From IMG/VR virus record IMGVR_UViG_3300048930_000528, positions 1 through 64,000 of that record: a stretch of DNA of 64,000 nt; one strand, 5' to 3'. This document shows, one piece after another, positions 1 through 64,000 of this stretch. This DNA is from a virus. Made by a program: the position numbers and the translations under genes. How positions within the stretch are numbered: the stretch's first letter is position 1; each line of letters starts with the position of its first letter. The notes beneath the pieces were generated by a model, which did not search any database, was not told the origin of the DNA, and saw only the letters and a list, made by a program, of their open reading frames with translations.

Positions 1-535
1 AGTCTGCCGTCGCCCGCGCCGTGGACTCCACGGCGATTGCCGCGAAGATGCTGCCCGAAGGTCCGGTCAGCGCCGCTGACACGACGGAGCTGGCGATAGC
101 TGTGGCCCCAGCCGAATCCACGTAGGCCGATTCGATGGTGCCGACCCGCGCCAAAAGCCCCGTGGTGGGCGTCTGCACTTGCGTCTCCAGCGTCGTCGTC
201 CGAATCGCCAGCGCATCGTAGTCGCCCACGACCGCCTCAATCTCCAGCGTGATGCTGGCCAGCGCATTGTCGTTCTCGACCTTGTACTGGCTGAACTGCT
301 GGTTGAGCGTCCCCAGTCCGGTGATGGCGTCGTTGAGCGGGAACGCCACCTCGTCCTTGTCCACCTGGATCGACCGCACCGCCTTGCGCCAGCGGTCGCG
401 GAAGTCTGTTTCCCACCTGACCAAGTCAGGGAATCGGTCACGCACATCGCGCGGGAAGTCCGGCAGCAGGTCCGCCGGCAACGGAAGCGTGGTCGGAGTC
501 GGCTGCGGGATCTGCGTGGTGTCCCGAATGGGCAT
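1..535 (-). CDS. Partial tail/tail-fibre-associated protein (runs off left edge)
   Basis: ATG at 535 overlaps stop of 535..2442; open frame MPIRDTTQIPQP...VESTARATAD to window edge; not in ORF track. Confidence 0.7.
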   Translation of the reverse strand, partial: MPIRDTTQIPQPTPTTLPLPADLLPDFPRDVRDRFPDLVRWETDFRDRWRKAVRSIQVDKDEVAFPLNDAITGLGTLNQQFSQYKVENDNALASITLEIEAVVGDYDALAIRTTTLETQVQTPTTGLLARVGTIESAYVDSAGATAIASSVVSAALTGPSGSIFAAIAVESTARATAD

Positions 536-2442
536 CAGAGTCGGATGCGCTGGTTGGCCCGCGAGCGTACAGGCGCCACCTCAAGCGAGCGTTGGGTGAA
601 GAGGAGGTTCATGTTGTCCGTCGTCGTGACGGAGATTTCGTCCTGAAACCACGTGTTCTTGTAGAGGGCCGGGATGAAGCCCTTCCCCTTTGGGTTCTCG
701 ATCGTGCGGGTAAAGCGCAGCGTCGGCGCCTTGGCCGGGTCGCTCGTCGAGTAGAGCTTGATGGTTACGTCCGGGTCGCCGGAGCCGGAAGCGAGCTGGA
801 TCAGGTAGCCGCGGGCGTCGATCTCGCCGAGGAAGTCTCGCCGGTCCGGTGCCGGCCAGAGCGTCGAAAGGATACGCGCCGTGTAAGCAGCGCCGCGGCG
901 AAGGTAGGTGATCGCCTGATTCTCAACCCGCCCATACTGCACCAAGCTCCGCACCGAGGGGGCCGAGAGCACGGCCAGCAGCATCCACCGCGGGCCGATG
1001 ACGGCCGGGGCCGACGCGGGCTTATTCACAAAGCAGCCGGCAGTGTACGCCACGTCGATTGTGCTGACGCTGCCGAACTGGTAGTCGAAGGCGTAGACGT
1101 TGGTCGAGGTGCAGAACCACATTTCGCGCGTCGTCTGGTTGCGCAGGGCGAACGGGCGCCACGGGTCCGACTCCGAGACTGCCGAGAAGAATAGGTTCTT
1201 CGAGCGGTTCAGGATCTGCATGGGGCGCGGCTCGCCCAAGCCGTCAAAGGTGTACCACTCCGTGCCGCCAGCGAAGAGGTGGTAGTCGCCCGTCGGATTG
1301 CAGAGGGTGCGTGGGTAGCGCAGCATGCGGTCGCGCGCCTCCTTTGGCACATCGACTCGGCGGTAAACGAAGGGGGTTTCGCGGACGCCCGTGTACCGGC
1401 CGGTAAAGATGCACGTCTCCCGGTAGACGATGAGCTGTGTCCCCAGCTTCTCGGCAGCGAGGATGGCTGAGCCGTCGTCCTGGATGGCATTGCCACCGGA
1501 GAGGGAGGACAGGTCGCGGAACTGGGTGATGACGACGCGGAGCGGGTAGGTAAGCGCCGGGTCCGAGCCGGTCGTTGACCACGTGACATCGAGCCCGTCG
1601 ATGTCGGTGACGGGTGCCCCGTCCTCGATGCCGATCTGCCCGCCGATGGTTCCGCCGTTGAGGCCGGCTCCGATGATGGCGATCTTGGCGCCGACGGAAA
1701 GCGTTTCCGCGGACACGGCGTAGTCCAACGTAGCCTCCATGCCGGCGGCGGTGATCGTTGCCGGGATCTGCACGGCCCACCGGCGCGGGTCGCCGAACTC
1801 GGACCAGATATTCTTGTACGTGATCCGGTTCGTCAGGTTCGAGGCAACCAGCCCGTAAGGGGTGCCTCCGTTGAGTATGTCGGCCAACTCGTCCTCGATG
1901 ATCTCCGTGATGTCAAAGCAGTGCAGGAAGCTGTTGAACTCGTATATGAATCCGACGGAGGCTACGCCTGCCTCGCGCAGTGCGTAGATGGGTACGACGG
2001 CCGAGTCCTCGTGGCGGAAGGTGAAGGGAAGGTCCACCGCGTTGTTGAAGACAAGGTACCCGTTGAGCGAGGCCACCTGCCACGGGCGTCCAGCGGTCGA
2101 GTAGCCTGACCCAATGGTCTGCCACGTAGCCGACGAGTAGACGTAGCGGTAAACGTGGGTCTTGGTCGCAGCGATGACGCTTCGGTCTCCGTTGGGGCGG
2201 ACAACCTCAGCGATGAGCGTTATCTCCGATGCTACGTCGAGTGCCTGCGTTCCCTGCGGCAGGTCTGCATTGGGGCGGAAAAGCAGGTCGCCCTCGCGCA
2301 GGCCTTCCTGATCTTGTTCGTACCTGCGCCAGTTCTCCTTAACAATGTAGGCAGCATCACCTGCGTTCTCCAGCGAGGGAACGGTGGCTAGCTGGCCGCC
2401 GTCAGCGACCTTGAGGTCATAGGTGTTGGGTCGCTGTGGCAT
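535..2442 (-). CDS. Probable tail tubular/nozzle (head-closure) beta-propeller protein, 635 aa
   Basis: Size, beta-rich repeats, NIWSEFGDPRRW motif typical of P22 gp10/T7 gp12-like proteins, position in virion module. Confidence 0.6.
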   Translation of the reverse strand: MPQRPNTYDLKVADGGQLATVPSLENAGDAAYIVKENWRRYEQDQEGLREGDLLFRPNADLPQGTQALDVASEITLIAEVVRPNGDRSVIAATKTHVYRYVYSSATWQTIGSGYSTAGRPWQVASLNGYLVFNNAVDLPFTFRHEDSAVVPIYALREAGVASVGFIYEFNSFLHCFDITEIIEDELADILNGGTPYGLVASNLTNRITYKNIWSEFGDPRRWAVQIPATITAAGMEATLDYAVSAETLSVGAKIAIIGAGLNGGTIGGQIGIEDGAPVTDIDGLDVTWSTTGSDPALTYPLRVVITQFRDLSSLSGGNAIQDDGSAILAAEKLGTQLIVYRETCIFTGRYTGVRETPFVYRRVDVPKEARDRMLRYPRTLCNPTGDYHLFAGGTEWYTFDGLGEPRPMQILNRSKNLFFSAVSESDPWRPFALRNQTTREMWFCTSTNVYAFDYQFGSVSTIDVAYTAGCFVNKPASAPAVIGPRWMLLAVLSAPSVRSLVQYGRVENQAITYLRRGAAYTARILSTLWPAPDRRDFLGEIDARGYLIQLASGSGDPDVTIKLYSTSDPAKAPTLRFTRTIENPKGKGFIPALYKNTWFQDEISVTTTDNMNLLFTQRSLEVAPVRSRANQRIRL

Positions 2443-2458
2443 GGAGTGGTCACAGGCG

Positions 2459-2674
2459 TCAGGCCTTCGGGTCTTCCTTGCTCACTGATGCGGCAGGGTC
2501 CGGCCGCTTCAGGTCGTCGCCCTTCGCAGCCTCGATCTCCTTGCGCATGGTGGCCTGCAATTCGTCGAGCAGGGCGATGGCTCCGGCGCAGGCGTTGGCC
2601 TGGGCGAGGTGGTTGCGCTTTTCGGATTCGAGCTGGGCGCGGCGGGCGGTGATGAATTGTTCGTCGATGGGCAT
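2459..2674 (-). CDS. Small coiled-coil hypothetical protein
   Basis: ATG at 2674 preceded by GAGGT RBS; helical heptad pattern. Confidence 0.7.
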   Translation of the reverse strand: MPIDEQFITARRAQLESEKRNHLAQANACAGAIALLDELQATMRKEIEAAKGDDLKRPDPAASVSKEDPKA

Positions 2675-2711
2675 GGTAACCTCAAAGCAGGGGTGACACG
2701 CGGGGTCAAGG

Positions 2712-3005
2712 TCAGCGGGCGGTCCGCTCAATGAGCCGGTCGAGCTTGGCGCTGACCTCCGCCACGGCCTTCTCCACGCGGGTGATCTGCTGGCCCGTGT
2801 AGCCCTGCGCTGCTGCGTACTCGATGCGAGGCACGAGCGTTTCGAGGCGGGCGGCCTGCTCGCGCTTGGCCTCTTCCAGCGCGTTTACGCGCTGCTCCAT
2901 GCGGCCCTCGCGGGCGCCGAAGTGAAGGATGTTCCCGACGATAGCGATAAGCGCGACGACGGTCGGTAGCCAGCGGGACACGGATTCTTTGGAAGGTGCG
3001 GTCAT
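2712..3005 (-). CDS. Single-TM coiled-coil protein (lysis-cassette type)
   Basis: N-terminal hydrophobic helix WLPTVVALIAIVGNILHF followed by coiled coil. Confidence 0.6.
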   Translation of the reverse strand: MTAPSKESVSRWLPTVVALIAIVGNILHFGAREGRMEQRVNALEEAKREQAARLETLVPRIEYAAAQGYTGQQITRVEKAVAEVSAKLDRLIERTAR

Positions 3006-3011
3006 GGAAGG

Positions 3012-3440
3012 TCACTTCGCCACGCCCGCGCCGAAGTAGAAGCCGGCGATGGCGGAGGCCATTTGCGTGTGGATAGGGAGGAGGACGAAGCCGTCGAGGC
3101 GGACGAACTTGAGCTGGTCGAGAGACGAGCCAAAGAACCAGAAGCCGCCCTTGGCCTCGGAGTAGGCGTAGAAGATCGGCACCTCGGGGAACCAGGCCGC
3201 GAGAATGAAGGGCGCGAGGAAGACGGTGAAGAGCACGACCACCACCATGGCGCGCCGGGCAAGCGGGCCTCCGGTGCCCCCGCGCTTGTCGGCAGCGTCG
3301 GAGGAGGCATCCATGACGCCGACCTTTGCGGCGAGGAGGTCGAGTTCGTGGCGGCGGTTCTCCATCCGCGCCTTCCAGAGTTTGAGCAGGCCGCCGAGGA
3401 GCGACCCGCCGAGCATGGTGATGATTTCAGGGGTGAACAC
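3012..3440 (-). CDS. Putative holin-like membrane protein
   Basis: Three hydrophobic segments, ends AIAGFYFG as in 3TM phage holin-like proteins. Confidence 0.5.
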   Translation of the reverse strand: MFTPEIITMLGGSLLGGLLKLWKARMENRRHELDLLAAKVGVMDASSDAADKRGGTGGPLARRAMVVVVLFTVFLAPFILAAWFPEVPIFYAYSEAKGGFWFFGSSLDQLKFVRLDGFVLLPIHTQMASAIAGFYFGAGVAK

Positions 3441-4224
3441 GGCGGGCCTCCGGGCGTACGTGGATGATGGATACGGGGGATTGCTTCGGCGTCTTGGCCT
3501 CGGTCAGCTTGGCCGGGGCCGCCGGCACGTGGTAGGGCAGGTCTGGCTTGCGGAGCGACGAGCAACCGGCGGCGCCGAGCATGAGGCAAATCGGCAGGCC
3601 GATCTTCTTCAGCCACGCGTACACCGCGGCGAAGATCCTGCGCAGCGAGCCCGGCAGGTAGTGCTTGCGCTTGAACCGCTGGCCTTGGCGGAGCCGGGGC
3701 GTGGTAGCATTGAGCCGCCGCCAAGTGATGGCCGTCTGGTCGTCCGTGCGCAGGTTGATGAAGACGCCCTCGGTGCGGGCCTGCGACTGGTCGGAGTGGT
3801 TGCCGAGGTCCACGTCCACCTCGCGACCGTGGCCGACCTGGATGCCGTTGAGGGTGATGTCCTTTGCGGTCTTGATCGTCGCGAGATGCTTGCCGTTGGG
3901 CACCCAGATCGTATCCGGGTCGCCAACGGTGATGTTTTCGACGCCGTCATTGAAATCGCCGCAGTCCTCACCGCTGCCGTGGATGCGCGGCGTGTGGACG
4001 TGAAGGTTGCGGATCTTGCCGGTGATCTTGAGTGTGTCGGAAGTACCGTCGGGCGGGATGAGCGCGGGCAGATAGACGTGCCGCATCCCGTGTTCGTCGG
4101 GCGCCATCCGGGCCATCACCCCCGGCGCCACCTCAACAGGCTCCTCGCCGAGCACGAAGCCGTTGCAGACGACGAGGTCGCCGTCGGGTACGATGCTGAT
4201 GAAATTCTTGTCTGGCTTGCTCAT
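3427..4224 (-). CDS. Hypothetical protein, beta-rich with internal lipobox-like segment
   Basis: 265-aa ORF coupled to neighbours; LMLGAAGC near C-terminus. Confidence 0.6.
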   Translation of the reverse strand: MSKPDKNFISIVPDGDLVVCNGFVLGEEPVEVAPGVMARMAPDEHGMRHVYLPALIPPDGTSDTLKITGKIRNLHVHTPRIHGSGEDCGDFNDGVENITVGDPDTIWVPNGKHLATIKTAKDITLNGIQVGHGREVDVDLGNHSDQSQARTEGVFINLRTDDQTAITWRRLNATTPRLRQGQRFKRKHYLPGSLRRIFAAVYAWLKKIGLPICLMLGAAGCSSLRKPDLPYHVPAAPAKLTEAKTPKQSPVSIIHVRPEARRVHP

Positions 4225-4346
4225 CGCGTTGGGTGCGTATAGCGGCTTCCGAGCTGCGGGCTTTGCTTAAGTTTCTTCGCCAGCCGGCGGGCGGCGCGCT
4301 GCATGTTGCGCCGGTCACGGAGGGTTTGTTTCGTGTCGGCGCTCAT
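4221..4346 (-). CDS. Small basic hypothetical protein (41 aa)
   Basis: ATGA overlaps at both ends with 4343..6031 and 3427..4224. Confidence 0.5.
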   Translation of the reverse strand: MSADTKQTLRDRRNMQRAARRLAKKLKQSPQLGSRYTHPTR

Positions 4347-6031
4347 CGGATCATCGTCAGCAGTTTGGCCCCGCGCCTGCGGCGGCCGGATGGGGCTGTA
4401 GGGGGTGGCGTCGGGTCGTTGACTGTGAGCGTCGCAACGGCGCTCGTGTCGCTGCCCTCGGAGTTGGTGACAACGCAATCATAGTCCGCGGCGTCGGACT
4501 CTTGGACGCTCGGGATAGTGTAGCTCGACGACGTTGCCCCGCTGATGGGCACGCCAGCCTTGCGCCATTGGTAGGTCGGGGCCGGGTTTCCGCTCGCGGT
4601 GACGGAGAAGGTAACGGACTGGCCTACCGTGCGGGTGGCGCTCGATGGGTCGCTGATGATGGTTGGCGCGACAGGTGACCCGCGCAGAGGATGTGGGTAC
4701 GTGTAGGGCGCGTAGCCGGGCTTGGGAGTTCCGCTGATTACGTCGCGCCCCTCCTGAATCCACCCACCCCCATTATTGCCAAGCACGATGCCGGAAATCG
4801 GCACCCCATCGCGGGTGTTGTCCCACTCATAAATCGGGTCAAGTTCTTGCGCGGGTCCCGGCTGGTCCCACACCCAAAACTCGCTGTCCTTTCCACGACC
4901 GGGCATGTCGCGCAGCGGATAGCCGTTGGTGATCTTGTATGAATCACCGCTCTCCCACTGGTTCTCTGCACCGCCGGACAGCGACGCGACGGTCACTGTT
5001 GTCTCGGTGTTCGCCGTGATCCGACCGAGGCTTCCGTCGGTCAGATTATAGACCGTGAAGTTTACGAACGCGCCCGGTGTCCACGCCTTACTGGAGTCGG
5101 TAAGCACCGTTCCCGACGTCCCCGCGCTGTGCGTGCCTGTACCGTTCGGGAGGGGCTCATTGCCGTCGCCGATGTTATCACCGTAGCGCAAAAGTTCGTT
5201 ATCGATGAACACCGTCGCGGGAGTCCAGTTGGTCCACCCGCCCGTAACGGTGTTGCCCCAGATGACAGCAGCACCTCCGCGCAGGCGGATAGGCGGGTCC
5301 TGCGCATCATTCCCCTCGTAGTGCAAGGTGTTGTTGTAGGCCTCGACAAGCCGGGTTCCACGCTCCCCGTTACTGGTAATGCCGTGGTTGTAAATGCTTC
5401 CGCCCGTAATGTCGCAGTAGCGAATGACGTAACGCCCGCCAAACTCAGCGTCAGTGATGTTGCCCTTGGTTCCAGCGGTATCAAATACGCAGTCCTCAAA
5501 GAACATAGTATTTGAAAGACCGAAGCCGACCACCTCATCTAGGTCCGCCCAAATACGTCTCCCAAAGGCCTGCGTTGTGGACGATGCAAGGTCCCCCTGC
5601 ATGATAACCCTCATGCTGATAAAGGTGCAATTCCATACAACTCCGGTAGGGTGCGGGTTATTCGTACCTCCGGTGGCCCGCACGGCGACGAGCTTGCGCG
5701 ACACTCCAGTGAACTTGCAGTTTGATACTTTATTTTCCCGACCCCGAAGGGTCAGCACAAACGCGCTATTGTTGACGTGGTCCAAGAAAAACTCGAATCC
5801 GTCAATCGAGGTCGTGATGTTATTCGACCACGCAAGAATTCCGGTGCCGGTGTGTCGAATGATCGTCTGACCTACCCCGGCCCCTTGAATGTGGATAGGT
5901 TTGCTGATTGTTACCCCGGATGACCACGTAGAGTCCCCAGCCGGCACGGACAAAGTATCGCCGTCTGCGCACGCATTGAGCGCTGCGACGAAGTCGTCTC
6001 GGTCTGTCGAATCTGCAACGATGGTGGGCAT
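4343..6031 (-). CDS. Parallel beta-helix (pectin-lyase-like) protein with C-terminal Ig-like domain; candidate depolymerase/tailspike
   Basis: GDTLSVPAG..ISKPIHIQGAG start typical of beta-helices; Ig I-set motif SVTFSVTASG..TYQWRK..DAADYDCVVTN. Confidence 0.7.
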   Translation of the reverse strand: MPTIVADSTDRDDFVAALNACADGDTLSVPAGDSTWSSGVTISKPIHIQGAGVGQTIIRHTGTGILAWSNNITTSIDGFEFFLDHVNNSAFVLTLRGRENKVSNCKFTGVSRKLVAVRATGGTNNPHPTGVVWNCTFISMRVIMQGDLASSTTQAFGRRIWADLDEVVGFGLSNTMFFEDCVFDTAGTKGNITDAEFGGRYVIRYCDITGGSIYNHGITSNGERGTRLVEAYNNTLHYEGNDAQDPPIRLRGGAAVIWGNTVTGGWTNWTPATVFIDNELLRYGDNIGDGNEPLPNGTGTHSAGTSGTVLTDSSKAWTPGAFVNFTVYNLTDGSLGRITANTETTVTVASLSGGAENQWESGDSYKITNGYPLRDMPGRGKDSEFWVWDQPGPAQELDPIYEWDNTRDGVPISGIVLGNNGGGWIQEGRDVISGTPKPGYAPYTYPHPLRGSPVAPTIISDPSSATRTVGQSVTFSVTASGNPAPTYQWRKAGVPISGATSSSYTIPSVQESDAADYDCVVTNSEGSDTSAVATLTVNDPTPPPTAPSGRRRRGAKLLTMIR

Positions 6032-7923
6032 TACGTGCCGTATGTATTGAATGCCCCCTTGTAGGCAGCGCCGCTAATCGTCCACGTTGAACCGTCGCTG
6101 GATCGGGAAACCCCCTGTCCGTTTGCCCACTCGCCGCGCCATTGGACGTAGTTCCCGCCGTTGATGATGCCCTCTTTATACACAGACAGGTGATACTTCA
6201 CCCCGATTGTAAGTGCATACCCAGCAAACTCGAATTGGTAGTAAGCGTTGGAGCTTGCCAGTGTCGCGCTATCTAGCGACGTGGTGGATGTAGCGAGCAC
6301 GGTTCCGGGCTTGCCCGTGCCATCATCTGCGTGCAGCCGCAAAGTGATAAGGCCGGTATTGAGATTGTTTCGTCTCAGGAAGAGATCGGCCCGCGTAAGC
6401 GTGTACGACGAACCCGCGATCCATGCCGTCGAGATGTATTCGCGACCCGACGCATTAAAGCATTGGTTGTCGTTAACGTCTCCGGTGATGGTGTCCTTGA
6501 GCGTTGCCCCATCCGCCTGCTCAGAGCTGTTCGTAACAGCCCCACCAGTGAAGGTCGCGAGCGCGAGTGAGTTGTCGACTGCCGCTGCATCACCAACCCC
6601 TGAGTCGTATGCAAGCGTTGCCGTCTCGACCTCGGTGATTACGCGCCCAATGCTGAAGGTCCACGTAGAGGTCTCGTCACCCGACACGTAGGTCAGCCCC
6701 GCAGCCCCGCCGCTCGGCGTAAGCGTGAACCCGCTTCCGTCGCCTGTGACGGCCTTGCTAAACACGACCTCCAGCGTCTCGCCGTCCGCGAGGATTTCCG
6801 CACTCACTACCGTTGGCGCAAGACCCGCCGTGCGCTTGACCCACGTCAGGCCGGTCGGCGCTTCTGCGGACAGATCTTCCGTGCCCTCGGTGCCGTCGGC
6901 GACGTAGAAGCTGGCGGGAAGGCTTCCGAGGTTCGCGGTCTCCCAGAGAATGTAAGAACCATCCGGAACCGCCGCAGCGTTCGCGTGCGTCTCCGCCGCC
7001 AGCTTGAGCTGCGCGGGCGTCGGCACCTTGGGCGTTGTACTCGTGCCCGCAGTGACCTCGCCGTCGGTCATGTTCTCCGGGTTCGGAGTCTCATGCGTCT
7101 CGACGGCCAGCTTAAGCTGGGCTGCTGAAGGCGTCTTGTGGGTCGTGCTGGTCCCGGTCGTTACGTCGGAATCCTCCATCTCGGGAGGCGCGTCGCTCAC
7201 CGGATCGCCAAGCACCGCCCAACGGCTCGCCTCGCGACGAAAGCCAAGCGTAAGCGAATCACCCGCCGGCACCACGTACTGGGTGATGTTGCCGCCGCGC
7301 GCCTCGCTGTACGCGCTCGGCAGCGTGACGGTGTGGTCCTCGCTGTCGGTGTTGCGTAGGACCAGAACGAACTCGATGCCAGTAGTCGTCGCGCTGAAAG
7401 TGAGTGTCGCGGGCGCGCTGATCGACTTCGCGGAACGTGGCTGCGTGACATCGACTTCCGTGCCGGACACGACGGTCTCGGCGATCACGGGGGCGCCTGT
7501 GTGGTTCGCGCGTTGCACCGCTGCTGCTTGCGCCGCGTCCGCCTTGGCCTGCGCACCCGTGGGCGTTTCCTTCGCTGCAAGGTCCGCCACCAGGTTCGCC
7601 ACCTTCGACTGCGCGATGGCGGCGTCGGCGGCGACTTTGGCATTCGTCACGCTTCCGTCGTCGGGGGTCCCGCCGTCCAGCGACTCGCCAATGATTGCCT
7701 CGATCTTGGCCTTGGTGTCGATGTCGGAAAGTTCGAGCTTGGCAGCCAGCGCAGCCACCAGCCCCGACACGTCGCTCTGAGAAAGGCCCTCCTTCACGAA
7801 AGCCTTGAGCACCGACAACACCAGCCGGCGCTCGGCGCCAATCTGGTCGCCGCGCACGAGGACCACCTCGTCCGTATCGACCGGCGTGGTCTCAGCATTC
7901 AGTTCCGGGAATGTCTTGGCCAT
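6031..7923 (-). CDS. Tail fibre protein, 630 aa
   Basis: Fibre repeats (SDVSGLVAALAAK / SKVANLVADLAAK; DGSVTNAK; RANHTG) and a tandem ~35-aa repeat (VTTGTSTT..P..AQLKLA.ETH). Confidence 0.7.
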   Translation of the reverse strand: MAKTFPELNAETTPVDTDEVVLVRGDQIGAERRLVLSVLKAFVKEGLSQSDVSGLVAALAAKLELSDIDTKAKIEAIIGESLDGGTPDDGSVTNAKVAADAAIAQSKVANLVADLAAKETPTGAQAKADAAQAAAVQRANHTGAPVIAETVVSGTEVDVTQPRSAKSISAPATLTFSATTTGIEFVLVLRNTDSEDHTVTLPSAYSEARGGNITQYVVPAGDSLTLGFRREASRWAVLGDPVSDAPPEMEDSDVTTGTSTTHKTPSAAQLKLAVETHETPNPENMTDGEVTAGTSTTPKVPTPAQLKLAAETHANAAAVPDGSYILWETANLGSLPASFYVADGTEGTEDLSAEAPTGLTWVKRTAGLAPTVVSAEILADGETLEVVFSKAVTGDGSGFTLTPSGGAAGLTYVSGDETSTWTFSIGRVITEVETATLAYDSGVGDAAAVDNSLALATFTGGAVTNSSEQADGATLKDTITGDVNDNQCFNASGREYISTAWIAGSSYTLTRADLFLRRNNLNTGLITLRLHADDGTGKPGTVLATSTTSLDSATLASSNAYYQFEFAGYALTIGVKYHLSVYKEGIINGGNYVQWRGEWANGQGVSRSSDGSTWTISGAAYKGAFNTYGT

Positions 7924-8168
7924 CAGTAGATCGGGGTGTAGGGCGTGGTCTCAATCGGCTCCCCGCCGACGAGGGTCAGTGACTCGCCACCGACAAGCGT
8001 GAATGCCTCGGGCGCAGGGATAACCTGGCCCACTGTTCCAAAGATCACCTTGGGCTTGCGCCACGAGATCTCCGCCCTCAGCGGACTCCACGAAAGGCGC
8101 ACAGTCAGCCGCGGCGCCGCCATGACGGACGGGGCGATGAACTGCGGTTCTCCGAGGACGACGCTCAT
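7923..8168 (-). CDS. Small virion-module hypothetical protein
   Basis: RBS GAGGT, stop overlaps start of tail fibre gene. Confidence 0.6.
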   Translation of the reverse strand: MSVVLGEPQFIAPSVMAAPRLTVRLSWSPLRAEISWRKPKVIFGTVGQVIPAPEAFTLVGGESLTLVGGEPIETTPYTPIY

Positions 8169-8181
8169 GGTGTAACCTCAA

Positions 8182-8598
8182 TTACGGGGTGACCTCCGGG
8201 ATGACAACGAAGAATCCGCGGTAGATCGTCTGGATGTAGCCGGTCGGCCGCTGGACTTGGATGTCGAAGAAGTAGCGCCGGCCGGGCTCGAGCTTCCGGG
8301 TGTCGGCCTCCTCAAGCAGGATGTGGCCGATGCCGATGGCAGGCGCGGTCAACTCGATGCCGTTCGCCGTGGAGAGTCGCTTCGCAATCAGCGCACCGCC
8401 GGAAAGGATTTCCTTCACTGTGAACCACACGTCATAGCCGGTGATGTCCACGGGATCACTGGCGTCGTCGAGGATCTGGAAAATGATTGGCTCGGTGTCG
8501 CCCATGCCCCACTCGATGGTGGGACCGAAGCCGCCGCCGTTGGCCGGGAACGTGGTGGCCCCAATGGGATTGCTGGTTGGTGCGGTGGGTGTGCTCAT
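8182..8598 (-). CDS. BppU-N-like fibre/baseplate adaptor domain protein
   Basis: GDT..FQI...PVDITG..WFTVK..YFFDIQV pattern; ATGA overlap with upstream gene. Confidence 0.6.
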   Translation of the reverse strand: MSTPTAPTSNPIGATTFPANGGGFGPTIEWGMGDTEPIIFQILDDASDPVDITGYDVWFTVKEILSGGALIAKRLSTANGIELTAPAIGIGHILLEEADTRKLEPGRRYFFDIQVQRPTGYIQTIYRGFFVVIPEVTP

Positions 8599-9227
8599 CG
8601 GGTTACCTCCGTCATTTCCTTTGCGCCCAGGTACAGGCCTTGGCGCTTGGTGAGCCAGTCGCGCTCGTACGTCTGCCACGACTGGAGATCGTTGTCAGAG
8701 CGGCGGGCCAACTCCGATTTCACGTACAGGGCGATCGCCTCGGCCTCGCGCAGGCCAAACTTCGGCAAGCCGTCGCCGTCGGCGAAGGTGCTTTTGATTC
8801 CGTCCCACACGATGACCAAGCGGCGGTCGGCCTGCACGTAGGGCGACACGTAGAAGATCCCGCCCCATCCTGCGATGGCAATGGCGCCGTTCTCCCGCCC
8901 CCCGCGGATCAGGGAGTAGCGGTCGGCAAAAGACACTGAGGCGAGATCCGTCCGTCCGGTCTCGTTTCCATCGGCGTCGAGCGAAGCGATGTAGGCCTCG
9001 CGCGGACGGGCGCGGTCGGGAAGCGTGCCGCGGGATGCCAGCCCTTCAACCACGAGGTCGCTCTGCTGGTAGATCGCCTCCAGTCCCTCGCGGTAGTACG
9101 GCACAAGCTCCTGAATGCTCGTGAGCGCCGCCTCGATCAGCCGGTCGATAAACGTCTGCGCGCCCTCCCGCTCCGCATCGACGGGCAGGAACTCACGGAC
9201 GAGTGCCTTGAATTGGGACCAGGTCAT
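8595..9227 (-). CDS. Probable head-tail adaptor protein, 210 aa
   Basis: Size, helical N- and C-termini, position after capsid genes. Confidence 0.5.
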   Translation of the reverse strand: MTWSQFKALVREFLPVDAEREGAQTFIDRLIEAALTSIQELVPYYREGLEAIYQQSDLVVEGLASRGTLPDRARPREAYIASLDADGNETGRTDLASVSFADRYSLIRGGRENGAIAIAGWGGIFYVSPYVQADRRLVIVWDGIKSTFADGDGLPKFGLREAEAIALYVKSELARRSDNDLQSWQTYERDWLTKRQGLYLGAKEMTEVTR

Positions 9228-9653
9228 CTGCGCTTCGGTGATTCTTCGGCCAGTTCAACAGGCGGAGCCTGTCGTGTGGTGCGGATTGCTACGGATTCAG
9301 GTGCCGCGGGCTCGGCCGGCTTCTTAGCGTCGGCGACTTGTTGCGGAGTAAGGGTGCGTCCCGCACGATCGGCAATTGCTGCCCGGGGCGGAGGAGACGG
9401 CTGGCTGTTGCGCGGCGAGGGTGCGAAGGAACTGACTTCCTTCCTCGGATTTTTTTTTTGCCTCCTCGTACTCGGAGGAGGTGATCTCGCTGACCTGCGG
9501 GATGCCGGCCGCAGCCAGGGTGCTCGCAGCAGGTTCCCCCACTGCGAGCACCCCAAGCCACGAGCCACCGACGTTAGCAACGGGCTCGAAAGTAAACACC
9601 AGCCCGCCAGTCTTGTACTGGCGGCTGGCGTTGGTGGTCTTGAAGTACCTCAT
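9224..9653 (-). CDS. Capsid-adjacent protein (MRYFKTTNA...), split by an A10 run; frame 0 stops at 9324, +1 frame stops at 9224
   Basis: T10 at 9450-9459 on plus strand; +1 frame ends in ATGA overlap with the next gene. Confidence 0.6.
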
Positions 9654-9680
9654 CACGTCGGGATCAGGTAGCCCTCAAGC

Positions 9681-11396
9681 TTAGCTGGCCGGGTTCGGGA
9701 CAGTGCAGCCCAGCGCGCTGATGTTCGGGCACTCGCCCGAGAAGTTGTAGATGATCAGGTGGCGGTGCGGCCGGTCGAGCATCGGCGTCCACTTCGTCGA
9801 GCGCAGGTTGTACTCCTGCACGTTCGGCGTGATGACGCACTTGTACTCGCTGCGGGTCTTGGCGTCCGGGTCCGTGCGCTTCACCGACTTCGTACCGGCC
9901 ACGCCGATCTTCATGTCGGAGAAGTCGAGGAACCACAGCATGCGACCGCGGGAGCGGAAGTCTTCGCCGCCGACGGTCGTGTTGAATGCCGACACGTGAT
10001 CGTCGAAGAACGAGTCGTGGAAGACCGCCCACTGCACGCCCGCATCCGGGATGTCGTACATGTTGTAGTTGAAGAGCACCACGCCGTCGTGGGTGATCTT
10101 CTCGCCGATCTTGGCGTAGCGGATGGTGTCCCAGCCCTTCCGATCCTTGTAGTACTTCGCCATGACGTCGTCGATCTTGCCGGCCGTCCAGCGGTCGGTC
10201 AGGGAGTCGATGACGGAGATCTTGTCGCCGTCGGCCTCGCGGTACCGCTTGAGGTAGTACAGCTGCTCGAAGATGTAGTCGAGGTCGAGCGGCGCACCGT
10301 TCATGTCGATGACGCGCTGGCAATCCGACAGGATGGTGAAGAAGCCGAGGGCGTTCGCCTTGTACTCGAGCGGGCAGTTCGGGGCGAGGACGTCGCCGAT
10401 GGCGTCGAGGTCTTGGTAGCCTTCGACGGTCTGCTTGTCCGAGATCCGCTGGCCGTAGAACACCGAGTTCATCCAGGCGTTCTCCTCAAACATCGTCATT
10501 TGCTTGTTCTGCTCGGCGATGTTGTTGTACTGGAAGCCCTGCATGAACGCGTTGATCTTGCCGGTCATGATCGCGTCCAGGATCTTCTTGTACTGCTCGT
10601 CGATGCAGCGGGAGAACCGGGTCGTCTGGAGCCAGTTCACGATGATCTTCTTGCTCAGGTTGACCGGCGGGTTGTAGCACCACGACTCGCGGTCGGAGAC
10701 TGAGTTGGCACCGGTCTGGGCCACGCCGAAGGTCGGCTGGTAGGCAGCCTTCTCGCCGGAGTTATAGCCGGCCCACGTGCTGGGCGCGACGTTGGGCTCG
10801 ACGGTGACGATCGCCTTGGAGACGCCGCCGGAATCCGCGTTGATGGCAGTGACGATCTTGAAGACGAGGGTCTTCGCGTTCTTGGCGGAGCTGTCGTCCC
10901 ACGTGAGGACGATCAGGGTGTTGCCCGGCAGGAAGTGCCGCTCGATGTTTTCGAGGTCTGTCTTCAGCCACGAGTTGCCTAGGTTGAGCGTCAGATCCCA
11001 CGCGGACGCCGGGTAGGCGATGCCGCCGTTGGTCGTGCCCGCATAGGGATTGACCGTGCCGGCCTCGATGCCGAAGTAGTTCGCATTCACGTGCGAACGC
11101 TGCGGACGCTGGATGTACGGCAGGATGATCGACTGCTCGCCGATCTTCTGCGTGCCGAGCGCGGACTTGATGTTGGTGATGTTCGAGCGGAGGAAAGTCG
11201 CGAAGCCGGATTCCTGAACGCCGAGCACCTTGGCTTCGGCAGCATTCATGATGACGCGGGCCAGATCGATTTCCTTGTTGGAAAGCGCCTCCATCTCCCC
11301 AGGGGTAAGCCCCTTGATCGACGTGGCGGTGAGGGTGCATCCGCAGGACGAGTCAACTTTGACTACGCGCGGGAGACAGTTAACAACGAGTGCCAT
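9681..11396 (-). CDS. Probable major capsid protein, 571 aa
   Basis: Position after portal/scaffold, strongest C-ending codon bias, own upstream non-coding leader; fold not confirmed. Confidence 0.7.
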   Translation of the reverse strand: MALVVNCLPRVVKVDSSCGCTLTATSIKGLTPGEMEALSNKEIDLARVIMNAAEAKVLGVQESGFATFLRSNITNIKSALGTQKIGEQSIILPYIQRPQRSHVNANYFGIEAGTVNPYAGTTNGGIAYPASAWDLTLNLGNSWLKTDLENIERHFLPGNTLIVLTWDDSSAKNAKTLVFKIVTAINADSGGVSKAIVTVEPNVAPSTWAGYNSGEKAAYQPTFGVAQTGANSVSDRESWCYNPPVNLSKKIIVNWLQTTRFSRCIDEQYKKILDAIMTGKINAFMQGFQYNNIAEQNKQMTMFEENAWMNSVFYGQRISDKQTVEGYQDLDAIGDVLAPNCPLEYKANALGFFTILSDCQRVIDMNGAPLDLDYIFEQLYYLKRYREADGDKISVIDSLTDRWTAGKIDDVMAKYYKDRKGWDTIRYAKIGEKITHDGVVLFNYNMYDIPDAGVQWAVFHDSFFDDHVSAFNTTVGGEDFRSRGRMLWFLDFSDMKIGVAGTKSVKRTDPDAKTRSEYKCVITPNVQEYNLRSTKWTPMLDRPHRHLIIYNFSGECPNISALGCTVPNPAS

Positions 11397-11527
11397 GGGT
11401 GTATTGGGTTGCAGTTACTTGCAACCCGAGGTTACACACCCGGCTCCGCGCATTTCTCGCCAACCCCGAAAATGCCTAGGTTTTTTTCAAAATCGCCAAA
11501 AACGGCTTTGTTTTGACATTCCTCAAA

Positions 11528-12217
11528 TCACTTTCGCGCCGCTTCGGGCCGCTTGGCCACCACGAAAAGATCCTCGCCGCGCAGCGTAGTGGGGTAGCCT
11601 GATGCCTCAAGGAATCGCACGATGCGGGAGTGCTGGGTATCCGTGATGGCATTGCGCCACACGTCGAGCGTCTCGCGCCTATCGATCACGAATCCGGCCG
11701 AGCGCAGCAGGTCGTCCAGTTCGTACGGCGCATATTCCCGGACGTGCGGCCGGTAGAGCATGGGTGGGACAAGCCGCATGGCATGGTGCATGACGGTGAT
11801 ACTCACTGCATTCGGCGTCGTCAGGAACAGCTTCCCGCCGGGGCGGAGGAGATTGATCGTGGCCCGTAGCATGGAGTCCGCGCCCGTACCTCGCCACTCG
11901 GTGGCGATGAGGCCATTTGGCGGATCGACGTCATTGACGTGCTCCAGCACCTCCATGCAGAGAACCAAGTCGAAGTGTTGCAGCCGACCCGCCTCGAACA
12001 TGATCGCCTCGCCCCTGCGCAGGTCGCACGTCGTGGCATGCAGCTCGTCCTCCGGAAACCGGCTGCGGTAGAGCGGGGTGAATGCGCCGTGCCCGCCAAG
12101 CTCCAGCACGCGCAGCGGCTTGCTGCGGTCCAGCGTGGCCAGCCATTCGAGGCTGACGCGGAACCGCTCCATGTGGTCGCGGGTGTAGGAGTCAGCCGAG
12201 TAGTCGCAGGTACTCAT
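11528..12217 (-). CDS. Class I SAM-dependent methyltransferase (small molecule/glycan type)
   Basis: VLELGG motif I, FDLVLCMEVLEHV, LRPGGKLFLTTPN, HVREY. Confidence 0.85.
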   Translation of the reverse strand: MSTCDYSADSYTRDHMERFRVSLEWLATLDRSKPLRVLELGGHGAFTPLYRSRFPEDELHATTCDLRRGEAIMFEAGRLQHFDLVLCMEVLEHVNDVDPPNGLIATEWRGTGADSMLRATINLLRPGGKLFLTTPNAVSITVMHHAMRLVPPMLYRPHVREYAPYELDDLLRSAGFVIDRRETLDVWRNAITDTQHSRIVRFLEASGYPTTLRGEDLFVVAKRPEAARK

Positions 12218-13328
12218 CCTTGTGGATCTCCGTTACGCCAGGCCGGCTGGCGACAAGTTCAACGGTGGCCGGGTCCGTCACTTCGACGACGCCCGGAAGA
12301 TTGCCCAGCAAGATCGATCGCGGGCCTTTGGTGTGCTGCCACTCAAGATACCTGCCGACACCCGTGCGGATAGGCCGCGTGGCGTTGGTTGTCTTGAAGT
12401 AGCGGGCGCGCGGCGTGGTGAACGCAGCCACGCCCTTGAACTCAAGCTCGCTGTCCTTGATGCGAACCAAGGCATCGTAGCTGTCGTTGATGCCCACGGT
12501 GACAAGGTGCGTGCCATCAAGCAGGACGTGGCCAACGGGGAACACCACGTAGGGCATCCAGTGTGGCACCGACGGGTTCGGCTGCTCCGGGTCGTTGCCG
12601 CTGGCTCGCGCGATCGGTTCGGTGATGCCCACTATGTCGAACGGCGGCTCGAGTGCGAAGGAGTAGGCCCCGAAGTTGTACCGGCGGATGCGCTCAGGGT
12701 GGGGAACGTGCGAGTGGAAGAAGCTGATGAAGGCATCGCTCATGGCCATGGGCGGTGTGCCGCCACGCATCTCGCCCTCCGGCCAGTGAATTTGCTGCTT
12801 GCCCTTCCACTCATTCACCACGTTGCCATCGTCGTCGATCTCAACCACGACATGCGGCGAGATGCGGTACACGAAGAACAGGCGGCCGTCCTTCGAGAAG
12901 AACTGCCAGTTCTTCTCGGACTTGTCGAAGTTGCGGCCGTAGCGGATGTCGATGACACGCTCCACGTCGAGTTCTTCGTCGAGTTGCACGAGCTTCTGCA
13001 CGGAAACATAGGGCTGCCGGGTGTAGTGGCCTTCGGTGTAGGCCATCATCACCTTGTCGCCGTGCATGAAGAGTCGTGCGTCCTCAAACTGCTCATGACC
13101 GAGTGGCGCAGGCAGGTTCATCACCTTGATCCGCTTCGAGTCGCGCCCGTTCAAGACACACAGGACGATCTCGCACCGGCCCTTTGTGGGGTTGAAGTGC
13201 CGGGTCGTTAGGATGGTGGATTCACCAAGGCGAATCATCCCGCTGTTGTAGGCCCTGCCCTTGGCCCACGAATGCCGGATGAAGTCCGCCCGCACCTGCT
13301 GGGTGATGGAGGGGATGCGGTCCATCAC
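12192..13328 (-). CDS. Five-bladed beta-propeller glycosidase/phosphorylase-like protein (GH43/GH130-like) with extra C-terminal domain
   Basis: YNSG, EDARLF, EKNWQFF, RGGTPP, VVFPVG, VGIND motifs. Confidence 0.75.
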   Translation of the reverse strand: MMDRIPSITQQVRADFIRHSWAKGRAYNSGMIRLGESTILTTRHFNPTKGRCEIVLCVLNGRDSKRIKVMNLPAPLGHEQFEDARLFMHGDKVMMAYTEGHYTRQPYVSVQKLVQLDEELDVERVIDIRYGRNFDKSEKNWQFFSKDGRLFFVYRISPHVVVEIDDDGNVVNEWKGKQQIHWPEGEMRGGTPPMAMSDAFISFFHSHVPHPERIRRYNFGAYSFALEPPFDIVGITEPIARASGNDPEQPNPSVPHWMPYVVFPVGHVLLDGTHLVTVGINDSYDALVRIKDSELEFKGVAAFTTPRARYFKTTNATRPIRTGVGRYLEWQHTKGPRSILLGNLPGVVEVTDPATVELVASRPGVTEIHKDEYLRLLG

Positions 13329-14761
13329 TCTTCGCCTAGGAGGAGCCGACGTGCAAGGGACGGGCGCTCGGCGCCCTCGCTACCGCCGGAGGCCGGGATC
13401 GGCGACGGGCGGGGCGCGGGCGGAGCCGATGCGGCCGGCGGGGTCACGGGAGCCGCAGCCGGCGGGGTGGCCGCGGGAGTGACGGCTGGCGCCTTCGGCG
13501 TGCGCTTAAAGCCGGCCTTCTCCAGCCGGGCCTGCTCCTGCGCGATGTAGTCGCGGGTCGCCTTCACGGCAGTTTCCTTTGCCCGCTCGATGATCTCCTG
13601 ATTCGTGAAGGTCCAGTACTTCGACCGCTCTGCAACCGGAAGGCGGAAGTACACGCTGCGAGTGGCGAACCGCTTCCCCTCCTTCATGCGAGCCGCGCCC
13701 CCGGACTGCTCGAACTCGTCGCAGGTCTGGTTGATGAACTGGCTGATCCGGCTGTGCGTCGGATTCTTCTCGTCGAAGGCGGCGATGGCCCGGCCGGTCT
13801 TGGGGTTGATGGTCGTCAGCCGCATGAACTCCTCCATGTCGTTTGCCGCCGTAGCGAACACCTTCTGCGACACCTCGACCTCGAAGGCGTAGTCCTCGCG
13901 GAGCTTCGCCATGCCGCTGCCGGGCTTGGCTTTCTCGGCCTCCGCGAAGGCAGCCTTCATGTCGTCGCTCAGGCCGGCATGCAGGAGTTCGCCAAAGAGC
14001 TTGTCGGCCTTCTGCTTGATGACGGGCTCCTCTTTGATGCGGTAGATCTCGTCGTGCGCTGACTTGATCTGCTCGTCGGTCTCGCGGCGAATCTCCTCGC
14101 GGATCTTGGCGGTCTTGAGTTCGTCGGCTTCGAGGGGGTTGAACCGCACCGCGTTGGCCGCGAGCCAGTCCTGGTACTCCTCGTTCGTGTCGTCGAAGCG
14201 GACGTTCGGGTCTTTGCGCTTCGCCGCGGCGAGGTAGTCGTTGTGCTCCTTGAAGAACTTCAGGAGCTTGGCAGAGCGGCCGGCGTACTTCTCGGGGTTG
14301 GTGCGCTCGCCAATGCGGGCGAGTTCGAGCTGGGCCTTCTCCTCGGGGAGAAGCTCCGACTCGTCGATGGGCGCAGGGGGCGGCGTCGCAGCAGGTGCCG
14401 GGGCCGGCTTGGGCTCCTCCGCGGTTGGCGCGGGAGGGATCTCCTTCTTCTTCGCACGGATCGGCTTCACCGGCTCCGGTTCGGGAGTGGGCGCGGCCGG
14501 CGCGGGTGCCGGCTTCTCCTCGGTCGGCTTGGCCCCCTCGGCGGGCGGCGTGGCGGCGGGCTCCTCGGGCGCGTCGAGTGCCTCGTGGATCGACCGCGGG
14601 CGGTCGTTCTCGTCCACGGGCGGCGGAGTGTCCTCCGCGGGCGCGCCTTCTTCGACAATGCCGAAGAGGAGCTTGAGGCTGGGATCGAGCGCCGCGTCGC
14701 CCGTGGGCGGCGTGGCAGGAGTTGCCGGCGCGGCCGGCGGCGTGTCGGTGGGAGTACTCAT
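13325..14761 (-). CDS. Probable scaffolding protein, 478 aa
   Basis: Pro/Ala/Glu-rich termini with helical core; lies between portal and capsid. Confidence 0.55.
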   Translation of the reverse strand: MSTPTDTPPAAPATPATPPTGDAALDPSLKLLFGIVEEGAPAEDTPPPVDENDRPRSIHEALDAPEEPAATPPAEGAKPTEEKPAPAPAAPTPEPEPVKPIRAKKKEIPPAPTAEEPKPAPAPAATPPPAPIDESELLPEEKAQLELARIGERTNPEKYAGRSAKLLKFFKEHNDYLAAAKRKDPNVRFDDTNEEYQDWLAANAVRFNPLEADELKTAKIREEIRRETDEQIKSAHDEIYRIKEEPVIKQKADKLFGELLHAGLSDDMKAAFAEAEKAKPGSGMAKLREDYAFEVEVSQKVFATAANDMEEFMRLTTINPKTGRAIAAFDEKNPTHSRISQFINQTCDEFEQSGGAARMKEGKRFATRSVYFRLPVAERSKYWTFTNQEIIERAKETAVKATRDYIAQEQARLEKAGFKRTPKAPAVTPAATPPAAAPVTPPAASAPPAPRPSPIPASGGSEGAERPSLARRLLLGEE

Positions 14762-14770
14762 GTCGAAAGG

Positions 14771-17083
14771 TTACGCGGCTTGCGGCTCGCCAAGTTCGGG
14801 CGGCGCAGCGCCAACGGGAAGTGCGGCCGGCGGCGGGCCGGGAGGCAGGGCCTCGCCTGGAACCGGGGGAGGCGGCTGGGCCTGACCCATCATCTGCGAA
14901 AGCGCGGCCTCGATCTGGGCAAGGCGCTGTTCCACGTCGCCCGCTCCCCCGATGGACTCCTCCTCGCCGTCCTCCAGTTCGAGATTCAGGTCCGTCGCAC
15001 CGGCCATGCGGGCCAGTTCGTTGACCATGTCGAACAGGCGGCGGGCTCCGAGCTTCTTGGCCACCGGCTCGATTTGCAGGATCATGCCGAGCAGCTTCGA
15101 TAGGGCCTCGGCGCCCTGCACGTTGGTCGCACGCTCCGAACCGTCGCGCGACTCAAAGGTGTAGTCGTACTGGAGCTGAGATACATCGCCAATGACGGTC
15201 GTCTTGATCGGGATGATGTCGCTGTCAGGCCGGTCGCGGTAGGCCTCCTCGTCGAGGAACTTGAAGCCAGCCTTGCGGATCGTGCCCTTCGTGTAGCGGT
15301 GGGTGACAGGTACGCGGAAGGCCTGAGTCGAACAGCAAATAAGCGACTCGTAGAGCAGTCGGCGCACCGCGGCGCGCTGTTCGTCGATGCCGTCGGAGAC
15401 GAAGGACTGGATCGCATTGGTCGTCGTCGCAATCTCGGCCACCTCGCGGGCGGCGACGGTCTTCTCGATCGGCTGGCCCGCTTCGTTGGGGCTCATCGCA
15501 ACGATGCGGTCGGCGAAGGAGACCACGCGCGCCATGGCATCGTAGATCTCCATGAGCTTCGCCCGCATGTCGGCCTGGATGAAAGTGATGACGGCGTTTG
15601 CCCCTTGGTTCGGCGAGTTCAGCCCAAGCTGGCGCATCTTGGCGCCTGAGTAGAGGAGCACCATGGGGTCGGTGTAGATGCTGCCGCGCTCCGCAGCCTT
15701 CTTGATCTCCGCCTGCATGCTCGGCTCAAGGGCATCCTTGTCCACTGCCCAAATCTGCATGAGGCCCGCCTTGAGGACCATCATCAACTGGGTCATGAGA
15801 TTCGAGAGCTGGTCTTGGAACGGCATCAGCTCCATCGCCATCGAGGCGCTGACCTCGCGATCGTCGTTCTCGTTGTACCCACCGTAGCAGGCCGGCAGCG
15901 AAGGCATCACCTCGGCGCCAATGATTGTGTGGTCGCCGGCAATCGTGAGGCGGACCCACACGTCTTGATTCAACTCCGAGACCCCGAGCTTCTTGAAGTT
16001 GATCTTCTTGAAGACCTGACCCACCACACAGCCGTTGCTCCGGTTGCGTTCGTTGTAGATGCCGATCTGGTTGCGACGGTCGTTCTCGCCGGCCGGATTC
16101 TGAGAAAGCTCAGGCCAGCTGAGGATCTTCGGGTCGAAGTAGTAGTTGAAGTACGAGCCGTACTGCTCGAACAGACCGTGCATGCTGTCCCCCATGGAGA
16201 CGGCATCGAGGTTGTAGTAGTCACCATCAAGGAGGTCGCCAAAGCGGACGATGTCCCAGTAACCAATCCAGCGCGGGCCGGTGTCGGTGTTGATGTTGGG
16301 TAGGGGGGCGGAGTTATCCCAGAAGGTCCGGGTGGGGTGGGGCGCAACGAAGTCGATACCCTCGCGCACGATGTAGCTCTCGGTCTCGATCTCCTCGGAT
16401 TCGAGGTTCACGCTCTTCGGGCGCCAGCCGGTCTGAACATCCCATCCGCACCGCGGGAACACGATGCTCCGCGAGTACATGAACTGGTGCCGGTAGGTCT
16501 GCGCAAAGAAGTGCCGGTGGTTGTACTGGTTGGCCATCACGTCCACGCGCTGGGAGAGCGCATCGCCGCGGAGCTTTGCCACGTCGTCCGTACCGCGGGG
16601 GGCGTAGGAGAGGAACGGCCACAGGTTGGAGAATCGGGCGGTCTGCGCCGCCACGCGCCGCGTGACGTTGGCGCGAATCAGATTGATCGGCGTGTCTTGG
16701 AGCTTCGGCAGGTTGACCGACAGCCGGTTGTCGTCTCCAGGCTTTTCGCCCGGCTTTTGGACGACGTACTTCTCCAGTGCCTCCTTACCCATCCCGGTGA
16801 GCTGCTGGCAAAGCCCCTCGATCTTCAGCTTCCCCTCCGCCCACATCAAAAGCGGAATCGTCTCCGGCTGGATCGGTCGCCCATCCATCGCCATGTCCAC
16901 CGCCTGATACTTCGCTGCGTGGCGCAGGCTGCGACGCATCCCGTCCTCCACCAGGTCCATCACGCTGCACTGAATCGCCTTCCTCGCCTTCCCCTTCGGG
17001 TCGGTCTCGTCCTTGCACGTGAAGATCGCCCGGAGATCCTGGGGCTCGAGCTTGTACTTCTTGAGGAGAAGGCGATGGACCAT
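14771..17083 (-). CDS. Probable portal protein, 770 aa
   Basis: Size, position downstream of terminase, Pro/Gln-rich tail typical of podoviral portals. Confidence 0.7.
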   Translation of the reverse strand: MVHRLLLKKYKLEPQDLRAIFTCKDETDPKGKARKAIQCSVMDLVEDGMRRSLRHAAKYQAVDMAMDGRPIQPETIPLLMWAEGKLKIEGLCQQLTGMGKEALEKYVVQKPGEKPGDDNRLSVNLPKLQDTPINLIRANVTRRVAAQTARFSNLWPFLSYAPRGTDDVAKLRGDALSQRVDVMANQYNHRHFFAQTYRHQFMYSRSIVFPRCGWDVQTGWRPKSVNLESEEIETESYIVREGIDFVAPHPTRTFWDNSAPLPNINTDTGPRWIGYWDIVRFGDLLDGDYYNLDAVSMGDSMHGLFEQYGSYFNYYFDPKILSWPELSQNPAGENDRRNQIGIYNERNRSNGCVVGQVFKKINFKKLGVSELNQDVWVRLTIAGDHTIIGAEVMPSLPACYGGYNENDDREVSASMAMELMPFQDQLSNLMTQLMMVLKAGLMQIWAVDKDALEPSMQAEIKKAAERGSIYTDPMVLLYSGAKMRQLGLNSPNQGANAVITFIQADMRAKLMEIYDAMARVVSFADRIVAMSPNEAGQPIEKTVAAREVAEIATTTNAIQSFVSDGIDEQRAAVRRLLYESLICCSTQAFRVPVTHRYTKGTIRKAGFKFLDEEAYRDRPDSDIIPIKTTVIGDVSQLQYDYTFESRDGSERATNVQGAEALSKLLGMILQIEPVAKKLGARRLFDMVNELARMAGATDLNLELEDGEEESIGGAGDVEQRLAQIEAALSQMMGQAQPPPPVPGEALPPGPPPAALPVGAAPPELGEPQAA

Positions 17084-17417
17084 GTTTGGGGATCGGGTTC
17101 GGAATGATGTCGTTCGTGAAGGGCCGCATTACCTCGGCCTCAAGGAGCGTCAGAAGCAGGCAGGCCGGTCCGGGGAGCCGGTTCGTCGTAGGGAATGACG
17201 ACTGGTTGAGGTACGAGTGCGGCAGGCAGATGAGCGACGCCAACTCGGAGGACGTGAGATTGAGGAAGCGAGCGAGCCGGCAGTATCGGTCGTAGTCCCA
17301 GCGAGCGATGATACCGAGCTTCGCATAGTGTAGGTCGAACAGGACGGAAGCGGGCGTCTTGAACTTCGATGGCCTGTTCTGGAAGACCGGTTTCCAAACC
17401 TTATTCTTCGTCGTCAT
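16785..17417 (-). CDS. Hypothetical protein with HTH-like segment; 3' end overlaps portal by ~300 bp
   Basis: RLARFLNLTSSELASLI helix-turn-helix-like pattern; ATG at 17417. Confidence 0.5.
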   Translation of the reverse strand: MTTKNKVWKPVFQNRPSKFKTPASVLFDLHYAKLGIIARWDYDRYCRLARFLNLTSSELASLICLPHSYLNQSSFPTTNRLPGPACLLLTLLEAEVMRPFTNDIIPNPIPKHGPSPSPQEVQARAPGSPGDLHVQGRDRPEGEGEEGDSVQRDGPGGGRDASQPAPRSEVSGGGHGDGWATDPAGDDSAFDVGGGEAEDRGALPAAHRDG

Positions 17418-17643
17418 CGCCGCCGAGATTGGGCATCCCGTCGTCAGCGTTGTCGTCGTTCGATTCGAGGTCATCGGCGGCTTCGGTGCCGGCCTCGGCC
17501 TCTTCGAGTTCAAGGACCAGCGTCTGCTCGTCCTTCGAGTAGATCGCCGTCGTGAGGTTGACCTTGGCGCCGGGCTCCATGTCGGAGATCAGTTCGGCCA
17601 CCTCGGGGTTTTTCTTCAGGTCGATGGAGAGTCGTTGGGACAT
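17401..17643 (-). CDS. Small acidic hypothetical protein
   Basis: ATG at 17643, good codon usage, D/E-rich tail. Confidence 0.7.
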   Translation of the reverse strand: MSQRLSIDLKKNPEVAELISDMEPGAKVNLTTAIYSKDEQTLVLELEEAEAGTEAADDLESNDDNADDGMPNLGGDDDEE

Positions 17644-17689
17644 TGGTGGGAAGCGTGTAAGCTCTGTTTTGAGGTAACAAAATAGAGTG

Positions 17690-19300
17690 TCAACCTCGGA
17701 TGCGGATGAGTTCCTGCGTCCCCTCTTCAATGGGCGCGAGCAGGTGGGGCATCATCGCATTGGTGATGATCGGGTAGGTGAGCGCGTCGAAAACGTGCAG
17801 GTGGTCGCTGCGCACGGGAGTCAGCGCGAGGTCCGGGTCGAATGCCTCGCCGGGCTTTTGCTCCTTCGATTCGAGGAGGTTCAGCATCGCCTGGATCTTC
17901 GTGCATCCCGCCGACACCCAAAAGTCGCCGGCACTGATGGCATCCATGAGGAGCCGCGTGCGAAGCGGCACGGAGCCGGCAAACTTTGGCGCAGGCCTTA
18001 CTTCAATGCGCGGGAGGCTCAGCGCGTCCACTACGGCGTTGCCAGCGGCCTCAAGCTCCGTCACGTCGAAGGAACCCGAGCCCGCCTTGAACTGGTTGAA
18101 CGCCGAGTTGTCCGAGATCCATACGTTCTGAAAACGTCCGCCAACCTGCTGCTGCCACCACGCCAGCCGGCGGAGCACGACGGGCATGAGCACCTCGTAC
18201 TTGATCCGGCGGCGGTTGATGACGACTTCGTCGAAGGCGACCCACTTCATGCGCTGCTCGATGGGCAATCGCTGGAGCATGACGAAGGCGTTGTAGACGG
18301 CGCCAGGGTCCATCCCGATGATGATGGGGTAGCCCACGGTCGGCAGAATCCATTCCGGGCTGTCGAGCGCCGGCTTCACGTAGCGCATCGCAATCCACAC
18401 GTCCTTGAAGATCGACGTGCCGCTGGGCCTGTCCACCCACTCGCCGCGGAGCATGCGCGCCGCTTCGACGGGGTCATGCTTGTAGAGCTTCTCCAAGCCC
18501 TCGATGTAGCCCTTGGGCAAGTTGTGCCTGTTGCTGGAAACCGGAACGTGGACCCGGTGATAGTCGGGGTCCCATCGGTCAGCCTTCTCGTCGTAGGCCT
18601 CTACCATCCATACCTGATGAACCCAGTGCTTCGGGCTGTCTGGGTTGCACGCGGCGGTGTACTGCTGAGGGCCTTCGATGCCGGGCCGGCGACCGACCTG
18701 AATGGCGACGGCGTTGAGATACTCGCGGCTGTCGCAGGAGGTCAGTTCGTCCCAAAGCACAAAAGACGGCTCGAAGCCGCGCATACGGTCGCGTAGCTGT
18801 GTCGCATGCGGGCAGGAAATTAGAACGACAAGCGACCAGCCGCCGTGCCTGTTGCCTATCCAGAGGTACTCGTTGTGCTGCGAGTCGTACTTCACGTCGG
18901 TGTACTCAAGGCCCATTCCATCATCGAGTAGGTTGCCGTCGGGGTCGCGATTGCCATCCCTCCACGTCGGGAGGATTTGGTTCACGAGCTTGTCCCAAAC
19001 ACCGCCCTTCGTGGCCATTGATCGAACACGAACGCCGATCAAGCAAAGCGCGTTCGCATTCTCGTAAGCATGCCTAACTAGCTTATGGCCAAGGCTATGG
19101 GTTTTCCCGCTTCCCTTCTCGCCGTCTGCAAGAATGAATTTTGCAGGCGAATCGAATATCTCCTGCTGCTCAGGCCCCAGCATCGGGCTCCACCCGCCAT
19201 CGTCGGACGTCTTGCGTGGTTTCTTCGGTGGCGGCGGCGGAGGTTCGATGACCTCGTGAAGCGCATCCAGCGCCTCGGCGTCGATGGGTAGGCGCGGCAT
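17690..19300 (-). CDS. terL: Terminase large subunit
   Basis: Walker A GEKGSGKT, Walker B VLWDE, AACNP coupling motif, nuclease GMDPG and DHLHVFDA; start by TAATG overlap at 19300. Confidence 0.9.
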   Translation of the reverse strand: MPRLPIDAEALDALHEVIEPPPPPPKKPRKTSDDGGWSPMLGPEQQEIFDSPAKFILADGEKGSGKTHSLGHKLVRHAYENANALCLIGVRVRSMATKGGVWDKLVNQILPTWRDGNRDPDGNLLDDGMGLEYTDVKYDSQHNEYLWIGNRHGGWSLVVLISCPHATQLRDRMRGFEPSFVLWDELTSCDSREYLNAVAIQVGRRPGIEGPQQYTAACNPDSPKHWVHQVWMVEAYDEKADRWDPDYHRVHVPVSSNRHNLPKGYIEGLEKLYKHDPVEAARMLRGEWVDRPSGTSIFKDVWIAMRYVKPALDSPEWILPTVGYPIIIGMDPGAVYNAFVMLQRLPIEQRMKWVAFDEVVINRRRIKYEVLMPVVLRRLAWWQQQVGGRFQNVWISDNSAFNQFKAGSGSFDVTELEAAGNAVVDALSLPRIEVRPAPKFAGSVPLRTRLLMDAISAGDFWVSAGCTKIQAMLNLLESKEQKPGEAFDPDLALTPVRSDHLHVFDALTYPIITNAMMPHLLAPIEEGTQELIRIRG

Positions 19301-20253
19301 TATTTGGTGAGGGGCGTGAACCCGACCTTCTTCACTTCCTTGCCAGGCGCCGCCTTGGCCCTGGCCGCGGTGATCTTGGCCAGCATGCCGGCGCCGGACA
19401 CAGTGCGATCGTAGCCCTTGCCTATGATCTCGACGATGTCGGTGTAGCACTTCTGCCACTCGATGCGCAGCTCGTGGTCAAGCGTCTCGTCGCGCAGGTA
19501 CACGGTGCGGATGTGCTCGGCCTCCTCCATCAGCGAGACGTTGAGGAGAACCATCATCTTGTGGCTCATGTCCAGCGAGGCGGCAAGGAACCGGCCGGCA
19601 TTGGGTGCGAACTCATCGAAGGCGCGGAGCCGCTCCGTAGTGGCCTTGCTGATACCGGCTTTCTCCAGCCCGCCCCGGATCAGCTCAACGTCCTGCTTGC
19701 GGATCTGGTCGGCGAGGGCGCGGTCTTCAGTCTCGTCCCCAACAGAGGCGAGCGGGCGGCGGGTGATGACCTCCGTCAATCCGGGCGGGCCTACGTCCAC
19801 GCCGCGGGTCCACACGGCGCGCAGCTGGTCGTCCCTCGCAATGCGCATCCGCACGTGAGCGACGGTCGTGCCGAGCACTTCGGCTGTCAGTTTCAGGTCT
19901 CCGTCAGAGGCCTTCAGGGCTCGAATGAGATCGTTTCGGGTGATGGGCGGGAGCGTGGCTTCCGGCCCGGCCCGCCGACCGCGAGGCTTGGGTCCACCTG
20001 CCACTTCGCCCCCAGCTGCCTCCTGATCTCGTGAATCCTTCTCGCCCTCGCCATCCTCTCCACTTCCACCGCCCTCCGCTTCAACTGGCTCTGGAGCATC
20101 TCCAGCTTGAGGTCTCGGTGTACCCGCTGGTTGGCCATCGCCAAATAGCGCGCATAGCTCTTCGATGCCGCCTGAAACGCTTTCTTCACTTCCTCCGGTG
20201 TCGGCAGCTTCCTCGTCTCGGCCTCGGTGATTTCCCTTTGGATTCTCTTCCAT
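19300..20253 (-). CDS. Putative terminase small subunit-like HTH protein (true start uncertain)
   Basis: Directly upstream of terL; LIRALKASDGDLKLTAEVLG Fis-like HTH. Confidence 0.5.
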   Translation of the reverse strand: MEENPKGNHRGRDEEAADTGGSEESVSGGIEELCALFGDGQPAGTPRPQAGDAPEPVEAEGGGSGEDGEGEKDSRDQEAAGGEVAGGPKPRGRRAGPEATLPPITRNDLIRALKASDGDLKLTAEVLGTTVAHVRMRIARDDQLRAVWTRGVDVGPPGLTEVITRRPLASVGDETEDRALADQIRKQDVELIRGGLEKAGISKATTERLRAFDEFAPNAGRFLAASLDMSHKMMVLLNVSLMEEAEHIRTVYLRDETLDHELRIEWQKCYTDIVEIIGKGYDRTVSGAGMLAKITAARAKAAPGKEVKKVGFTPLTK

Positions 20254-20429
20254 GTGCGATCGGTTTCGAGCAGGGCGGCAAGCTCCGCCTTGGTGATGGT
20301 GATGGGCCGCAGCCGCTCTAGGACGCTTTTGGCAAGGTTAGGAGTCGGATCAGGGGGAGAAACTCCTTCTCCCACCACGGGCTCTTGCGCAGGTACATGA
20401 ACCGTTTCTCCGGAGGTCTCTTCTGACAT
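19914..20429 (-). CDS. Hypothetical helical protein
   Basis: 171-aa ORF with amphipathic helices; overlaps both neighbours. Confidence 0.45.
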   Translation of the reverse strand: MSEETSGETVHVPAQEPVVGEGVSPPDPTPNLAKSVLERLRPITITKAELAALLETDRTWKRIQREITEAETRKLPTPEEVKKAFQAASKSYARYLAMANQRVHRDLKLEMLQSQLKRRAVEVERMARARRIHEIRRQLGAKWQVDPSLAVGGPGRKPRSRPSPETISFEP

Positions 20430-20743
20430 ATCAGTTCGTAGGATTTCTTGCGGTTTCGGTCTTGTGGGTTGAGCGGGTCGAAGCCGCAGGCCGCAATGAA
20501 TCGCTCAGCCTCCGGGATCGTGATGCCGTCCCAACTCGTGGACATGATGATCTCGCGCAGGCGCGGCGGCGCGATGCCGCTGGCAATGGCAAGCTCCTCA
20601 AAGGAGACGGCACGCACGTGCTTCCCGCGGATGCGGCGGCGCGCCATCAGGCGAATCATCGCCGGGGGCGTGGACGCAAGAATGCGCCACGCACTTGGCG
20701 CAGTCGAAGGCGGGCGGGGCTGCTTGGGTTTCTTGGCGCGCAT
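20318..20743 (-). CDS. Hypothetical HTH-like protein
   Basis: SFEELAIASGIAPPRLREI; TGATG overlap with upstream gene. Confidence 0.55.
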   Translation of the reverse strand: MRAKKPKQPRPPSTAPSAWRILASTPPAMIRLMARRRIRGKHVRAVSFEELAIASGIAPPRLREIIMSTSWDGITIPEAERFIAACGFDPLNPQDRNRKKSYELICQKRPPEKRFMYLRKSPWWEKEFLPLIRLLTLPKAS

Positions 20744-20967
20744 CAGAGGTTGCCCGAGGCCCATACCTTGCTGACGGTCGCCATCTTCTTCATGTCAGCG
20801 AGCTTGGCCTCGTCTTGGCAGGACGTGTCGAACAGCACCTGCCGCGTGACCTCTCCGGTCTGTGGGTTGGTGGCGAGTCCGACGATGATGTAGGTGTCGA
20901 ACACCTCCTGTAGGCGAGGGGCGACGGTCTTGGCGATCTGGATTGCTCCGGGGGATAGCTGGGACAT
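20743..20967 (-). CDS. Hypothetical protein, first gene of leftward operon
   Basis: AAGGA RBS before ATG at 20967. Confidence 0.65.
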   Translation of the reverse strand: MSQLSPGAIQIAKTVAPRLQEVFDTYIIVGLATNPQTGEVTRQVLFDTSCQDEAKLADMKKMATVSKVWASGNL

Positions 20968-21208
20968 GGTCCTTGTTTTTACCTAATCAAATGCGCCGTC
21001 AAGGTTAACTGCTCTTTACTGTTCCTCGTTTTGCCTCGCCTCTCAAATTATCCACAGGCGGGGTGTTACAGTCTTTTGCTCTAGTTCTTTCCTAAATCGC
21101 TGCTGCTACGAGGCTAGCTTAATAAGCGTGTCCTTCTTAGGTTGACAGATTTGTACCATTTTGCACCCTTTTGCTTGTTCCTTCCTGTGCAGGGAACAGT
21201 TCCCGACG
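20968..21208. promoter_or_regulatory. AT-rich divergent intergenic region, candidate attP/promoters
   Basis: Adjacent to integrase; 10-bp-phased repeats ttgtacc/ttgcacc at 21151-21167; TTATCCACA at 21048-21056; TTGACA at 21142. Confidence 0.4.
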
Positions 21209-22282
21209 ATGCCTCGCCAGCTGACACTCAAGCCGAAGTTCACTCCGTCCCACCCGTCGGCGCCGTGGCGCGTGTACTTCCGCGGCAAGAGCTACTGGTT
21301 CAAGAACGAGGCCGACGCTGTGGCGAAGGCGAAGGATCTGCGTGGCGGCAAGTCGGACCTGACGCTGCGCGAGAGCGACGAGTATCGCTACGCGCGCCAG
21401 CTCCTCGGCCGGGTGCCACTGCTTGAGGCGGTCCGGTTCTACCTCGAGCGGAACCCTACCACCGATCCTACCATGACCGTCGGTGAGGCGATCACGGCGC
21501 ACCTGGCGCGGGCGACCGGCAGGCCGGACTACATGGAGAAAAAGCGATACTTCCTCGGGATTGTCTCTGAGCGGCTGGGCAACGAGAAGCTGGCCGTTGT
21601 CGGACCGGCAAGCGTGCAGGCGCTGATCGACTCGATGACGTCGAAGTGGGGGGCCAACGACGTGCTGAGGCACGCGCGCATTTTCTTCCGCGACTGCATT
21701 CGCCTCAAACTCCTCCGCGAAGATCCGACCGCGGCGTTTCAGGAGCAGAAGGTTCTGCCGAGCAAAGTCATTCTCACCGTCGAAGACACGGCGCACATCC
21801 TGAAGGTCTGCAAGGCACAGTTCCCGGAGATCCTGCCGGCAGTGGCGCTGCAACTCTTCACAGGAATCCGCACGAGTGAAGTGACCCGGTTGGAGTGGAA
21901 GGACGTGCGACTCGGCTCGCTGGTGAACATCGAGCCCCAGGTGGCGAAGACGAGCGAGCGGCGCGTGATAGACTGGTGGCCGGAGGCGCTGACGCACTGG
22001 ATGCCGGCCAAGGCAGGCGAGGGGCCTGTGACGGTTCAGCCCAAGAGCTACGAGGCGCACAAGTGGCAGCTCATCATGGTCTGCAAGGCGTCGAAGTCCG
22101 ACTTCAAGTTTGGGCAGAACGCCTTCCGCCACAGCTTCGCCAGCTTCGGGTGTGCCTACTTCCAGAACGCCGGCAAGGTCGCGCTCCTCATGGGGCACCG
22201 CGACGTGAACATGCTGTTCCGCCACTACCGCGACTACCGCACGAAGGAAGAGGCCGACCGGTACTTTGGCCTACGGCCGTAG
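21209..22282 (+). CDS. int: Tyrosine integrase
   Basis: TGIRTSE (R), AKT (K), NAFRHSF, MGH, HY catalytic motifs; N-terminal arm-binding-like domain. Confidence 0.9.
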   Translation: MPRQLTLKPKFTPSHPSAPWRVYFRGKSYWFKNEADAVAKAKDLRGGKSDLTLRESDEYRYARQLLGRVPLLEAVRFYLERNPTTDPTMTVGEAITAHLARATGRPDYMEKKRYFLGIVSERLGNEKLAVVGPASVQALIDSMTSKWGANDVLRHARIFFRDCIRLKLLREDPTAAFQEQKVLPSKVILTVEDTAHILKVCKAQFPEILPAVALQLFTGIRTSEVTRLEWKDVRLGSLVNIEPQVAKTSERRVIDWWPEALTHWMPAKAGEGPVTVQPKSYEAHKWQLIMVCKASKSDFKFGQNAFRHSFASFGCAYFQNAGKVALLMGHRDVNMLFRHYRDYRTKEEADRYFGLRP

Positions 22283-22285
22283 ATT

Positions 22286-22495
22286 TTAGCGCGCTGAGTT
22301 ACGCCCACCGTCGTAGCCGCCGTCGCCCCAGCCGCCTGACTCGCCCATGAAAAGGGTGACAACCAAGGCGAGTGCCATTCCGCCGACTACTGCGTAGCCA
22401 ACAGCCCGCCCTATGCGACTACCAATAGATGGCGCATCGAGTGCAAGGCCAACGATAGCAGGAATGATAACGAAGAGGATGATTAGGATCTTCAC
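22286..22495 (-). CDS. Small two-TM membrane protein (lysogenic conversion/exclusion candidate)
   Basis: Two hydrophobic helices, lower GC, co-oriented with repressor-like gene. Confidence 0.55.
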   Translation of the reverse strand: MKILIILFVIIPAIVGLALDAPSIGSRIGRAVGYAVVGGMALALVVTLFMGESGGWGDGGYDGGRNSAR

Positions 22496-22639
22496 GGTTT
22501 TGTCTTAATTAGTCTGCTTTTGTGACGCAATACCGTGCGTGGATTCCGGCAAGGTAATTGACTTTCGGATACATCGGCGCGCGACAAAGTGCAATTCAGA
22601 CGTGCTACGAATCGCGTTGGCGTGCATGTGCGACAAGTG

Positions 22640-22873
22640 CTACGCCGGCTTTTTACGCGAGCTCGTGCCGCTTCGACGCGAGTCCTCCTCCGAAAGAATC
22701 TGCTCTAGGTCTGAATCTGAAGACTCTTCGGCAAGGATAAGCCTTTCGACCAAGTCGGAGAGGCTATCGTAGCCGCGGCGACGCGCCAATGCGCGGCCCA
22801 TCGATTTGACCTCTGGATCGAGTGTCAGCGTGATTTTTTCACGGAGGTTTTCACCTTTTCTTGGGCGCCCCAT
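22640..22873 (-). CDS. Ribbon-helix-helix regulator (repressor candidate)
   Basis: EKITLTLD strand, helix, SLSDLVERLI helix. Confidence 0.75.
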   Translation of the reverse strand: MGRPRKGENLREKITLTLDPEVKSMGRALARRRGYDSLSDLVERLILAEESSDSDLEQILSEEDSRRSGTSSRKKPA

Positions 22874-22954
22874 CAGAGGTATTTTGTACGTACATAACCG
22901 AACGGGCTCAAGTTTTTTCTTTACGCCTTATTTTATCCGTGCGTAATTCCGCCC
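22874..22954. promoter_or_regulatory. Divergent promoter/operator region
   Basis: Palindrome TGTACGTACA 22885-22894; inverted TTACGC..GCGTAA 22921-22946. Confidence 0.55.
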
Positions 22955-23176
22955 ATGTCACGACCCCGTGTAAAAAAGGACGGCCGGAAGGTTACTTTGT
23001 ACATGGCCTCTGGGATTATCGCCATGGGCCGAAACACTGCCAAGAAGCGAGGCACCATGTCTTTGTCGAACTTGGTCGAACGCCTGATCATTGACGCCGA
23101 CGCAAAAGACAGGGCGAAGGCCGCCCGACGAATGGCAGCAGTAAGTAAGCCCGTTCAGGCCGTACATTCCGCCTAA
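22955..23176 (+). CDS. Ribbon-helix-helix regulator (Cro-position paralog)
   Basis: RKVTLYMA strand, SLSNLVERLI helix; similar to 22640..22873. Confidence 0.7.
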   Translation: MSRPRVKKDGRKVTLYMASGIIAMGRNTAKKRGTMSLSNLVERLIIDADAKDRAKAARRMAAVSKPVQAVHSA

Positions 23177-23179
23177 GCC

Positions 23180-23401
23180 ATGACCCCCCGCGGCTACATC
23201 CACGGCGACACCGCCGCCGCGAAGTACCTCGGTCTTAAGGACCGCAAGGGCCTCCGCCGCTGGCAGGACGACCCGACGCTCCCTCTGCGCGAGCTGCTCA
23301 CGCCCCGCATCATCAACGGCCACCGCTACTACAAGGTGGCCAACCTCGACCGCTTTATGGACCCGGCGCTCAACACCCCGGCGTCCGCCACCCGCAACTA
23401 A
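23180..23401 (+). CDS. Excisionase-like winged HTH protein
   Basis: AAAKYLG..LRRW..RYYKVANLDRF MerR/Xis-like pattern. Confidence 0.6.
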   Translation: MTPRGYIHGDTAAAKYLGLKDRKGLRRWQDDPTLPLRELLTPRIINGHRYYKVANLDRFMDPALNTPASATRN

Positions 23402-23410
23402 ACCACCGAC

Positions 23411-24628
23411 ATGAGTACAGCCATAGTTCCCGTAGACGAAAATTCCGGCTCCTACTTCTCCAACCCGAGCAAGTTCGAGCTGATCCAGCGCGTCGCGAAG
23501 GTCTTCGCCGAAAGCCAGCTGGTTCCCGCCGCGTTCCAAAAGAACGTCCCCAACTGCATCATCGCCGTGGAGATGGCCGAGCGCATGAGCGCCAGCCCGC
23601 TCATGGTGATCCAGAACCTCAACATCATTCACGGAAAGCCATCCTTCGGCGCAGCGTTCCTGATCGGCTCGATCAATTCGTGCGGCCGGTTCACGCCCCT
23701 TCGCTTCGACGTGTCGGGCGAGGGCGACGACAAGACGTGCGTCGCGTGGGCGTTCCAGAAGTCCGCCGCCAATCGCTCCGAGGAAATCGCCGCCTGCGCC
23801 ACCCTGGCCGAGGCGCGCAAGAAAAACCTTCCGGTGCTGGAGTCCGCTCCGGTCTCGATCAAGATCGCCAAGGACGAGGGCTGGTTCGGCAAGGCTGGCT
23901 CGAAGTGGAAGACCATGCCCGACCTGATGCTGCGCTACCGCGCGGCCACGTGGTTCTCGCGCATGTACGCGCCGGACGTCGCGATGGGCATGCCGACGCA
24001 GGAAGAGGTCATCGACGTGGAGGCGCCGCCGGAGGTCATGCCGGATCCGGTTGTCCGCCAGCCGCCGACCAAGGGCATCGCAGCGGCCATCGCTGCCGCG
24101 AAGGACCCCGTCGTCGACGCCGAGCCGCCCGCACCTCCGGCAGAGGAAGCCAAGGCCGAGCCGCCGAAGGCCGAGGAGAAGCCCAGGCGCACACGCAGCA
24201 AGGCGGCAGAAAGCACGCCTGCGCCCGCACCCGAGAAGCCGGCTGAACCGACGCCAGCGAGTAACCCCGATTTGGAGGCTGCAACGCCCCCGCCCGCGCA
24301 GCCCCCGGCTGCTACGCCCGCCCCCGGCGAAAACCCCGCACCGGCGGCACCCGCCAAGCCGGCGGCGGAGCCTGCGACGGACCTCGGCCTGGATGATCCG
24401 CCCGAATTGCCAACAAAGCGCGACGAGCTGATCGAAGTGCTTGAGCGGCCCACCGCCAACGGCGTGGTCTTTGAGATGACGTTCCAGTCGGGCTTCGTGG
24501 CGTTCTGGAACGGCAAGAAGACCGACATTCCCAGCACCGGGTCGCTGGTCGACGTCGCATACGAGGAGCGCGTCAGCCCCAAGGGCCGGAAGCTCAACCT
24601 CGCCACCAAGCTCACCGTCGTCGCCTGA
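23411..24628 (+). CDS. RecT/Red-beta-like single-strand annealing protein
   Basis: SQLVPAAFQ..NCIIAVEMA..VIQNLNIIHGKPS; SKWKTMPDLMLRYRAA; Pro-rich linker and C-terminal domain. Confidence 0.8.
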   Translation: MSTAIVPVDENSGSYFSNPSKFELIQRVAKVFAESQLVPAAFQKNVPNCIIAVEMAERMSASPLMVIQNLNIIHGKPSFGAAFLIGSINSCGRFTPLRFDVSGEGDDKTCVAWAFQKSAANRSEEIAACATLAEARKKNLPVLESAPVSIKIAKDEGWFGKAGSKWKTMPDLMLRYRAATWFSRMYAPDVAMGMPTQEEVIDVEAPPEVMPDPVVRQPPTKGIAAAIAAAKDPVVDAEPPAPPAEEAKAEPPKAEEKPRRTRSKAAESTPAPAPEKPAEPTPASNPDLEAATPPPAQPPAATPAPGENPAPAAPAKPAAEPATDLGLDDPPELPTKRDELIEVLERPTANGVVFEMTFQSGFVAFWNGKKTDIPSTGSLVDVAYEERVSPKGRKLNLATKLTVVA

Positions 24629-24633
24629 GCCCC

Positions 24634-24906
24634 ATGCCATTGCGACTTCCTATCGCGGCGGCCAAGAATGTGGCCACGAAGTATTCATGCCGTCAGGTCA
24701 TACTGATGGCATGGGATGGCGAGCGAACGCACTGCGTCACCTACGGTAAGACCGCCGAAGACTGCGACCAAGCCGCGCAGGGCGGTAATCGGATCAAGGC
24801 CGCGCTTGGATGGCCAGAGTCGCTGATGGCCGAACCGAGCCGCGTAAAGAAGCTCAAGGCACGTATCGCTGAACTGGAGGCGTCTATCAAAATAGCCCAT
24901 GAATAA
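24634..24906 (+). CDS. Hypothetical protein
   Basis: 90-aa ORF filling gap in operon. Confidence 0.6.
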   Translation: MPLRLPIAAAKNVATKYSCRQVILMAWDGERTHCVTYGKTAEDCDQAAQGGNRIKAALGWPESLMAEPSRVKKLKARIAELEASIKIAHE

Positions 24907-26065
24907 GCCCCGTATCCGCTGCAGTGGCCTCGACCGGTTCCTGAACTGCCCAGGGTCGTACGCGTTGTCTGAACTTGTCGCCGAACGAGTGATCGATTTC
25001 GGCGACGAGGGCGGCGACGATATGACGTGGTCGGGAAACTGGATTCACTACCAGTCGGCCAAGGCCAAGGTGGAGCGATACGGGGCTTTCGCACCGGAGG
25101 GCGGGCTCGAGCCGCCCGTCCTCCCGCGCGGATGGAAGCCGGCGAAGTGGGACGAGTCCCGCCTGCGGTGGTTCGTGTTCACGTCGGCGGAAATGACGCC
25201 ACCGGATCACGTGATCTTCGTCGAGCATGCGTTCGAGTGGGAGTTTGACCGCTTCATCCTGACCGGACACATCGACGAGTTCACGCTGAACCCGGCCGTC
25301 ACCGAGTTCATCATCAACGACCAAAAGACCGGCCCCAACGAGGTCGATCCTGCCGACCAAAACTGGCAGCTGGCCGGGTACGCCACGCTTCTGTGGAAGA
25401 AGTACCCGTCTCTCAGGCGCGGCCTCGTGCGTATCTTCCAGAAGCTGTCTTCCAACCCCGTCACGGAGGGCGAAGTCGAAGACATCCCCGTCGTCGCGGA
25501 CTATTTGGAGAAGAAGATCAACGAGGCGCTCGACCAACCCTATACCTTCGTCACGGGATACAAGCAGTGCCGCCTCTGCGAGCACGTGACGTACGCATGC
25601 CCGGCGTTCCGGGCGGAGATCCAACGCATGAAGATGGAATTGACCAAGGAAAAGCTGGAAGCCCTCAATGTCACGCCCTCGCTCAAGGAATTTGGCGAGT
25701 TCGCTGCGCAGTGCCGTGCCGTGCGCGGGCCTATCGACCGGATCATCGACCTTCTGCGCTCCAGAATCGAGAAGGAGGGCACCGTGCAGCTGGCGGATGG
25801 CACGCTGATCGCCCTCGTTGACGCACTCGGCAACCGCGAGGTCACCAACGTCCGCCTGGCCATCGAACTTCTGCGCGACGACCTCGGCGATGAGGTTTGG
25901 GAGACGCTCAAGATGAGCCTGAGTGAGGTGGAGGACCGCTTGCACGCAGCCGGTATGCAGAAAACCACGAAGAAGCCCGACGTCATGTCGGTGGAAAAGT
26001 ACGTGAAGACAAAACTCGGCCACATCATTGACCGCCCTGTCCAGAAGCGCCTCAAATGGTCCTGA
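24899..26065 (+). CDS. PD-(D/E)XK exonuclease, Cas4/DUF2800-like
   Basis: GHID, DQKTG, QLAGYA; cysteines NCPGS and CRLC..ACP; partner of SSAP. Confidence 0.8.
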   Translation: MNKPRIRCSGLDRFLNCPGSYALSELVAERVIDFGDEGGDDMTWSGNWIHYQSAKAKVERYGAFAPEGGLEPPVLPRGWKPAKWDESRLRWFVFTSAEMTPPDHVIFVEHAFEWEFDRFILTGHIDEFTLNPAVTEFIINDQKTGPNEVDPADQNWQLAGYATLLWKKYPSLRRGLVRIFQKLSSNPVTEGEVEDIPVVADYLEKKINEALDQPYTFVTGYKQCRLCEHVTYACPAFRAEIQRMKMELTKEKLEALNVTPSLKEFGEFAAQCRAVRGPIDRIIDLLRSRIEKEGTVQLADGTLIALVDALGNREVTNVRLAIELLRDDLGDEVWETLKMSLSEVEDRLHAAGMQKTTKKPDVMSVEKYVKTKLGHIIDRPVQKRLKWS

Positions 26066-26066
26066 A

Positions 26067-26504
26067 ATGTCACCCCAAACCGTAGCTTTCACGATCCCAG
26101 GGGCGCCGGCAACGATCACAGCCCAGCAGAAGGGGGTGAACTTCAAGAGCCGGGCCTTCTACACGAAGGCAGACGTCAAGCGAGAGGCTCGAAGGCTGCG
26201 CGGCTACGCTCGGCCGCACCGCCCCAGTCAGCCAATGAGTGGTCCGGTGTATTGCCTGATTCGCTACGTGTACCCGATGACCCAAAATCTCGCCAAGAAG
26301 CACGCCGACAAGCTCTCAGTCGAAAATTTCACCCTTTTACACACTCAGAAACCCGATGCTGACAACTCTTCCAAGCTCCTCCTCGACGTCCTCACCGAAT
26401 GCGGGTTCTGGATCGACGACAAGCAGGTCTGCGACCTCTGCCTACAGAAGCGTTACGGCTCCGAACCTCGGATCGACGTCATCATCACCGAGTTCGAGTC
26501 GTGA
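26067..26504 (+). CDS. rusA: RusA-family Holliday junction resolvase
   Basis: KPDADN..K...D and DDKQV motifs. Confidence 0.85.
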   Translation: MSPQTVAFTIPGAPATITAQQKGVNFKSRAFYTKADVKREARRLRGYARPHRPSQPMSGPVYCLIRYVYPMTQNLAKKHADKLSVENFTLLHTQKPDADNSSKLLLDVLTECGFWIDDKQVCDLCLQKRYGSEPRIDVIITEFES

Positions 26505-26636
26505 ACCAAGCGATGTGACCACGGTTTGGGCTGATGGCACCGTGTTCCGGCGCATGTACGGCCGCAATTTCGACCGCCAGCTTGCCAGTATCCCGTCGAT
26601 TCCCCCTGAACTGCTCGATCTTTCGGAGTTTGGCCT

Positions 26637-29393
26637 GTGAAACTGTGCGATTTCGAGCTCCTCGACGACGTCACTGAGCCAGTGAAGGCGGCTACGGTGT
26701 CTCCATCCCGTGCATACGGGCTTCGTCCGTACCAAGCGGAGGCCTTCGACGCGATTTACCGCGGCTGGGAAGACCCGGAGGTGCGCGTGCAGATGATTGT
26801 GAAAGCCACGGGATGCTTTCGGAAGGGAACGCCCGTGTTGATGTTTGATGGAAGCGTTAAAGCTATCGAGGACGTCTCCGTAGGGGAGCGGTTGATGGGT
26901 CCAGACAGCCGTCCGCGGTGCGTGATCAGCTTGGCCCAAGGCCACGAGCAAATGTACGAGATTCGTCCGACCAAGGGGGCTTCTCATGTGGTCAACCGTA
27001 GCCATGTCCTGACACTTCTGCGCATCCCTCGCCGGCCTAGTGAGCAATCTAAGGTAGTCGACATGCCACTTGTTGAGTACCTAAACCAGAGCCGTACACA
27101 AAAGCACCTTCTAAAACTTTTCAGGCCCCAATGTGTAGAGTTTGAGGGCACCAATCAGGCGCTTCCCGTGGATCCGTATTTCATGGGGGTTTATCTTGGC
27201 GACGGATCTTGCCTGCATCGCCATTACGGGCGCTGGTCATCCCTCAAAGCTGTCGCCATTACGACCGCAGACCCGGAGATTGTAGCCTCGATCAACGAGA
27301 CTGCATCGAAGCATGGGCTCAATGTGCGTGCTGAGTCTCAAGAGGGCAACAAATCCAAGACCTATCACCTATTCGGAAAGCAGGGGCGCGGCCAGCGGAA
27401 CACGCTGTCACGCATCATGGATTCGCTGGGTGTGTGTTTGGATTCTGGAGCAAAATTCATTCCTCGCGAATACAAGACTGCCAGCATTGCTGAGCGCGCA
27501 GAACTTCTCGCTGGCCTGATTGATACTGATGGAAGTCTCCATGGGTGTGCGGGCTTTGATTTCGTATCCAAGTCGAAGCAGTTAGCCGAGGACGTCGCGT
27601 TCGTTTCTCGTTCCTTGGGGCTGGCTGCTTACGTTAGTCCATGCCGTAAGGGCTGTCAGACGGGTGCAGTTGGTGATTACTACCGGGTATCTATCTCTGG
27701 CGACTGCTCAATTGTTCCATGCCGGCTACCAAGGAAGAAAGCACCGGCAAGAAGGCAGCGGAAGAGCGTCTTGCGGACGGGCTTTTCCGTTCTACCACTT
27801 GGGGTTGAGGAATACTTTGGGTTTTCGCTCGCTGGGGAAGACGGAAGATTCCTGCTAGGCGACTTCACCGTTACCCACAACACCGGCAAGACGGTGCTGT
27901 TCAGCGCAATCGCCAAACACGAGTCCGGACTCGGCCACAAGGTGCTGATTCTGGCCCACACGGACGAGTTGGTTGACCAAGCGATCGACAAATACGCGAA
28001 GCTGATGGGCATGCGGGCCGAAAAAGAGAAGGCCGGCAGCTACGCGAGCCGCTTTGCGAAGACCGTTGTCGGCTCCGTGCAGACCATGGCCGGAAACATG
28101 CGCCTCTCAAGCTGGCCGAAGGGTCATTTTCACACGATCATCGTAGACGAGGCCCACCGTGTCCTGGCCGAGTCCTACCAAAAGGTGCTGAAGCACTTCA
28201 TGGCGGGCGGCGCCCGCGTGATTTGCGTCACTGCAACCCCTGACCGAGGCGATAACCGGCCACTCGGGGAGTTTGTGGACCGTATTTCCTACGAGTACGG
28301 ACTGCTTCATGCCGTCCGGGACGGCTGGCTGATTCGCCCTATCGTGAAAACTATGCCCGTCACGATCGACCTGAACGGCGTTCGCACGAAAAGCCACGAC
28401 TTTGACCAGTCTGAGGTCAGTCATCGACTCGTTCCGTTCATGGCTGCCATCGCCGACGCCATCAAGAAGGCCGCTCCGAACGGCAAGATCATGATTTTCC
28501 TACCGTCGGTTGAGACCGCGCAGATCATGAGTCGCCACATGAACGAGGTCGGCATCACGTGCGACTGGGTGGCCGGCATTTCCGAAGACCGGAAGGCGAA
28601 GATTCAGGCCTACAAGGCGGGGAAAATCCAAGCCATCTGCAACATGGCTCTGCTGACCGAAGGATTCGACCACGACGCCATCGACACGATGGTCATTCTG
28701 CGCCCGACGAAGGTGCGTAGTCTCTACAGCCAAATGGTCGGCCGCGGTACTCGTCCGCTGAATACGATTATCGGAGCCCTGTCGAAGGCGTCGAATGCAC
28801 TGGAGCGCCACGCCATCATCAAGGCATCGGCCAAACCGGTGCTGACCATCTTGGATTTCCTCTGGCTCTACAAGAAGCATGACCTCTGCAAGCCGGCGTC
28901 GCTCGTGTCTGACCGCGAGGACGTCGCCGAGCAGGTCGAAAAGAACATCGAGGCCACGGACGGCGACCTGATTGCAGCCGAGGAGCGCGCCGAGGTGGAC
29001 CTGCTGGCCAAGCTGGAGGAGGCGGTGCGCAAAAACTCCGACCGGAAGGCCGAGGTTGTGGACCCGCTCGCCCTGGCCGCGGAGCTGGGCGACCTTGAAA
29101 TTGCCAACTACACGCCGGACACCAAGCGCGACGCACAGATCCCGACCGTCGAGCAGCTGCGGCAGATCGCAGCCAATGGGGTCAGTGTGGCCAACATCAA
29201 GCACCGGGGACACGCCCGTCTGATTCTTGAGCGGTTGGTCAAGCGGCACGAGCAAGGCCTTTGCCCTGCGCGCCAACTCAACTTCCTACGGACCCTCGGG
29301 ATCGATGCAGCCCACATGAGCTTTCAGGAGGCCAACGACGCCATCAACAAGTGGACCGCCGAGCAGGGCGGAAGGAAGGACGTGATCGCATGA
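26637..29393 (+). CDS. SF2 (ResIII/DEAH) helicase with intein
   Basis: LRPYQ, ATG|TGKT split by intein, DEAH, TATP, LTEGFD, QMVGRGTR. Confidence 0.9.
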   Translation: MKLCDFELLDDVTEPVKAATVSPSRAYGLRPYQAEAFDAIYRGWEDPEVRVQMIVKATGCFRKGTPVLMFDGSVKAIEDVSVGERLMGPDSRPRCVISLAQGHEQMYEIRPTKGASHVVNRSHVLTLLRIPRRPSEQSKVVDMPLVEYLNQSRTQKHLLKLFRPQCVEFEGTNQALPVDPYFMGVYLGDGSCLHRHYGRWSSLKAVAITTADPEIVASINETASKHGLNVRAESQEGNKSKTYHLFGKQGRGQRNTLSRIMDSLGVCLDSGAKFIPREYKTASIAERAELLAGLIDTDGSLHGCAGFDFVSKSKQLAEDVAFVSRSLGLAAYVSPCRKGCQTGAVGDYYRVSISGDCSIVPCRLPRKKAPARRQRKSVLRTGFSVLPLGVEEYFGFSLAGEDGRFLLGDFTVTHNTGKTVLFSAIAKHESGLGHKVLILAHTDELVDQAIDKYAKLMGMRAEKEKAGSYASRFAKTVVGSVQTMAGNMRLSSWPKGHFHTIIVDEAHRVLAESYQKVLKHFMAGGARVICVTATPDRGDNRPLGEFVDRISYEYGLLHAVRDGWLIRPIVKTMPVTIDLNGVRTKSHDFDQSEVSHRLVPFMAAIADAIKKAAPNGKIMIFLPSVETAQIMSRHMNEVGITCDWVAGISEDRKAKIQAYKAGKIQAICNMALLTEGFDHDAIDTMVILRPTKVRSLYSQMVGRGTRPLNTIIGALSKASNALERHAIIKASAKPVLTILDFLWLYKKHDLCKPASLVSDREDVAEQVEKNIEATDGDLIAAEERAEVDLLAKLEEAVRKNSDRKAEVVDPLALAAELGDLEIANYTPDTKRDAQIPTVEQLRQIAANGVSVANIKHRGHARLILERLVKRHEQGLCPARQLNFLRTLGIDAAHMSFQEANDAINKWTAEQGGRKDVIA
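26814..27881 (+). mobile_element. Intein with LAGLIDADG homing endonuclease (356 aa)
   Basis: Starts CFRKGT, LAGLIDTDG, ends VTHN followed by Thr; lower GC. Confidence 0.92.
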
Positions 29394-31042
29394 GCGCAGA
29401 AGCCCAGGCCTTTGCCGGCCGCACGATGCCGTTCAGCGCGGAGGCCGAGGAGTACCTGCTGTCCTGCTGCCTCATCGATGGAGCGGCCACGATCGCGCAG
29501 TGCGTTCGCATGGAGGTCGAGCCGTCGGACTTCTACGTCCCGGCCAACTTCATCCTGTTCGGCAAGATTCTGGAGGTGTACCAGTCCAAGCCCCCGGTCA
29601 CGATCGAGGTGGTTGCGCAGGAATTGCAGGCCTCGCGGATGCTGGATGAGGTCGGCGGGTTCAACTACCTCATGCAGGTCACGAACCGCGTGCCAACGAC
29701 GGCGAACGCGGACTACTTCATCGCAAAGGTGAAGGAGCTTTCCACCCTGCGTAAGGCGATCCGCAATTTCACGGCTGTCGTGGAGCGCGCCTACCAGTAC
29801 GACGGCGACCTCGACGGCTTCCTAGACTTTGCCGGCGCGGCCACGAGTAAGATTGGCAATGCCGCATGGTCCAAGGACGAGATCCGCCGCGCCGCTGACA
29901 TCACCGTCCCGCCCGATGGAGACGAGGACACGCTGATCGGCGACCGCTACATTTGCCGAGGAGGCCAGTGCATCACGGTGTCAGGCGCCGGCATGGGCAA
30001 GAGCTCTTTTGCGATTCAGGAGGCATTCTCCTACGCGCTTGGGATGCCGCATCTTGGCATGCTGCCAAAGCGCCCGCTGACCTCGCTAATCATCCAGGCC
30101 GAGGACGACGATGGTGACATTGGCGAGGTCGTTGAGTCTGTGAAGCAGTCGCTCAAGCCGGACGGCCAGCCGCTGACAGAGGAGCACATCGAGCAGATCC
30201 GGCAGCGGGTGTTCATCGTCTCCGACAACCGCTCATGCGGCGATTCGTTCCTGCGCAAGCTGGCCGCACTCGTGGACCGAGTGAAGCCGGATCTCGTATT
30301 CATCAACCCACTTCACGCCTACATTGATGGCGACGTGAAGGAGTCCGATGCGGTCAAGCAGTTCTGCCGGCGGGGCCTCAACTCGGTGAACAAGGACAAC
30401 AAGTTCGCCTACATGGTCACGCATCACACGACCAAGCCACCGTCGGAGAAGGTGAAGGAGAAGGCGTGGAACGAGATGATGTACGACATGGCGGGATCGG
30501 CCGACCTGATCAACTGGGCGCGTGCCGTCCGTATCATCAAGGCCGAGCCTTCGCAGGAGGGGAGCTTTACGCTGTACCTCGCCAAGCGCGGGAAGCGAGC
30601 CGGCGTACTCACGGAATCGGAAAGCGGCGCGAGCTTCGAGGTAACCACCAAGGTTCCCATCAAGCACGCGACCGGGACCATCAAGGTCAAGGGCCGGCGG
30701 AAGCCGATTCAGCGAATCTACTGGGAACCACGGGAGCCGACGGAGGAGGAGCAGCGGAAGTCATCTTCGCCTGGCCGATCACGCGGCGACATGGGGCGCC
30801 CGAAGAAATCGAACCATGGCGAGCTGTGCTATTGCTTCCCGGCTTCTTCGGCTGAGCCAGAAGCACTAGCGGCGATTGGTCGCCAAGCCAAGAGCCTGAC
30901 CGGAATTTCTGACCGCACGTTCTATCGTGTCCGCGAAGAACTCATGGACGCCGGCCTCGTCACCGTCACCGACGACGGCGGCTACCGGAGGACGGCCCGC
31001 GGCGATGCCGCTGCCAACGACTATCTCAAATCTCGCCCATGA
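29390..31042 (+). CDS. Replicative helicase: DnaB N-terminal domain + RepA/AAA_25-type ATPase + C-terminal HTH
   Basis: PFSAEAEEYLLSCCL DnaB-N; GAGMGKS Walker A; QAED; HHTTK; MAGS. Confidence 0.8.
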   Translation: MSAEAQAFAGRTMPFSAEAEEYLLSCCLIDGAATIAQCVRMEVEPSDFYVPANFILFGKILEVYQSKPPVTIEVVAQELQASRMLDEVGGFNYLMQVTNRVPTTANADYFIAKVKELSTLRKAIRNFTAVVERAYQYDGDLDGFLDFAGAATSKIGNAAWSKDEIRRAADITVPPDGDEDTLIGDRYICRGGQCITVSGAGMGKSSFAIQEAFSYALGMPHLGMLPKRPLTSLIIQAEDDDGDIGEVVESVKQSLKPDGQPLTEEHIEQIRQRVFIVSDNRSCGDSFLRKLAALVDRVKPDLVFINPLHAYIDGDVKESDAVKQFCRRGLNSVNKDNKFAYMVTHHTTKPPSEKVKEKAWNEMMYDMAGSADLINWARAVRIIKAEPSQEGSFTLYLAKRGKRAGVLTESESGASFEVTTKVPIKHATGTIKVKGRRKPIQRIYWEPREPTEEEQRKSSSPGRSRGDMGRPKKSNHGELCYCFPASSAEPEALAAIGRQAKSLTGISDRTFYRVREELMDAGLVTVTDDGGYRRTARGDAAANDYLKSRP

Positions 31043-31263
31043 CCAACGCACGCATCAACAAACTCCTCAACGACGGACGGCACCAGGCCATCGTCAAGGA
31101 AATCGGTGGCAACCGCTACCTGTTCGGATTCGAGCGGATCAGCAGAAACAGCCGCAAGCGCAAGGTGAAGTACATGCTGCCCGCTCCGCTCAACCTCAGC
31201 CAGCTGACCTCCAAGAAGAAGGCCAATCCATGCACCGATACCGAGTCACCCACTACCGAGTGA
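31039..31263 (+). CDS. Hypothetical protein
   Basis: ATGA-coupled ORF. Confidence 0.55.
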   Translation: MTNARINKLLNDGRHQAIVKEIGGNRYLFGFERISRNSRKRKVKYMLPAPLNLSQLTSKKKANPCTDTESPTTE

Positions 31264-31559
31264 CGTTGAAGGGCAAGCCGTGCACCGTAATCAAGCACTT
31301 CGACGTGCGCGGAGTGCTCATGCCTGAAGGCGAAGGCGCCCTATTCGAGGTTAAGCGGGGACGAAGCACGCGTCCTCTTACTGCGACATACCTGACCCGC
31401 CTTTCCATTCGCAGAATGATCAACCGCACGGTCAAGCTCGGCGACTTCCTCTACCAGTGCCGCGGCATGACGAACGGCTGGAAGTACGCCTGCCTTATCG
31501 GCGTTGGATACAACGACTTCAAGATCGAGCCTCTCAATCTCCAAGCCACCACCACATGA
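31230..31559 (+). CDS. Hypothetical protein
   Basis: ATG at 31230; stop overlaps MazG-like start. Confidence 0.5.
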   Translation: MHRYRVTHYRVTLKGKPCTVIKHFDVRGVLMPEGEGALFEVKRGRSTRPLTATYLTRLSIRRMINRTVKLGDFLYQCRGMTNGWKYACLIGVGYNDFKIEPLNLQATTT

Positions 31560-31939
31560 AAATGAACGACTACCAGATCGCGGCGCTGCGCACGGCGCCG
31601 GAGATCCAAATCAGCGAGTTCAACGAGAACGGACGTGTCCGTTCGACGCGTGACCTCCTCCACGGGGCCGCGGGCCTCTGCACCGAAGCCGGCGAACTGA
31701 TGGACGTCTTCAAGAAGTACGAGTTCTACGACAAGCCCATCGACTGGACCAACGTCGTTGAGGAGGCGGGGGATGCGCTGTGGTACATCGCGCAGATCGC
31801 CAGGGCCGCGGGCGTCACCATGGACGAGATCGCCCAGCGCAACATTGACAAGCTTCGCGTCCGCTACCCCGAAAAGTTCGACCGCGAACTGGCCGTATCC
31901 CGCCGCCTCGACCGCGAGAGGAAGGCCCTTGAGGGATGA
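31556..31939 (+). CDS. MazG-like NTP pyrophosphohydrolase
   Basis: GLCTEAGE..D..KK, EEAGDALWY, NIDKLRVRYP. Confidence 0.85.
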   Translation: MKMNDYQIAALRTAPEIQISEFNENGRVRSTRDLLHGAAGLCTEAGELMDVFKKYEFYDKPIDWTNVVEEAGDALWYIAQIARAAGVTMDEIAQRNIDKLRVRYPEKFDRELAVSRRLDRERKALEG

Positions 31940-32114
31940 AGCCGCCCACCTGCCACCGATGCGGCGTGCCGCTCGATAACGGAGTCAAGGCCTGCACGTG
32001 CCGCGTCTTCCGAACCATCACGGGTGAAGACTGGCGGGCATCACTGGTGCACGCGCGCAGGTGGCGGGAAAAGACTGCCGAGCGTATCGGAAAACAACTC
32101 AACCCACAAAAGCC

Positions 32115-32753
32115 ATGATCAACGTCACCATCGTCAAGAAGGGCGCGGCCGAGACCTGCCCTGCCTGCAATGCCACAAAGGCCAGCATCCACCGCAACAC
32201 GTACCGCGGCGTGGAAATCAACGGCGTGCGCGCCAGCCCGGTCTATACCTGCATGAACTGCAACTCGGTCTACGTGGAGGATCCGGCCCCGGCCGTCGCA
32301 ATCCCCATTGTCCGGCAGGCCGTGGCGCCCGATGCGCCGGCACTGAAGCTGCCGGGGCGTGAGGAGCCGCTTGCGCCTGCGCAGGAACCCACTACGCCCT
32401 CGCTTTCCATCAAGGGGCCGGTGGTTACCGTGAAGGAGCCGGAGCCCGAGCCTGAGGCCCGCGCTTCTCGCCCAAAGGATGATATGAACGCCACCGCGCT
32501 CAGGCTCCGGGTTGCGCTCGAAGACCTCGAGCAGATCGCGGCCGAGTTGGGGCTGACCTGCGACAAGACCAGCATGGCCGCGGACATCATCGCCGAGATC
32601 CGCCACATCCGCAACGCCACGGGCCTGCGCGCCACGTACGCTACGGCCCGCGCCCTTGGTCTTCACCTGGCCAAGCATCAGACGCTCATCAATACAGACA
32701 AGCGCGGTCACAAGCTGATCGACAACCTGCGCGAAGCGCTCCGCCTCAAGTGA
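32115..32753 (+). CDS. Zinc-ribbon hypothetical protein
   Basis: CPAC..CMNC; preceded by small Cys-rich ORF 31936..32118. Confidence 0.6.
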   Translation: MINVTIVKKGAAETCPACNATKASIHRNTYRGVEINGVRASPVYTCMNCNSVYVEDPAPAVAIPIVRQAVAPDAPALKLPGREEPLAPAQEPTTPSLSIKGPVVTVKEPEPEPEARASRPKDDMNATALRLRVALEDLEQIAAELGLTCDKTSMAADIIAEIRHIRNATGLRATYATARALGLHLAKHQTLINTDKRGHKLIDNLREALRLK

Positions 32754-32931
32754 AGATCGTCGCCGCCAGCGTCTGGCCCAAGGCCACCTTCAAGCCGCCC
32801 GAGGCACACCTGCCCGGCGGCTACACCCTGCCCGAAACCCGACCCGAGCCGCGCATCACGCTCGAGTTCGACAACGGAGAGAAGACCACCACCAAGCTCA
32901 GCCAGATGCTCAACTACCAACCACCCAAGCC

Positions 32932-33300
32932 ATGATCTCCGACGAACCCGAAGGCGGCGTGCCGCCTGACTTCAATGAAATGATAAAAGAGTTCGAGGCC
33001 CACATGTCTCAACTCAATGCGGCGGCCAACGCCAAAGTCGAAGCCGCCATGGCTGCCATGATCCAGCGCGTTGATGGTGCCGTGCCAAACCGCGAGGAGA
33101 TCGCCGCCAAGGGCGCCATCGTCCAGATCGAGGGCTGGCCCCGCGTGCGCTTCTTCGTCTGGAAGCGCAACCACGTCCTGGCGTGGGTCATTGACCTGAC
33201 GCAGAACGGCGATGCGGCGGTCGTAATAAAAGAAGTGCCGAGGGAACAATGGCCCTCGGCACTGGTGAAGTCAGAGTTCGTCGATCCTAGCGACGGCTGA
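32932..33300 (+). CDS. Hypothetical protein, last of rightward operon
   Basis: ATGA-coupled to 32750..32935; converges on 33287..33499. Confidence 0.6.
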   Translation: MISDEPEGGVPPDFNEMIKEFEAHMSQLNAAANAKVEAAMAAMIQRVDGAVPNREEIAAKGAIVQIEGWPRVRFFVWKRNHVLAWVIDLTQNGDAAVVIKEVPREQWPSALVKSEFVDPSDG

Positions 33301-33499
33301 CAGGTTCGCTCACCTCGTCCGTGTAGTCCTCAATCGGGGGAAGTGACTCAATCTCTTCCTCGTACTGCTCCCATAGTTCGGGCCAGTTCTTCTTGATATC
33401 CTCAAGGACGTGCTTTGGCGCCCGGACTTTGTATATAGACCCGCCCGTTCGCTCGTTCTTAACGAACATGAACGGCAGTGTTATGCTTTGTGTGCTCAT
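33287..33499 (-). CDS. Hypothetical protein
   Basis: 70-aa ORF, acidic tail. Confidence 0.5.
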   Translation of the reverse strand: MSTQSITLPFMFVKNERTGGSIYKVRAPKHVLEDIKKNWPELWEQYEEEIESLPPIEDYTDEVSEPVSRR

Positions 33500-33553
33500 G
33501 GGCTTTTGACGCGCTCGCGCACCACAAGGTGCGGAAACCGCTTGCCGTAGGCC

Positions 33554-33874
33554 TCAGTGACGAATCTGCCCGTCACTGAGCTGCGGTAGCGGTGGGTTGG
33601 TTTGGGTTTCTTCATGGGTGGAAAGTCTCCGCGCGAGATCCTGCGCAAGCCGCGCCTCCTGCTCGTGAAGGCCGGCTAAGTCGGCAGGCGTCAGGCCGCG
33701 GATCGTGGCATGCGTCAGCGTGTTCTCGGACTTAGCCGACCAGATGCCCTTGATGATCTCATCTACATCGGCGGGAATGGGCGGCGCAGGCGCAACCCTC
33801 CCCGCCGCCACGGCTTTGACGGCGGCGGGCAGCGCAAACAGGCTGGCAAGGAATCCGCGGCGTGTGGGCTTCAT
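33554..33874 (-). CDS. Twin-arginine-signal small protein with capsid-N-terminus-like segment
   Basis: TRRGFL + hydrophobic stretch; TLTHATIRGLTP similar to capsid TLTATSIKGLTP. Confidence 0.6.
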   Translation of the reverse strand: MKPTRRGFLASLFALPAAVKAVAAGRVAPAPPIPADVDEIIKGIWSAKSENTLTHATIRGLTPADLAGLHEQEARLAQDLARRLSTHEETQTNPPLPQLSDGQIRH

Positions 33875-35071
33875 GCCTTCACCCCTTCCCGCGTCAGCCA
33901 GTTCGCCGCGTACCCAGACAGCCGATACAGATCCTTGGGCCTCAATACCACGGTCGCCAGACCCGGTATCGCACGGTCCCGCTCCGTCACCGTCAGGCTG
34001 AATGTGCCGTCGCCGACGGGCGTCAGCCGCGCCTCAGCCGATCCACGGTCGATAACAAGAGAGTCTTTCGCGCTCATGGCTTTTGGCGCCTCCAGTTCGC
34101 CCGGCGCGGCCGGATCACGACCCAGCTCCCCACACGCGCCCCAGTCGAAAGATCAACCCGCATCCACTGAAGCTCAGGCTCCCCCCCGCCAAACGGAGAG
34201 ACCGACAGCACACGATCACCAGGCTGGCGAATCTCGTGCTTTGCCAGCCGGCGCCAGTTGGCGGGGATCCTCACGGAGGCGTTCACTCATCCACCTCCGT
34301 TCCGCAGGGCGCCCACGTCTTCCCGCCGTCGAGGGAGTACTCGAACTCCTTTTGAAGCCGGTCCCAATTCACGAACTTCCCCCCGTCTGAACATCCGCTT
34401 GGAACACTGACGCCCATGCTGGTCCACAACAGAATCATCCATACAGTAGATACGTGCCTCCAGTGGCCGTCGCGCAGCAGCACGCACCCCTTCGGTGCCG
34501 TCTCGAGCGTCCACGGAATCAGCTTCTTCTTCGGCGCGGGGCGGCTTGCGGGGTCGATGCGGTAGTCATAAAGCGCCCAGTTCCACGCCGGTGCACCAAG
34601 TGAGGGATAGTACCAACCTTTAACAAATCCACGAATCGAACCCCCCTTCTCGCCCTGCTGCACGGGCTTGCCCTCCAGCGCCGCCTGCATCACCGCGATC
34701 TTGTATTCAAGCGGTGGATTCGCCGGGCAGGTGTAGATGTCGATGGGGGCTGGGTCGGTAGGCATCTGATTCGGTTACCTCAAATCAGAACTGACATTGC
34801 AAGCAGAAACTGGACACCCAGGCGGCGACACCCGGCTTCCCTTCTCGTCCACCCACCACACCGCGCCGGCGGCGACGGCCTCAGCCAGCCCGGCACCCGA
34901 AAACATGATCGTGCCGGATGGGTCGAAGTAGAACGGCACCCCGCTCTTCACCAGCGTGTCCACGTCGACGTAGGCCCGCGGCCACCCCGGGGACTCATCC
35001 ACCTCGGCCTGCATCCGACGCAGATCGGCCAACTGCTGCTGCAGCCACTCCGGCGTGATGGGATCGGTCAT
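33871..35071 (-). CDS. Run of four coupled hypothetical genes (33871..34077, 34074..34286, 34283..34765, 34775..35071)
   Basis: ATGA overlaps and phage-like small ORFs. Confidence 0.55.
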
Positions 35072-35409
35072 GTTGCCTCCTTGGTCAGGTCCAAGAGCGG
35101 GACCGTCTTCCCGCGCAGATCGTGCGAGCAGTCGTCGAGGAACTGCGCCTGCCCATCGTTGATCCACGAGTGACAGCGCCACGTCTCCTCACTCCCGCCG
35201 ATCGTGAGCACACTCGGCCGCAGGGTAGGCCGCTCGGTGTCGGCATTCCATGTCCATGCGTTCTTCCCCTCGCGCGCTCCCTTGATGATCACGGGCAGCA
35301 CCAGCTCGCCGCTCGGGCCGGGAAGATTGATCCGCAGGTGCGTAGCTTCGAACACGGTGCAGGGCTCGTAGCCCTGGCCATGGATCAGCTTCAGGGGCTG
35401 GGCCTTCAC
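35068..35409 (-). CDS. DUF6527-like protein
   Basis: WTWN..PTLRPSVL..CHSWINDG..FLDDCSH motif. Confidence 0.7.
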   Translation of the reverse strand: MKAQPLKLIHGQGYEPCTVFEATHLRINLPGPSGELVLPVIIKGAREGKNAWTWNADTERPTLRPSVLTIGGSEETWRCHSWINDGQAQFLDDCSHDLRGKTVPLLDLTKEAT

Positions 35410-36965
35410 TGCTCATCCTCCACGGCTTTGATCGTCCGGGCGACGGTTTGGGCCTGATCCCGCTCCACGAACTCCTGACACGCCGCCTTCCGCGCGTACC
35501 AGTCCCCCATCCCCGCGGCATGCCACCCCGTGCCTCCCTCAGGCAGCAGAAGCGTGCCGACAATCTGGATGCTCGAAAAGTGCTCGGACAGCTGTGCCGC
35601 GTGCCGCTCGAGAAGCTCCTGTGCCTCGTTGCGGGTCATGACCCCACCTCCCCCTCCAGCGCCTTCTCCGCCCGCTTCCTCAGCCGCCACGCGTACATCC
35701 GGCAGGTGGCAGAGCAGTACTTCGGCTTCCGGGCCATCTTCACGGACAGCGACCACGGGAACAGCGACCCGCAGTGCAGGCACGTGAACTTTGGCGCCGT
35801 CAAAGGCTGGCAGTGATGGTTCACCAACTGCCTCGCAGGCACAGAGATCGCCGTCGGCTTCCAGTCCGTCACCATCCCTTTCTGGACTTTCTGGACTTGG
35901 ACCACCTCGTCCGCTCCCACTGCCAACGTCTCCCGCGCCACTGCCAAAGCCTCCTCCTTACTTTCGGCAGTGACCTCGAGGTCGATCAGGACTGGCACCC
36001 GCGCGTACCCTGCCACCCGCCATCTCGGCAGGTCCACCCTCACTCCCCGCGCCAAGCGCGCCGCTAAAGATTCGCCAGAAGGCATAAGCCTTCTGTCACG
36101 CCAGCGGCGCCATGTGTCAATTCAAAACAGGGGTGACTTCCTGCGCAGCGACCAACTCGGCGTACTTCGCGTGCGCCTTCTCCAGCTGGGCCGGCGTGTA
36201 GTACCAGCCGGCAGTGCCAAACTGGCTGGCACCTGGATACTTCTCGCGCCATGGAGCATCTTCGCCATTCGGGTATTTCGATGGCGCGGCAACGCTCAGA
36301 ATCATCACCTCAACCCCGGCCTTCTCTGTCTGGCCAAGTGCCACCATAACTACTCGCCCTTCGCGCTTAATCTGACGGCAGCGCATGCCATCGCGGGTAA
36401 ATTCGGCAGGAACTGGTCTCGGGCTCTCTTTGGTGTAGGCGTGCTCAAGAACCACTGGGCTGATTTCTGGCGTTTGATTGCTCATAGGTATGTCGGTATA
36501 CCCTTTTTGATTTACGGCCAAAGGTTGGCCGTCAACCACAAATCGAGGTGACCATCAAATCACGGGGCCTCCGTATTCGCGTTTTAAGGCCTGCCGGGCG
36601 GCCAGCCTATACCCACGTACCAACCCACGCCAGATCTCGCGAAATCGGGCAGGTTCCCGGCGGCTGGCGGGCCATCCAATTCCGCGCATCCAACCCCAAC
36701 ACCCACCCGGGTACGGTTCGGCCGTCAGCGCCGTAAAGGGCGTGTAGCACCCGCAGCCCAGAACCGCAGTGCCAATTCTCGCCTGGCACCGCCACATCTC
36801 CCGATCGTGCACCGGACACCGCAGGCACACCCGCATCCGCCTCCGCCACGTCCGACGATCCACCCCCCCACTCGCCATCGCCCTCACCATCCCCCACCAC
36901 GACACCTCCCGCCCTGCCTCTGCCACCACCGCCTGCCACTCCGCCATTCGCTTCGGCATGTTCAT
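35406..36965 (-). CDS. Run of four hypothetical genes (35406..35639, 35636..36085, 36117..36485, 36555..36965), two Cys-rich
   Basis: Coupled ORFs; CLHC..YCSATC and CLRC..CGC motifs. Confidence 0.55.
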
Positions 36966-36990
36966 GTCGGTCAGGCTATCATCACCGTCA

Positions 36991-37212
36991 AGTCACTGCC
37001 ATAAGTCACTGCCACGTCTCGCGGAGCGCACCGCCCGGAAAGACGGCACTGCCAAAATCCCTATATATAAAAATACGTAGTATTTTTATAGGGAGTTTTG
37101 GCAGTACTGTCTTTCGGGTGCGCGGGTTGCACTTTTGGCAGTACCTTTTGGCAGTTTTGGCAGTATTGGCAGTAACCACCCAAAACCTCACCAAAACCAA
37201 ACCCCAAAACCC
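36991..37212. repeat. Iteron cluster around a long imperfect palindrome; candidate replication origin
   Basis: ACTGCCA at 36995, 37008, 37048 and TGGCAGT at 37099, 37136, 37149, 37158, 37167; inverted repeat 37026-37123 with AT-rich centre; CCAAAACC repeats after. Confidence 0.75.
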
Positions 37213-37364
37213 CGCGTACGGGAAACGCCAAAAAGTTTAGAGGGGGGAGATATATAGATACGGGGGGCCTGGCTTGGAATTTTGAAAGGGGGGAGGGGCC
37301 TTTGCCTTGCAATAGCGATGTTACATAAGGGGCATTAACTACCGAAAACCAGTAACTTGCTAAG

Positions 37365-37868
37365 GTGTCGGCGGTTGCGGAAACTGCCGATGCGAAGAGA
37401 GCGCCGAAAGCGCCGGTCGCCCTAGTCCGAGAGCCGATCGGGCAGGTTAGATTTTTGAAAAATCTAACAGTTAGAAGTTAGTTAACCAAAGATCGGCGAT
37501 GCTTAACAACTCTGAACAAGAGTTCGCAAGCCCTAGATCTTTAACAATTTACGTCATGGTTGGTCGGCGGGTTTACACCCTGCTTCCCAAATCCCAGTAG
37601 TGACACGAGCGAAAGCTGGCCAAGCGAATGAGGCGGAGTGTGCGTCTGGGTAACATGGGTGCCCGGGCTTAAGTGTACTGCGCACAGCACGTTGCGAGAA
37701 AAGCGCAGGGGTTGACCCTGTGGCGACGGAAGCCTCTGGACACGAGCGAACAGTGAGTCGGCATTACGGTGCCGGAACAGCGCCCCTCCGATGCTTGGAA
37801 AATGGGTCCTAATGCGGCCACGTGCCTACAGTTGTGTGCGTGCCGGTTCCAAGCCCGGAAGACGACGC
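37365..37868 (+). ncRNA. Candidate large structured RNA / structured leader
   Basis: Many stems with G-U pairs on plus strand, GAAA and UACG loops, long-range 37663-37670/37851-37858 helix; no credible ORF. Confidence 0.6.
37536..37550 (+). promoter_or_regulatory. boxA-like antitermination element
   Basis: GATCTTTAACAATTT vs rrn boxA GCTCTTTAACAATTT, preceded by hairpin 37501-37531. Confidence 0.55.
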
Positions 37869-37886
37869 AGAGGAGACCCAAAGACC

Positions 37887-38279
37887 ATGAGTGAGAAGAT
37901 GTTGGTTGCATACGAAGTCAGCATTGCTGACCGGATTAAGGCTGCGCAGGCGCAGCTCAAGGCGCTCAAGGACGAGCGTTACGGCACTCTGCCGCGCATC
38001 AGTGCGGAGGAGTTGTCTGTCGTGGTGGCGAACGAGAAGCTGGTGTCCACGACGCACGAGGTGGCGAAGCTGGCCGCGGAGTTGCGGTCGGAGCGCCGGT
38101 TCACGGAGGAGGACAAGGATCAGGTGGCGGCGGCGAAGATCGCGCACCGGATCGAGGTGAACACGGAGGCGGTGAAGGCTGAGGCCGTGCGCAGCGTGCG
38201 TGATGCGCGTCTGACGGGCTTCAAGCTGACCCTCCGGAAGGACGGTCGGACCGCCGTGCGTGTGTCGGGAGTGATCTGA
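37887..38279 (+). CDS. Hypothetical protein, first gene after structured RNA
   Basis: AGGAG upstream, followed by terminator. Confidence 0.7.
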   Translation: MSEKMLVAYEVSIADRIKAAQAQLKALKDERYGTLPRISAEELSVVVANEKLVSTTHEVAKLAAELRSERRFTEEDKDQVAAAKIAHRIEVNTEAVKAEAVRSVRDARLTGFKLTLRKDGRTAVRVSGVI

Positions 38280-38293
38280 TTCGTCGGCAAATC

Positions 38294-38331
38294 GGCCCCA
38301 AGCTGCAACGGTGTGGCGTGGGGCCTTTTTT
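38294..38331 (+). terminator. Intrinsic terminator
   Basis: GGCCCCA...TGGGGCC stem followed by T6. Confidence 0.8.
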
Positions 38332-38335
38332 GCTT

Positions 38336-40800
38336 ATGAAACTCGTGAAGATGGGGCAGCGCGTGCGTTCCGCGAAGCGCGGGGCGCATGGACCTACACC
38401 GGCCCGGAAGAATCGGCTGTGGGACAGTGCGGCGGCCCGGAAGGGGCGCCTGGTGGTGACAATCCCCGCGATGGGGGTGACGGTGAGCACGGACGCTGGC
38501 GAAAGCCAGGAGGCGCTTGGCCACTACGCGGACATTCGGCAGATTCAGGCCGAGGAGCGTGCGCGGGAGTTCGGGATCGACCTTGGCACGTCCCGCGGCC
38601 GGCGGTGGCTGGCGCGGTACCGTGCGGGAGTGCACGAGAAATGGGTGAAGGCAATGACGCCGGAGGTGCGTTGAGGAATTTTCCCTATGAAGAAAATGAA
38701 GCTTGCGCTGGCGATCATCAGCGCGATTGACGAGATCTTGGTGGAGCCCTTGAGGGATTCCGCCGCGGCGGCCGAGTTGGTGTGCCTGAAGGTGGAGGTG
38801 ATGACCCGGTGGCCTGGGGCTGCGGAGTCTGCGCTGGAACTGATGCTGGAGCACGTGTGCTCGCTGGAGGTGGCGTGATGAAAGCGGACGACGAGATCGA
38901 GGTTCCGCCCATGGGGGCGGCGTCGCTGATCATCACGGCCGGCTTTGCCCTTGGGGGTGTGCTGGCCCTTGTGGTGTGCGCTGTGGTGGGGGTGGTGTCA
39001 TGAGTGCCGCGCACACGCCCGGCCCGTGGCGAGTGATGCCATGCCCGCAGCACGCTGAGAAGCACCCGTTCCACGATCATCGCTGGATCGCTACGCAAGA
39101 CGCGGAGGTTGAGTTTGGTCACGATCCGAGATCATGGGGCCTGAGCAGTGGCTCGCTGATTTGCGAGATGCGTGACGGGCCGCCGGCCAACGCGCACCTC
39201 ATCGCGAGTGCGCCTGCGCTGCTGGCTATTCTTGAGGAGCAGACGCGGCTGATCGAGGAGTACCTGAGTGGAGCGCTGGTGGTGTATCCGTCCGCGATCC
39301 GTGGGCAGGCTGTGGCAGTGATCAAGCAGGCGAGAGGAGAACAATCATGAGTGCCTTCGACGATTTGCATGCGGCGCACCTGAAAGAGGTGGCGGGTCTA
39401 CACAAGGACATCAGCCGCTTGCAGGGCGAGCGGGACACGCTGCTGGCCCAGCTGCGTGAAGCGGCCCGGACGCTGCGGCTGTGCTCAGTGTCGCTTGATG
39501 CGTATGGTGCGCATGCGGAGTCCGGGCTTGCCGTTGCGGAGTACGCCGATGCGGCGCGAGTGATTGGTGCCGTGACGGGCGAGGTCTGTGCGACGCCGAG
39601 CGCCAAAGAGAAGGCCGAGGCCGATCTGCGTGCGGCGTACCGTGCGCTGGACGAGAAGTGACCGGCGAATTTCCAACGTCAGAGAACCAAACCAAGGAGT
39701 GACCATGAGCTATCGCAATTCAGGCAGGGGCCGCGATCCGTACTGGACGACGGCAAAGTTCCCGGGTGTGTGTGCGAAGACGGGCGAGCCCATCAAGGTG
39801 GGGGAGCGGATCTTTTACTATCCGCGGACCCGGAAGGTGTTCGCTGGCGAGGCGGCGGAGGCAGCGGCTCGCGACTTCGAGGCGTGCCGCTTTGACGAGG
39901 CCCAGGCCGGGGGAGGGTGGTGATATGAGCGTCACTCCCTACTTCTTTCACTGCGAAGGTGTGTCCGCCATCGCAGCGATCCCCCGCAGCCTCACATGGC
40001 AGCAGTGGGCGTCGATTGAAAATGGCTTCCTGCACCTAGCCGTGCGCCGCGTGAAAGCGCGCAAGTGGGCCTACGTTTACAAGTTCCCGCTGTACCCAAG
40101 CCAGCAGCATGCCGGAGTATTCTGGCACGAAGAACTGGCTGGCCCAGGCGGCATGGGGTTCGTGCTCCTGCCTGGCGAAGCAAGCACTGCGGACGACATC
40201 GAGGCTTGCCAGCGAAAGCTGATGCGGGACCGCGATGTCGTCAGGCTTACAGTGGTGCACACCAAGAAGTGGCGAGGTGCAGCCTTGGCAAAGTTGATTT
40301 CATCGGCGAGCGCGGCGGGACCGCGTGGATGATAGCCCATCAGGGTTCGAGCCCCTGGCCGCCGGCAATTCCCCATCAATCCCAACCAATCCAAAATTAG
40401 GATACCAATACCCATGATCTCAGCACTGATCTTCGTGGCCGGCTTCGCAGCCGGCGTGGTGTTCACGGTGGCGGCGGCGCTGTGCTTTTTGCACTACGCG
40501 TCGGACCTGCCCGACAACAATGAAGTGGACCGCGTGACGGCGGCGAGCGCGGAGTGGGAGGCCACCCGCAAGTAGAACCGGCACCCACAAGGTCCGGGGC
40601 TTTTTCATGCCATGAGAACGTGCAGCCAGTGGCCGACGATGAGCTGGCGCCAGAAGGCGCAGTACTTGGTGAACACGAGGCAGGCGCGCGACTGGTCGGA
40701 GGCCTGCCGGATGCTGGGTGCGTGCAGTCATCGCCGGCCGGTGAAGTCACCTCAAAATGGAGGTTGCATCGCCGTCCGGCTTCCGTACAAAGACGACTGA
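38336..40800 (+). CDS. Run of small hypothetical early genes (38336..38674, 38687..38878, 38878..39003, 39000..39350, 39347..39661, 39705..39923, 39925..40332, 40414..40575, 40612..40800)
   Basis: Tightly packed coupled ORFs; 39000 has HTPGPW..ANAHLIASAP common phage motif. Confidence 0.55.
40304..40367 (+). other. Degenerate tRNA-like cloverleaf
   Basis: Perfect T-arm CAGGG-TTCGAGC-CCCTG at 40341-40357, acceptor-like CGGCG/CGCCG, two short inner hairpins; non-canonical. Confidence 0.35.
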
Positions 40801-40926
40801 TTTGCCAATGCAAAATGTAACAATGGGCCACAAGTTGGCGCTGATGCTGGCGATCCAGCGGGCGCGAGAGAGCGGGTACCAGCACCTTGCGGCGGCGCTG
40901 TGCGAGCTGCTGCGGAGGGAGGCAGC

Positions 40927-41655
40927 ATGACCGAGCGCCCCATACTATTCTCCGCCCCGATGGTGCTGGCCCTGCTGGCCGACACGAAGATGCAAACCCG
41001 GCGGATTGTGAAGCCCCAGAGGCACCCCTATGGGGAGATGCTGACGTCGGACCAAGTTGCAGCCGAGTTCCTCGGTGAGACGTGCGCAATTCGCTGCCCC
41101 TACGGCGTGCCCGGCGACCGCCTCTGGGTCAAAGAGACCTGGTCCGCTGCCCGAGGCTGGGACCACGAGAAGCCGGTGCGCATCCCCGTAGGCGCGGCGA
41201 TCCGGTACGTGGCGGACGGTGCGATGGCCGGCGACCTTGGCGACGAGAAGCTTGGCGCTGTGCAGTTTGGCCGCAATCGCCCGTCGATCTTCATGCGCCG
41301 GTGGATGAGCCGCATCACGCTTGAGATCACCGACGTTCGGGTCGAGCGGTTGCAGGACATCAGCGAGGCGGACGCCTTGGCCGAGGGCGTGAAGCCCTTG
41401 GATTCCTACGCCCACTACAACATCTCTTCCGACGACGGCACGTGCGTGGCCGTCTCCGAGGACTACATCCACGGCATACCCAAGGTCGGCGACACGTGGC
41501 ACGGACGCAAGGTGGCGCACGTTCAGCACGTGCCGCAGCGAATGCTGCTCAGTGCCCGCGAGCAATACCGTGCGCTGTGGAACAGCATCAACGGGGCCGG
41601 ATCGTGGAACGAGAATCCCTGGGTTTGGGCGATCACCTTCCGCAAACTGTCATGA
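40927..41655 (+). CDS. ASCH/PUA-like conserved phage protein
   Basis: ERPILFSAPMV..TRR, CPYG.PGDRLWVKE, PSIFM, VERLQDISE, NPWVW. Confidence 0.75.
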   Translation: MTERPILFSAPMVLALLADTKMQTRRIVKPQRHPYGEMLTSDQVAAEFLGETCAIRCPYGVPGDRLWVKETWSAARGWDHEKPVRIPVGAAIRYVADGAMAGDLGDEKLGAVQFGRNRPSIFMRRWMSRITLEITDVRVERLQDISEADALAEGVKPLDSYAHYNISSDDGTCVAVSEDYIHGIPKVGDTWHGRKVAHVQHVPQRMLLSAREQYRALWNSINGAGSWNENPWVWAITFRKLS

Positions 41656-42575
41656 GCATCCGCACCAACAGCTACTTCAGCGGCGCCGGCCTGATGGACC
41701 TCGGCCTGCAACGTGGCGGGCTGCATGTCCAGGAGAGCTACGAGATCGATGAGACCTGCTGCGAAACGTTGCGTCAGAACTTCGACCACAAGGTGGTGCA
41801 GATGGACGTATCCAAGAAGCTGGTCTTCGATGAATCCGAATGCGACGCCATGGTGGCAACGTTCCCGTGCACCAAGTACTCGACCGCGGCCGACATCAAC
41901 GGCGCGAGGACGGGTGACGAACTCTTCCTGCACTTCTTCCGGCATGTGGCTATCCGCCGGCCGGAAGTGTACGCCGTGGAGAACGTGCCCGGCATGCGAA
42001 AGTTTCCCGTGGTGATGGAGGCGCTGACCAGGCTGCCCGACTACTACGTCAACGTCTTCTGTCCGGTTAGCAGCACCAACTGGCTGCCGCAGAAGCGTGA
42101 CCGACTGATCATCATCGGATCACGCAAGCGGTTCGGCTGGCGACCGCCCGAGGCGGGGCGCGTGCTGACGCTGGCTGAGATAATCGAAGAGAATCCGCAG
42201 GTCGAGATACCGGACTACGTGTACGCCAGGATCAACGGCAAGTACCGGGACCAGCCGATCGTGAGCGACCCTGCCAAGGGTGACGTGGCGCCGACGTGTG
42301 TTGCACACTACGCCAAGGATCTCGGGACACGCCTCGTGGTGGATCGCCGGTATCCGCATGGCGTGCGTCCGTATTCGGTGAGGGAGTACGCCCGGCTGCA
42401 AGGCCTGCCAGACACGTTCACTTTCGCTGGCACGAGTCGAGACGCTTACCGCATGATCGGCAACGGCGTATCCGTGCCCGTGGGTGAGTGGCTGGGCCGT
42501 GAGATTGTCCGCTACTTTGGGCGAGGCGCGAGGCCTCAGCCGCTCAGGCCGTTCCAGTTGGATCTTCTGTCATGA
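41652..42575 (+). CDS. C5 cytosine DNA methyltransferase
   Basis: FSGAG, FPC, ENV, Q.R.R, EYARLQG, IGNGV motifs. Confidence 0.9.
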   Translation: MSIRTNSYFSGAGLMDLGLQRGGLHVQESYEIDETCCETLRQNFDHKVVQMDVSKKLVFDESECDAMVATFPCTKYSTAADINGARTGDELFLHFFRHVAIRRPEVYAVENVPGMRKFPVVMEALTRLPDYYVNVFCPVSSTNWLPQKRDRLIIIGSRKRFGWRPPEAGRVLTLAEIIEENPQVEIPDYVYARINGKYRDQPIVSDPAKGDVAPTCVAHYAKDLGTRLVVDRRYPHGVRPYSVREYARLQGLPDTFTFAGTSRDAYRMIGNGVSVPVGEWLGREIVRYFGRGARPQPLRPFQLDLLS

Positions 42576-42872
42576 CCTTCCTCAAAATCAACATCCTGCC
42601 CGAGATGAACTGCGGCGAGCGCGTCTTCCGCTGGGAGGTGCACGGCCATCGCCGGGGCAACGTCCTGGGCGGCGGCTACTGCGCCAAGGTGGAAGACGCG
42701 TGTGCGGACGCCATCGCGTGGGTGAAAAACCAGCCGTGGCACGTGCTGCTGGACCAGAACAAGAACCAATGAAAACCATCCTGCTTCGCGCCGTGCTGCA
42801 CGGCCTGTTCTACATCGGCTTCGGCCTGTTCGCCACGCTCGTCTTCGGCGGGTGGTGGCTGGGGTTTTGACC

Positions 42873-43399
42873 ATGAAATACATCATCGAATACGTCCGGC
42901 CCTCTTGCATGGAGGGCTACGAGAACTACGACCAAGCCCCATGTGTATTCTTCCGGCACTACGAAGCCGTGGACGAGGAGGACGCAGTGTCTAAGGCCAA
43001 AGCCTTTGCCGAGAAGGATGGCGACGTGGTCATCTCGCATGTCAGCACCTACAATTCCTACAAGCAATTCCTCAGCACCGTCCTCGACGACCCGGACTGC
43101 GCGCTGGATCAGGTCAAGTAACCAAAGCCGCCATGAAATACTTAATCGAATACGTCTACATCGAAGACGTCATCAAGCACGGCGACTGCTCTGTGCATGT
43201 CCGCCACCACGAGGCCGAGTCAGAAGTCGATGCACGTGAGCGCGCCATCCAAGTGCTCGGCGACGACGTGTGCATCTGCTCCGTCACTACCGAGGAGCAG
43301 TACCGGCGGTTTACCGAAGAGTCACTGTCCAACCCAATGAACTCACTCGATGCGCTCGCTGCCGAACGCGGCATTGACGAGGGGGAGGACGACCAATGA
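42873..43399 (+). CDS. Tandem paralogous small genes (42873..43121, 43133..43399)
   Basis: MKYIIEYV..RHYEA..DA vs MKYLIEYV..RHHEA..DA. Confidence 0.7.
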
Positions 43400-44004
43400 A
43401 ACCCACCACCCTCATCGGCCCAGCCGGCAAGCTCCAGCGCACGCTGTCCCTTGGCGCCGGCCCCATCAAGCTGCTCTTCCACGGCCCGCCCGGCGTCGGC
43501 AAGAGCGAGCTGGCCAAGTCTCTCGCCGGCCGGCTCGTCGCCTCCGCCCTCGAGATCGACCGCATCAACGGATGCGACCTCGGCGTTGATCGCATCCGCG
43601 AACTGGCCGGCACGCTGCGCCACCGCTCCATGTTCTCGGAGTGGAACGTCGTCATAATCGAGGAGATCGACAAGGTTCCCGCCGTTGCTCAGGCCCTCAT
43701 CCTTACCATGCTGGACGAGGTGATGCCGCACGTTGCGGTGATCGCCACGACCAACGAGGGGCAGGGCAAGATCCCGCCCCGCCTGTGGTCCCGCTTCGAG
43801 CGGTACGAGGTGGGCGCGCCGACGGAGAAGGAGATTCGCCAGCTCGTCATGGATACCGGCGTGCCGGATGCGCAGGTTGACATGATCGTGGCGTCAGCCT
43901 CCGGCAACGTCAGGGCGGCCGTGCTCGATGCGCAGTCGTGGTTCCGCGTGAACAAGCCGGACCCTGCGGCGGCGACGCAGCAGCTCGCCATGCTCTTTGC
44001 CTGA
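43396..44004 (+). CDS. AAA+ ATPase, clamp-loader-like
   Basis: GPPGVGKS, IIEEID, ATTN, SRF, GNVRAA. Confidence 0.8.
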   Translation: MKPTTLIGPAGKLQRTLSLGAGPIKLLFHGPPGVGKSELAKSLAGRLVASALEIDRINGCDLGVDRIRELAGTLRHRSMFSEWNVVIIEEIDKVPAVAQALILTMLDEVMPHVAVIATTNEGQGKIPPRLWSRFERYEVGAPTEKEIRQLVMDTGVPDAQVDMIVASASGNVRAAVLDAQSWFRVNKPDPAAATQQLAMLFA

Positions 44005-44017
44005 ACCCATCAATCCT

Positions 44018-44671
44018 ATGGAAACTAAACGATACGAATCCATGCCCGGAAATCACATCTCGACCGCCTGCAAAGAGGCCGTGGAGATGGCTCGTCGCGA
44101 CTCCTGCAATGTGGAGTTCGACTTCAACGAGATCACACTCACCGCCAAGCCCGACACCGATCCCGCCGCGCTCGCGCAATCCTACTCCGACGAGTGCGAG
44201 CGCCGCCACCGCGCCTACACCGCATCGCCTGAATACAAGGCGCGGCAGGAGGAAGCCGAGCGGAAGGAGCGCGAACGCAAGGCCAAGGTGGATGCCGTGC
44301 TCGCCGACGCCCCCGCAAACATGACGCTGCGCGATCCCGAAGGATGGAAGAAGGCGTGCGACGCAAACCAAGACCCATACGGCGGCGCGGTGATGACCTA
44401 CGCCGAACGCTGGGCGCGAATGATGGAAGCTCGCATGGCGAAGGGCGAACGCATCGCGGACATCGCGGAGGAGTGCTCACACCTCGCCAATGAAGAGGGC
44501 ATCACCGGCTTCATGTATGGCGCCGCCGTCATGACCCTGTCCTCAGTCTGGATCCACGGTGAGGCGCTGCGCTTGTGGCACAACCTCAAGTACCAACTCC
44601 GCGACGAAGGTAAGCGCGCCAACGACAACGGCGGCGTGCTCAATCCGGCTGTCCTGCGGATGGGTGAATAG
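44018..44671 (+). CDS. Conserved hypothetical phage protein
   Basis: Good ORF, GITGFMYGAAV motif; followed by 44681..44890. Confidence 0.65.
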   Translation: METKRYESMPGNHISTACKEAVEMARRDSCNVEFDFNEITLTAKPDTDPAALAQSYSDECERRHRAYTASPEYKARQEEAERKERERKAKVDAVLADAPANMTLRDPEGWKKACDANQDPYGGAVMTYAERWARMMEARMAKGERIADIAEECSHLANEEGITGFMYGAAVMTLSSVWIHGEALRLWHNLKYQLRDEGKRANDNGGVLNPAVLRMGE

Positions 44672-44973
44672 GCACCGGCCATGCACCCAACCCTCGCCGA
44701 CTACACCCGAGTGCGGGCGCACCTGCGCCGCCTCGTCGAAGCCAGCCAGTCGGTCAACGCCGTCGTCTCGCTGGACAAGAACGCCAACCCCGCCGTCATG
44801 GATGAGTTCGTTGAATCCATCGACGGCGGCGCTGACATCCTCAAGGACACACCCGAGCCGCCGCCCGGCCCCGTGCCAGCCAGCTCATGAAGCGCATGCG
44901 CCGTTGGGCGAGCCGAGCGCAACGAGGTATTACCCGCGGCGTTCGCCGCAACGTTTGGAAGGAACCACTGCCT

Positions 44974-45480
44974 ATGACCAACCCAACCAAGGCCCTCGCC
45001 GATCTGTTCGACGGCGTCGGCCTACCGTGGGACGAGGTGCAGAAGAACAAGGACGGACGGCTTGAACCGCCGGCCCCGGCCAGCACGGAAGAGGATCCCG
45101 TGGCCGGCGCACCTGTCCCGATCAATCAGAACGGCGTGAAGCCTGGCCCGCAGAAGCTGGCGCAGTTCATCAAGGCGATGGAGCTGGTCAACATGCCGAC
45201 CCGCTCGCAGGGCGCCGACGACCCCGTCGTCCACATCAAACTCTTCAATCCCCAAGGCGAAGCGACGTGGCTGCTCACCGACTGGCAGCCCGAAGACAAG
45301 ACCGCCTTCGGCTGGTGCCATCTGCTCGGCCGCGACTGTGCCGAACTCGGCTACGTCAGCCTCGAAGAACTCGCTTACTCGCCGGGCGGACGCCTCGGCA
45401 TCGGCATCGAAATCGACAACTGGTTCACGCCCAAGCTGCTCAGTCAGGCAAAGGCGGAACTCTACGGAGACGAAGAATGA
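44974..45480 (+). CDS. DUF2958-like protein
   Basis: KLFNP.GEATWLLT, AFGWC, ELGYVSLEEL, IEID.WF. Confidence 0.75.
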   Translation: MTNPTKALADLFDGVGLPWDEVQKNKDGRLEPPAPASTEEDPVAGAPVPINQNGVKPGPQKLAQFIKAMELVNMPTRSQGADDPVVHIKLFNPQGEATWLLTDWQPEDKTAFGWCHLLGRDCAELGYVSLEELAYSPGGRLGIGIEIDNWFTPKLLSQAKAELYGDEE

Positions 45481-46478
45481 ACACCACCACCCAACCACCC
45501 AAGACCAAGCCGACCCGCATGGATGCACAGGAGGTCATGGACAGCATCGCCACCCAGCTTCCCGAGATCCTTGGCCACATCCACGCCGACGGCGACTGGC
45601 TGTGGTACACAGGCCCGTCGCTCCAGTCCTCGCCAGCCACCCGTCTGGTGCTCAAGGACATCGGCTTCCGGTTCGCGCCCCGCGGCCACGTCATGCCTGA
45701 AGGCAACGGCATCGGATCGTGGGGCCACTCGTGCCTCCGGCCCACGCCGCGCCGCCGCAAAGGCGACCGCCGTGCGGCCACTGCCGACACGCCCGAAGCC
45801 CATGCCGTCGATCCCACGGCGGCACTCGCTGCCCTCTTTGCGTAACCCACGAAACGAACTGACAGCCTCAACCTTTCCATCATCATGAGTACCATGCCCG
45901 CACCCGACATTGCCGCGGTCTTTACCGCCGCCCAAGCCAAGCTCCTCCACCTCGCCGTCGGCCTGCGTGACCGCGAGCCGCTCGCCATGCAGCGTATAAA
46001 CGCTTTCGTCCTCAACAAGACCGGCGCCAAGTTCAACGAGTACCTCACCGGCCCGACGCCCGTCGTCGAGAAGCTCGCCGTCGTGCAGGAAATCACCGCC
46101 ATCGTTGAGTCCGGCGACCTAAGCAAGCTGCCCTCGGCGCCCAACGGCCAAGCCTCGGCCCCGCCGACTGCGCCTCGCACCACCCCGCCGCCGGCCCCGC
46201 CCAAGGTCGAGCAGCCCAAGCAGCCCGAGGTCAAGCAGCCCGAGCCGCCTCCGGCCCCGCCCGCCCCGCCTGCCGTCGACGTGGACGACCTCGCTGACGA
46301 CGACATCGACGCCGACGAACTGGCCGGCGCCATCCAGACCATCGTCAAGGTGGCGGCCAAGCGCAAGGAACCCGCCGCCCCGCCGGCCCCGGCCTTCACC
46401 GAAGCTGACGTGCGCCGCATCATCCGGCACGAACTGGCCGATGCCATGGAGAAGATCGCCAAGGCGCTGCGTGCGTAA
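45477..46478 (+). CDS. Two hypothetical genes (45477..45845, 45885..46478)
   Basis: Coupled ORFs with phage codon usage. Confidence 0.6.
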
Positions 46479-46541
46479 CACCGGCAGTCTGCCACCGGAG
46501 GGGCGAAGCCCCGCAGGTTGGCAGTGATGCCTTGGTTCGAC
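46473..46541 (-). mobile_element. attC-like site A
   Basis: Minus strand GTCGAAC-caag..ctgccaacc..ggtggcag..-GTTACGC with central GGGGC/GCCCC hairpin. Confidence 0.75.
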
Positions 46542-46550
46542 CTTCTTTTT

Positions 46551-47068
46551 ATGAGCTTCGAATACCTGACAACATCCCTCGAAAAAACTCACGCGGCAGC
46601 CCGTGACATGGTCTATCGCGCGACCTTCTTACTCGCGAAACGCGATGACGGAGTGACGGCCTGCGCTCGCCTGCCGCGCCGAAACTCCCGCAAGCTGGAA
46701 ATAGGCTACTGCCTCGGCACGGGTCGAATGACTCATTGGGTCGAAACCGGCATCCTACCGACCGAACATCCCGGCGCGCTCGAATACTGGGTGAAGAAGG
46801 CGTTCTTCTACGCGGACGGACACATAGCGTGTGAGAAAAGGAAAAGCGCATGAGCTACGAAAACACTCAGTGCGTCTGCGGTGGGCGAAAGCTGACCGAC
46901 ACCATGCTGTGCGCCGACTGCGAGAAAGCAGTCGAAGGTACCTTCGACCGCCGCGAGATGGAAAATCCCGCAGCGACATGGGAGCAGCGGCGCAATGCGG
47001 CGATTCGCTGCCTCGCGGTCGCCCGCCGTCGCAACCCAAGCCTACCGCTTACCTATGCGTGCCGATAG
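46551..47068 (+). CDS. Two cassette-borne hypothetical genes (46551..46853, 46850..47068 zinc finger)
   Basis: Bounded by GTTCGACCT (46535) and AGGTCGAAC (47067). Confidence 0.6.
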
Positions 47069-47167
47069 GTCGAACGCACAAGCTGACCTATGACCACCGC
47101 GCCCATGACTACCGAATCCACAACAGACGCCGACGCGGTGGGCATTAAGTCCAGCGCCTTGTTCGGC
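47069..47167 (-). mobile_element. attC-like site B
   Basis: Minus strand GCCGAAC-aaggc-gctggac..ccaccgcg/cgcggtgg..gtcagc-ttgtgc-GTTCGAC. Confidence 0.85.
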
Positions 47168-47725
47168 GTGATTTACGCGGACCCGCCGTGGCGGTATGGC
47201 TTCTCTCAATCGGACTCACGCGCCATCGAGTCGCAATATCCGACAATGACCGACGAGGAAATCTGTGCTATCAAGGTGCCTGCTGCCAAGGATGCCGTGC
47301 TCTACCTGTGGGCGGTGGCTCCACGGCTCGCCGCAGGGCTGCGCGTCATGGAAGCGTGGGGATTCGACTACAAGACTTGTGCTGTGTGGGACAAAGAAAA
47401 GGTGGGCATGGGCTACTGGTGGCGCGGACAGCATGAAATCCTCATGGTCGGAACTCGCGGGAAGTTCTCGCCGCCTCCGCAAGCACTCCGCAAGTCGAGC
47501 GTGATTCGCTGCCCGCGTGGACGGCACAGCGCGAAGCCTGACCAAGTGCGCGACTGGATCGGGGAATGGTATCCCGACGTGCCCAAGCTGGAAATGTTCT
47601 CTCGGCTAAAACGACCGGGCTGGGAGGTCTTTGGAAATCAGGTCGAGTATGACCTGCTAAGCGGGGATTTTTCTTCGCCGAACGTCGCGGGTCAGACACG
47701 ACCCGCCGAAAACTCCAACCTGTAA
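47090..47725 (+). CDS. MT-A70 family N6-adenine methyltransferase (cassette)
   Basis: IYADPPW, YLWA, WGFDYKT, HSAKP, LEMFSR. Confidence 0.9.
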   Translation: MTTAPMTTESTTDADAVGIKSSALFGVIYADPPWRYGFSQSDSRAIESQYPTMTDEEICAIKVPAAKDAVLYLWAVAPRLAAGLRVMEAWGFDYKTCAVWDKEKVGMGYWWRGQHEILMVGTRGKFSPPPQALRKSSVIRCPRGRHSAKPDQVRDWIGEWYPDVPKLEMFSRLKRPGWEVFGNQVEYDLLSGDFSSPNVAGQTRPAENSNL

Positions 47726-47807
47726 CTCCCATGAAAAACCAAAATCCAACTGTAGTCTCTAGCCCGCAGGATCAGTGCGGGTCGTTGTCTGGGAACGCTG
47801 GTTCGGC
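47677..47807 (-). mobile_element. attC-like site C
   Basis: Plus-strand arms cagacacgacccgc / gcgggtcgt[t]gtctg between GCCGAAC and GTTCGGC. Confidence 0.85.
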
Positions 47808-48015
47808 TGCCTTTGCTTTTCCAGTGGGCTCCCGCGTGAAGATCATAGCCGCCGACCCAGAGTGCCCCGCCGACTTTATCGGCTCCGAAGGGACAGTGGT
47901 GAGAATCGCCCCAGCGGATGAAAACTGCTCAGACGATATGTATTCGGTGCGCACGGATAGCGGTAAGCAAGACGGATTCTTTTCAGATGAGCTGATTTCT
48001 TTGCCGAACCAGTGA
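47731..48015 (+). CDS. Small SH3-like hypothetical protein (cassette)
   Basis: FPVGSRVKI..GSEGTVV..YSV; starts inside attC C. Confidence 0.65.
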   Translation: MKNQNPTVVSSPQDQCGSLSGNAGSAAFAFPVGSRVKIIAADPECPADFIGSEGTVVRIAPADENCSDDMYSVRTDSGKQDGFFSDELISLPNQ

Positions 48016-48028
48016 TTGTGCCACGTGC
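48003..48028 (-). mobile_element. attI-like terminal site of array 1
   Basis: Minus strand GCACGTGGCACAATCACTG-GTTCGGC; core present, no partner arm. Confidence 0.5.
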
Positions 48029-48088
48029 GTCCGCATGGACTTGCGTAACTCAATATAAACCAACTCAAACCCAAACCACCCGTGCGAC

Positions 48089-51000
48089 ATGATTAAAGAC
48101 CAACGATCCGGCATCTCTGCGGAGAACCTCCAAGAGATCATCGAGGCCGGCGTCAGCGCAGCGCACTCGCTCCAGGGCGGAGCGCAGCAGTACAGCACGC
48201 CTCAGTGGCTGGCCAACGCCTGCCGCCAGCTGATCACGGACGCCCGGCCTTCGTGCGTCCTTGATCCCCAAGGTGCGGCAGGCAACCTCGTCAATGCCCT
48301 GCCCGATGGCGTCACCCGCTACGTCACGGACATCGACAACCGCATGGGCGAGGACGATGCCTCGCACCTCATCAAGCGCATCAAGGGCAACTGCGTCTAC
48401 ATCTTCGAGCTGTTCGATGAACTGTACCCGCACGTTCAGTTCCCGTGCATCGTCGCCAATCCACCCTTCGGCATCCGCTGGAAGCAGGCCGACGGCACCA
48501 CAATCGACAGCACTCAGTGGACGTGGGACCTCATCAAGAAACGCCTGACCATTGGCGGCTGCGGTTTCCTGATCTCCAACGCCAACACTCTTGAGCGCCT
48601 CGGCATCACCGCGGACCCGTGGGTCTACATCGTGCAGCGCTTCCCGGCCGGCGGCATCTGGCCCGACTGCAACGTTGAGCTTGGCATCGTGCACTTTGCC
48701 AACAGCGCGTCCAATATCCTGCCGCGAAAGCAGGTTGTGACCTGGGACCGTGTACCCACGGCGAGCGACATCATCCGCCGCCTGTCTGGCGACGTTGCCA
48801 ATGCGCCGTACCGTCGGGCGACGTACGCCAACCCATTCACCGAGTTTGAGGTGGTGTCCAAAATCATTTCCGAGGAGGCGAAGAACCGGCCCCAGTTCAA
48901 CATCTACCTCGACAAGAATGGCATGCTGCGGACCTACCTCAGCCTGCGCCATCACCACAAGTTCAAGGAGGACGACGTCAAGAAGCTGTTCCGCGTGAAC
49001 AACTGCCACCCACTATCCCTCACCACGGAGCGCGACACGCGGAAGCTCATGTTCGAGCTGGCCAACGCCGGCATCTACACTATCCAGCCCGAGGCCAAGG
49101 CCGCCATCGAGCAGGCGCTTGCCGAAGTCGCCAGCCTTGCCTGCCCAATCCGCCCGGTCACCGACTTCGAACTGGTCGCCTACGCCGACGAAGAGGACAC
49201 GCTTGTCGCCATCTCCGGCACGGTTGACGGCATCCACCTCACGCCCGGCAAGCGGTACGAAGTTGGCACTGGCACGTACACCTTCACGGATCGCTTCACC
49301 CGCAAGAAGATCCACTTCAACGAGGAGACCGAGGAGACCACGATCGACGAGCACGACTGCGAACTCTCCGGGCAAGATCGCTACGTGCAGATCACGGACG
49401 ACCGAGGCATGCAGCACCGCTTCATGGAGCGACCCGAGACCGGCATCAAATGGATGCACCCGGAGTCCATGCTTTGGACTTTGTTCAAGCGTCCCTTCGT
49501 TCCCACCGTTGGCGAAGTCATGGCTGATTGCGTGGCGACCAACCTCCAGAAGATGGCGTTCTCTGAGCTAGTCGCTGGCTTCACCTATTTCCCCGGCCAG
49601 CGTGACTACTATTCCCGCATGGCGTGCAAGGATTATGGGCTGGTGGCTGCGAGTACCGGATGCCATGCGAAAGGGACGCTAATCATGATGAGCGATGGCC
49701 GAAATAAAATCGTGGAAGACATCATTGTTGGTGATTGCGTGATGGGTTGGGACTCGACGCCGAGGCGGGTCACTCGCTTGGCTCAAGGGCGTCAGCAGAT
49801 GGCCAAGATAATCCCCACTAAAGGAGATCCGTTCGTCGTCAACTTGGACCATATTTTAACGCTGGTTAAGACCGGAACAAGTTCGTCGGTCGGCGGGGAC
49901 GTAATTGACGTGAAGGTCAGAGATTACCTCGGATGGAAGCCATCGCAAAAGCATATTTATAAACTCTTCCGCAAGGAGATTAGCCTACAAGCAAAACCAA
50001 TCGACTCCCTTTCGCCGTACTTCATGGGGGTTTACATTGGCGACGGGACATCGACGTCGTGGCAGGTTGCAATTACAAAGCCCGACAAGGAGGTTGAGGA
50101 TGCTGTTGCCGATGAGTGCTCAAAGTGGGGATGGCGATACAGGACCGCGTTGCGGTCTGGGTCGGAAACGAATAAGACACACTTCATCCCAGGTCACGGC
50201 ATAAAGCGAGAGCTTTATCAACATGGGCTTCTTGGAATACACTCAAGCAATAGGTTTATTCCAGACGCTTACAAGTACAACAGCCGTGATGTGAGGCTTG
50301 AGGTTCTTGCTGGCATCATTGATAGCGACGGCCACCTTTGTGATGCCGGAACATTTGACTACATAAGCCAATCGCAATCTCTTGCCGATGATGTTGTGTG
50401 GTTGGCTAGATCAGTCGGGCTTGCCGCTTACGTGAAGCCATGCCAGAAGTATTGCCAGACCGGAGGCGGAGGCACGTATCATAGGGTTTCCATATCAGGC
50501 GAACTCTCTATCATTCCAACAAGAATCAAGCGCAAGCAAGCCGCGCAACGCAGGCAGAAGAAAAGCGTCCTGCGAACAGGATTCAAAGTTGAGCTTCTGC
50601 CAGAGGATGACTACTACGGGTTCAGTATTGAAGGCGACGGGCGGTTCTTGCTTGGCGACTTTACAGTGACCCACAACACCGGCAAAACCCTGGGGGCTTT
50701 GACACTCATCAGCCTCAAGGCGCCGCGCCGTTCGCTCATCATCGCTCCGCAGGGAACGATGCGCTCGTCCGGCTCGGAGGAGGAGGTTGATTATCAGGCA
50801 TCGCAGTGGGTGCAGGAGATCACGCGCTTCGCCCCGCTCGAGCCCGTGTTCCAGTTGTTCAGCATGCAGGATTACCTGTCCGTCCTGCACGCCAACGGCG
50901 GCGTGCTTCCGCCCGGCATCTACGTCACCTACCCGCAGGCTTACTTCTCCAACAGCGCCTTCGAGTCCTTGCCTGCCACATGGGAAAACCTCGACGCCTT

Positions 51001-52420
51001 CGAGACAGAGGAAAAGTTCTGCCGGCGCATGGGCCTGCCGTTCAGCAAGGATACTCCCGTGGAGCGCCACTACCACACTGGCGTTGGCTCGGCCAAGAAC
51101 GGTATCCGGTGCGTGGCGACGCCGTCGCTGTCCACCGTCATCGCAACCAACCATGGCGAGTGGGACATGGTTGTCTTGGACGAGGCGCACCTTTACCAGA
51201 GCCTTGAATCTTGCATCACGAACAACATGATCCGGCTTCAACCGCGGTTCAGGTTCGCACTCACTGCCACACCAATCAGCAACATCATCACGAACATATT
51301 CAGCCTCATGGGTTGGCTGTGCGTGAAGGACTGGTACAGGGGTGGGATGCGTAACGCCGCATGGCCCTATGCCGTGGACGAGGGGCATCGGTTTTCGACG
51401 ACATTCCTTGCCACCGAGATCGACCGCACGGCGCAGCTCAAAGCCAAGATGAAAGGCAAGAAGGGGTGGGGCAAGATCGGCATCAGGCCGTCGCCCGTCA
51501 TCAGTTCCCCGGCTCGCCTGCTCAAGCTCCTCAAGCCGACGATGGCGTACATCTCCAAAGAGGACTGCAACCCCAACCTCCAGCCGTGCACCGTGTCCGA
51601 TGTCCGCGTGCCAATGGGTCGCGAGCAGGCCAAGCTCTATGCGTACTGGCTGGAGCGGGCCAACTACGTTCCCGAGTTCAAGAACCCGCTGACGATCGCC
51701 CAGGTTCAGATGTCCCGGCTGCGTGGCGTCTGTGCCTCGCCGGCCAGCCTCGACTACACCCGCGGCATGGCCCGGTCCAACTTCAACCCGAAGACCGTCA
51801 CCATCCTTCAACTCATCCGTGACTGCCTCCGCAAGGGCGAGCAGGTGGTTGTCGTCTCGGCTCGTGTTGGCCAGTCAAACGAGTTGGCGCGTCGCCTTTC
51901 CGAGGCCGGAGTCCAGATCGCACGCATCGACTCGACCGTGCCGGCGGAGATGCACACGGCTGAGGCCAACAGGTTCAAGCGTGGCGACGCCCGCGTCATG
52001 CTCATGGGCATCAAGTGCGCACAGGGTCACTCGTTTGACCGATGCCCCAACCTCATCGTTGGCTCGCTCGAGTGGTCCTACGGCACGCTCGACCAGGCGA
52101 AGGGCCGGGTGTGGCGCCTGACCTCGCCTCAGCCCGTCAAGGTGTGGATCGTCCTTCACCAGAACACGATTGAGGAGCTCCTGTTCGACCGGGTTGCGCT
52201 CAAGCAGGACGCCGCCACGCTGTGCCTTCACGGCAAGCGGGTGCCGCGTGACTTCAAGACGCTTGACCCGAGCGAGGTGCTGGCCGAGCACATCGTTGAC
52301 TTCGACCACGAAGGCGAGACGCGGTCCGAATCCGAGTGCGAAACGCAGTGGCCCGACCTGCGCAAGCAGCTCGTCCTCGCCAACAACAGCGGCATCCCGG
52401 CCGGCTTCGCCGCGGCCTGA
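48089..52420 (+). CDS. DarB-like N6-methyltransferase + SNF2-type helicase fusion with intein
   Basis: QYSTP, VLDP..AAG, NPPF; STG|TGKT split by intein, LDEAH, TATP, QAKGRVWR. Confidence 0.85.
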   Translation: MIKDQRSGISAENLQEIIEAGVSAAHSLQGGAQQYSTPQWLANACRQLITDARPSCVLDPQGAAGNLVNALPDGVTRYVTDIDNRMGEDDASHLIKRIKGNCVYIFELFDELYPHVQFPCIVANPPFGIRWKQADGTTIDSTQWTWDLIKKRLTIGGCGFLISNANTLERLGITADPWVYIVQRFPAGGIWPDCNVELGIVHFANSASNILPRKQVVTWDRVPTASDIIRRLSGDVANAPYRRATYANPFTEFEVVSKIISEEAKNRPQFNIYLDKNGMLRTYLSLRHHHKFKEDDVKKLFRVNNCHPLSLTTERDTRKLMFELANAGIYTIQPEAKAAIEQALAEVASLACPIRPVTDFELVAYADEEDTLVAISGTVDGIHLTPGKRYEVGTGTYTFTDRFTRKKIHFNEETEETTIDEHDCELSGQDRYVQITDDRGMQHRFMERPETGIKWMHPESMLWTLFKRPFVPTVGEVMADCVATNLQKMAFSELVAGFTYFPGQRDYYSRMACKDYGLVAASTGCHAKGTLIMMSDGRNKIVEDIIVGDCVMGWDSTPRRVTRLAQGRQQMAKIIPTKGDPFVVNLDHILTLVKTGTSSSVGGDVIDVKVRDYLGWKPSQKHIYKLFRKEISLQAKPIDSLSPYFMGVYIGDGTSTSWQVAITKPDKEVEDAVADECSKWGWRYRTALRSGSETNKTHFIPGHGIKRELYQHGLLGIHSSNRFIPDAYKYNSRDVRLEVLAGIIDSDGHLCDAGTFDYISQSQSLADDVVWLARSVGLAAYVKPCQKYCQTGGGGTYHRVSISGELSIIPTRIKRKQAAQRRQKKSVLRTGFKVELLPEDDYYGFSIEGDGRFLLGDFTVTHNTGKTLGALTLISLKAPRRSLIIAPQGTMRSSGSEEEVDYQASQWVQEITRFAPLEPVFQLFSMQDYLSVLHANGGVLPPGIYVTYPQAYFSNSAFESLPATWENLDAFETEEKFCRRMGLPFSKDTPVERHYHTGVGSAKNGIRCVATPSLSTVIATNHGEWDMVVLDEAHLYQSLESCITNNMIRLQPRFRFALTATPISNIITNIFSLMGWLCVKDWYRGGMRNAAWPYAVDEGHRFSTTFLATEIDRTAQLKAKMKGKKGWGKIGIRPSPVISSPARLLKLLKPTMAYISKEDCNPNLQPCTVSDVRVPMGREQAKLYAYWLERANYVPEFKNPLTIAQVQMSRLRGVCASPASLDYTRGMARSNFNPKTVTILQLIRDCLRKGEQVVVVSARVGQSNELARRLSEAGVQIARIDSTVPAEMHTAEANRFKRGDARVMLMGIKCAQGHSFDRCPNLIVGSLEWSYGTLDQAKGRVWRLTSPQPVKVWIVLHQNTIEELLFDRVALKQDAATLCLHGKRVPRDFKTLDPSEVLAEHIVDFDHEGETRSESECETQWPDLRKQLVLANNSGIPAGFAAA
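49661..50677 (+). mobile_element. Intein with LAGLIDADG homing endonuclease (339 aa)
   Basis: Starts CHAKGT, LAGIIDSDG, ends VTHN followed by Thr; lower GC. Confidence 0.92.
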
Positions 52421-52424
52421 CACC

Positions 52425-52625
52425 ATGAGCAACGACTTCGAGAAGGTGGAGCTTCACGGCGGTCCGCTTGACGGGCTTGAGTTGTTTGCCAGCGAATCGT
52501 TCAAGCTGGAGGAACTCGATCCCGAGACTGGGCTCATCCACGTCTACGTGAGACGCGGCAGTGGCGTCTTCCAGTACGCCGGCCACCAGCCATCCGGCCT
52601 GCCTCCGGCGCTGGGCGGAAGCTGA
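52425..52625 (+). CDS. Hypothetical protein
   Basis: LHGGPLDG motif common in small phage proteins. Confidence 0.55.
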   Translation: MSNDFEKVELHGGPLDGLELFASESFKLEELDPETGLIHVYVRRGSGVFQYAGHQPSGLPPALGGS

Positions 52626-52626
52626 T

Positions 52627-52656
52627 TTGACATTGCCAAATCGCCGGATGTAACCT
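52627..52656 (+). promoter_or_regulatory. Sigma70-like promoter upstream of second recombinase
   Basis: TTGACA-18 nt-TAACCT, 11 nt before ATG. Confidence 0.55.
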
Positions 52657-52667
52657 CGGATTCCAGC

Positions 52668-53669
52668 ATGCCCACGACAAAGAAAGCCGCAGGACTCAAG
52701 ATCAAGGCGATGGACTCCACCAAGGTGACGCCGGCGGCGATCCGCGCAGCCAAGAAGATCCTTCGGGCCGCCGAAGAGTCGGGCATGCAGGATGCAATCC
52801 TCGCTGCGCTCATGCAGCGGAAGACCGTACCCGTGAAGCAGGCCTTGGCCGAGTGGCACCTATGGCGGAAGGCGAACTCGTCAGCGTCCACGCTCCGCAC
52901 CAACCGGCTGGCACTAGATCAGTTCTTCGATGGGCTCGAGGCCGCAAACTGGCCGGTGTCAAAAATCACGATCCAGCACATTGACGCATGGGTTAACAAA
53001 GACGACGCCTGCAAGCGGGCCACCCGCGAGGCAAAGCTCGCCGCCATCCGATCGTTCTACAAGTTCGTCACCGCGAATGCCTATTGCCAGACCAACCCGG
53101 CGCAGCTGGTGCATGTTCGCATTCGCGACATGACGCACGCTCAGCTGGAGCGCACCGTGCGCGAGCCCATCACCGAGCACGAGTACCGGCATATCATGGC
53201 CAACACCGAAGGCTTTTGGAAATGGGCAACGGCGATCAGCTACTGGGCGGGGCTGCGCATGAGCGACGTGTTCGCACTCCAGTGGGCTCAGATCATGCCC
53301 ACCGAGATCGTAGCCTGGGCGAAAAAAGACGGCGACCGGCTAGTGCTTCCACTCAACCACCCGCTCATCGGCGGAGGGGAGTTGGTGCCTGTGCTGTTCG
53401 AGGTATTGAGTAATCGCCAAGACGATACATACTGCTTCCCCGATCAGCATCGCGAGATGGCCGACATCGAGAAGCGTTCCAAGTTCTCGGTCTACTATAC
53501 ACGCCTGCTTGCCGGGCTAGGCATTGAAGGCAAGAGCTTCCATTCGCTGCGGCATGCGTTTGCCACCCGGCTCGCCAACGCAGGGGTGACACCTGAGCAG
53601 ATCGGGCGGTGGATGGGGCACAGTTCGACGCGCATCACCGAGGGGTACATCCACCGCGGCAAGCGATGA
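52668..53669 (+). CDS. Tyrosine recombinase (Xer/Int-like, no IntI insertion visible)
   Basis: GLRMSD, AKKDG, FHSLRH, MGHSS, GY. Confidence 0.9.
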   Translation: MPTTKKAAGLKIKAMDSTKVTPAAIRAAKKILRAAEESGMQDAILAALMQRKTVPVKQALAEWHLWRKANSSASTLRTNRLALDQFFDGLEAANWPVSKITIQHIDAWVNKDDACKRATREAKLAAIRSFYKFVTANAYCQTNPAQLVHVRIRDMTHAQLERTVREPITEHEYRHIMANTEGFWKWATAISYWAGLRMSDVFALQWAQIMPTEIVAWAKKDGDRLVLPLNHPLIGGGELVPVLFEVLSNRQDDTYCFPDQHREMADIEKRSKFSVYYTRLLAGLGIEGKSFHSLRHAFATRLANAGVTPEQIGRWMGHSSTRITEGYIHRGKR

Positions 53670-53709
53670 TCGGTAAACCATCATCAATCATCGAATCCCT
53701 GATCGTCCA

Positions 53710-54188
53710 ATGAGTAACCCACAGAACGAACTGACGCCGTCCGCTGGCCCGAATTGCGCTGTGGCGTCTGGTTCGCCTCCGGGGCTCTACAACCTATACG
53801 TCCGCCACACCGATGGGCGCACAAAGAAACTGACGGGCTACGCGATGACACATCACGAGTGCTGCGTGATGAAGAGCAAACTAAGCGAATGGACGCAGGC
53901 TCGCACACTGCTCGTAAAGGAGACGAAATGAAACACGACCCAGACCACTACCTCACGCAGCCGATGGACAATCAGGAGGCGGCGCACAATCGCCGCGTGG
54001 CCGTGACGGCCGAGAACGTCGCCGCGTGTGCGCAAGCCATCCGCGACCTCGACCGCATCACGCCGCGCCCGCTCACCGCCGAAGACCAAGCGCGTGCCGT
54101 GCTCACGTTCTTGGCGAACACCAAGGTGACCGATGCGCAGCCCAAGGCGAACGACGCCGGACCGGGTAGCAATGCGCATTCGGTCTAG
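53710..54188 (+). CDS. Two cassette-borne hypothetical genes (53710..53931, 53928..54188)
   Basis: Between GTTCGCC (53771) and GGCGAAC (54113); ATGA overlap. Confidence 0.6.
53727..53777 (-). mobile_element. Truncated attC-like site E
   Basis: Minus strand GGCGAAC-cagac-gccacagcgcaa arm (same as site I arm); partner arm degenerate. Confidence 0.6.
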
Positions 54189-54201
54189 CGAATGGTTCAG
54201 C
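54113..54201 (-). mobile_element. attC-like site F
   Basis: Arms gaccgatgcgca / tgcgcat[t]cggtc between GGCGAAC and GTTCAGC. Confidence 0.88.
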
Positions 54202-54209
54202 CCTCTTTT

Positions 54210-54482
54210 ATGCCCTCACCAATCGAAAGAATGATCGACGCCGCGACCGGCTACACGCCGCCGCCAGCGCCGAAGAAACGCACGCTCCCGACTGCCGAAG
54301 AAAAGCAGATAGCGACCGATGCCGGAAACGACGTCATCTGGTATATCGACGCGCAGTATCCCGCGATGTGGGACGGCGTGCCGAAGTCAGCGCGGACCAG
54401 CGTGAAAAACGCCGTCTACAACCGCGTGATCTTAATCTTGCTGAACGCCAAGATCAGCAACGCGGGGACGAAAACAGAATGA
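54210..54482 (+). CDS. Hypothetical protein (cassette)
   Basis: Between GTTCAGC and GCTGAAC; stop lies in attC G. Confidence 0.65.
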   Translation: MPSPIERMIDAATGYTPPPAPKKRTLPTAEEKQIATDAGNDVIWYIDAQYPAMWDGVPKSARTSVKNAVYNRVILILLNAKISNAGTKTE

Positions 54483-54569
54483 CTCTATGAGCACGAAAAT
54501 CGAAGACAAACCCATAGCGAGCGCCGGAGCGGACAGCTCCCCGCGTTGCGCTGTATCGCCTGGTTCGAC
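54440..54569 (-). mobile_element. attC-like site G
   Basis: Arms gatcagcaacgcgggga / tccccgcgtt[gc]gctg[t]atc between GCTGAAC and GTTCGAC. Confidence 0.88.
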
Positions 54570-54771
54570 GATTGAAACGACCGAACGCAAGGTGATGGTC
54601 GCGCTCTGCGGACTGTGCATCGCCGTCTTCTGCGCGGCTCTTCTCGGCATCGCTTTCTACGTGCATGTCGTCGCCGGGCTATTCGCTCTCGCGCTCATCG
54701 CGTGGTGGCTCGGCTCATCGATGGCCGAAGTGCTCAAGGAAACTCGCGAGCGTGATTCGTCGAACGACTAG
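54487..54771 (+). CDS. Two-TM membrane protein (cassette)
   Basis: Starts inside attC G loop; long hydrophobic segment. Confidence 0.7.
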   Translation: MSTKIEDKPIASAGADSSPRCAVSPGSTIETTERKVMVALCGLCIAVFCAALLGIAFYVHVVAGLFALALIAWWLGSSMAEVLKETRERDSSND

Positions 54772-54854
54772 GTATGCCAGCCCTACCCGCCATCGATGTT
54801 GATTCGCCAGTAACTGCCCGCCGGGTAGGGATTGGCATGACCGACTTGTTCGGG
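54759..54854 (-). mobile_element. attC-like site H
   Basis: Arms ggtatgcca.ccctacccg / cgggtaggg..tggcat[g]acc between GTCGAAC and GTTCGGG. Confidence 0.88.
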
Positions 54855-55331
54855 GTTGTGGACGTGGTGCCGAGTGACATCGTGCTGACCCCGGAACCAA
54901 TCGCGCAAGCCGTGGTGGAACGCTTCAAACCATCTGGCCGCGTGCTCGATCCGTGCAAGGGAGATGGTGCCTTCCTGAAGTTCATGCCTGGTGCTGAGTG
55001 GTGCGAGATTCGCGAAGGCCGATGCTTCTACGACTGGAAAGAGCCGGTGGACTGGATCGTCTCGAATCCACCTTACAGCGTCTTCTCGGACTTCCTTCGG
55101 CACAGCTTCACGGTGGCGGAAAACATCGTCTATCTGATCCCCGTCAACAAGGCGTTCAACTCTGACAAGATGATGCGCGAAATCTGGTCATGGGGAGGCG
55201 TGAAAACCATCTTCGTGATTGGCTCCGGTGGATCGCTGAACTTCCCAATCGGCTTCTGCATAGGAGCTGTTCACTTCGTGCGCGGCTATCGGGGCGGCGC
55301 GAATGTGGAATTTTATACCCCGAACACCTAG
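54774..55331 (+). CDS. Small N6-adenine DNA methyltransferase (cassette)
   Basis: TP..IA, VLDPCKGDGAF, WIVSNPPYS. Confidence 0.85.
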   Translation: MPALPAIDVDSPVTARRVGIGMTDLFGVVDVVPSDIVLTPEPIAQAVVERFKPSGRVLDPCKGDGAFLKFMPGAEWCEIREGRCFYDWKEPVDWIVSNPPYSVFSDFLRHSFTVAENIVYLIPVNKAFNSDKMMREIWSWGGVKTIFVIGSGGSLNFPIGFCIGAVHFVRGYRGGANVEFYTPNT

Positions 55332-55412
55332 CTCAGACATGGCTGGCTCTCCCTCAACTCTCGAACACTTGGCGGCCCCGCGCCAGCCATTGTCTGTGGC
55401 GTCTGGTTCGCT
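55319..55412 (-). mobile_element. attC-like site I
   Basis: Arms cagacatggctggc / gccagccat[t]gtctg between CCCGAAC and GTTCGCT. Confidence 0.88.
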
Positions 55413-56130
55413 GCTTCTTTGGAACGCGGACTGCATAGAAGTGCTGCCACAAATCACGGCGGCGGCGGTTATCACCGATCCGCCCTATGGCATCAACGAT
55501 GCAGCTTTCGATTCGGGGCCACGCGAAGGAAAACGCAAGGGAGGCGATAATACTTGGCATCCGGCAAGCGATTGGGATGCGGAGATAAAGCCGGAATGGT
55601 GCGCTGCGGTATGCGCTGCCGCGCCGGTGGTCGCATGGATGGGCCACTGGAGAAAACGCGGCATGGTAGAGGCAGCGATGCCCCACAAACTGCGCGCGGA
55701 AATAGTGTGGGCAAAAGACTGCCATGTAGGCCCGCCATGTCCGGTGGCAATGCAGGATGAGCGCGTGTGGCTATTCTCGCGCGAAGGCATCACGGCTAAG
55801 CGATTTGACACGACCGTGTGGAGCGTTCCGATAATCCCGACGTGGGCACATAAGCACCACAAAAACGAGAAGCCGGTCGCGCTGATGGCGCGAGCGATCT
55901 ACCTGCTGACATCCGAAGGTGATACCGTGCTCGATCCATTCATGGGGAGCGGCACGACGGCAATCGCGTGCATCCGGACGGGCCGCAAATTCATCGGGGT
56001 GGAGCGCGACCCCGCGCACTTCCAAACGGCAGTCGAGCGCATCCGCCGAGAACTGGCACAGGGCGACCTGTTTTTGCCAGCGAACACTGAGGTCAGAGAA
56101 TCGCGCCCTGACCCGACCAAACAACCCTGA
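55339..56130 (+). CDS. N4/N6 beta-class DNA methyltransferase (cassette)
   Basis: ITDPPYG, H..EKP, VLDPFMGSGTT, FIGVE. Confidence 0.9.
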   Translation: MAGSPSTLEHLAAPRQPLSVASGSLLLWNADCIEVLPQITAAAVITDPPYGINDAAFDSGPREGKRKGGDNTWHPASDWDAEIKPEWCAAVCAAAPVVAWMGHWRKRGMVEAAMPHKLRAEIVWAKDCHVGPPCPVAMQDERVWLFSREGITAKRFDTTVWSVPIIPTWAHKHHKNEKPVALMARAIYLLTSEGDTVLDPFMGSGTTAIACIRTGRKFIGVERDPAHFQTAVERIRRELAQGDLFLPANTEVRESRPDPTKQP

Positions 56131-56187
56131 ACCTTCAACGAACAATCAGAGCGGCTGCACGCGATTCTCTGCACCGTCTGGTTGGGA
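56079..56187 (-). mobile_element. attC-like site J
   Basis: Arms ggtcagagaatcgcg / cgcgattctctg[c]acc between AGCGAAC and GTTGGGA. Confidence 0.88.
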
Positions 56188-56196
56188 ATTTCCATC

Positions 56197-56457
56197 ATGG
56201 ACCAAATACTAAAAGCACGATCTGCAATCGTCGCGGAACTCAAACGCCGCGCTCTGGAAAAAGACCCGAACGTAAGGCCACTGAATCCGGATGCCGCCCT
56301 TCGCTGGCACAAGCCGCAGGACAACTACTATTCGGGCGCTGGCGAAATGGCGTGCCCGATCTGCGAGGCAGGGAAACTGCGCTACAGCCGAAGCGGCTAC
56401 AATGGGCATGTCCACGCGGGCTGCACAACGGAAGGGTGTGTGTCATGGATGGAGTGA
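56197..56457 (+). CDS. Zinc-ribbon hypothetical protein (cassette)
   Basis: CPIC..YNGHVHAGC..C..WME. Confidence 0.7.
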   Translation: MDQILKARSAIVAELKRRALEKDPNVRPLNPDAALRWHKPQDNYYSGAGEMACPICEAGKLRYSRSGYNGHVHAGCTTEGCVSWME

Positions 56458-56467
56458 CCGCGACACT

Positions 56468-56580
56468 TCCCAACGAAAAAGGTGAGCCGCGCTCGCCGAA
56501 GAAAGGACAATGACATGAGCGGAGAAAAGACATCCGAAGACGTGACGGCTGCGAGCGTTGGCTCTACCGACGGGTTCGGC
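56468..56580 (-). mobile_element. attC-like site K
   Basis: Minus strand GCCGAAC-ccgtc-ggt[a]gagcc[a]acgctcgc..gcgagcgcggctcacc-tttttc-GTTGGGA. Confidence 0.9.
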
Positions 56581-56838
56581 GATGGCTGCGACCACTGTGA
56601 CACCTTCGGAGGGCAGAAGACCTACGCGAACCAAGCGTGCCTGCCGCTCAACGGTCGCGTCGTGTGCGTGGACTGGTGCATCCATCAAATCGTGGCGGCG
56701 CTCAACGCCGGCGGCGTGCGCACGACTGCGTGCTGCTGCGGTCATGGGCGAATGCCGGGCCGCATCGACCTTGAGGACGGCCGCATACTCACGATCTCTT
56801 CGCCGAACAAGGCGGATATGCCGACGTGCAGCAAATAA
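56515..56838 (+). CDS. Cys-rich hypothetical protein (cassette)
   Basis: VDWCI..LN..G..T..CCCGHG motif; starts in attC K. Confidence 0.7.
   Translation: MSGEKTSEDVTAASVGSTDGFGDGCDHCDTFGGQKTYANQACLPLNGRVVCVDWCIHQIVAALNAGGVRTTACCCGHGRMPGRIDLEDGRILTISSPNKADMPTCSK
56802..56829 (-). mobile_element. attI-like terminal site of array 2
   Basis: Minus strand GCACGTCGGCATATCCGCCTT-GTTCGGC; core present, no partner arm; resembles 48003-48028. Confidence 0.5.
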
Positions 56839-56847
56839 GCGGAACTC

Positions 56848-57210
56848 ATGCAGGCCTTACTTCGTTACCCCAAACGTCAGCGCAGCGCCAAAGCCAGGGA
56901 GTGGGGTGCTCGTGGCAATGCGTCCCAAGCCGTCGCCAGGCTCACGCGAGACCTGCCATGGGAGACCATCGTAGCTCGCGCACGCGACGACGAACGCGGA
57001 AAGCTGACTCGCCATGGATGCACCTACTTCGGCGACGGCCGCATTGTGCATTGGGAAATTCGCCGATCCATCGCCGGCCGCCACAACCAGTTCGATGTGA
57101 TTGCCGACGGCATTCTCGTCCGAACCTATGGCCAGCGTCGTCTTCAGTCGTGGCTTAGGATGGTGCCACCTATCAAAGCCCCATCGCCTGCAGCGCAGCG
57201 CGCCGCCTGA
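56848..57210 (+). CDS. Basic hypothetical protein
   Basis: 120-aa ORF converging on the giant gene. Confidence 0.5.
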   Translation: MQALLRYPKRQRSAKAREWGARGNASQAVARLTRDLPWETIVARARDDERGKLTRHGCTYFGDGRIVHWEIRRSIAGRHNQFDVIADGILVRTYGQRRLQSWLRMVPPIKAPSPAAQRAA

Positions 57211-60200
57211 CGTCTTCGAGGTTGGGCACGCGTGAAGCCCGCGGGCGCATGGCCGATCCCATCCGGCGAGCGATGGCCTCCTGCAAATCGCTCGGCGCGA
57301 TCATGTCCGTGTAGCGGTCGAAGAGACTCAGCGCCTCGTTGACGGCCATGCGCCCGTCTTCACCTAAGGCTGACATCAGCCGCCCCATCTCAGCCTCGCT
57401 TGGCTTGGTGCGGAACGTGGTCGTCAGTGGGTTGCGCGACTTCCAGTTGGTAAGGACGTACGACTCTGGCGACTCTTCGCCGCGTGCACGCGCGGCCGAG
57501 ACCGCGTTCCGGTACGCCTCAAGGAATCCGATCCTGTCATTCGACAGGGCCTTCAGTTGCATCTGGCGAATCCAGACCGACACTGGCGTTGGTGAACTGC
57601 GGCCGGCGCCCATGCGAAGTTCAAGCCCCGCCTCGCGTCCGGCGGCGCGCAGGTAGTTGTTGACGTTGATCCGGTTCGTGACCTGCGCCTCGGAGTTTGA
57701 GAGGCCAAAGGCGTTATTTAAGATCTGCGTTGCCTGAATTTGCCCGCCAAATCCAAAGGCATTAAGCGCCGGCCGGATGGTGGACGCATAGGTCACAGCG
57801 CCCTCGGTGTGGATCAGGTCGCGCACGATGTCGCGCATGTTGGCAAACTGGGAGAAGATCAGAATGCGCGAGTTTAGGTCGAAGTCGCGCTGGCCTGCCT
57901 GCGGATCGACGATGTTGAATACCGACGACACGGCATCGCCCGCTAGGCCGAACGTGCCGGCACGAGCAGCGCGCTCGAGGATTGCCAGTGCGCCTACCCG
58001 GTCGCCCTGCAAGGACTCAGCCGCAGCATTCGCTACACCAACCACTGGTACCATGTCGATCGGGCGCAGCTTCCGCAGATTAGGCTCCTTGGCCAGCAAC
58101 TCGCGGTCGTACGCGTCCATGAGTAGGGAGTATGCGAGGCCAGCAGGCAGAGACCAAAGTGCCATGATGCCGATGCCCTTAACAATGGACGCCACTTGGA
58201 ATCGGCCGTCCGTCGTCTTGAGCGCCTCGTTGATCTGGTTCACTTTGGAGATTGGCCAGCCGAGAAGCAGGCCGCCGAATCGCCACACCGGATTATTGAA
58301 CCACTCCACCGGGCGGGTGTTGATCGACGACTCCAGCGACACCTCGTTGACGGCCATCATTGCAACGCCAAGTGCTTGGTCCCGGGTGAGAAGCGTTTCG
58401 CCCTTTGCCGCGCGCCGCATGGCGCCGCGCACGACGTCCTCAAGGTTGCCGATCTGGTACTCGCCAAGCCTGTCTCGGTAAAACCGGAACGCACCTTCAT
58501 CAGAGAAGTATGCACCTCCCTTCATGCCCAGCATATCCGGCGTAAACCGGAACGCGGGGTCCGCCTCTGCGTTGGGATTGCGGCGGAAGTAATCGATCCC
58601 GCGGGCAACCATCTGGTCGAAGACCTGCACGTTGGCCGTGGCGATCGAGGTGATACTCTTTTCGGACAGGTAGCGGAAGGGTGCCCACAATGCGTTGAAC
58701 ACACCAAACCTACCAGTGGGCTTCGGCAGCGATTCAAGCGCCTTGCTTAGTGCTGGAACATTCTTGACCACCGGAGCCCTTGATAACGCAGACAGGTCTA
58801 GGCCGCCGCGCATCGCTTGGTTTACACCTCGGACAATCTGGACTACACGGTTTGATCCGCCTTCCTGGAAGCTGGCATTCCTACCAATGTCAGCCATGCG
58901 CTGCCCCATCTGGAGGCTGCTGGTTGCGCGCCCCTCAAATGCTTCGCCGATCCATATCTGGTAGTCCGAAGCCTGGAGGAAATTAAGGCCGAAGTTGTCG
59001 AGTGCGCTTCCGAGAACCTCAGTCCCGAACGTCTTCCACGCCTTGCCCGTAACCACAAGCCCGGTGGGACCAAGGCCCTTGTATGCCAGCGGGAAATCGA
59101 ACAGCGACATCAAGTTCCACAGACCCGACTTTGGCTGGTTGAGAACCATCATCACGTTGAGTTGGGCAAGCTCAAGCGCCCAGCGTGCATCCCCCACGGC
59201 GCCAGTCGTGTTACCGTAGGAGAAGTACTCGTTCATCTGGTTCTCCCAGCGCTCGACGTTTGCCATGTCCTTTGCCGCGCGCTCAAGGTCGTCGAAGTTC
59301 CATCCGCGGTCAGTGGCCGCGCGTCGCTTCACGGAGGCTGGCCCCGGTGGCAGCTGCTGGTAGAGGCGATACCGGCCGGCGAGATCCGCACGAAGGTCAG
59401 TCAGGTCTTGCTGCACGCCTGAACCGTCACGCCCGAACGCAGCATGAAACGCAATCTCGGCGAGGAAGTTCTGTGCCGACTTGGCCTCGAACACTTCGTA
59501 CTGTAACCACTCAGGCGGAATGAGATCGTTGGTTCGACCATCCATCAGCCGGTGCTGCTTCGACGTGCGCCCGCCATTCAGGTTTGGCGCCTTGTCCACC
59601 TTGGCGACCAGCTTGGAGCCCATCTTGTAGAGCCCGGCAAATCGCTTGAGCATAGCCGCTCGGTACGCCGGAAGGTCGGCGTCGGTGTCGAGCTCGTTCG
59701 TTCGCGCGAAGAGGTTGTCGATCCACGCCGCGACGTCGCCACCAGATTCTTCCCATGCCTCAAGCGCAATCTCCTGCGGAACGTAGGCCCGCTCGCCGGG
59801 CGTGTTCGACGCGCCCATGAATACCGACCGCCCAGGCTTGCGGACGAATGGAGCAACGAAGTCACGCACTATCTCCGGCGTGAAGTAGGTCCCAATCGCT
59901 TCCGCAAAGGCCGCATCTTCGTAGGCCTCCTCGGCAAACAAGTCATCCTTCCAGCCTGCCTTGGCCATGGTGTCGGTGACAGCCTCGATCGCAGAGGCAC
60001 GCAGGCGCCGCGGCATGGTGAGCCAGCCGTACTTGATCGCATGGCGGAGCATGTTCTGGTCCGAGGTGAGCGGGTCCTTGATACGCGGGTCTTCCACGTA
60101 CACGCCGTGCTTCTCTGCGACCGCCTTCATGTGCTCGGACATCTCTTTGCTTGCGCGAAGGAAGGCGATGAACCGCTCGCCAAAGTTGTCAGCCACCTTC

Positions 60201-63200
60201 TGGCCGGCGGGGATGCGTGCCTTGGCGGAGCGCACGGCATCACGCAGCGCGGCACCTTCGTCGCGCCCAGGCTCGGACTCGATCTTGAACACGACCTGAT
60301 CGTAAACCTGTGTGAAGAAGTCGCGGTAGTAGGCGAAGCCTGCCGCATCGGAGGCGTCCTGCATGGCCTTGGTCCACACACGCGCGCGCCGCTCAACGCC
60401 GTCCTGCTCTGTCTTTGTGATGATCTGCCACCGGGTCAGGCGGCTGCGAATGCGTTGGCCTGCCGGCGTACCCGTTGAAGCGAAGTTCTTTCCAAGCGGA
60501 GAGAGGAGCTTGTCCACCAGCCACCGGCTTGCGGCGTGGTACTTCTTCTCGAAGTCCACCTTTCCAAGCTCCGTCGTAACTCGGTCGATCTCGTTGTAGA
60601 GTCGGCTGCGCGGCTGCCCGGAGTTGGCCTCAAGCCACAGCTGATTCATGCGCACGTCCTCGCGCACTTGCTGCGCTTGGTCGCCAAAGTCTTCACCTAC
60701 CATGCGGAGCGTGCGGGTGATTGCGTACCAAGTGCCGTCCGGCTTCTGGCGCATAGTTTGGTACTGCGCTCCGTTGCCAACCTCGAATCGGGAGAACGCA
60801 CCGACCGCGCCTTCCAGTCGCTTCGCCTCGTCCTCAAGACGGCGGGCAACTTCTTCAAGCATGAGCGCCTTCTGCTCACGCTTGGTCACGGTCTGGCGGC
60901 GGTTGCGCAGCTGGCGGCGGACGGACAGGTACTCGCGCTTGAGCCTTTCCTCCAGCCGGGCGGCCGGACCCTGCTCCTTCTGCACCTCAATCATGGCGTC
61001 AATCGTGGCGTCGTCGGCAGTGCGGATGGCTTCGAGCTCGGCGCGGATCGCGAGGTAGCGCGTCGTGTCCTGCATCGCGCGGAGCTGGATCATGTCCATC
61101 TCCTTCGCGCTCGATTTGGCGAGCGAGGTCAACGCGACCAGCATCGGCCGGTTGCGCACGAGGGCCTCAAGGCGGGCGTCCTTCGGTGCGTTGTCGCGCA
61201 CGGCCTGCATGATCTCGGACTGAGTCATCTTTGCCAAGGGCAGGTCGAGTGCCGCAATGGCCGAGAGCTTGTCGAACAGGCTGACTTGTCCGTCTGCATC
61301 CAGTGCCTGCTTGAAGACGCGCGTGTACGCATCCGGGATCGGGTCGCCCTCCGCCAGTCCCTCGGCTTCCTTGATGGCCTGGTACAGCCTGCCGCCGGCA
61401 AACGCCGTGTCCTGGCCTCGGTCAATGTCGCGGGCCAGCGTCTTGATGAGGCTGCGGAACTTGGTGTTCAGTTCGGCATTCATCGCCGAGGCATCACGCA
61501 GCTTCGCCTCAAGCGAGGCCTCGCGCTGGGTCACGCTCAGGATGTCCTCCGCCGCCTTGTCTGCCTGCTCGATTGCCGTGGCTGCGCGCTTGCGTGCAGT
61601 CCCCGCCATGCCGCGCATGATGGAAAGCGCGTCACGCTGCGCACGCTGGTTCATGGCATCCGTCATCTGCTCTCCGCCCACGCGCGCGGTGATGGCGTTC
61701 GGGAACTTGCCGTCGATCCATGCCATGATCTTCGAGGGCATGTCGCCCTTGCCGATCACGGACCAGAATTGTTCGTCCTTGGCCTGCGGCGCCAGCCGCT
61801 GCTTGAGGTCAGCCAGCACCGGGATGATCTCGTTCCACGTGGCCGCCGTCGTTCGGGCAACAGCTGTCTCGCGGTCTAGGTCGATCTCTTGGCCTGGGTT
61901 GGCTGACTGCTTGCTGAAGCGGATGTTCGAGTCCACCGCGCCCACGGTATCGGGCATGTTATCCGGCTGGCGGATCGCCCGGATCAGCGGGTCGAAGTAG
62001 TCAGCCACGGGTGCGCCGCCTACGCGGTCAAACCGCTGCTGGTACTTCGGCATCGGGCGCGGCAAGAGCGAGTCGAACGCATCGATGAAGCGGTAGTCGA
62101 AGTCTCCGCCGAGCATGCGGCGCAGGTTGTTCTCGTACCACGCAAGCGAGATCTGATCGGCGCGGTCCTGGAATCCGAGCGCCCGCACCATAGCCTTCGC
62201 CACGGTCAGGTACATATCCTTGACCGTCCGCCAAATCGCAGCGGCCATGCTTGGAGCCTCGGAACCAAAACCTTCGGCGGCCAACTTCTGTGCCGTGGAT
62301 TCGACGAGCCGCTCCTCGGCGTTGGCGTTGGCGTTGATCGCCGTGGACTGCACCTCGCGCACGGCTGCGTTGATCGCGCGCGTGATCTGCTGCTGGGCCA
62401 CCGGATCGGCCACGGCGTAGAGCGCATGGCCTGCCTCGTGGATCAGAGCCGTCAGGTTGCGCGTGTTGGCGTTCGCCAAGTCCTGCATCACGAGAACGAC
62501 CTGCCCCGTCTTGATGTTGATCGCGGCCGATTCGATGTCGCCCTGAATGAGCTTCACGTTGAAGCCACGGGCCTTGAGGCGATCCAAGATTCGGTCGAAT
62601 GCCTGCTGCTCCTGCGCCTGCGTCGCCGTGCGCTCGGCGCGTGCGGCCTCCATGCGGGTGCGGATCTGGTCGGTGTTGATGCCGGCCAGCACGTCCCGGA
62701 AGATTGATGCGTCTCCGTAGGTCGAGTCGAACGCGCCTTGCACGTAGGCCTGCACCGCCTCAAACGGCACGCCGGCCCGCTCGATCAGGCCGTCAAAGAA
62801 CTCCAGCCACGACTCGGGCAGCGTGTCGTACAGGTTGCGGTCGAAGATTCCGGCGCCATCCACGTCGATCGTCTTGTAGAGACGTGCGGCCAACTTCGGC
62901 GTCAGCTTTGAGAAAAGGTCAGGGAGGGGCGTCTGCTTCTTGGCCTTGGGCTTCGCAGCCTTCTTGGCTGCTGGCTTCTTGGCGAGAGGTGTTGCAGCTG
63001 TTGGCGCAGGTGCCGGAGGCGCAGCGAGGGCAGGCGCCGTGGCGGGAGCGGAGGGCAATGCCTCGGCGGCGGGCGTGGGCGGCGCACTGGCTGGCATGCG
63101 GCCGGCAGCCAGTTCGGCAAAGGCATCCTCCGATCCGTTGGCAGCGGCGTAGGCTTCGGCCAAGACGCGCCGGCCGTCTTCGGGCGAAACGTCATTGTCC

Positions 63201-64000
63201 GCGAACGCTGCTTCGATCCAGCCCTTGGCCGTGCGCGGGAGCGAAGCGACAGCGGCTGCGACGTTGCCTTCGTTCTTGGCGATGCGCTTGAACAGCGCGC
63301 GCACGTTGGCCGGTTCCGCACCGAACTCGACGGCCAGCTTCTGCGCAGGCGTCTGCTCAGGCGGGGCGGTCTGCGCGGCCAGCGCGGCGTTGTTCGCCTC
63401 CGCTGTCTCGATGGCGTCGCGGACCGTGCCGTCCTCGGCGGTAGACGTGCCGGCCACGTACTGATTCTCCCCGCCGGCAGTGCGGACACTCGTGCCTTGC
63501 ATGCGAGGCGTAGCATCACGCGCTGCGTAGTAGGCAGCCCGGTTTGGAAACTCCTGATACGGCCGCCCCGGCTCGCCGTCGAAGCGGATCGTGTCGATGG
63601 GAAATGCGCCCGACTTGAGCACGTCGGAAAGCAAAGCCGGCTGGCTTTCGCCTGGGCGAACAACCTTCCCATCCTTCCTATTGTTCTTCGCCATGCGTAG
63701 AAGGGCAGGCCCGGTCTTTACCTTGCCCGATGTTCCTGCGACCTGCGTACTCTTTGCAGGCAGGAGCCCTGTCTGAACCACCCTGCCGTCGGGCATCTCA
63801 AGCGCCACAGCTACGCGCGTCGTGCTCTTGTTACCCGTGTCGCTGAAGAAGTCGCCCCGCTTGCCACCTGTCCTTAGCTTTGCCAGTGCGTTGATAGCCG
63901 CGTCCCAGTCGAAGTTGCGCAGGGCGGTACGGTCGGCTTCGGTCGCGGTGCCATCTTTAAGCCGGTCTGTGATTCCTACTGCGAGGCTCTCGAAGTCGAT
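57173..64000 (-). CDS. Giant virion-type (DNA ejection/polyvalent) protein, >2270 aa, 5' end outside window
   Basis: Frame stays open from 64000 to 57173; LIHEAGH zincin-like motif; helical C-terminus with hydrophobic segments. Confidence 0.75.
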   Translation of the reverse strand: MDFESLAVGITDRLKDGTATEADRTALRNFDWDAAINALAKLRTGGKRGDFFSDTGNKSTTRVAVALEMPDGRVVQTGLLPAKSTQVAGTSGKVKTGPALLRMAKNNRKDGKVVRPGESQPALLSDVLKSGAFPIDTIRFDGEPGRPYQEFPNRAAYYAARDATPRMQGTSVRTAGGENQYVAGTSTAEDGTVRDAIETAEANNAALAAQTAPPEQTPAQKLAVEFGAEPANVRALFKRIAKNEGNVAAAVASLPRTAKGWIEAAFADNDVSPEDGRRVLAEAYAAANGSEDAFAELAAGRMPASAPPTPAAEALPSAPATAPALAAPPAPAPTAATPLAKKPAAKKAAKPKAKKQTPLPDLFSKLTPKLAARLYKTIDVDGAGIFDRNLYDTLPESWLEFFDGLIERAGVPFEAVQAYVQGAFDSTYGDASIFRDVLAGINTDQIRTRMEAARAERTATQAQEQQAFDRILDRLKARGFNVKLIQGDIESAAINIKTGQVVLVMQDLANANTRNLTALIHEAGHALYAVADPVAQQQITRAINAAVREVQSTAINANANAEERLVESTAQKLAAEGFGSEAPSMAAAIWRTVKDMYLTVAKAMVRALGFQDRADQISLAWYENNLRRMLGGDFDYRFIDAFDSLLPRPMPKYQQRFDRVGGAPVADYFDPLIRAIRQPDNMPDTVGAVDSNIRFSKQSANPGQEIDLDRETAVARTTAATWNEIIPVLADLKQRLAPQAKDEQFWSVIGKGDMPSKIMAWIDGKFPNAITARVGGEQMTDAMNQRAQRDALSIMRGMAGTARKRAATAIEQADKAAEDILSVTQREASLEAKLRDASAMNAELNTKFRSLIKTLARDIDRGQDTAFAGGRLYQAIKEAEGLAEGDPIPDAYTRVFKQALDADGQVSLFDKLSAIAALDLPLAKMTQSEIMQAVRDNAPKDARLEALVRNRPMLVALTSLAKSSAKEMDMIQLRAMQDTTRYLAIRAELEAIRTADDATIDAMIEVQKEQGPAARLEERLKREYLSVRRQLRNRRQTVTKREQKALMLEEVARRLEDEAKRLEGAVGAFSRFEVGNGAQYQTMRQKPDGTWYAITRTLRMVGEDFGDQAQQVREDVRMNQLWLEANSGQPRSRLYNEIDRVTTELGKVDFEKKYHAASRWLVDKLLSPLGKNFASTGTPAGQRIRSRLTRWQIITKTEQDGVERRARVWTKAMQDASDAAGFAYYRDFFTQVYDQVVFKIESEPGRDEGAALRDAVRSAKARIPAGQKVADNFGERFIAFLRASKEMSEHMKAVAEKHGVYVEDPRIKDPLTSDQNMLRHAIKYGWLTMPRRLRASAIEAVTDTMAKAGWKDDLFAEEAYEDAAFAEAIGTYFTPEIVRDFVAPFVRKPGRSVFMGASNTPGERAYVPQEIALEAWEESGGDVAAWIDNLFARTNELDTDADLPAYRAAMLKRFAGLYKMGSKLVAKVDKAPNLNGGRTSKQHRLMDGRTNDLIPPEWLQYEVFEAKSAQNFLAEIAFHAAFGRDGSGVQQDLTDLRADLAGRYRLYQQLPPGPASVKRRAATDRGWNFDDLERAAKDMANVERWENQMNEYFSYGNTTGAVGDARWALELAQLNVMMVLNQPKSGLWNLMSLFDFPLAYKGLGPTGLVVTGKAWKTFGTEVLGSALDNFGLNFLQASDYQIWIGEAFEGRATSSLQMGQRMADIGRNASFQEGGSNRVVQIVRGVNQAMRGGLDLSALSRAPVVKNVPALSKALESLPKPTGRFGVFNALWAPFRYLSEKSITSIATANVQVFDQMVARGIDYFRRNPNAEADPAFRFTPDMLGMKGGAYFSDEGAFRFYRDRLGEYQIGNLEDVVRGAMRRAAKGETLLTRDQALGVAMMAVNEVSLESSINTRPVEWFNNPVWRFGGLLLGWPISKVNQINEALKTTDGRFQVASIVKGIGIMALWSLPAGLAYSLLMDAYDRELLAKEPNLRKLRPIDMVPVVGVANAAAESLQGDRVGALAILERAARAGTFGLAGDAVSSVFNIVDPQAGQRDFDLNSRILIFSQFANMRDIVRDLIHTEGAVTYASTIRPALNAFGFGGQIQATQILNNAFGLSNSEAQVTNRINVNNYLRAAGREAGLELRMGAGRSSPTPVSVWIRQMQLKALSNDRIGFLEAYRNAVSAARARGEESPESYVLTNWKSRNPLTTTFRTKPSEAEMGRLMSALGEDGRMAVNEALSLFDRYTDMIAPSDLQEAIARRMGSAMRPRASRVPNLEDVRRRAALQAMGL

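What the first reader, a model, noticed from the sequence alone, without database searches (positions are those of the whole stretch)
46473..56838. All cassette genes are antisense to their attC sites, and attC DNA encodes protein termini
Seen: extrahelical bases sit in the right-hand arm on the plus strand, so the canonical attC top strand is the minus strand, yet all 12 cassette ORFs are on the plus strand. Start codons lie inside the sites (47090, 47731, 54487, 54774, 55339, 56515) and genes read through the next core, giving recurring N-terminal ...GS/...FG and C-terminal PN/AN/SN/LN peptides (SPNVAG, LPNQ, LANTK, LLNAK, SSND, TPNT, PANTE, SPNKAD). Established: ordinary cassettes have the ORF upstream of and co-oriented with attC and are read from Pc near attI. 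Inference: these are phage-adapted reverse cassettes read by the phage operon; each attC supplies the translation start of its own gene and the stop of its neighbour, so shuffling changes C-termini.
Basis: partly seen in the sequence, partly recalled or inferred. Interest (0 to 1): 0.88.

Follow-up and report, generated by a model that had tools for sequence, protein, structure and literature searches.

The report
Reverse-oriented attC-like cassettes in phage
A 72-kb phage carries two arrays of integron-type hairpin recombination sites whose genes run backwards relative to normal integron cassettes and use the sites themselves as start, stop and coupling signals, which suggests a phage-adapted way of swapping anti-restriction genes.

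Summary
A purpose-built scanner finds 10 AAC…GTT-anchored imperfect hairpins in the 64-kb window. Nine lie in 46.4-56.6 kb (60 shuffles: mean 1.8). All sit at junctions of plus-strand genes.

Their geometry matches integron attC sites almost base for base: an R box with invariant AAC/GTT, a 5-nt unpaired spacer, and extrahelical bases at positions 16 and 22. The outer extrahelical base is T in 30 of 30 aligned sites.

On the coding strand the bulges lie opposite the 5'-AAC, which is the bottom-strand configuration (Nivina 2016). Two checks support this:
- Genuine attC sites in two phage records give the opposite result in the scanner.
- A covariance model of the phage sites hits genuine Vibrio attC only on the strand opposite their ORFs.

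The left-core AAC is an in-frame Asn codon wherever it lies in a gene. That frame always stops inside the site, often as ATGA. DNA homology with an unrelated phage begins exactly at a left-core AAC.

The same site family occurs in at least seven other records, including a complete phage with no tyrosine recombinase. No IntI is present. Recombination itself is not shown.

Phage attC clusters (CALINs) carrying methyltransferases were published in 2023. The reversed, frame-standardised layout appears new. Earlier notes of this scan on the same genome flagged the same arrays.

The parts
46473..46541 (+). Site W1, the first site of array 1. Left core GCGTAAC, whose TAA is the stop of gene 45885-46478. 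Right core GTTCGAC. The start of g1 lies inside the site.
   Evidence: Scanner (score 9, bulge in the right arm). Fold. Not reported by model R1 at E<=1.
46518..47068 (+). Cassette 1 cargo: g1 (46518-46853) and g2 (46850-47068). Small ORFs with no family hit.
47069..47167 (+). Site W2. Contains the g3 start codon (47090) as ATGA. Extra bases at right-arm positions 16 and 22.
   Evidence: R1 70.6 bits (a training sequence). Homology with G003 starts at its AAC.
47090..47725 (+). g3, an MT-A70 DNA methyltransferase. The N-terminal 24 aa and the C-terminal tail after Asn198 are encoded by sites.
   Evidence: Pfam PF05063, E 2e-17, domain aa 25-184. Most IMG/VR homologues align only from residue about 25.
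47677..47807 (+). Site W3. Contains the g3 tail and stop, and the g4 start codon (47731).
47731..48015 (+). g4, a small protein. It ends LPNQ* across an orphan left core (GCCGAAC, 48003-48009) that has no partner arm. This is the end of array 1.
52668..53669 (+). g7, a tyrosine recombinase of a Xer-like simple type. It is not IntI. It is conserved at this position in relatives that lack the sites.
   Evidence: Pfam. NCBIfam TIGR02249 31.9 bits against a cut-off of 265. Synteny.
53724..53778 (+). Short degenerate site W10s inside g8. It has the cores and a 7-bp stem but no mini-helix.
   Evidence: Not reported by R1.
53710..54188 (+). g8 (53710-53931) and g9 (53928-54188). No family hit.
54113..54201 (+). 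Site W4. It lies in the g9 C-terminus. The g10 start ATG (54192) abuts the right core GTT.
54440..54569 (+). Site W5. Contains the g10 tail and stop and the g11 start codon (54487).
54759..54854 (+). Site W6. Contains the g11 ending …SSND* and the g12 start codon (54774), which lies in the left stem.
54774..55331 (+). g12, a DNA methyltransferase.
   Evidence: phrog_799, E 5e-22. A weak N6_Mtase Pfam hit.
55319..55412 (+). Site W7. Contains the g12 ending …TPNT* and the g13 start codon (55339), which lies in the left stem.
   Evidence: A W7-like site follows a different gene in G005.
55339..56130 (+). g13, an N6/N4 DNA methyltransferase.
   Evidence: PF01555, E 6e-25. Phage homologues align from residue 17-27 onwards.
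56079..56187 (+). Site W8. Right core GTTGGGA. Contains the g13 tail and stop. g14 starts 14 nt after the site (56197).
56468..56580 (+). Site W9. Left core TCCCAAC, 15 nt after the g14 stop. Contains the g15 start codon (56515).
56515..56838 (+). g15, Cys-rich. It ends SPNKADMPTCSK* across an orphan left core (GCCGAAC, 56802-56808). This is the end of array 2.

Best explanation
The two arrays (46.47-48.01 kb and 53.7-56.84 kb) are clusters of integron-type attC recombination sites with no integron integrase. That makes them a phage-borne CALIN.

They are built in the reverse sense to ordinary cassettes. The coding strand carries the bottom-strand configuration of every site. A cassette runs from the C of one left-core AA|C to the AA of the next left core, and so contains:
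- its own hairpin;
- the ribosome-binding region and start codon inside that hairpin;
- the gene body.

The boundary always splits an Asn codon in the same phase, or coincides with a TAA stop. Any upstream gene therefore reads a few codons into the neighbouring site and stops there, often at an ATGA that overlaps the next start. This would allow translational coupling inside the phage's polycistronic transcript without an integron Pc promoter.

The cargo is mainly orphan DNA methyltransferases (anti-restriction) plus small proteins of unknown function.

What is shown: site architecture and strand, the phase rule, cassette-bounded homology, and spread among unrelated phages.

What is inferred: that the sites fold as single-stranded DNA and are recombined, most likely by a host integron integrase because some carrier phages have no recombinase; and that the arrays are transcribed with the flanking phage genes.
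For: 1. Nine sites in 10.2 kb against 1.8 expected in 64 kb.

2. In an alignment of 30 sites from 7 records, AAC and GTT are invariant and the outer bulge T is present in 30 of 30. Of 629 cells, 90.9% are paired, against 68% in shuffles and 28-41% when the partner is slid. Cells changed on both sides number 139, against 45 in shuffles. The sites were picked as hairpins, so pairing is partly built in. The register and the invariant T are not.

3. The geometry matches published attC rules: AAC crossover triplet, unpaired spacer, first bulge at position 16, a conserved T as the furthest bulge on the bottom strand (Nivina 2016). The same scanner on real attC gives bulges at 16 and 23 in TJE1, and three bulges in Vibrio phage p16 whose placement (14, 20, 24 as aligned; the first lies in a T-run, so 16 is equally possible) is compatible with Nivina's 16/20/24. 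In both records the bulges are on the AAC arm of the sense strand.

4. Model R1 hits Vibrio attC 8 of 8 times on the antisense strand, 3 of them at E<0.01.

5. G·T wobbles in the two inner helices: 14 on the coding strand against 3 on the other.

6. Phase. AAC is in frame in 6 of 6 window sites plus 2 orphan cores, 3 of 3 in G001, 3 in L197 and 3 in L193, and 1 in GenBank-annotated MW202573, which also has one TAA|C. The frame-0 stop lies inside the site at all 22 two-cored sites listed (the short site W10s counted once, at its first listed AAC), 1-23 codons after the AAC.

7. G000-G003 homology starts at AAC 47073. The two genomes otherwise share only methyltransferase segments and one weak helicase-like match (27% over 149 aa).

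8. The closest relative, G001, shares the backbone but none of the cassette regions, and has 3 sites with other genes at a different place.

10. Qi 2023 (PMC9892861; abstract, section 3.4 and passages read) showed that phage attC clusters exist, carry methyltransferases and are recombined by IntI1.
Against: - No recombination event, excised circle or population variant was seen, and no sequencing run was listed.
- No IntI in the genome: best 21-32 bits against a cut-off of 265. The host is unknown.
- Bulge spacing is 5 bp. Nivina 2016 states that IntI1 needs a 6-bp stem. The first bulge is C in 21 of 30 sites, not the usual G.
- The window's cores read GTTCGNN, so the fourth base is not a purine as in GTTRRRY.
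- Whole-site folding energy shows no strand preference: mean difference 0.1 kcal/mol with DNA parameters, and G·T pairs in MFE folds number 1.7 against 2.7 in favour of the other strand.
- The standard attC models (IntegronFinder, HattCI) could not be run.
- The same hairpins exist in the mRNA, so an RNA-level role cannot be separated from a DNA-level role.
- A W7-like site sits next to a non-homologous gene in G005. That is not explained by exchange at the left core alone.
Confidence: 0.7

Rival explanations
1. The hairpins work only in the mRNA. They would be inter-cistronic structures that couple translation of neighbouring genes or serve as processing or stability sites. Their likeness to attC would be convergent, and no site-specific DNA recombination would occur.
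For: The hairpins are on the sense strand, so every transcript carries them. Start codons lie in the loop or left stem. A frame-0 stop often overlaps the next start as ATGA. G·T wobbles favour the coding strand in the inner helices, 14 against 3. No recombinase is shared by the carrier phages.
Against: An RNA role does not explain several findings:
- the invariant AAC/GTT triplets;
- bulge positions that match attC, and the full-length model hits on genuine attC bottom strands;
- the fixed codon phase at AAC while the distance to the stop varies from 1 to 23 codons;
- homology blocks that begin or end at the AAC;
- the absence of the arrays from the closest relative.
Confidence: 0.12
2. The sites are portable homology linkers. 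Their conserved arms (for example CTGTGGCGTCTGGTTCG) would let the phage or host homologous-recombination machinery shuffle genes, as proposed for the promoter-stem-loop (PeSL) repeats of T4-type phages. No structure-specific recombinase would be involved.
For: An 18-nt exact repeat occurs between two sites, and a 21-nt pattern has 3 copies against 0.03 expected. The arm consensus is shared across records. No dedicated recombinase is present in G003. A W7-like site is joined to a different gene in G005.
Against: Most site pairs share only about 10-20 nt, with differing stems. The bulges, the unpaired spacer and the invariant T have no role in homologous exchange. Compensatory changes keep the stems paired in orthologous sites (W2, L197_3, L286). 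The promoter scan is at chance level.
Confidence: 0.1
3. The neighbouring non-IntI tyrosine recombinase g7 (52668-53669) is the enzyme that recombines the sites. The locus would then be a self-contained phage 'integron' with a new integrase type.
For: g7 lies between the two arrays. In G001, G002 and L123, short sites lie 130-250 nt upstream of its orthologue. Xer-type enzymes can act on folded single strands; this point is recalled (CTX phage) and was not tested.
Against: About 30 syntenic relatives keep the recombinase but have no sites. G003 is a complete genome with 16 sites and no PF00589 match, and G004 also has none. g7 lacks IntI-specific features.
Confidence: 0.05

Closest known systems
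Integron attC sites in clusters lacking an integrase (CALIN), including those reported in phages (Cury 2016, PMC4889954; Qi 2023, PMC9892861)
   Same: Imperfect hairpins with AAC/GTT cores, an unpaired spacer, one-sided bulges and a variable loop. Several sites lie within a few kb with no IntI. The cargo includes orphan DNA methyltransferases. One published phage CALIN record (MW202573) is hit by my model.
   Different: Genes lie on the bottom-strand-like strand. Start codons lie inside the sites and the coding phase at AAC is fixed. Bulge spacing is 5 bp rather than 6 bp, and the first bulge is mostly C. In the parts of Qi 2023 that I read, ORF-versus-attC orientation is not discussed. TJE1 from that paper has the canonical orientation.
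Canonical integron cassettes (class 1, Vibrio chromosomal integrons)
   Same: The unit is bounded at the A|C of the AAC triplet. One hairpin per cassette. The array shows variable gene content.
   Different: In canonical cassettes the ORF lies upstream of and co-oriented with the attC top strand and is expressed from Pc beside intI/attI. Here there is no IntI, attI or Pc, and the ORF reads out of its own attC.
ORF-11 of attI1 (review PMC8876359, passages read)
   Same: A short reading frame crosses the recombination junction and stops inside the GTTRRRY core. This couples translation to the first cassette.
   Different: That is a single case at attI1. Here the same principle is standardised at every attC, with one phase.
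T4-type PeSL repeats and mycobacteriophage start-associated sequences
   Same: Repeated intergenic elements at gene starts in hyperplastic phage regions, proposed to aid modular shuffling or translation.
   Different: Those are promoter or ribosome-related sequence motifs without attC geometry. Here no promoter signal exceeds chance.

Membership tests
attC site | Imperfect hairpin whose base (R box) carries a conserved 5'-AAC…GTT-3' | tested here: met
   AAC and GTT are invariant in 30 of 30 aligned sites. Nine window sites were found by scanner.
attC site | Core consensus RYYYAAC / GTTRRRY | tested here: inconclusive
   The window's right cores are GTTCGNN in 7 of 9 sites (C at the fourth base), plus GTTCAGC and GTTGGGA. 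G003 cores are mostly GCCTAAC/GTTAGGC, which fit.
attC site | Unpaired central spacer between the R and L boxes | tested here: met
   A 5-nt non-complementary spacer on each arm in A3, and in the folds.
attC site | Extrahelical bases on one arm only, with the furthest one a conserved T on the bottom strand | tested here: met
   Bulges occur only in the 3' arm of the coding strand. The outer bulge is T in 30 of 30. The rule is taken from PMC5027507.
attC site | First extrahelical base usually G, and a 6-bp stem between first and last bulge (IntI1 requirement) | tested here: not met
   The first bulge is C 21, T 6, G 3 of 30. The spacing is 5 bp. TJE1 attC shows 6 bp in the same scanner.
attC site | Recognised by the curated attC covariance or HMM models (IntegronFinder, HattCI) | not testable with these tools
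   These models are not available here. Rfam gave no hit. As a substitute, my model R1 cross-hits genuine Vibrio attC.
attC site | Recombined by an integron integrase as folded bottom strand | not testable with these tools
   This needs a bench assay.
CALIN | At least two attC sites close together with no integron integrase nearby (definition in PMC4889954) | tested here: met
   Three sites in array 1 and 6-7 in array 2. There is no IntI in the 72-kb genome. This holds only if the sites count as attC.
Complete integron | intI gene (TIGR02249 above cut-off) with attI and Pc | tested here: not met
   g7 scores 31.9 bits against 265. The genome-wide best is 21 bits.
Canonical cassette layout | ORF on the attC top strand, upstream of its attC | tested here: not met
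   The coding strand is the bottom-like strand for 9 of 9 window sites.
PeSL-type phage shuffling repeats | Early promoter plus terminator-like stem-loop | tested here: not met
   Promoter-like sites 5 against 3.3 expected, and terminator-like sites 13 against 13.1. The definition of the feature is recalled.

The most novel reading that the evidence does not exclude
These arrays may represent a distinct, phage-adapted branch of the integron cassette world. In it, 'reverse' cassettes with a standard codon phase at the crossover point and built-in translational coupling would plug any anti-defence gene into any phage operon. The cassettes would circulate among unrelated phages, mobilised by host integron integrases or by an enzyme not yet recognised. 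The fusion of an attC to the 5' end of a gene, adding a 20-25-aa N-terminal extension that is absent from site-less homologues, may also show how new cassettes are made.
Probability: 0.4. Interest if true: 0.85.

Novelty: new variant of a known kind. Interest (0 to 1): 0.68.

Why it matters
Integron biology rests on the rule that cassettes are inserted so that promoterless ORFs face away from Pc on the attC top strand. Bottom-strand selectivity is explained as the guardian of that orientation.

Here a family of arrays in at least eight viral or MAG records breaks the rule in a regular way. The site is also used as a translation module with one fixed phase. If the sites are active, phages would own a plug-and-play system for swapping methyltransferases and other counter-defence genes.

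The finding also offers natural material for two open questions: how attC sites become attached to genes, and what decides strand choice. It gives a concrete, searchable model (R1) and clear bench tests.

If the sites turn out to be inactive, they are still a conserved, covarying inter-cistronic structure of unknown RNA function in phage early or accessory regions.

Tried and rejected
- Rfam at gathering thresholds over the whole window: no hit.
- Megablast of 46.4-57.3 kb against cultured phages: no match.
- A 17-mer right-arm pattern against IMG/VR: 56 single-copy hits. By my own rough estimate (not a tool result) that is about the chance number, so it was uninformative.
- Single-protein locus searches with the integrase and with the giant protein's C-terminus found no close relatives. 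An integrase alignment was needed.
- Core-agnostic hairpin scans of 19 relatives showed no comparable arrays in the low-GC relatives.
- The scanner on 80 metagenome loci gave 26 hits in 565 kb, on 88 viral loci 57 hits in 525 kb, and on 80 genome loci 39 hits in 743 kb. These are near background except for the records named in the report.
- Folding-energy and MFE G·T asymmetry between strands: no consistent difference.
- L095, an AT-rich locus, gave 9 scanner hits that look like low-complexity or terminator hairpins. It was set aside.
- P12002L (29% GC) gave only noise in the scanner and no R1 hit. TJE1 gave no R1 hit.
- Searches for a shared recombinase in G000, G001, G003, G004 and G005: no serine recombinase and no Y1 transposase. 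A PF00589 search of G003-G007 matched only G006.
- Sequencing runs: none was listed. There are no expression data.
- Supplementary tables of Qi 2023, which hold attC coordinates and strands, were not opened. They may already show the orientation in MW202573.
- Literature searches returned no paper describing reverse-oriented, phase-standardised attC cassettes. That is the basis of my 'not in print' statement, and only listings and abstracts were seen for most hits.

Full report
**Context**

The window is bases 1-64000 of a complete 72,049-bp IMG/VR virus record with direct terminal repeats.

Between 46.4 and 57.2 kb all credible genes are on the plus strand and are tightly packed:
- g1 and g2, with no family hit
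- g3, an MT-A70 methyltransferase
- g4
- g5, 1443 aa: an SNF2-type helicase interrupted by a Hint/LAGLIDADG intein, with an N-terminal region that had no family hit here (the scan's earlier notes call the gene DarB-like)
- g6
- g7, a tyrosine recombinase
- g8 to g11
- g12, a DNA methyltransferase (PHROG hit)
- g13, an N6/N4 methyltransferase
- g14 to g16

A giant minus-strand gene follows.

Reading the junctions shows one recurring design. A left core (C/G)AAC is followed by about 8 nt, then a 12-16-bp stem, then a 20-70-nt loop holding the stop codon, the ribosome-binding region and the start codon. The complementary stem follows with one or two extra bases, then about 9 nt, then GTT(C/G).

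I wrote a scanner for this design. It takes AAC…GTT pairs 40-150 nt apart and aligns the arms from the cores inward.
- It returns 10 hits in 64 kb, 9 of them between 46,477 and 56,576.
- Sixty dinucleotide shuffles give 1.8 ± 1.5 per 64 kb, maximum 6.
- Other palindromic triplets as anchors give 0-5 hits in the region, partly on the same hairpins.
- The whole 72-kb genome adds no further site.
- Extra bases are in the right arm in 8 of 9 by scanner, and in the ninth by alignment.

**Are they attC-like, and which strand?**

Nivina et al. 2016 (PMC5027507; abstract and passages read) give the rules:
- The only conserved sequence is AAC.
- Crossover occurs between A and C on the bottom strand.
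- Extrahelical bases lie opposite the AAC arm on the bottom strand and on the same arm on the top strand.
- The first is usually G at position 16. The furthest is a conserved T at position 23/24.
- IntI1 needs a 6-bp stem between them.

Counting from the outer end of the 7-nt right core, the phage sites have a 5-nt unpaired spacer, a 3-bp mini-helix, a bulge at position 16, a 5-bp helix, a bulge at position 22, and then the upper stem.

I aligned 30 sites from seven records with MAFFT.
- AAC, GTT and the outer bulge T are invariant.
- The first bulge is C 21, T 6, G 3.
- 90.9% of 629 pair cells are standard pairs, against 68% in column shuffles and 28-41% when partners are slid by 1-3 columns.
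- 139 cells are changed on both sides, against 45 in shuffles.

The sites were chosen as hairpins, so pairing as such is partly circular. The common register, the invariant T and the fixed bulge positions are not.

**Calibration on genuine attC**

The same scanner finds 7 attC sites in the integron of Vibrio phage Va_90-11-286_p16 (MK672802) and 2 in Tetrasphaera phage TJE1 (NC_019930). All have their bulges on the AAC arm of the ORF-sense strand. In TJE1 they lie at positions 16 and 23.

So ordinary cassettes and the window's cassettes give opposite results in one and the same test.

I then built covariance model R1 from the 30 phage sites on their coding strand.
- Besides its training sequences, it hits the Vibrio attC sites 8 times, always on the strand opposite the cassette ORFs and over the full model length. 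Three hits have E<0.01 and the rest have E 0.16-0.82.
- It never hits the sense strand.
A canonical top-strand attC model would place the window's sites on the minus strand.

G·T wobbles in the two inner helices are 14 on the coding strand against 3 A·C, which fits folding of that strand. Whole-site MFE energies, however, show no strand bias.

**Coding overlap and phase**

Wherever the left-core AAC lies inside the upstream gene, it is an in-frame Asn codon:
- 6 of 6 window sites, plus both orphan cores
- 3 of 3 in G001
- 3 in L197
- 3 in L193
- 1 in MW202573, judged on GenBank's own CDS annotation

The exceptions are not out-of-phase cases.
- In three sites the stop codon TAA supplies the AA of AAC (W1, L198_2, MW202573).
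- In three sites the AAC follows the stop (W2, W9, L198_1).
- For L197_3, no upstream ORF of 60 codons or more reaches the AAC.

In frame 0, all 22 two-cored sites listed (counting the short site W10s once, at its first listed AAC) have a stop 1-23 codons on and inside the site. Frames 1 and 2 often stay open for more than 90 codons. In roughly half of the sites by my reading of the contexts (not counted by script), the frame-0 stop is the TGA of an ATGA that holds the next gene's start. This is true even where the present upstream gene stops earlier (W2).

The right core has no fixed phase: GGT-TCG four times, G-TTC-G three times, GTT once. Start codons are always to the right of the left core. 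Both facts fit exchange at the left core, which is where the bulge rule independently puts the crossover.

**Are cassettes units of exchange?**

The integrase family led to 36 viral loci with conserved synteny: g5, a variable gap, the integrase, a variable gap, and the giant gene.
- In the two closest relatives (G001/L061 and G002/L060, 49-50% integrase identity) the giant gene ends 10-70 nt after the integrase. Array 2 is absent.
- G001 shares the backbone but none of the cassette regions.
- G001 instead has three sites of the same design with three unrelated small ORFs between g5 and the integrase. G002 has one short site there.
- Lower-GC relatives keep the integrase but have no sites.

The g3 cassette recurs in G003, a complete 44.65-kb phage that otherwise shares with G000 only methyltransferase segments and one weak helicase-like match (27% identity over 149 aa). 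The 73%-identical DNA block (605 nt) begins exactly at left-core AAC 47073 and ends about 17 nt before the next left core. The 100 nt upstream are at random level. The gene therefore travels with the site that holds its start, not with the site that follows it.

In L286 (85% identical gene body) the orthologous site has diverged, but both arms changed together. The same holds in L197.

In G005 a g13-type methyltransferase is 78% identical at DNA level up to about 6 nt before the Asn codon. It then continues into a different site (W7-like, not W8-like) and has a different tail. This is a direct example of a C-terminus set by the neighbouring site. It also shows that one site type can be joined to different genes.

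**Distribution and enzyme**

R1 finds 33 sites in 46 further loci (793 kb). All are in G001 (3), G003 (16; one of these is counted twice at the record ends), G004 (8), G005 (4) and L123 (2).

Other R1 searches gave:
- only the 4 G005 sites among 86 MT-A70 or N6_N4 loci (515 kb);
- 6 sites in MAG contigs L286, L289 and L292, and none in 18 other loci;
- 2 sites in MW202573, a record in which Qi et al. reported a CALIN.

The model strand equals the strand of the adjacent identified gene in every case except two G003 sites (10522-10625, 11612-11701). There the coding strand is uncertain. GC3 values and an ATGA hint at the same rule.

G003 has no tyrosine recombinase. None of G000, G001, G003, G004 or G005 has a serine recombinase or a Y1 transposase. 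g7 is not an integron integrase. A phage-borne enzyme common to all carriers is therefore not apparent, and a host integron integrase is the most economical candidate. This is inference.

**What is known already**

Qi et al. 2023 (PMC9892861; abstract, section 3.4 and passages read) reported 17 CALINs in phages, five cassette-borne methyltransferases, and IntI1-mediated recombination of five phage attC sites. Cury et al. 2016 (PMC4889954, passages read) defined CALINs. A review (PMC8876359, passages read) describes ORF-11 of attI1, a frame that ends inside the core of the first cassette and couples translation.

None of the texts I saw describes arrays whose genes all lie on the bottom strand, start codons inside attC, or a standard phase at the crossover point. 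Supplements and figures were not seen.

**Verdict**

The element is best filed as a phage CALIN of a new, reverse and translation-integrated layout.

Three features differ from textbook attC: 5-bp bulge spacing, a C as first bulge, and GTTCGNN cores. Activity, enzyme, host and transcription remain untested.

Noticed in passing
window 48089-52420 and 26637-29393: g5 carries a Hint + LAGLIDADG intein (about aa 525-865) that is missing from all syntenic relatives. A second helicase ORF also carries intein-like sequence and shares 41 nt at 88% identity with it (50645-50685 against 27849-27889).
   Followed up: partly
window 52668-53669: The window's tyrosine recombinase lacks the roughly 45-aa N-terminal segment present in more than 20 relatives of its family (alignment A1).
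   Followed up: no
window 45842-45863 and 53714-53735: A 22-nt repeat at 91% identity. A copy of the left part of the short site W10s lies just upstream of gene 45885-46478. It may be another degenerate site or an older array boundary.
   Followed up: no
window 21161-22282: A second tyrosine-recombinase-like ORF (373 aa) gives a weak match to the integron-integrase model, far below the cut-off.
   Followed up: no
L095 7172-7233, 7864-7909, 9265-9387: An AT-rich 162-kb viral contig shows hairpins flanked by TTATAAC…GTTATAA. These could be terminators or another repeat family. Model R1 does not hit them.
   Followed up: partly
G003 (L280) 10522-10625 and 11612-11701: Two sites lie in the opposite orientation to the main 13-site array, and both are followed by the same sequence of about 33 nt. 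The coding strand there is unresolved.
   Followed up: partly
L286 (2-kb contig of a MAG labelled Verrucomicrobiota): This contig holds the closest g3 homologue (85% aa identity) with three sites. It is the only hint at a host clade, and the binning of so short a contig is unreliable.
   Followed up: no
window 48003-48009 and 56802-56808: Both arrays end in an orphan GCCGAAC half-site with no partner arm. This is what would be expected for a junction with a non-attC target (attI-like or secondary site).
   Followed up: partly

What the first reader, a model, noticed from the sequence alone, without database searches (positions are those of the whole stretch)
46473..48028. Second, separate cassette array (3 cassettes) upstream of the DarB-like gene
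Seen: three more attC-like sites (46473-46541, 47069-47167, 47677-47807) in the same orientation, with cassette-bounding cores GTTCGACCT/AGGTCGAAC, GTTCGGCG/CGCCGAAC and GTTCGGC/GCCGAAC. Cargo: two small ORFs, an MT-A70 methyltransferase, an SH3-like protein. Inference: two independent insertion platforms in one genome argue for a general mechanism rather than one captured integron fragment.
Basis: partly seen in the sequence, partly recalled or inferred. Interest (0 to 1): 0.8.

Follow-up and report, generated by a model that had tools for sequence, protein, structure and literature searches.

The report
Integron-type gene cassettes in a phage
A 72-kb phage carries a three-cassette array of the gene cassettes that bacterial integrons use, holding a DNA methyltransferase and small proteins, with each gene reversed relative to its recombination site compared with the cassettes in host bacteria.

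Summary
Structure models place hairpin sites at 46473-46541 (weak), 47069-47167 and 47677-47807. A terminal half box lies at 48003-48009.

The same site family forms tandem arrays next to integron-integrase genes in Verrucomicrobiota genomes, so these are attC-type sites. The window itself has no integron integrase, which makes this a CALIN-type array.

The boxes flanking each gene are perfectly complementary over 7-9 bp in all 10 cassettes of the window. The boxes within one hairpin match over only 3-7 bp.

The MT-A70 cassette recurs in two other phage records and one metagenome-assembled genome (MAG) contig with different neighbours. Homology starts and stops at the conserved AAC triplets.

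A second array of 7 cassettes lies at 53.7-56.8 kb. The closest relative has no array there.

Phage-borne attC clusters and methyltransferase cassettes are already published (Qi et al. 2023). The polarity appears new. In three phages the genes lie on the attC bottom strand in 17 of 25 intervals and on the opposite strand in 1. In host arrays the counts are 0 and 44 of 56.

Two of these phages encode no tyrosine recombinase. A host integron integrase acting in trans is therefore inferred.

The parts
45885..46478 (+). Backbone gene upstream of the array (Pro-rich, 197 aa). Its stop codon lies inside the chimeric left box of site 1.
   Evidence: ORF list. No Pfam, PHROG or NCBIfam match. A homologue lies upstream of the DarB-like gene in relative L013.
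46473..46541 (+). attC-type site 1. It is a weak member. The outer part of its left box is backbone-derived and pairs with its right box over only 3 bp.
   Evidence: R2 20.5 bits, E 0.018 / 0.008. R1 10.1 bits, E 0.48. Fold z -2.67. Box pairing.
46479..47074 (+). Cassette A: site 1 plus two small ORFs (46551-46853, 100 aa; 46850-47068, 72 aa, Cys-rich).
   Evidence: Its own end boxes are complementary over 9 bp. ORFs. No family match.
47069..47167 (+). attC-type site 2. The ATG of the MT-A70 ORF (47090) lies in its inner stem.
   Evidence: R1 87 bits (training member). R2 42.2 bits. The hairpin is homologous, ATG included, in L085, L097 and L098.
47075..47682 (+). Cassette B: site 2 plus the MT-A70 DNA methyltransferase (ORF 47090-47725, which runs 43 nt into the next cassette).
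   Evidence: Pfam MT-A70 E 2.2e-17. PHROG DNA methyltransferase. Own end boxes complementary over 8 bp. Homology to three other contexts starts and stops at the AAC triplets.
47677..47807 (+). attC-type site 3. The MT-A70 stop codon and the candidate start codons of the next gene lie inside it.
   Evidence: R1 71.3 bits (training member). R2 52.0 bits. Fold z -2.36.
47683..48008 (+). Cassette C: site 3 plus an SH3-like small protein (ORF 47731-48015; the conserved domain begins at about residue 24-30).
   Evidence: Own end boxes complementary over 7 bp. Five homologues. AF2 pLDDT 87.5. SH3-like matches.
48003..48009 (+). Terminal half box with no hairpin behind it: the junction of the last cassette with the phage backbone.
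   Evidence: Motif hit. No model hit downstream. The same kind of ending closes array 1 at 56802-56808.
48089..52420 (+). Backbone: DarB-like methylase / SNF2 helicase gene interrupted by an intein.
   Evidence: Pfam SNF2-rel_dom, Helicase_C, Hom_end_hint, Hom_end. 131 homologues, mostly about 1100 aa.
52668..53669 (+). Backbone: tyrosine integrase of Xer-like build. It is not an integron integrase.
   Evidence: PF00589 and SAM_1. TIGR02249 31.9 bits against a cut-off of 265. DarB-Int synteny is kept in relatives without attC sites.
53725..56808 (+). The other array (7 cassettes). Sites: 53725-53777 (marginal), 54113-54201, 54440-54569, 54759-54854, 55319-55412, 56079-56187, 56468-56580. Half box at 56802-56808. 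It holds an N6_N4 DNA methylase and a weak N6 methylase-like gene.
   Evidence: R1 and R2 hits. Flanking boxes complementary over 7-9 bp. Pfam. In relative L001 the integrase abuts the next conserved gene with no array.

Best explanation
The region 46473-48009 is a cluster of three integron-type gene cassettes inserted in a phage backbone, between a Pro-rich gene and the DarB-like gene.

Each cassette consists of an attC-type hairpin site followed, on the same strand, by its gene or genes. The phage + strand, which is the coding strand, carries the version of the site that corresponds to the recombinogenic bottom strand of bacterial attC sites.

The cassettes were moved as units by site-specific recombination. 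The crossover lies in the conserved AAC triplet of the 5' box, between the second A and the C. This gives cassettes 46479-47074, 47075-47682 and 47683-48008.

The recombinase is most likely an integron integrase supplied in trans by a Verrucomicrobiota host. The phage has none of its own. The insertion point would then be a secondary site with a GTT triplet, not an attI.

The genes are read through from phage promoters. Start codons lie in or just behind the hairpin.

The cargo probably serves against host restriction: one MT-A70 DNA methyltransferase here and more methyltransferases in the second array.

Shown: the site family and its structure, its identity with sites beside integron integrases, the unit boundaries, recurrence of one cassette in other contexts, and gene polarity.

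Inferred: which enzyme acts, that recombination happens in or with the phage today, how the genes are expressed, and what the cargo does.
For: 1. Family and structure.
- Eight window hairpins share a 7-bp R box with invariant AAC/GTT, a 9-nt spacer, and a 14-bp helix with a one-base bulge on the 3' arm. Twelve of 14 pairs in that helix have changes on both sides.

2. Same family in bacteria.
- R1, trained on phage sites only, finds 81 sites in 25 loci that I chose around earlier hits, 23 of them from three MAGs (G003, G005, G006). They lie in same-strand tandem arrays.
- R2 finds the family in 20 of 121 sampled genomes of that phylum at E <= 1e-4.
- In those 81 sites the two T's that include the bulged base are 81 of 81.

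3. Link to integron integrase.
- TIGR02249 scores above its cut-off in 3 of 5 genomes examined.
- In G005:C351 and G006:C242 the sites lie directly upstream of the integrase start, on the integrase's coding strand.

4. Reverse test.
- R2 recovers all 8 strong window sites at 31.7-54 bits, plus 46473-46541. Only one marginal hit, 53725-53777, is added anywhere else in the 72-kb genome.

5. Unit boundaries.
- The right box of site n and the left box of site n+1 are perfectly complementary over 7-9 bp in 10 of 10 window cassettes.
- The two boxes within one site match over only 3-7 bp.
- Six bacterial arrays show the same pattern, mean 7.4 against 5.2 bp.

6. Mobility.
- MT-A70 homologues of 85, 74 and 72% best-segment identity sit directly behind an R2 hit on the same strand in L085, L097 and L098.
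- DNA similarity to the window starts at the upstream AAC and ends at the downstream AAC.
- None of the neighbouring window cassette proteins is found in those loci.

7. Array ends.
- Both window arrays begin with a hairpin whose left box is backbone-like and end in a half box without a hairpin. This fits a crossover in the 5' AAC.

8. Empty state for the other array.
- In L001 the integrase abuts the conserved large gene.

9. Trans-acting enzyme.
- G131 (complete record, 15 sites) and G132 (5 sites) have no PF00589 match.
Against: - No integron integrase, attI or Pc promoter is present in the phage.
- Site 1 is weak: 20.5 bits with R2 and 10.1 bits with R1.
- The spacer between the R box and the next helix is 8-9 nt, longer than I recall for textbook attC sites (recalled, not tested).
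- The fourth letter of the core is mostly C/G, not the consensus R/Y. Only 22 of 81 bacterial sites carry the canonical letter there.
- R2 was built from sites that R1 found, so the two models are not fully independent.
- The models were calibrated briefly, so E-values are rough.
- Gene polarity is the reverse of canonical cassettes. These cassettes would face the promoter if they landed in a host attI.
- Most ORFs run 7-70 nt past the inferred crossover into the next site.
- No excision joint, circular cassette or empty allele for this particular array could be examined. No sequencing run was listed.
- In relative L013 the same interval holds other genes without any site.
Confidence: 0.82

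Rival explanations
1. The sites are substrates of the phage's own tyrosine integrase (52668-53669), which lies between the two arrays. On this view the phage runs a private cassette system independent of host integron integrases.
For: - The integrase is Xer-like (SAM_1 plus the catalytic domain).
- It sits between the arrays. In L001 a single site lies just upstream of the homologous integrase.
- Xer-type enzymes are known to act on folded single strands (recalled: CTX phage).
Against: - G131 has 15 sites and G132 has 5, yet neither has any PF00589 match.
- The DarB-Int synteny is kept in three relatives with 0 sites.
- The same site family sits beside true integron integrases in bacteria.
Confidence: 0.06
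2. The array is a dead relic. On this view a piece of a host cassette array was picked up once by illegitimate recombination and is now kept only for its genes, with no further cassette movement in phages.
For: - No integrase of the right kind is on the phage.
- Site 1 and site 53725-53777 are degenerate.
- Qi et al. 2023 discuss illegitimate recombination as a route (section 3.4).
Against: - Gene polarity is opposite to host arrays: 0 of 56 host intervals are sense, against 7 of 10 in the window. A copied host fragment would not look like this.
- There are two separate arrays, each ending in clean half boxes.
- The same MT-A70 cassette sits in different arrays of other phages with exact triplet boundaries.
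- No window cassette protein was found in 488 kb of fetched loci, mostly host array DNA.
Confidence: 0.08
3. The hairpins act in RNA, not DNA. On this view they are intercistronic processing, termination or translation-control elements of the phage operon.
For: - All sites are co-oriented with transcription.
- Stop and start codons lie inside them.
- attC sites are thought to be weak terminators (cited in Qi et al.).
Against: - In bacteria the same family lies antisense to the genes in 44 of 56 intervals and sense in none.
- It is tied to integron integrases.
- Chimeric boxes and triplet-exact homology boundaries are signs of DNA recombination.
- An added RNA effect is not excluded.
Confidence: 0.03

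Closest known systems
CALINs (clusters of attC sites lacking an integron integrase) in phage genomes, Qi et al. 2023, Front Microbiol (PMC9892861; I read the abstract, section 3.4 and three search passages)
   Same: - Two or more attC sites in a phage without a nearby integron integrase.
- Same-direction cassettes.
- DNA methyltransferases among the cargo (five in their set).
- Proposed use against host restriction.
- They showed that phage-borne attC sites recombine with attI1 under IntI1.
   Different: - Here the host phylum is Verrucomicrobiota (inferred).
- There are two arrays (3 and 7 cassettes) around a DarB-like gene and a phage integrase.
- The genes lie on the attC bottom strand.
- The text I read does not state the polarity of genes relative to the sites. 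Their supplementary tables could not be opened and may bear on this.
Sedentary chromosomal integron arrays of Verrucomicrobiota (found here in G003, G005 and G006)
   Same: - Same site family by two covariance models.
- Same invariant triplets and bulged T.
- Same chimeric R boxes.
   Different: - In host arrays an integron integrase is adjacent, and the genes lie antisense to the model's sense strand in 44 of 56 intervals.
- In the phage there is no such integrase and the genes are sense in 7 of 10 intervals.
- No shared cassette proteins were found.
Cassette insertion at secondary genomic sites (attG), Loot et al., bioRxiv 10.1101/2022.09.11.507474 (abstract seen in a search listing only)
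   Same: Cassettes sit outside attI, at a backbone site that provides a GTT/AAC triplet.
   Different: - That work concerns bacterial genomes.
- Here the targets are two phage intergenic hot spots, and several cassettes are stacked at each.
Inverted cassettes of chromosomal integrons (for example toxin-antitoxin cassettes; recalled)
   Same: The gene lies on the strand opposite to the usual one relative to attC polarity.
   Different: - In bacteria these are a minority and usually carry their own promoter (recalled).
- Here nearly every cassette of three phages is of this kind.

Membership tests
integron attC recombination site | Imperfect inverted repeat with outer (R) and inner (L) boxes and conserved AAC ... 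GTT triplets | tested here: met
   - AAC/GTT is invariant in 8 of 8 aligned window sites.
- The inner helix has 12 of 14 pairs with changes on both sides.
- In the 81 bacterial sites the triplet letters are 78-81 of 81.
integron attC recombination site | Extrahelical base(s) on one arm only, which set strand polarity | tested here: met
   - There is a one-base bulge on the 3' arm next to the inner box.
- The two T's are 81 of 81 in bacterial sites.
- By my reading of the printed arms, the extra base is present in 8 of the 9 window sites and absent at 56079-56187.
- The position matches the bottom strand as described in Nivina et al. 2016 (passages).
integron attC recombination site | Variable terminal loop; overall length roughly 57-141 nt (range recalled) | tested here: met
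   Lengths are 69, 99 and 131 nt here, 89-130 nt in the other array, 52 nt in L001 and 86-106 nt in bacteria.
integron attC recombination site | Core consensus RYYYAAC / GTTRRRY | tested here: inconclusive
   The triplets fit. The fourth letter is mostly C/G in this family. The canonical letter is seen in 22 of 81 bacterial sites.
integron attC recombination site | The same kind of site forms the array next to an integron-integrase gene | tested here: met
   - G005:C351: six sites directly upstream of an integrase match in two pieces (271.7 bits, above the 265 cut-off, and 180.3 bits).
- G006:C242: two sites upstream of a 415-bit match.
integron attC recombination site | Recognised by the published attC detectors (IntegronFinder covariance model, HattCI) | not testable with these tools
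   Neither detector is on hand. The window gave no match at gathering score to any of the 4227 Rfam families.
integron attC recombination site | Recombined as a folded bottom strand by an integron integrase | not testable with these tools
   This needs an attC x attI assay.
integron gene cassette | Discrete unit bounded by crossovers in the conserved triplet, so that a cassette's own two ends pair better than the two boxes of a site in the array | tested here: met
   - 10 of 10 window cassettes pair over 7-9 bp at their own ends, against 3-7 bp within sites.
- MT-A70 cassette homology is bounded by the triplets in three other contexts.
integron gene cassette | Gene on the top strand, followed by its attC (canonical orientation) | tested here: not met
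   - Window: genes sense to the bottom-strand form in 7 of 10 intervals, antisense in 0, 3 ties.
- Host arrays: 0 sense, 44 antisense, 12 ties of 56.
- MT-A70 and N6_N4_Mtase domains confirm the coding strand.
CALIN (attC cluster lacking an integron integrase) | Two or more attC sites close together with no integron integrase nearby | tested here: met
   - Three sites lie within 1.34 kb.
- The only nearby recombinase scores 31.9 bits against the 265-bit cut-off of TIGR02249.
complete integron | intI gene, attI site and Pc promoter beside the array | tested here: not met
   Neither tyrosine-recombinase gene found in the genome looks like an integron integrase. The one at 52668-53669 scores 31.9 bits against the TIGR02249 cut-off of 265. 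The one at 21161-22282 was tested against PHROGs only and hits phage integrase families. attI and Pc were not searched for.

The most novel reading that the evidence does not exclude
Phages of Verrucomicrobiota keep a cassette pool of their own. It uses the host's integron machinery but is built in mirror image: the hairpin precedes the gene, and the recombinogenic bottom strand is the coding strand.

This would keep the two pools functionally apart. A phage methyltransferase cassette landing in a host attI would face the promoter. A host defence cassette landing in a phage array would be antisense.

Alternatively, it would place the foldable strand where phage replication or transcription exposes it, making phage arrays fast-shuffling anti-restriction toolkits.

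Basis: 17 sense, 1 antisense and 7 ties in 25 intervals of three phages, against 0, 44 and 12 in 56 host intervals (Fisher p 2.4e-14 on sense and antisense counts with ties left out). Methyltransferase domains lie on the sense strand in all three phages.
Probability: 0.4. Interest if true: 0.8.

Novelty: new variant of a known kind. Interest (0 to 1): 0.62.

Why it matters
Integrons are known as bacterial devices that stockpile defence and resistance genes. A few phage-borne attC clusters have been reported.

This case shows a phage with ten cassettes in two arrays and with clean unit boundaries. One methyltransferase cassette is shared, hairpin included, with other phages that have no recombinase of their own. 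That makes traffic of counter-defence genes through the host's integron integrase directly testable.

The reversed gene polarity, if general, would mean that phage and host cassette pools are separate despite using one enzyme. It would also bear on how strand choice controls cassette dynamics.

The site model also offers a way to predict hosts for uncultured phages.

Tried and rejected
- Rfam at gathering score: no match in the window.
- DNA similarity of 45800-48200: no match in plasmids. In phages, only a 118-bp methyltransferase match.
- Relatives by single proteins (the Pro-rich gene; the DarB N-terminus) in viral contigs: none.
- Relatives via the DarB alignment: 4 viral and 10 genome loci. 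Outside L001 (one site) and L021 (seven sites, canonical polarity), none carried the sites.
- An empty allele for this array: not found. L013 keeps both flanking genes but has about 1.7 kb of other genes and no site.
- Public sequencing runs for 46401-56400: none was listed, so excision joints could not be looked for.
- Homologues of the SH3-like protein by word index: only itself. The alignment-based locus search for it found nothing in viral contigs and could not run on genome contigs.
- A single-sequence fold of that protein was too poor to use (pLDDT 44.8).
- Early idea that the start codon of each gene is supplied by the previous cassette (crossover in the 3' box): rejected. Both arrays end in a half box without a hairpin, and the upstream hairpin travels with the MT-A70 gene.
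- Early idea that the alternating core motifs further upstream (42-45 kb) mark more cassettes: rejected. No model hit above about 8 bits lies there.
Full report
**What the window is.** The window is bases 1-64000 of a 72,049-bp virus record with direct terminal repeats, rated complete. It encodes:
- a large terminase subunit, a virion protein, a DnaB-like helicase and an exonuclease;
- two tyrosine integrases.

The finding lies in a + strand block of accessory genes:
- C5 methylase, AAA ATPase, a Tad4-like protein and DUF2958;
- a Pro-rich ORF at 45885-46478;
- the four genes of the finding;
- a DarB-like methylase/helicase with an intein (48089-52420);
- an integrase at 52668-53669.

**The observation.**
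- The 7-letter core and its complement occur six times between 46535 and 48009, in strict alternation. In the whole window there are 48 against 29.35 expected.
- As single strands the three stretches fold as long imperfect hairpins closed by the cores, with modest z-scores of -2.67, -1.57 and -2.36.
- Reading on, I found the same kind of hairpin at nearly every gene junction between 53.7 and 56.6 kb.
- All share one geometry: a 5-7 bp outer box ending in AAC, 8-9 unpaired bases, a 6-bp inner box, a further stem, a loop of variable length, then the mirror image. The 3' arm carries one extra T, and the site ends with a box starting GTT.
- A scan for that geometry gave 8 hits on the + strand, 6 of them in the two arrays, and none on the - strand. 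Thirty shuffled genomes averaged 1.13 hits for both strands.
- On an alignment of eight sites the outer triplets never vary, and 12 of 14 inner pairs have changes on both sides. The sites were chosen for pairing, so this count leans towards the structure.

**What the sites are.** I built a covariance model (R1) from those eight phage sites.
- Besides its own members, it hit one 52-nt site in the closest relative phage, L001, between the DarB-like gene and the integrase (33.2 bits).
- It hit seven same-strand sites in a Verrucomicrobiota MAG contig, L021.
- It hit dozens of sites in tandem arrays in the genomes behind other loci. G003 had 30. G006 had 20 with R1 and 73 with R2.
- Integron integrase (TIGR02249) scores above its curated cut-off in 3 of 5 of those genomes.
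- On G005:C351, six sites lie directly upstream of the integrase start. On G006:C242, two do. In both, the sites are on the strand that codes for the integrase. That is the layout of a complete integron, and it identifies the model's sense strand as the attC bottom strand.
- The same follows from the extra base on the 3' arm relative to the AAC-bearing arm, as Nivina et al. 2016 describe (passages read).

A second model (R2) was built from 81 bacterial sites.
- It recovers all eight strong window sites (31.7-54 bits).
- Elsewhere in the genome it adds only a marginal site at 53725-53777.
- It finds the family in 20 of 121 sampled genomes of the phylum. Only 38 candidates per genome were scored, so this is a lower bound.
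- R2 descends from R1's hits, so the two models are not independent.

**Cassettes are units.**
- In all 10 cassettes of the window, the box behind one hairpin and the box in front of the next are perfectly complementary over 7-9 bp. These are the two boxes that flank a gene. Deviations from the consensus are matched on the other side.
- The two boxes of one hairpin match over only 3-7 bp.
- Six bacterial arrays behave the same way: mean 7.4 against 5.2 bp. So do G131 and G132: 4-13 against 3-10 bp.
- This is expected if crossovers fall in the conserved triplet, so that each hairpin in an array is a chimera.
- Both window arrays start with a hairpin whose outer left box does not fit its partner. 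Both end in a half box with no hairpin (48003-48009; 56802-56808).
- That fits a crossover in the AAC of the 5' box and a cassette made of a hairpin plus the gene behind it: A 46479-47074, B 47075-47682, C 47683-48008.

**The same cassette elsewhere.**
- Close MT-A70 homologues were found in a Verrucomicrobiota MAG contig (L085, 85%) and in two viral records (L097, 74%; L098, 72%).
- In each, an R2 hit lies directly in front of the gene on the same strand.
- DNA similarity to the window is at background upstream. It starts at the AAC of the upstream box and runs through the hairpin, including the ATG in the inner stem, and through the gene. It ends at the AAC of the downstream box.
- The neighbouring window cassette proteins are absent from those loci.
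- A 65% homologue in a further viral record (G133) has no site. Its homology begins only at residue 25, just behind the hairpin.

**Empty and variable states.**
- In L001 the integrase abuts the conserved large gene on the - strand. In the window, 3.5 kb of cassettes lie between them. More distant relatives have 0.7-3 kb there, with no sites.
- For the array of the finding, L013 keeps the Pro-rich gene and the DarB-like gene but has about 1.7 kb of other genes and no site.
- Both positions are therefore variable spots. The exact empty allele for 46478|48009 was not seen.

**Which enzyme.**
- The integrase at 52668-53669 is Xer-like but is not an integron integrase: 31.9 bits against a cut-off of 265.
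- G131 (44,650 bp, complete, 15 sites, 14 of them in one array across the record ends) and G132 (5 sites in two arrays) have no tyrosine recombinase at all.
- A host integron integrase acting in trans is therefore the most likely agent. This is inferred, not shown.

**Polarity.**
- Host arrays: the longest frame between sites lies antisense to the model's sense strand in 44 of 56 intervals, sense in 0, with 12 ties. Pfam domains on antisense ORFs (Schlafen AlbA_2 with HATPase_c_4; DUF1990) confirm this.
- Window: 7 sense, 0 antisense, 3 ties.
- G131 and G132: 10 sense, 1 antisense, 4 ties.
- The sense ORFs carry MT-A70, N6_N4_Mtase and Dam domains.
- With ties left out, Fisher's test gives p = 2.4e-14.
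- So phage cassettes have the gene on the bottom strand, behind the hairpin. This is the reverse of host cassettes.
- I have no tested explanation. The arrays come from only three phages and one site family.

**Cargo.**
- Cassette B holds an MT-A70 DNA methyltransferase.
- Cassette C holds a small SH3-like barrel. Five homologues were found. The model has pLDDT 87.5. Best matches are PetP, the prophage protein YorP, PsaE and KOW domains.
- Cassette A holds two small proteins without any family match.
- A role against host restriction is likely for the methyltransferase and unknown for the rest.

**What is known.**
- Qi et al. 2023 (PMC9892861) report 17 attC clusters without an integrase in phages and five methyltransferase cassettes. 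They also show recombination of phage attC sites by IntI1 (abstract and section 3.4 read).
- The text does not give gene polarity relative to the sites.
- Searches for phage or viral attC work and for inverted cassettes turned up nothing else on this point. I searched one of the papers they listed (passages) and it had nothing on it either.

**Verdict.** This is a real attC-type cassette array in a phage: a new example of a published kind, with an unreported mirror-image build.

Noticed in passing
window 53725-56808: A second, larger array of 7 cassettes lies directly behind the phage integrase. It includes an N6_N4 DNA methylase (55339-56130) and a weak N6 methylase-like gene (54774-55331).
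   Followed up: yes
window 48089-52420: The DarB-like methylase / SNF2 helicase gene is split by an intein (Hint from residue 525, homing-endonuclease domain at 726-786). Most homologues are about 1100 aa without it. Several of 1270-1510 aa carry a Hint domain too.
   Followed up: partly
window 43997-44671: A protein with a Tad4 domain (type I Thoeris inhibitor), E 2.5e-31, sits next to an AAA ATPase and a DUF2958 protein. The backbone block upstream of the array looks like a counter-defence region.
   Followed up: no
G131 (IMG/VR record behind L097), 41501-44647 and 4-2242: A complete 44.6-kb phage record has 15 model hits. Fourteen form one array across the record ends. At least three DNA methyltransferases (N6_N4, Dam, MT-A70) lie on the sense strand. 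The record has no tyrosine recombinase.
   Followed up: partly
L021 (Verrucomicrobiota MAG contig) 3595-9227: A DarB-like homologue is followed by seven sites in canonical polarity. The array includes a 482-aa Schlafen AlbA_2 / HATPase_c_4 gene. No other gene of this phage was found on that contig.
   Followed up: partly
L001 5045-5326: The closest relative phage has a single compact 52-nt site with a 3-nt loop. It overlaps the end of an 89-aa Cys-rich ORF between the DarB-like gene and the integrase. The window has an unrelated 66-aa ORF and no site at that place.
   Followed up: partly
window 21161-22282: A second tyrosine integrase gene lies at the switch from - strand structural genes to + strand early genes.
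   Followed up: no
L099 / G133: A 65% identical MT-A70 homologue in another viral record has no attC-type site. It lacks the hairpin-encoded first 24 residues. This may be a non-cassette form of the same gene.
   Followed up: partly

Follow-up and report, generated by a model that had tools for sequence, protein, structure and literature searches.

Organization of the locus

The window, meaning the whole stretch of 64,000 nt analysed here, comprises the first 64 kb of a virus record of 72,049 bp (IMGVR_UViG_3300048930_000528) that has terminal repeats and an estimated completeness of 100%. It contains ten imperfect palindromes (51–131 nt) and one lone box, arranged in two clusters: three sites in array 1 (46.47–47.81 kb), and seven sites followed by the lone box in array 2 (53.69–56.81 kb). 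Between the sites lie about nine gene cassettes of 319–818 nt, three of which encode DNA methyltransferases. A tyrosine recombinase gene adjoins array 2 and another is found at 21 kb, these being the only two tyrosine recombinases in the whole 72,049-bp record (Table 1). Other products of the phage genome are a RecT-like annealing protein, an exonuclease and RusA.

Table 1. Features of the attC clusters, their cassettes and the two recombinases
Feature	Position	Strand	Remarks
Second tyrosine recombinase	21161..22282	+	373 aa; 30.6 bits; beside two divergent small ORFs
attC site 1, array 1	46473..46541	-	69 nt; R1 E 0.00039; boxes GCGTAAC ... GTTCGAC (+ strand); box pairing with site 2, 7/7
attC site 2, array 1	47069..47167	-	99 nt; R1 E 6.4e-11; contains methylase ATG 47090; right box is reverse complement of site 3 left box GCCGAAC, 7/7
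Cassette gene, MT-A70-like DNA methyltransferase, DPPW motif	47090..47725	+	phrog_359, E 8.1e-56
attC site 3, last of array 1	47677..47807	-	131 nt; R1 E 0.96, weak; 3' half, nhmmer E 0.21
TTGACA-18 nt-TAACCT promoter-like pair, weak	52628..52657	+	TTGACA 52628-52633, TAACCT 52652-52657; read by letters; missing from promoter scan
Tyrosine recombinase, lambda-Int/Xer type, not IntI	52668..53669	+	333 aa; Pfam, phrog_1, fold, alignment
attC site A, array 2	53690..53777	-	88 nt; R1 E 0.54; left half degenerate; begins 21 nt past recombinase stop codon; 3' half is the 22-nt repeat TTGCGCTGTGGCGTCTGGTTCG; right box pairs with site B, 7/7; AAT in place of AAC
attC site B, array 2	54113..54201	-	89 nt; R1 E 0.00086; boxes 7/7 both sides
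attC site C, array 2	54440..54569	-	130 nt; R1 E 0.00022
attC site C2, array 2	54759..54854	-	96 nt; R1 E 4.3e-06; overlaps start of gene 54774-55331
Cassette gene, probable N6-adenine DNA methyltransferase, NPPY motif	54774..55331	+	Pfam N6_Mtase 18.1 bits, below cut-off 20.4
attC site D, array 2	55319..55412	-	94 nt; R1 E 1.3e-13 (site in training alignment); contains stop of one methylase gene and ATG (55339) of the following methylase gene
Cassette gene, N6/N4 DNA methyltransferase, DPPY motif	55339..56130	+	PF01555, 88.9 bits
attC site E, array 2	56137..56187	-	51 nt, short terminal structure; R1 match 56079-56186, E 0.0017; right box GTTGGGA pairs with site F TCCCAAC, 7/7
attC site F, array 2	56468..56580	-	113 nt; R1 E 7.1e-09
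Lone box GCCGAAC closing array 2	56802..56808	-	exact reverse complement of site F right box

Structure of the attC family

The outer boxes of attC sites, R'' (RYYYAAC) and R' (GTTRRRY), carry conserved AAC/GTT triplets (Qi et al., 2023; PMC9892861). Alignment of 49 distinct full-length sites (87–132 nt) from phage, metagenome and bacterial loci gave the consensus GCCSAAC-..-AGNTCAGCCAYG-(variable)-CGTTGYGCTGTRGCGYCTG-GTTSGGC, in which the box pair GCCCAAC/GTTGGGC is an exact fit to the attC consensus. On 28 of the sites, the proposed partners pair in 78.8% of cells, compared with 30–40% when partners are slid, and the covariation score of 0.282, against at most 0.083, was reached by none of 500 shuffles; at the base of the variable stem, all 11 pairs change on both sides. 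The AAC-GTT pairing holds in 97.6% of cells and that of the L-box helix in 96.3%, the latter with C-G to G-C swaps in seven sequences. In attC sites, the inner L''/L' pairing includes extrahelical or unpaired bases, and the variable terminal structure is preserved in fold rather than in sequence. This organization, with bulged T columns and an asymmetry of 5 nt versus 1 nt, was likewise recognized, in a structure drawn from one alignment member. Folding energies of single sites were no better than those of shuffles (z -0.06 to -1.5). In general, attC sites measure approximately 57–141 nt, and the sites of the window agree with this range, site E lying slightly under it.

A covariance model of the family (R1) was built from 28 training sequences, 27 of them from sources other than the studied phage. 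At E <= 0.002, it matched the window eight times, once on a training sequence, always on a single strand and only within the two clusters; the canonical R''-to-R' polarity of the phage sites appears to run along the minus strand. In several of these sites the left half is degenerate, and site A and site 3 score weakly with R1, so some of them may no longer recombine.

In integrons, a cassette begins with bases that complement the R'' box of its own attC, and the boxes that pair are therefore those of neighbouring sites rather than those within one site. The window follows this rule: at eight of nine junctions, the outer box is the exact 7/7 reverse complement of the next site's inner box, six different box sequences being used, while own-site box pairs match at only 4–6 of 7 positions. 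At other loci, neighbour pairs were perfect at the four variable positions in 15 of 24 cases, compared with 2 of 24 for own-site pairs. The lone box occupies the same position as the junction of attI and first cassette in the host integron L155, and it is probably what an earlier note on this DNA had called the attI-like end. That note presupposed attC arrays, and the R1 matches, the box rule and the membership of a site family linked to intI genes indicate that the arrays are real.

Several other identities of the 22-nt repeat were considered and dropped. An interpretation of the arrays as a mere 22-nt direct repeat was abandoned, the 5' half being visible only in bacterial and metagenome copies. 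The tests behind it had been too narrow: local alignment recovered an inverted counterpart for the 26-nt 3' half in only 2 of 12 copies, and GAAC lies upstream of 11 of the 30 copies examined, the background being 0.25. An inverted-repeat search had shown no arrays, and a direct-repeat search of 31–48.1 kb had missed array 1. Further rejected candidates were a sigma-54/sigma-70 promoter (by eye and by promoter scan), a tRNA-like element (no tRNA was found), a known RNA family (no Rfam family, the last scan giving only chance matches to microRNA hairpins) and a core-type integrase site (no dyad, 74–417 of 500 shuffles doing equally well). A conserved N-terminal peptide (..CAVASGS..) was discarded because the copies occur in three reading frames or are not translated at all. 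A literature search with the motif letters returned no match.

Relationship to bacterial integrons

Members of the same attC family lie beside bacterial integron integrases. In the genomes G402 and G114, intI genes score 420, 372.9 and 372.1 bits with the integron-integrase model TIGR02249, whose curated cut-off of 265 bits served as the IntI threshold throughout, and sites of the family are located 1–2.3 kb from them. The L155 locus has the full integron layout: intI, a lone box at the junction, and then cassette ORFs that point away from intI and are each followed by a site. This and three other sedentary chromosomal integrons of Verrucomicrobiota (L156, L158 and L159) carry one-directional arrays beside intI and share with the phage the boxes, L-box sequence, stem architecture and cassette rule. 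They differ from it in two respects. Their arrays have intI at one end, whereas the phage arrays have none, and their ORFs follow the canonical orientation and begin a few bases past GTTSGGC, whereas every cassette gene of the phage runs antisense to the canonical polarity of attC and has its start within the site. In phages, the sites occupy the 5' part of genes and include a conserved ATG.

IntI above the cut-off was detected in 21 of 81 sampled Verrucomicrobiota genomes. The phylum is a candidate for the host, as suggested by the titles of the metagenome-assembled genomes in which relatives of the recombinase occur and by three Verrucomicrobiota genomes that hold sites.

The earlier note had stated that no IntI is present in the window and had left room for one outside it. 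A TIGR02249 scan of the complete 72,049-bp genome, including the part beyond the window, found no IntI above 265 bits, and the statement can be extended to the whole phage. None was found above this cut-off in six attC-bearing phage records either.

The recombinase adjoining array 2

The earlier note described the gene before array 2 as a complete tyrosine recombinase lacking the IntI-specific insertion, and both parts of this description are confirmed. The protein matches PF00589 Phage_integrase (71.5 bits) together with the SAM-like N-terminal domain PF02899, and it belongs to the phrog_1 integrases (E 1.3e-38). Its two-domain fold carries the full catalytic set of R, K, H-x-x-R, H/W and Y, and R197, K220, H292, R295, H318 and Y327 are invariant throughout its family. 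The predicted structure (mean pLDDT 87.5) has its best fold matches in lambda integrase (1z1b, E 5.4e-11), Tn1549 integrase and XerA, and the best sequence match is XerD. With TIGR02249 the protein reaches only 31.9 bits, or 21.2 bits in the genome scan. Moreover, a 24-column insertion (..LPGALESKYPNAGKEFGWQW..) in the 420-bit Verrucomicrobiota IntI, located in the K-HxxR segment, is a gap in this protein and two relatives, and the spacing of 72 residues from K220 to H292 equals that of the collinear XerD alignment. The protein is thus not an IntI. With lambda-type integrases and Xer proteins it has in common the R-K-H-R-H-Y set, the SAM-like core-binding domain and the catalytic domain; it differs from them in the absence of arm-binding N-terminal strands, which are present in most of its own family, and it falls far under the curated cut-offs for XerC, XerD and XerA.

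Its position was also described correctly. The gene is co-oriented with the cassette genes, both being on the plus strand, and it lies at the array end opposite the attI-like site, the lone-box junction being at the other end. The claimed gap of 40 bp to array 2 holds, since the stop codon occupies 53667–53669 and the following ATG is at 53710. As for the promoter attributed to it, both hexamers exist, but the promoter itself is unproven because a scan of 47–58 kb omits the pair and finds no more sites than chance (3 promoter-like sites, 3.3 expected).

Judged from gene content and order, this recombinase belongs to the backbone of a phage group that is widespread. At least 11 of 16 loci keep the gene order helicase, integrase, convergent giant gene, and a member of the family is the sole PF00589 gene in all five related phage records; PHROGs searches with the giant gene and seven other proteins left six of them blank. 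The co-occurrence of the recombinase with attC arrays, a check proposed in the earlier note, was examined at 46 loci encoding the family: sites are present at one (L006) and absent from the other 45. Conversely, four of six attC-bearing phage records are without this family. In both phages that have the recombinase together with sites, namely the studied phage and its closest relative G006, the array abuts the recombinase gene, three attC sites lying just upstream of the orthologue in G006, and this adjacency could reflect more than a common plastic region. No attachment site of the recombinase was identified; a tRNA gene was found near only one of 22 integrase loci, and not adjacent to it. 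A search for related loci with a single-protein query returned nothing.

The recombinase at 21 kb

The two small ORFs beside the 21-kb recombinase resemble, by eye, ribbon-helix-helix regulators, and the region is probably a lysogeny module; it is absent from G006. The earlier note found this integrase, too, to lack the IntI-specific segment, in agreement with its TIGR02249 scores of 26.2 bits (protein) and 19.9 bits (genome scan). A sequence search of the PDB with it gave no match. Among the attC-bearing phages, G004 has a distant relative of it (BLASTP, 27% identity, E 2e-12), while neither recombinase family was detected in G005, estimated to be complete, or in G002 and G003, both incomplete. 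A PF00589 search had found no recombinase in five attC-bearing records, a zero that is partly a failure of sensitivity because BLASTP later recovered the divergent protein of G004.

Cassette mobility and breakpoints

Comparison with other contigs places the same cassettes in otherwise unrelated surroundings, with homology ending at the canonical crossover. L140 is 100% identical to positions 53754–53988 (235 nt) with unrelated flanks, and L130 (93%) and L132 (77%) match from the same start. At site B, homology is lost at 54119/54120 in four contigs, which come from three runs, and site D has contig starts at 55323 and contig ends at 55327; in contigs of four runs, these points of loss or gain lie within 1–3 nt of the left-box AA|C. 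Further breaks of homology coincide with the borders of the conserved 22-nt part, at 53754 (L130, L132, L140 and runs X1, X4 and X8), 53739 and 53774–53776, and a 37-nt island (53739–53776) is shared by X2, X8, L117 and L118. No joints between sites were seen in the contigs of four runs, which leave large parts of 52.6–57.3 kb without cover.

Which enzyme moves the cassettes

The earlier note offered two candidates for driving the arrays, the neighbouring recombinase as a new attC-processing enzyme or an integrase borrowed from the host. Since an ordinary phage integrase stands beside the arrays and the phage encodes no IntI, movement of the cassettes is most likely due to an enzyme of the bacterial host. 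The probable reading is therefore that of two attC clusters without an integrase of their own, the cassettes being moved by the IntI of the infected bacterium and the recombinase at 52668–53669 being uninvolved. IntI recombines attC through its folded bottom strand. The phage sites belong to the attC family of Verrucomicrobiota chromosomal integrons, and in the proposed scheme IntI-type crossover at the conserved AAC/GTT box would assemble the cassettes and exchange them between unrelated phages. The enzyme would most likely come from the bacterium under infection and act on phage DNA that is single-stranded in the course of replication. The gene at 52668–53669 would be the vertically inherited integrase of the phage lineage, presumably serving integration and excision; it would have lost its arm-binding N-terminus, a second integrase module having been acquired at 21 kb. 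The site family, its structure, its link to bacterial intI, the box rule and the breakpoints are direct results of the sequence comparison; what we infer is both the action of host IntI on the phage sites and the role of the phage integrase. Host borrowing gains support from the intI genes beside the site family, the frequency of IntI in the sampled Verrucomicrobiota genomes and the box and crossover signatures. The branch of a new enzyme does not, because the recombinase is a backbone gene and 45 of its 46 loci are without attC.

It is unlikely, though worth weighing, that the arrays are relics: IntI would have built the cassettes in the past, perhaps within a bacterial integron or in an ancestral phage, and homologous recombination alone would shuffle them now. 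Exchange would then take place at the 22–37-nt conserved part, driven by the phage RecT-like protein and exonuclease in the manner of PeSLs. The phage does encode these proteins and RusA, many breaks fall where the conserved element begins or ends (53754 and the 37-nt island), and the left halves of several sites have decayed. However, the breaks at 54119/54120 and 55323/55327 occur at the 7-nt variable box, with no long homology, and homologous exchange inside the conserved element would not maintain exact 7/7 boxes of six sequences at eight of nine junctions, which counts against this explanation. That one of the two phage recombinases has replaced IntI in phages as a new attC-processing enzyme is highly improbable. 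The complete catalytic set of the 52668–53669 protein, the start of an array 21 nt after its stop codon, the arrangement in G006 and the relative of the 21-kb enzyme in G004 could be taken to favour such a replacement, but nearly all loci of the recombinase family are free of sites, and neither family was detected in G005, G002 or G003. The protein also lacks the segment present in the IntI adjoining the same attC family and is encoded opposite the lone-box junction, which is not the intI position, and the sites do not have the dyad of core-type integrase sites. Hardly any probability is given to the elements being selfish or regulatory palindromes in gene junctions (MITE/REP-like elements or 5' leader RNAs) rather than recombination sites. 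Both their sequence and their structure are conserved, the phage copies lie in the 5' part of genes with a conserved ATG inside, and no Rfam family matches them. Yet the bacterial copies form one-directional arrays beside intI with one short ORF per unit, and neighbour-box complementarity is specific to integron cassettes and unexpected for inserted palindromes.

Implications and comparison with known systems

Altogether, the question posed by this locus is settled to the extent that the cassettes are real integron cassettes, the phage itself does not provide an enzyme for them, and the adjoining candidate is an ordinary integrase. These results probably extend the range of attC clusters carried by phages to a host phylum that has received little study, with an array that is large and clean (ten sites, exact boxes). 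They also provide sequence-level evidence of cassettes moving between unrelated phages at the canonical crossover, one of them 100% identical over 235 nt. The three DNA methyltransferase cassettes fit the idea that phages collect anti-restriction genes through integron cassettes.

A more tentative proposal, held with less than even confidence, is that phages of Verrucomicrobiota-like hosts have their own common pool of 'reverse' cassettes, traded by the IntI of the infected host. In such a cassette, the gene may be antisense to attC, with its ATG built into attC and translation running through the site; the attC would therefore double as a portable 5' leader. If this holds, unrelated phages would trade methylases along with further small early genes, and the host integron machinery would operate as a gene-exchange service for phage counter-defence genes. 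For the reversed orientation with a translation start inside attC, no description was found in the accessible portions of the literature, and it offers a testable feature of phage cassettes.

Among known systems, the closest are the attC clusters without integrase (CALINs) with methylase cassettes that an earlier study reported from phages (Qi et al., 2023; PMC9892861). A CALIN is defined there as at least two attC sites close together with no intI nearby, and both arrays of the studied phage belong to this class. The likeness includes orphan DNA methyltransferase cargo, of which the available text of that study reports five, N6_N4_Mtase among them. The same text proposes bacterial IntI as the driver, IntI1 having recombined five of six phage attC sites. 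Compared with the CALINs as presented in that text, the studied phage is distinguished by its ten sites in two arrays, its match to Verrucomicrobiota integrons, its cassette genes that all run antisense to attC polarity and begin in attC, and its identical cassettes in unrelated phage contigs. The PeSLs of T4-type phages (Arbiol et al., 2010; PMC2839356) offer a second parallel in the accessible part of their description: short conserved motifs lie on either side of small accessory genes in plastic regions, where they indicate the positions at which phages exchange modules, as the sites do here. PeSLs, however, are promoter-terminator units exchanged by homologous recombination, whereas the sites of the studied phage are attC palindromes with box complementarity and a link to intI.

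Genome context and tyrosine recombinases

The virus record comprises 72,049 bp with direct terminal repeats and a completeness estimate of 100%, and its first 64 kb form the window (G+C ~62%). Family searches of the window identified a large terminase, virion proteins, two helicase-like proteins, a DnaB-like helicase, a RecT-like protein, an exonuclease, RusA and four DNA methyltransferases. Three of the four methyltransferase genes of this 72-kb phage lie in integron cassettes. A giant gene of 2,940 codons found no family match in a PHROG search; an HEAGH motif is present in it, and most related phages keep an orthologue beside their integrase. Three copies of the terminal repeat sequence exist, the extra one lying 216 nt before the end copy, and two tandem paralogous small genes have starts that are 92% identical (CCATGAAATAC.TCGAATACGTC). 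Within a 1.2-kb non-coding gap of lower G+C between divergent gene blocks, a 23-nt inverted repeat with 87% complementarity is accompanied by three copies of TTTTGGCAGTA; the region looks like an operator or origin.

Positions of the features discussed (window positions unless stated otherwise)
Feature	Position	Strand
21-kb recombinase	21161-22282	+
Small ORFs beside it	22283-23180	
Operator- or origin-like region	37035-37165	
Unrelated hairpin	37035-37119	
DNA methyltransferase gene	41442-42575	
Tandem paralogous small genes	42852-43121; 43133-43399	
attC array 1	46.47-47.81 kb	
DNA methyltransferase gene	47090-47725	
Recombinase beside array 2	52668-53669	+
attC array 2	53.69-56.81 kb	
ORF with shared leader	53928-54188	
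DNA methyltransferase gene	54774-55331	
DNA methyltransferase gene	55339-56130	
Lone box	56802-56808	
Giant gene	57173 to 65995 (genome)	-
Terminal repeat copies (genome)	1-130; 71707-71830; 71923-72049	
Relative of 21-kb recombinase (contig L104)	18007-19128	-

The recombinase beside array 2 has 333 residues and matches PF00589 (71.5 bits), PF02899 and phrog_1 'integrase' (E 1.3e-38). By sequence, its best solved relative is XerD (E 3.8e-10, collinear, residues 65-329), and the closest folds to its AlphaFold model (mean pLDDT 87.5) are lambda integrase, Tn1549 integrase and XerA, with Vibrio IntI4 only 13th. The alignment of 31 family members shows no variation at R197, K220, H292, R295, H318 or Y327. 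Most members have an N-terminal strand motif of arm-binding type, which is missing from this protein. The earlier note had seen no segment specific to the integron integrase (IntI) in either recombinase, and this held. The enzyme beside array 2 is no IntI: it reaches 31.9 bits on the IntI model (TIGR02249, cut-off 265), and in alignment it and two relatives show a gap opposite the 24-column insertion of a 420-bit Verrucomicrobiota IntI; this insertion contains LPGALESKYPNAGKEFGWQW and is the segment sought in that note. The 21-kb recombinase scores 26.2 bits. A canonical intI outside the window, left open in that note, was likewise not found, as a profile search of all 72,049 bp returned two tyrosine recombinases and zero IntI. 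The promoter proposed for the recombinase fared less well; its TTGACA and TAACCT hexamers are present but not above chance in a promoter scan.

The recombinase beside array 2 is a backbone gene of its phage group. Its 69 homologues include 33 at 29-52% identity, whose contigs reach 76 kb, and 30 viral loci were recovered for the family. The order of large helicase-like ORF, integrase, 0-2.7 kb and convergent giant ORF is found in at least 11 of 16 mapped loci, and a recombinase of this type is the sole PF00589 match in 5/5 related records (three estimated complete). Relatives also occur on 16 bacterial contigs, whose titles are mostly Verrucomicrobiota or Opitutae assemblies. A role in integration is what we infer from family and conservation only; an attachment site or adjacent tRNA was looked for and none was found.

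G006, a 73.8-kb attC-bearing phage record collinear with this phage over most of its length (protein identity 25-76%), has neither the 21-kb recombinase module nor the 3.5 kb separating integrase from giant gene; given this absence, the 21-23 kb module looks acquired, as a lysogeny module. Beside its recombinase lie a small membrane protein and two divergent small ORFs, read by eye as putative ribbon-helix-helix-like regulators; Pfam gave only a sub-cutoff DUF6364 match, for one of them. Another attC-bearing phage record, G004, encodes a 373-aa relative of the 21-kb recombinase (27% identical, E 2e-12) that keeps the R..RH..RHY motifs and is detected by no Pfam family, so that Pfam-based counts of 'integrase-free' phages can be too high.

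Structure of the attC sites and arrays

A repeat of ~22 nt (TTGYGCTGTGGCGTCTGGTTCG) occurs in four co-oriented copies 3' of the recombinase, spaced 775-843 nt, with a fifth at 47.8 kb and none further on either strand. Because its copies fold no better than shuffles, showed no clear inverted partner in a search and sit 30-60 nt inside ATG-initiated ORFs, it was initially taken for a 'joint' in regulation or recombination with no relation to integrons. This reading was overturned by copies from a metagenome scan (32 contigs) and from the candidate host phylum (401 genomes, three true copies), in which the repeat is merely the 3' half of an imperfect palindrome of 87-132 nt. The repeat is also found in other phage records without a PF00589 match, and G004 has it in a run of five to eight consecutive small genes.

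The sites take the form GCCSAAC - 3 nt - NN - AGNTCAGCCAYG - variable hairpin - CGTTGYGCTGTRGCGYCTG - GTTSGGC, of which 49 distinct examples were collected. The structure drawn on an alignment of 28 sites comprises two variable stems, an R box (AAC/GTT) and an L box that contains bulged bases. Paired cells reached 78.8% versus 30-40% with slid partners, a measure inflated by drawing the structure from one alignment member; independent of this bias, two-sided changes occupied 108 cells versus 26-48 in slid controls. The covariation score was 0.282 against a maximum of 0.083, and 0/500 shuffles reached 0.282. Since ORFs in two loci of the Verrucomicrobiota genome G402 (L155 and L151) run opposite to the repeat as written, the canonical R''-to-R' reading is its reverse complement, and the canonical attC polarity in the phage is predicted to be the minus strand. 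Under canonical reading the extra unpaired bases fall on the R''-L'' arm, which would agree with attC structure.

A covariance model of the 28 sites, 27 of them from outside the phage, was run unfiltered on both strands of the window and gave 36 matches at E <= 10. Eight of these, one a training sequence, had E <= 0.002, all on the plus strand and all within 46.47-47.17 kb or 54.11-56.58 kb. Site A of array 2 (E 0.54) and site 3 of array 1 (E 0.96) scored weakly, and an unrelated hairpin scored E 0.006 by chance. Reading by boxes gives ten sites of 51-131 nt plus a lone box, delimiting cassettes of 319-818 nt. The decisive feature of the arrays is the pairing of these boxes, which use six different sequences (GTTCGAC, GTTCGGC, GTTCGCC, GTTCAGC, GTTCGGG and GTTGGGA): at 8/9 junctions the right box and the next site's left box are exact reverse complements (6/7 positions at the ninth), versus just 4-6/7 within a site, as expected from in-box crossover with cassettes inserted one by one. 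At other loci, 15/24 neighbour pairs match perfectly at all four variable positions versus 2/24 own-site pairs, some misses in this count spanning an undetected site.

Source of the recombinase activity

IntI above the cut-off was found in two of the three site-bearing bacterial genomes (G402, 420 and 372.9 bits; G114, 372.1 bits) and not in G204, as well as in 21/81 sampled genomes of the candidate phylum. Sites of this family lie 1-2.3 kb from all three intI genes and from one partial intI-like match, and several of them, absent from the training set, scored E 1e-17 to 1e-22. The order intI, lone GCCGAAC junction box, opposite-strand ORF of 163 codons, 103-nt site and next ORF at locus L155 amounts to a full integron layout; the ORFs of the L151 array are ATG-initiated. 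The G402 chromosome (loci L155, L158 and L151), with its two full IntI genes, also bears another array, of four or more sites, that lies ~600 kb from the closer intI and forms an integrase-less cluster in the host itself.

The earlier note had weighed a new attC-processing enzyme against borrowing of the host IntI, and the evidence favours the second. The six attC-bearing phage records all lack an IntI over the cut-off. Each of the two recombinase types is present in 2/6 records (the 21-kb type here and in G004), and neither was detected in G002, G003 or G005, the last estimated complete. Together with the sites near intI, this points to a host-supplied IntI as natural partner. Action of the neighbouring recombinase retains one point in its favour, as an array adjoins its gene in both phages that have recombinase and sites; against it, of 46 loci with this recombinase type, 616 kb in all, only L006 has sites. 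Judged from these distributions, host IntI, rather than the neighbouring recombinase, must presumably drive the phage arrays.

Movement of cassettes

Three other contigs match array 2 from the same base, 53754: L140 (100% identical to 53754-53988, flanks unrelated), L130 (93%) and L132 (77%). Their available stretches contain no recombinase or backbone genes. In L140, ~230-520 nt downstream of the element on the minus strand, MKHDPDHYLTQPMDNQEAAH, a 20-codon leader shared unchanged with window ORF 53928-54188, is fused to the apparent C-terminal half of an N6/N4 methylase, as read by eye. Position 53988 is probably a second exchange point, with no recognisable site.

Contigs from four runs (compost, wastewater, aquatic and freshwater metagenomes by their records) were also aligned to the window. 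Four contigs from three runs lose their match past 54119/54120, each into a different L-box-like sequence, and elsewhere 55323 is the first matching position of one contig and 55327 the last of another. The left box of site B ends at 54119 and that of site D at 55325, which places these breaks within 1-3 nt of AA|C (G|TT on the other strand). Further breaks, at 53754 (preceded by an identical foreign 30 letters in runs X1, X4 and X8), 53739 and 53774-53776, fall at the borders of the site's conserved portion; these could stem from homologous exchange, for which the RecT-like and exonuclease genes of the phage would be usable.

Comparison with known phage attC clusters

The observation is confirmed and its interpretation half right, and the element is of an already known kind. 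Seventeen integrase-less attC clusters have been described in phages, with five methyltransferase cassettes, and IntI1 recombined 5/6 tested phage sites (Qi et al., 2023; PMC9892861); the present arrays resemble these and are a further member. What makes the case of interest is how clean its cassette signatures are, together with evidence that phages exchange cassettes and the reverse orientation of the genes. Whereas genes of the bacterial arrays follow the canonical direction, those of this phage and the other phage records examined oppose it; their ATG lies within the conserved L box or variable stem and the ORF reads through the site, so that phage cassette genes are predicted to be translated through attC. 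In the parts of PMC9892861 consulted, such reversed orientation was not found described.
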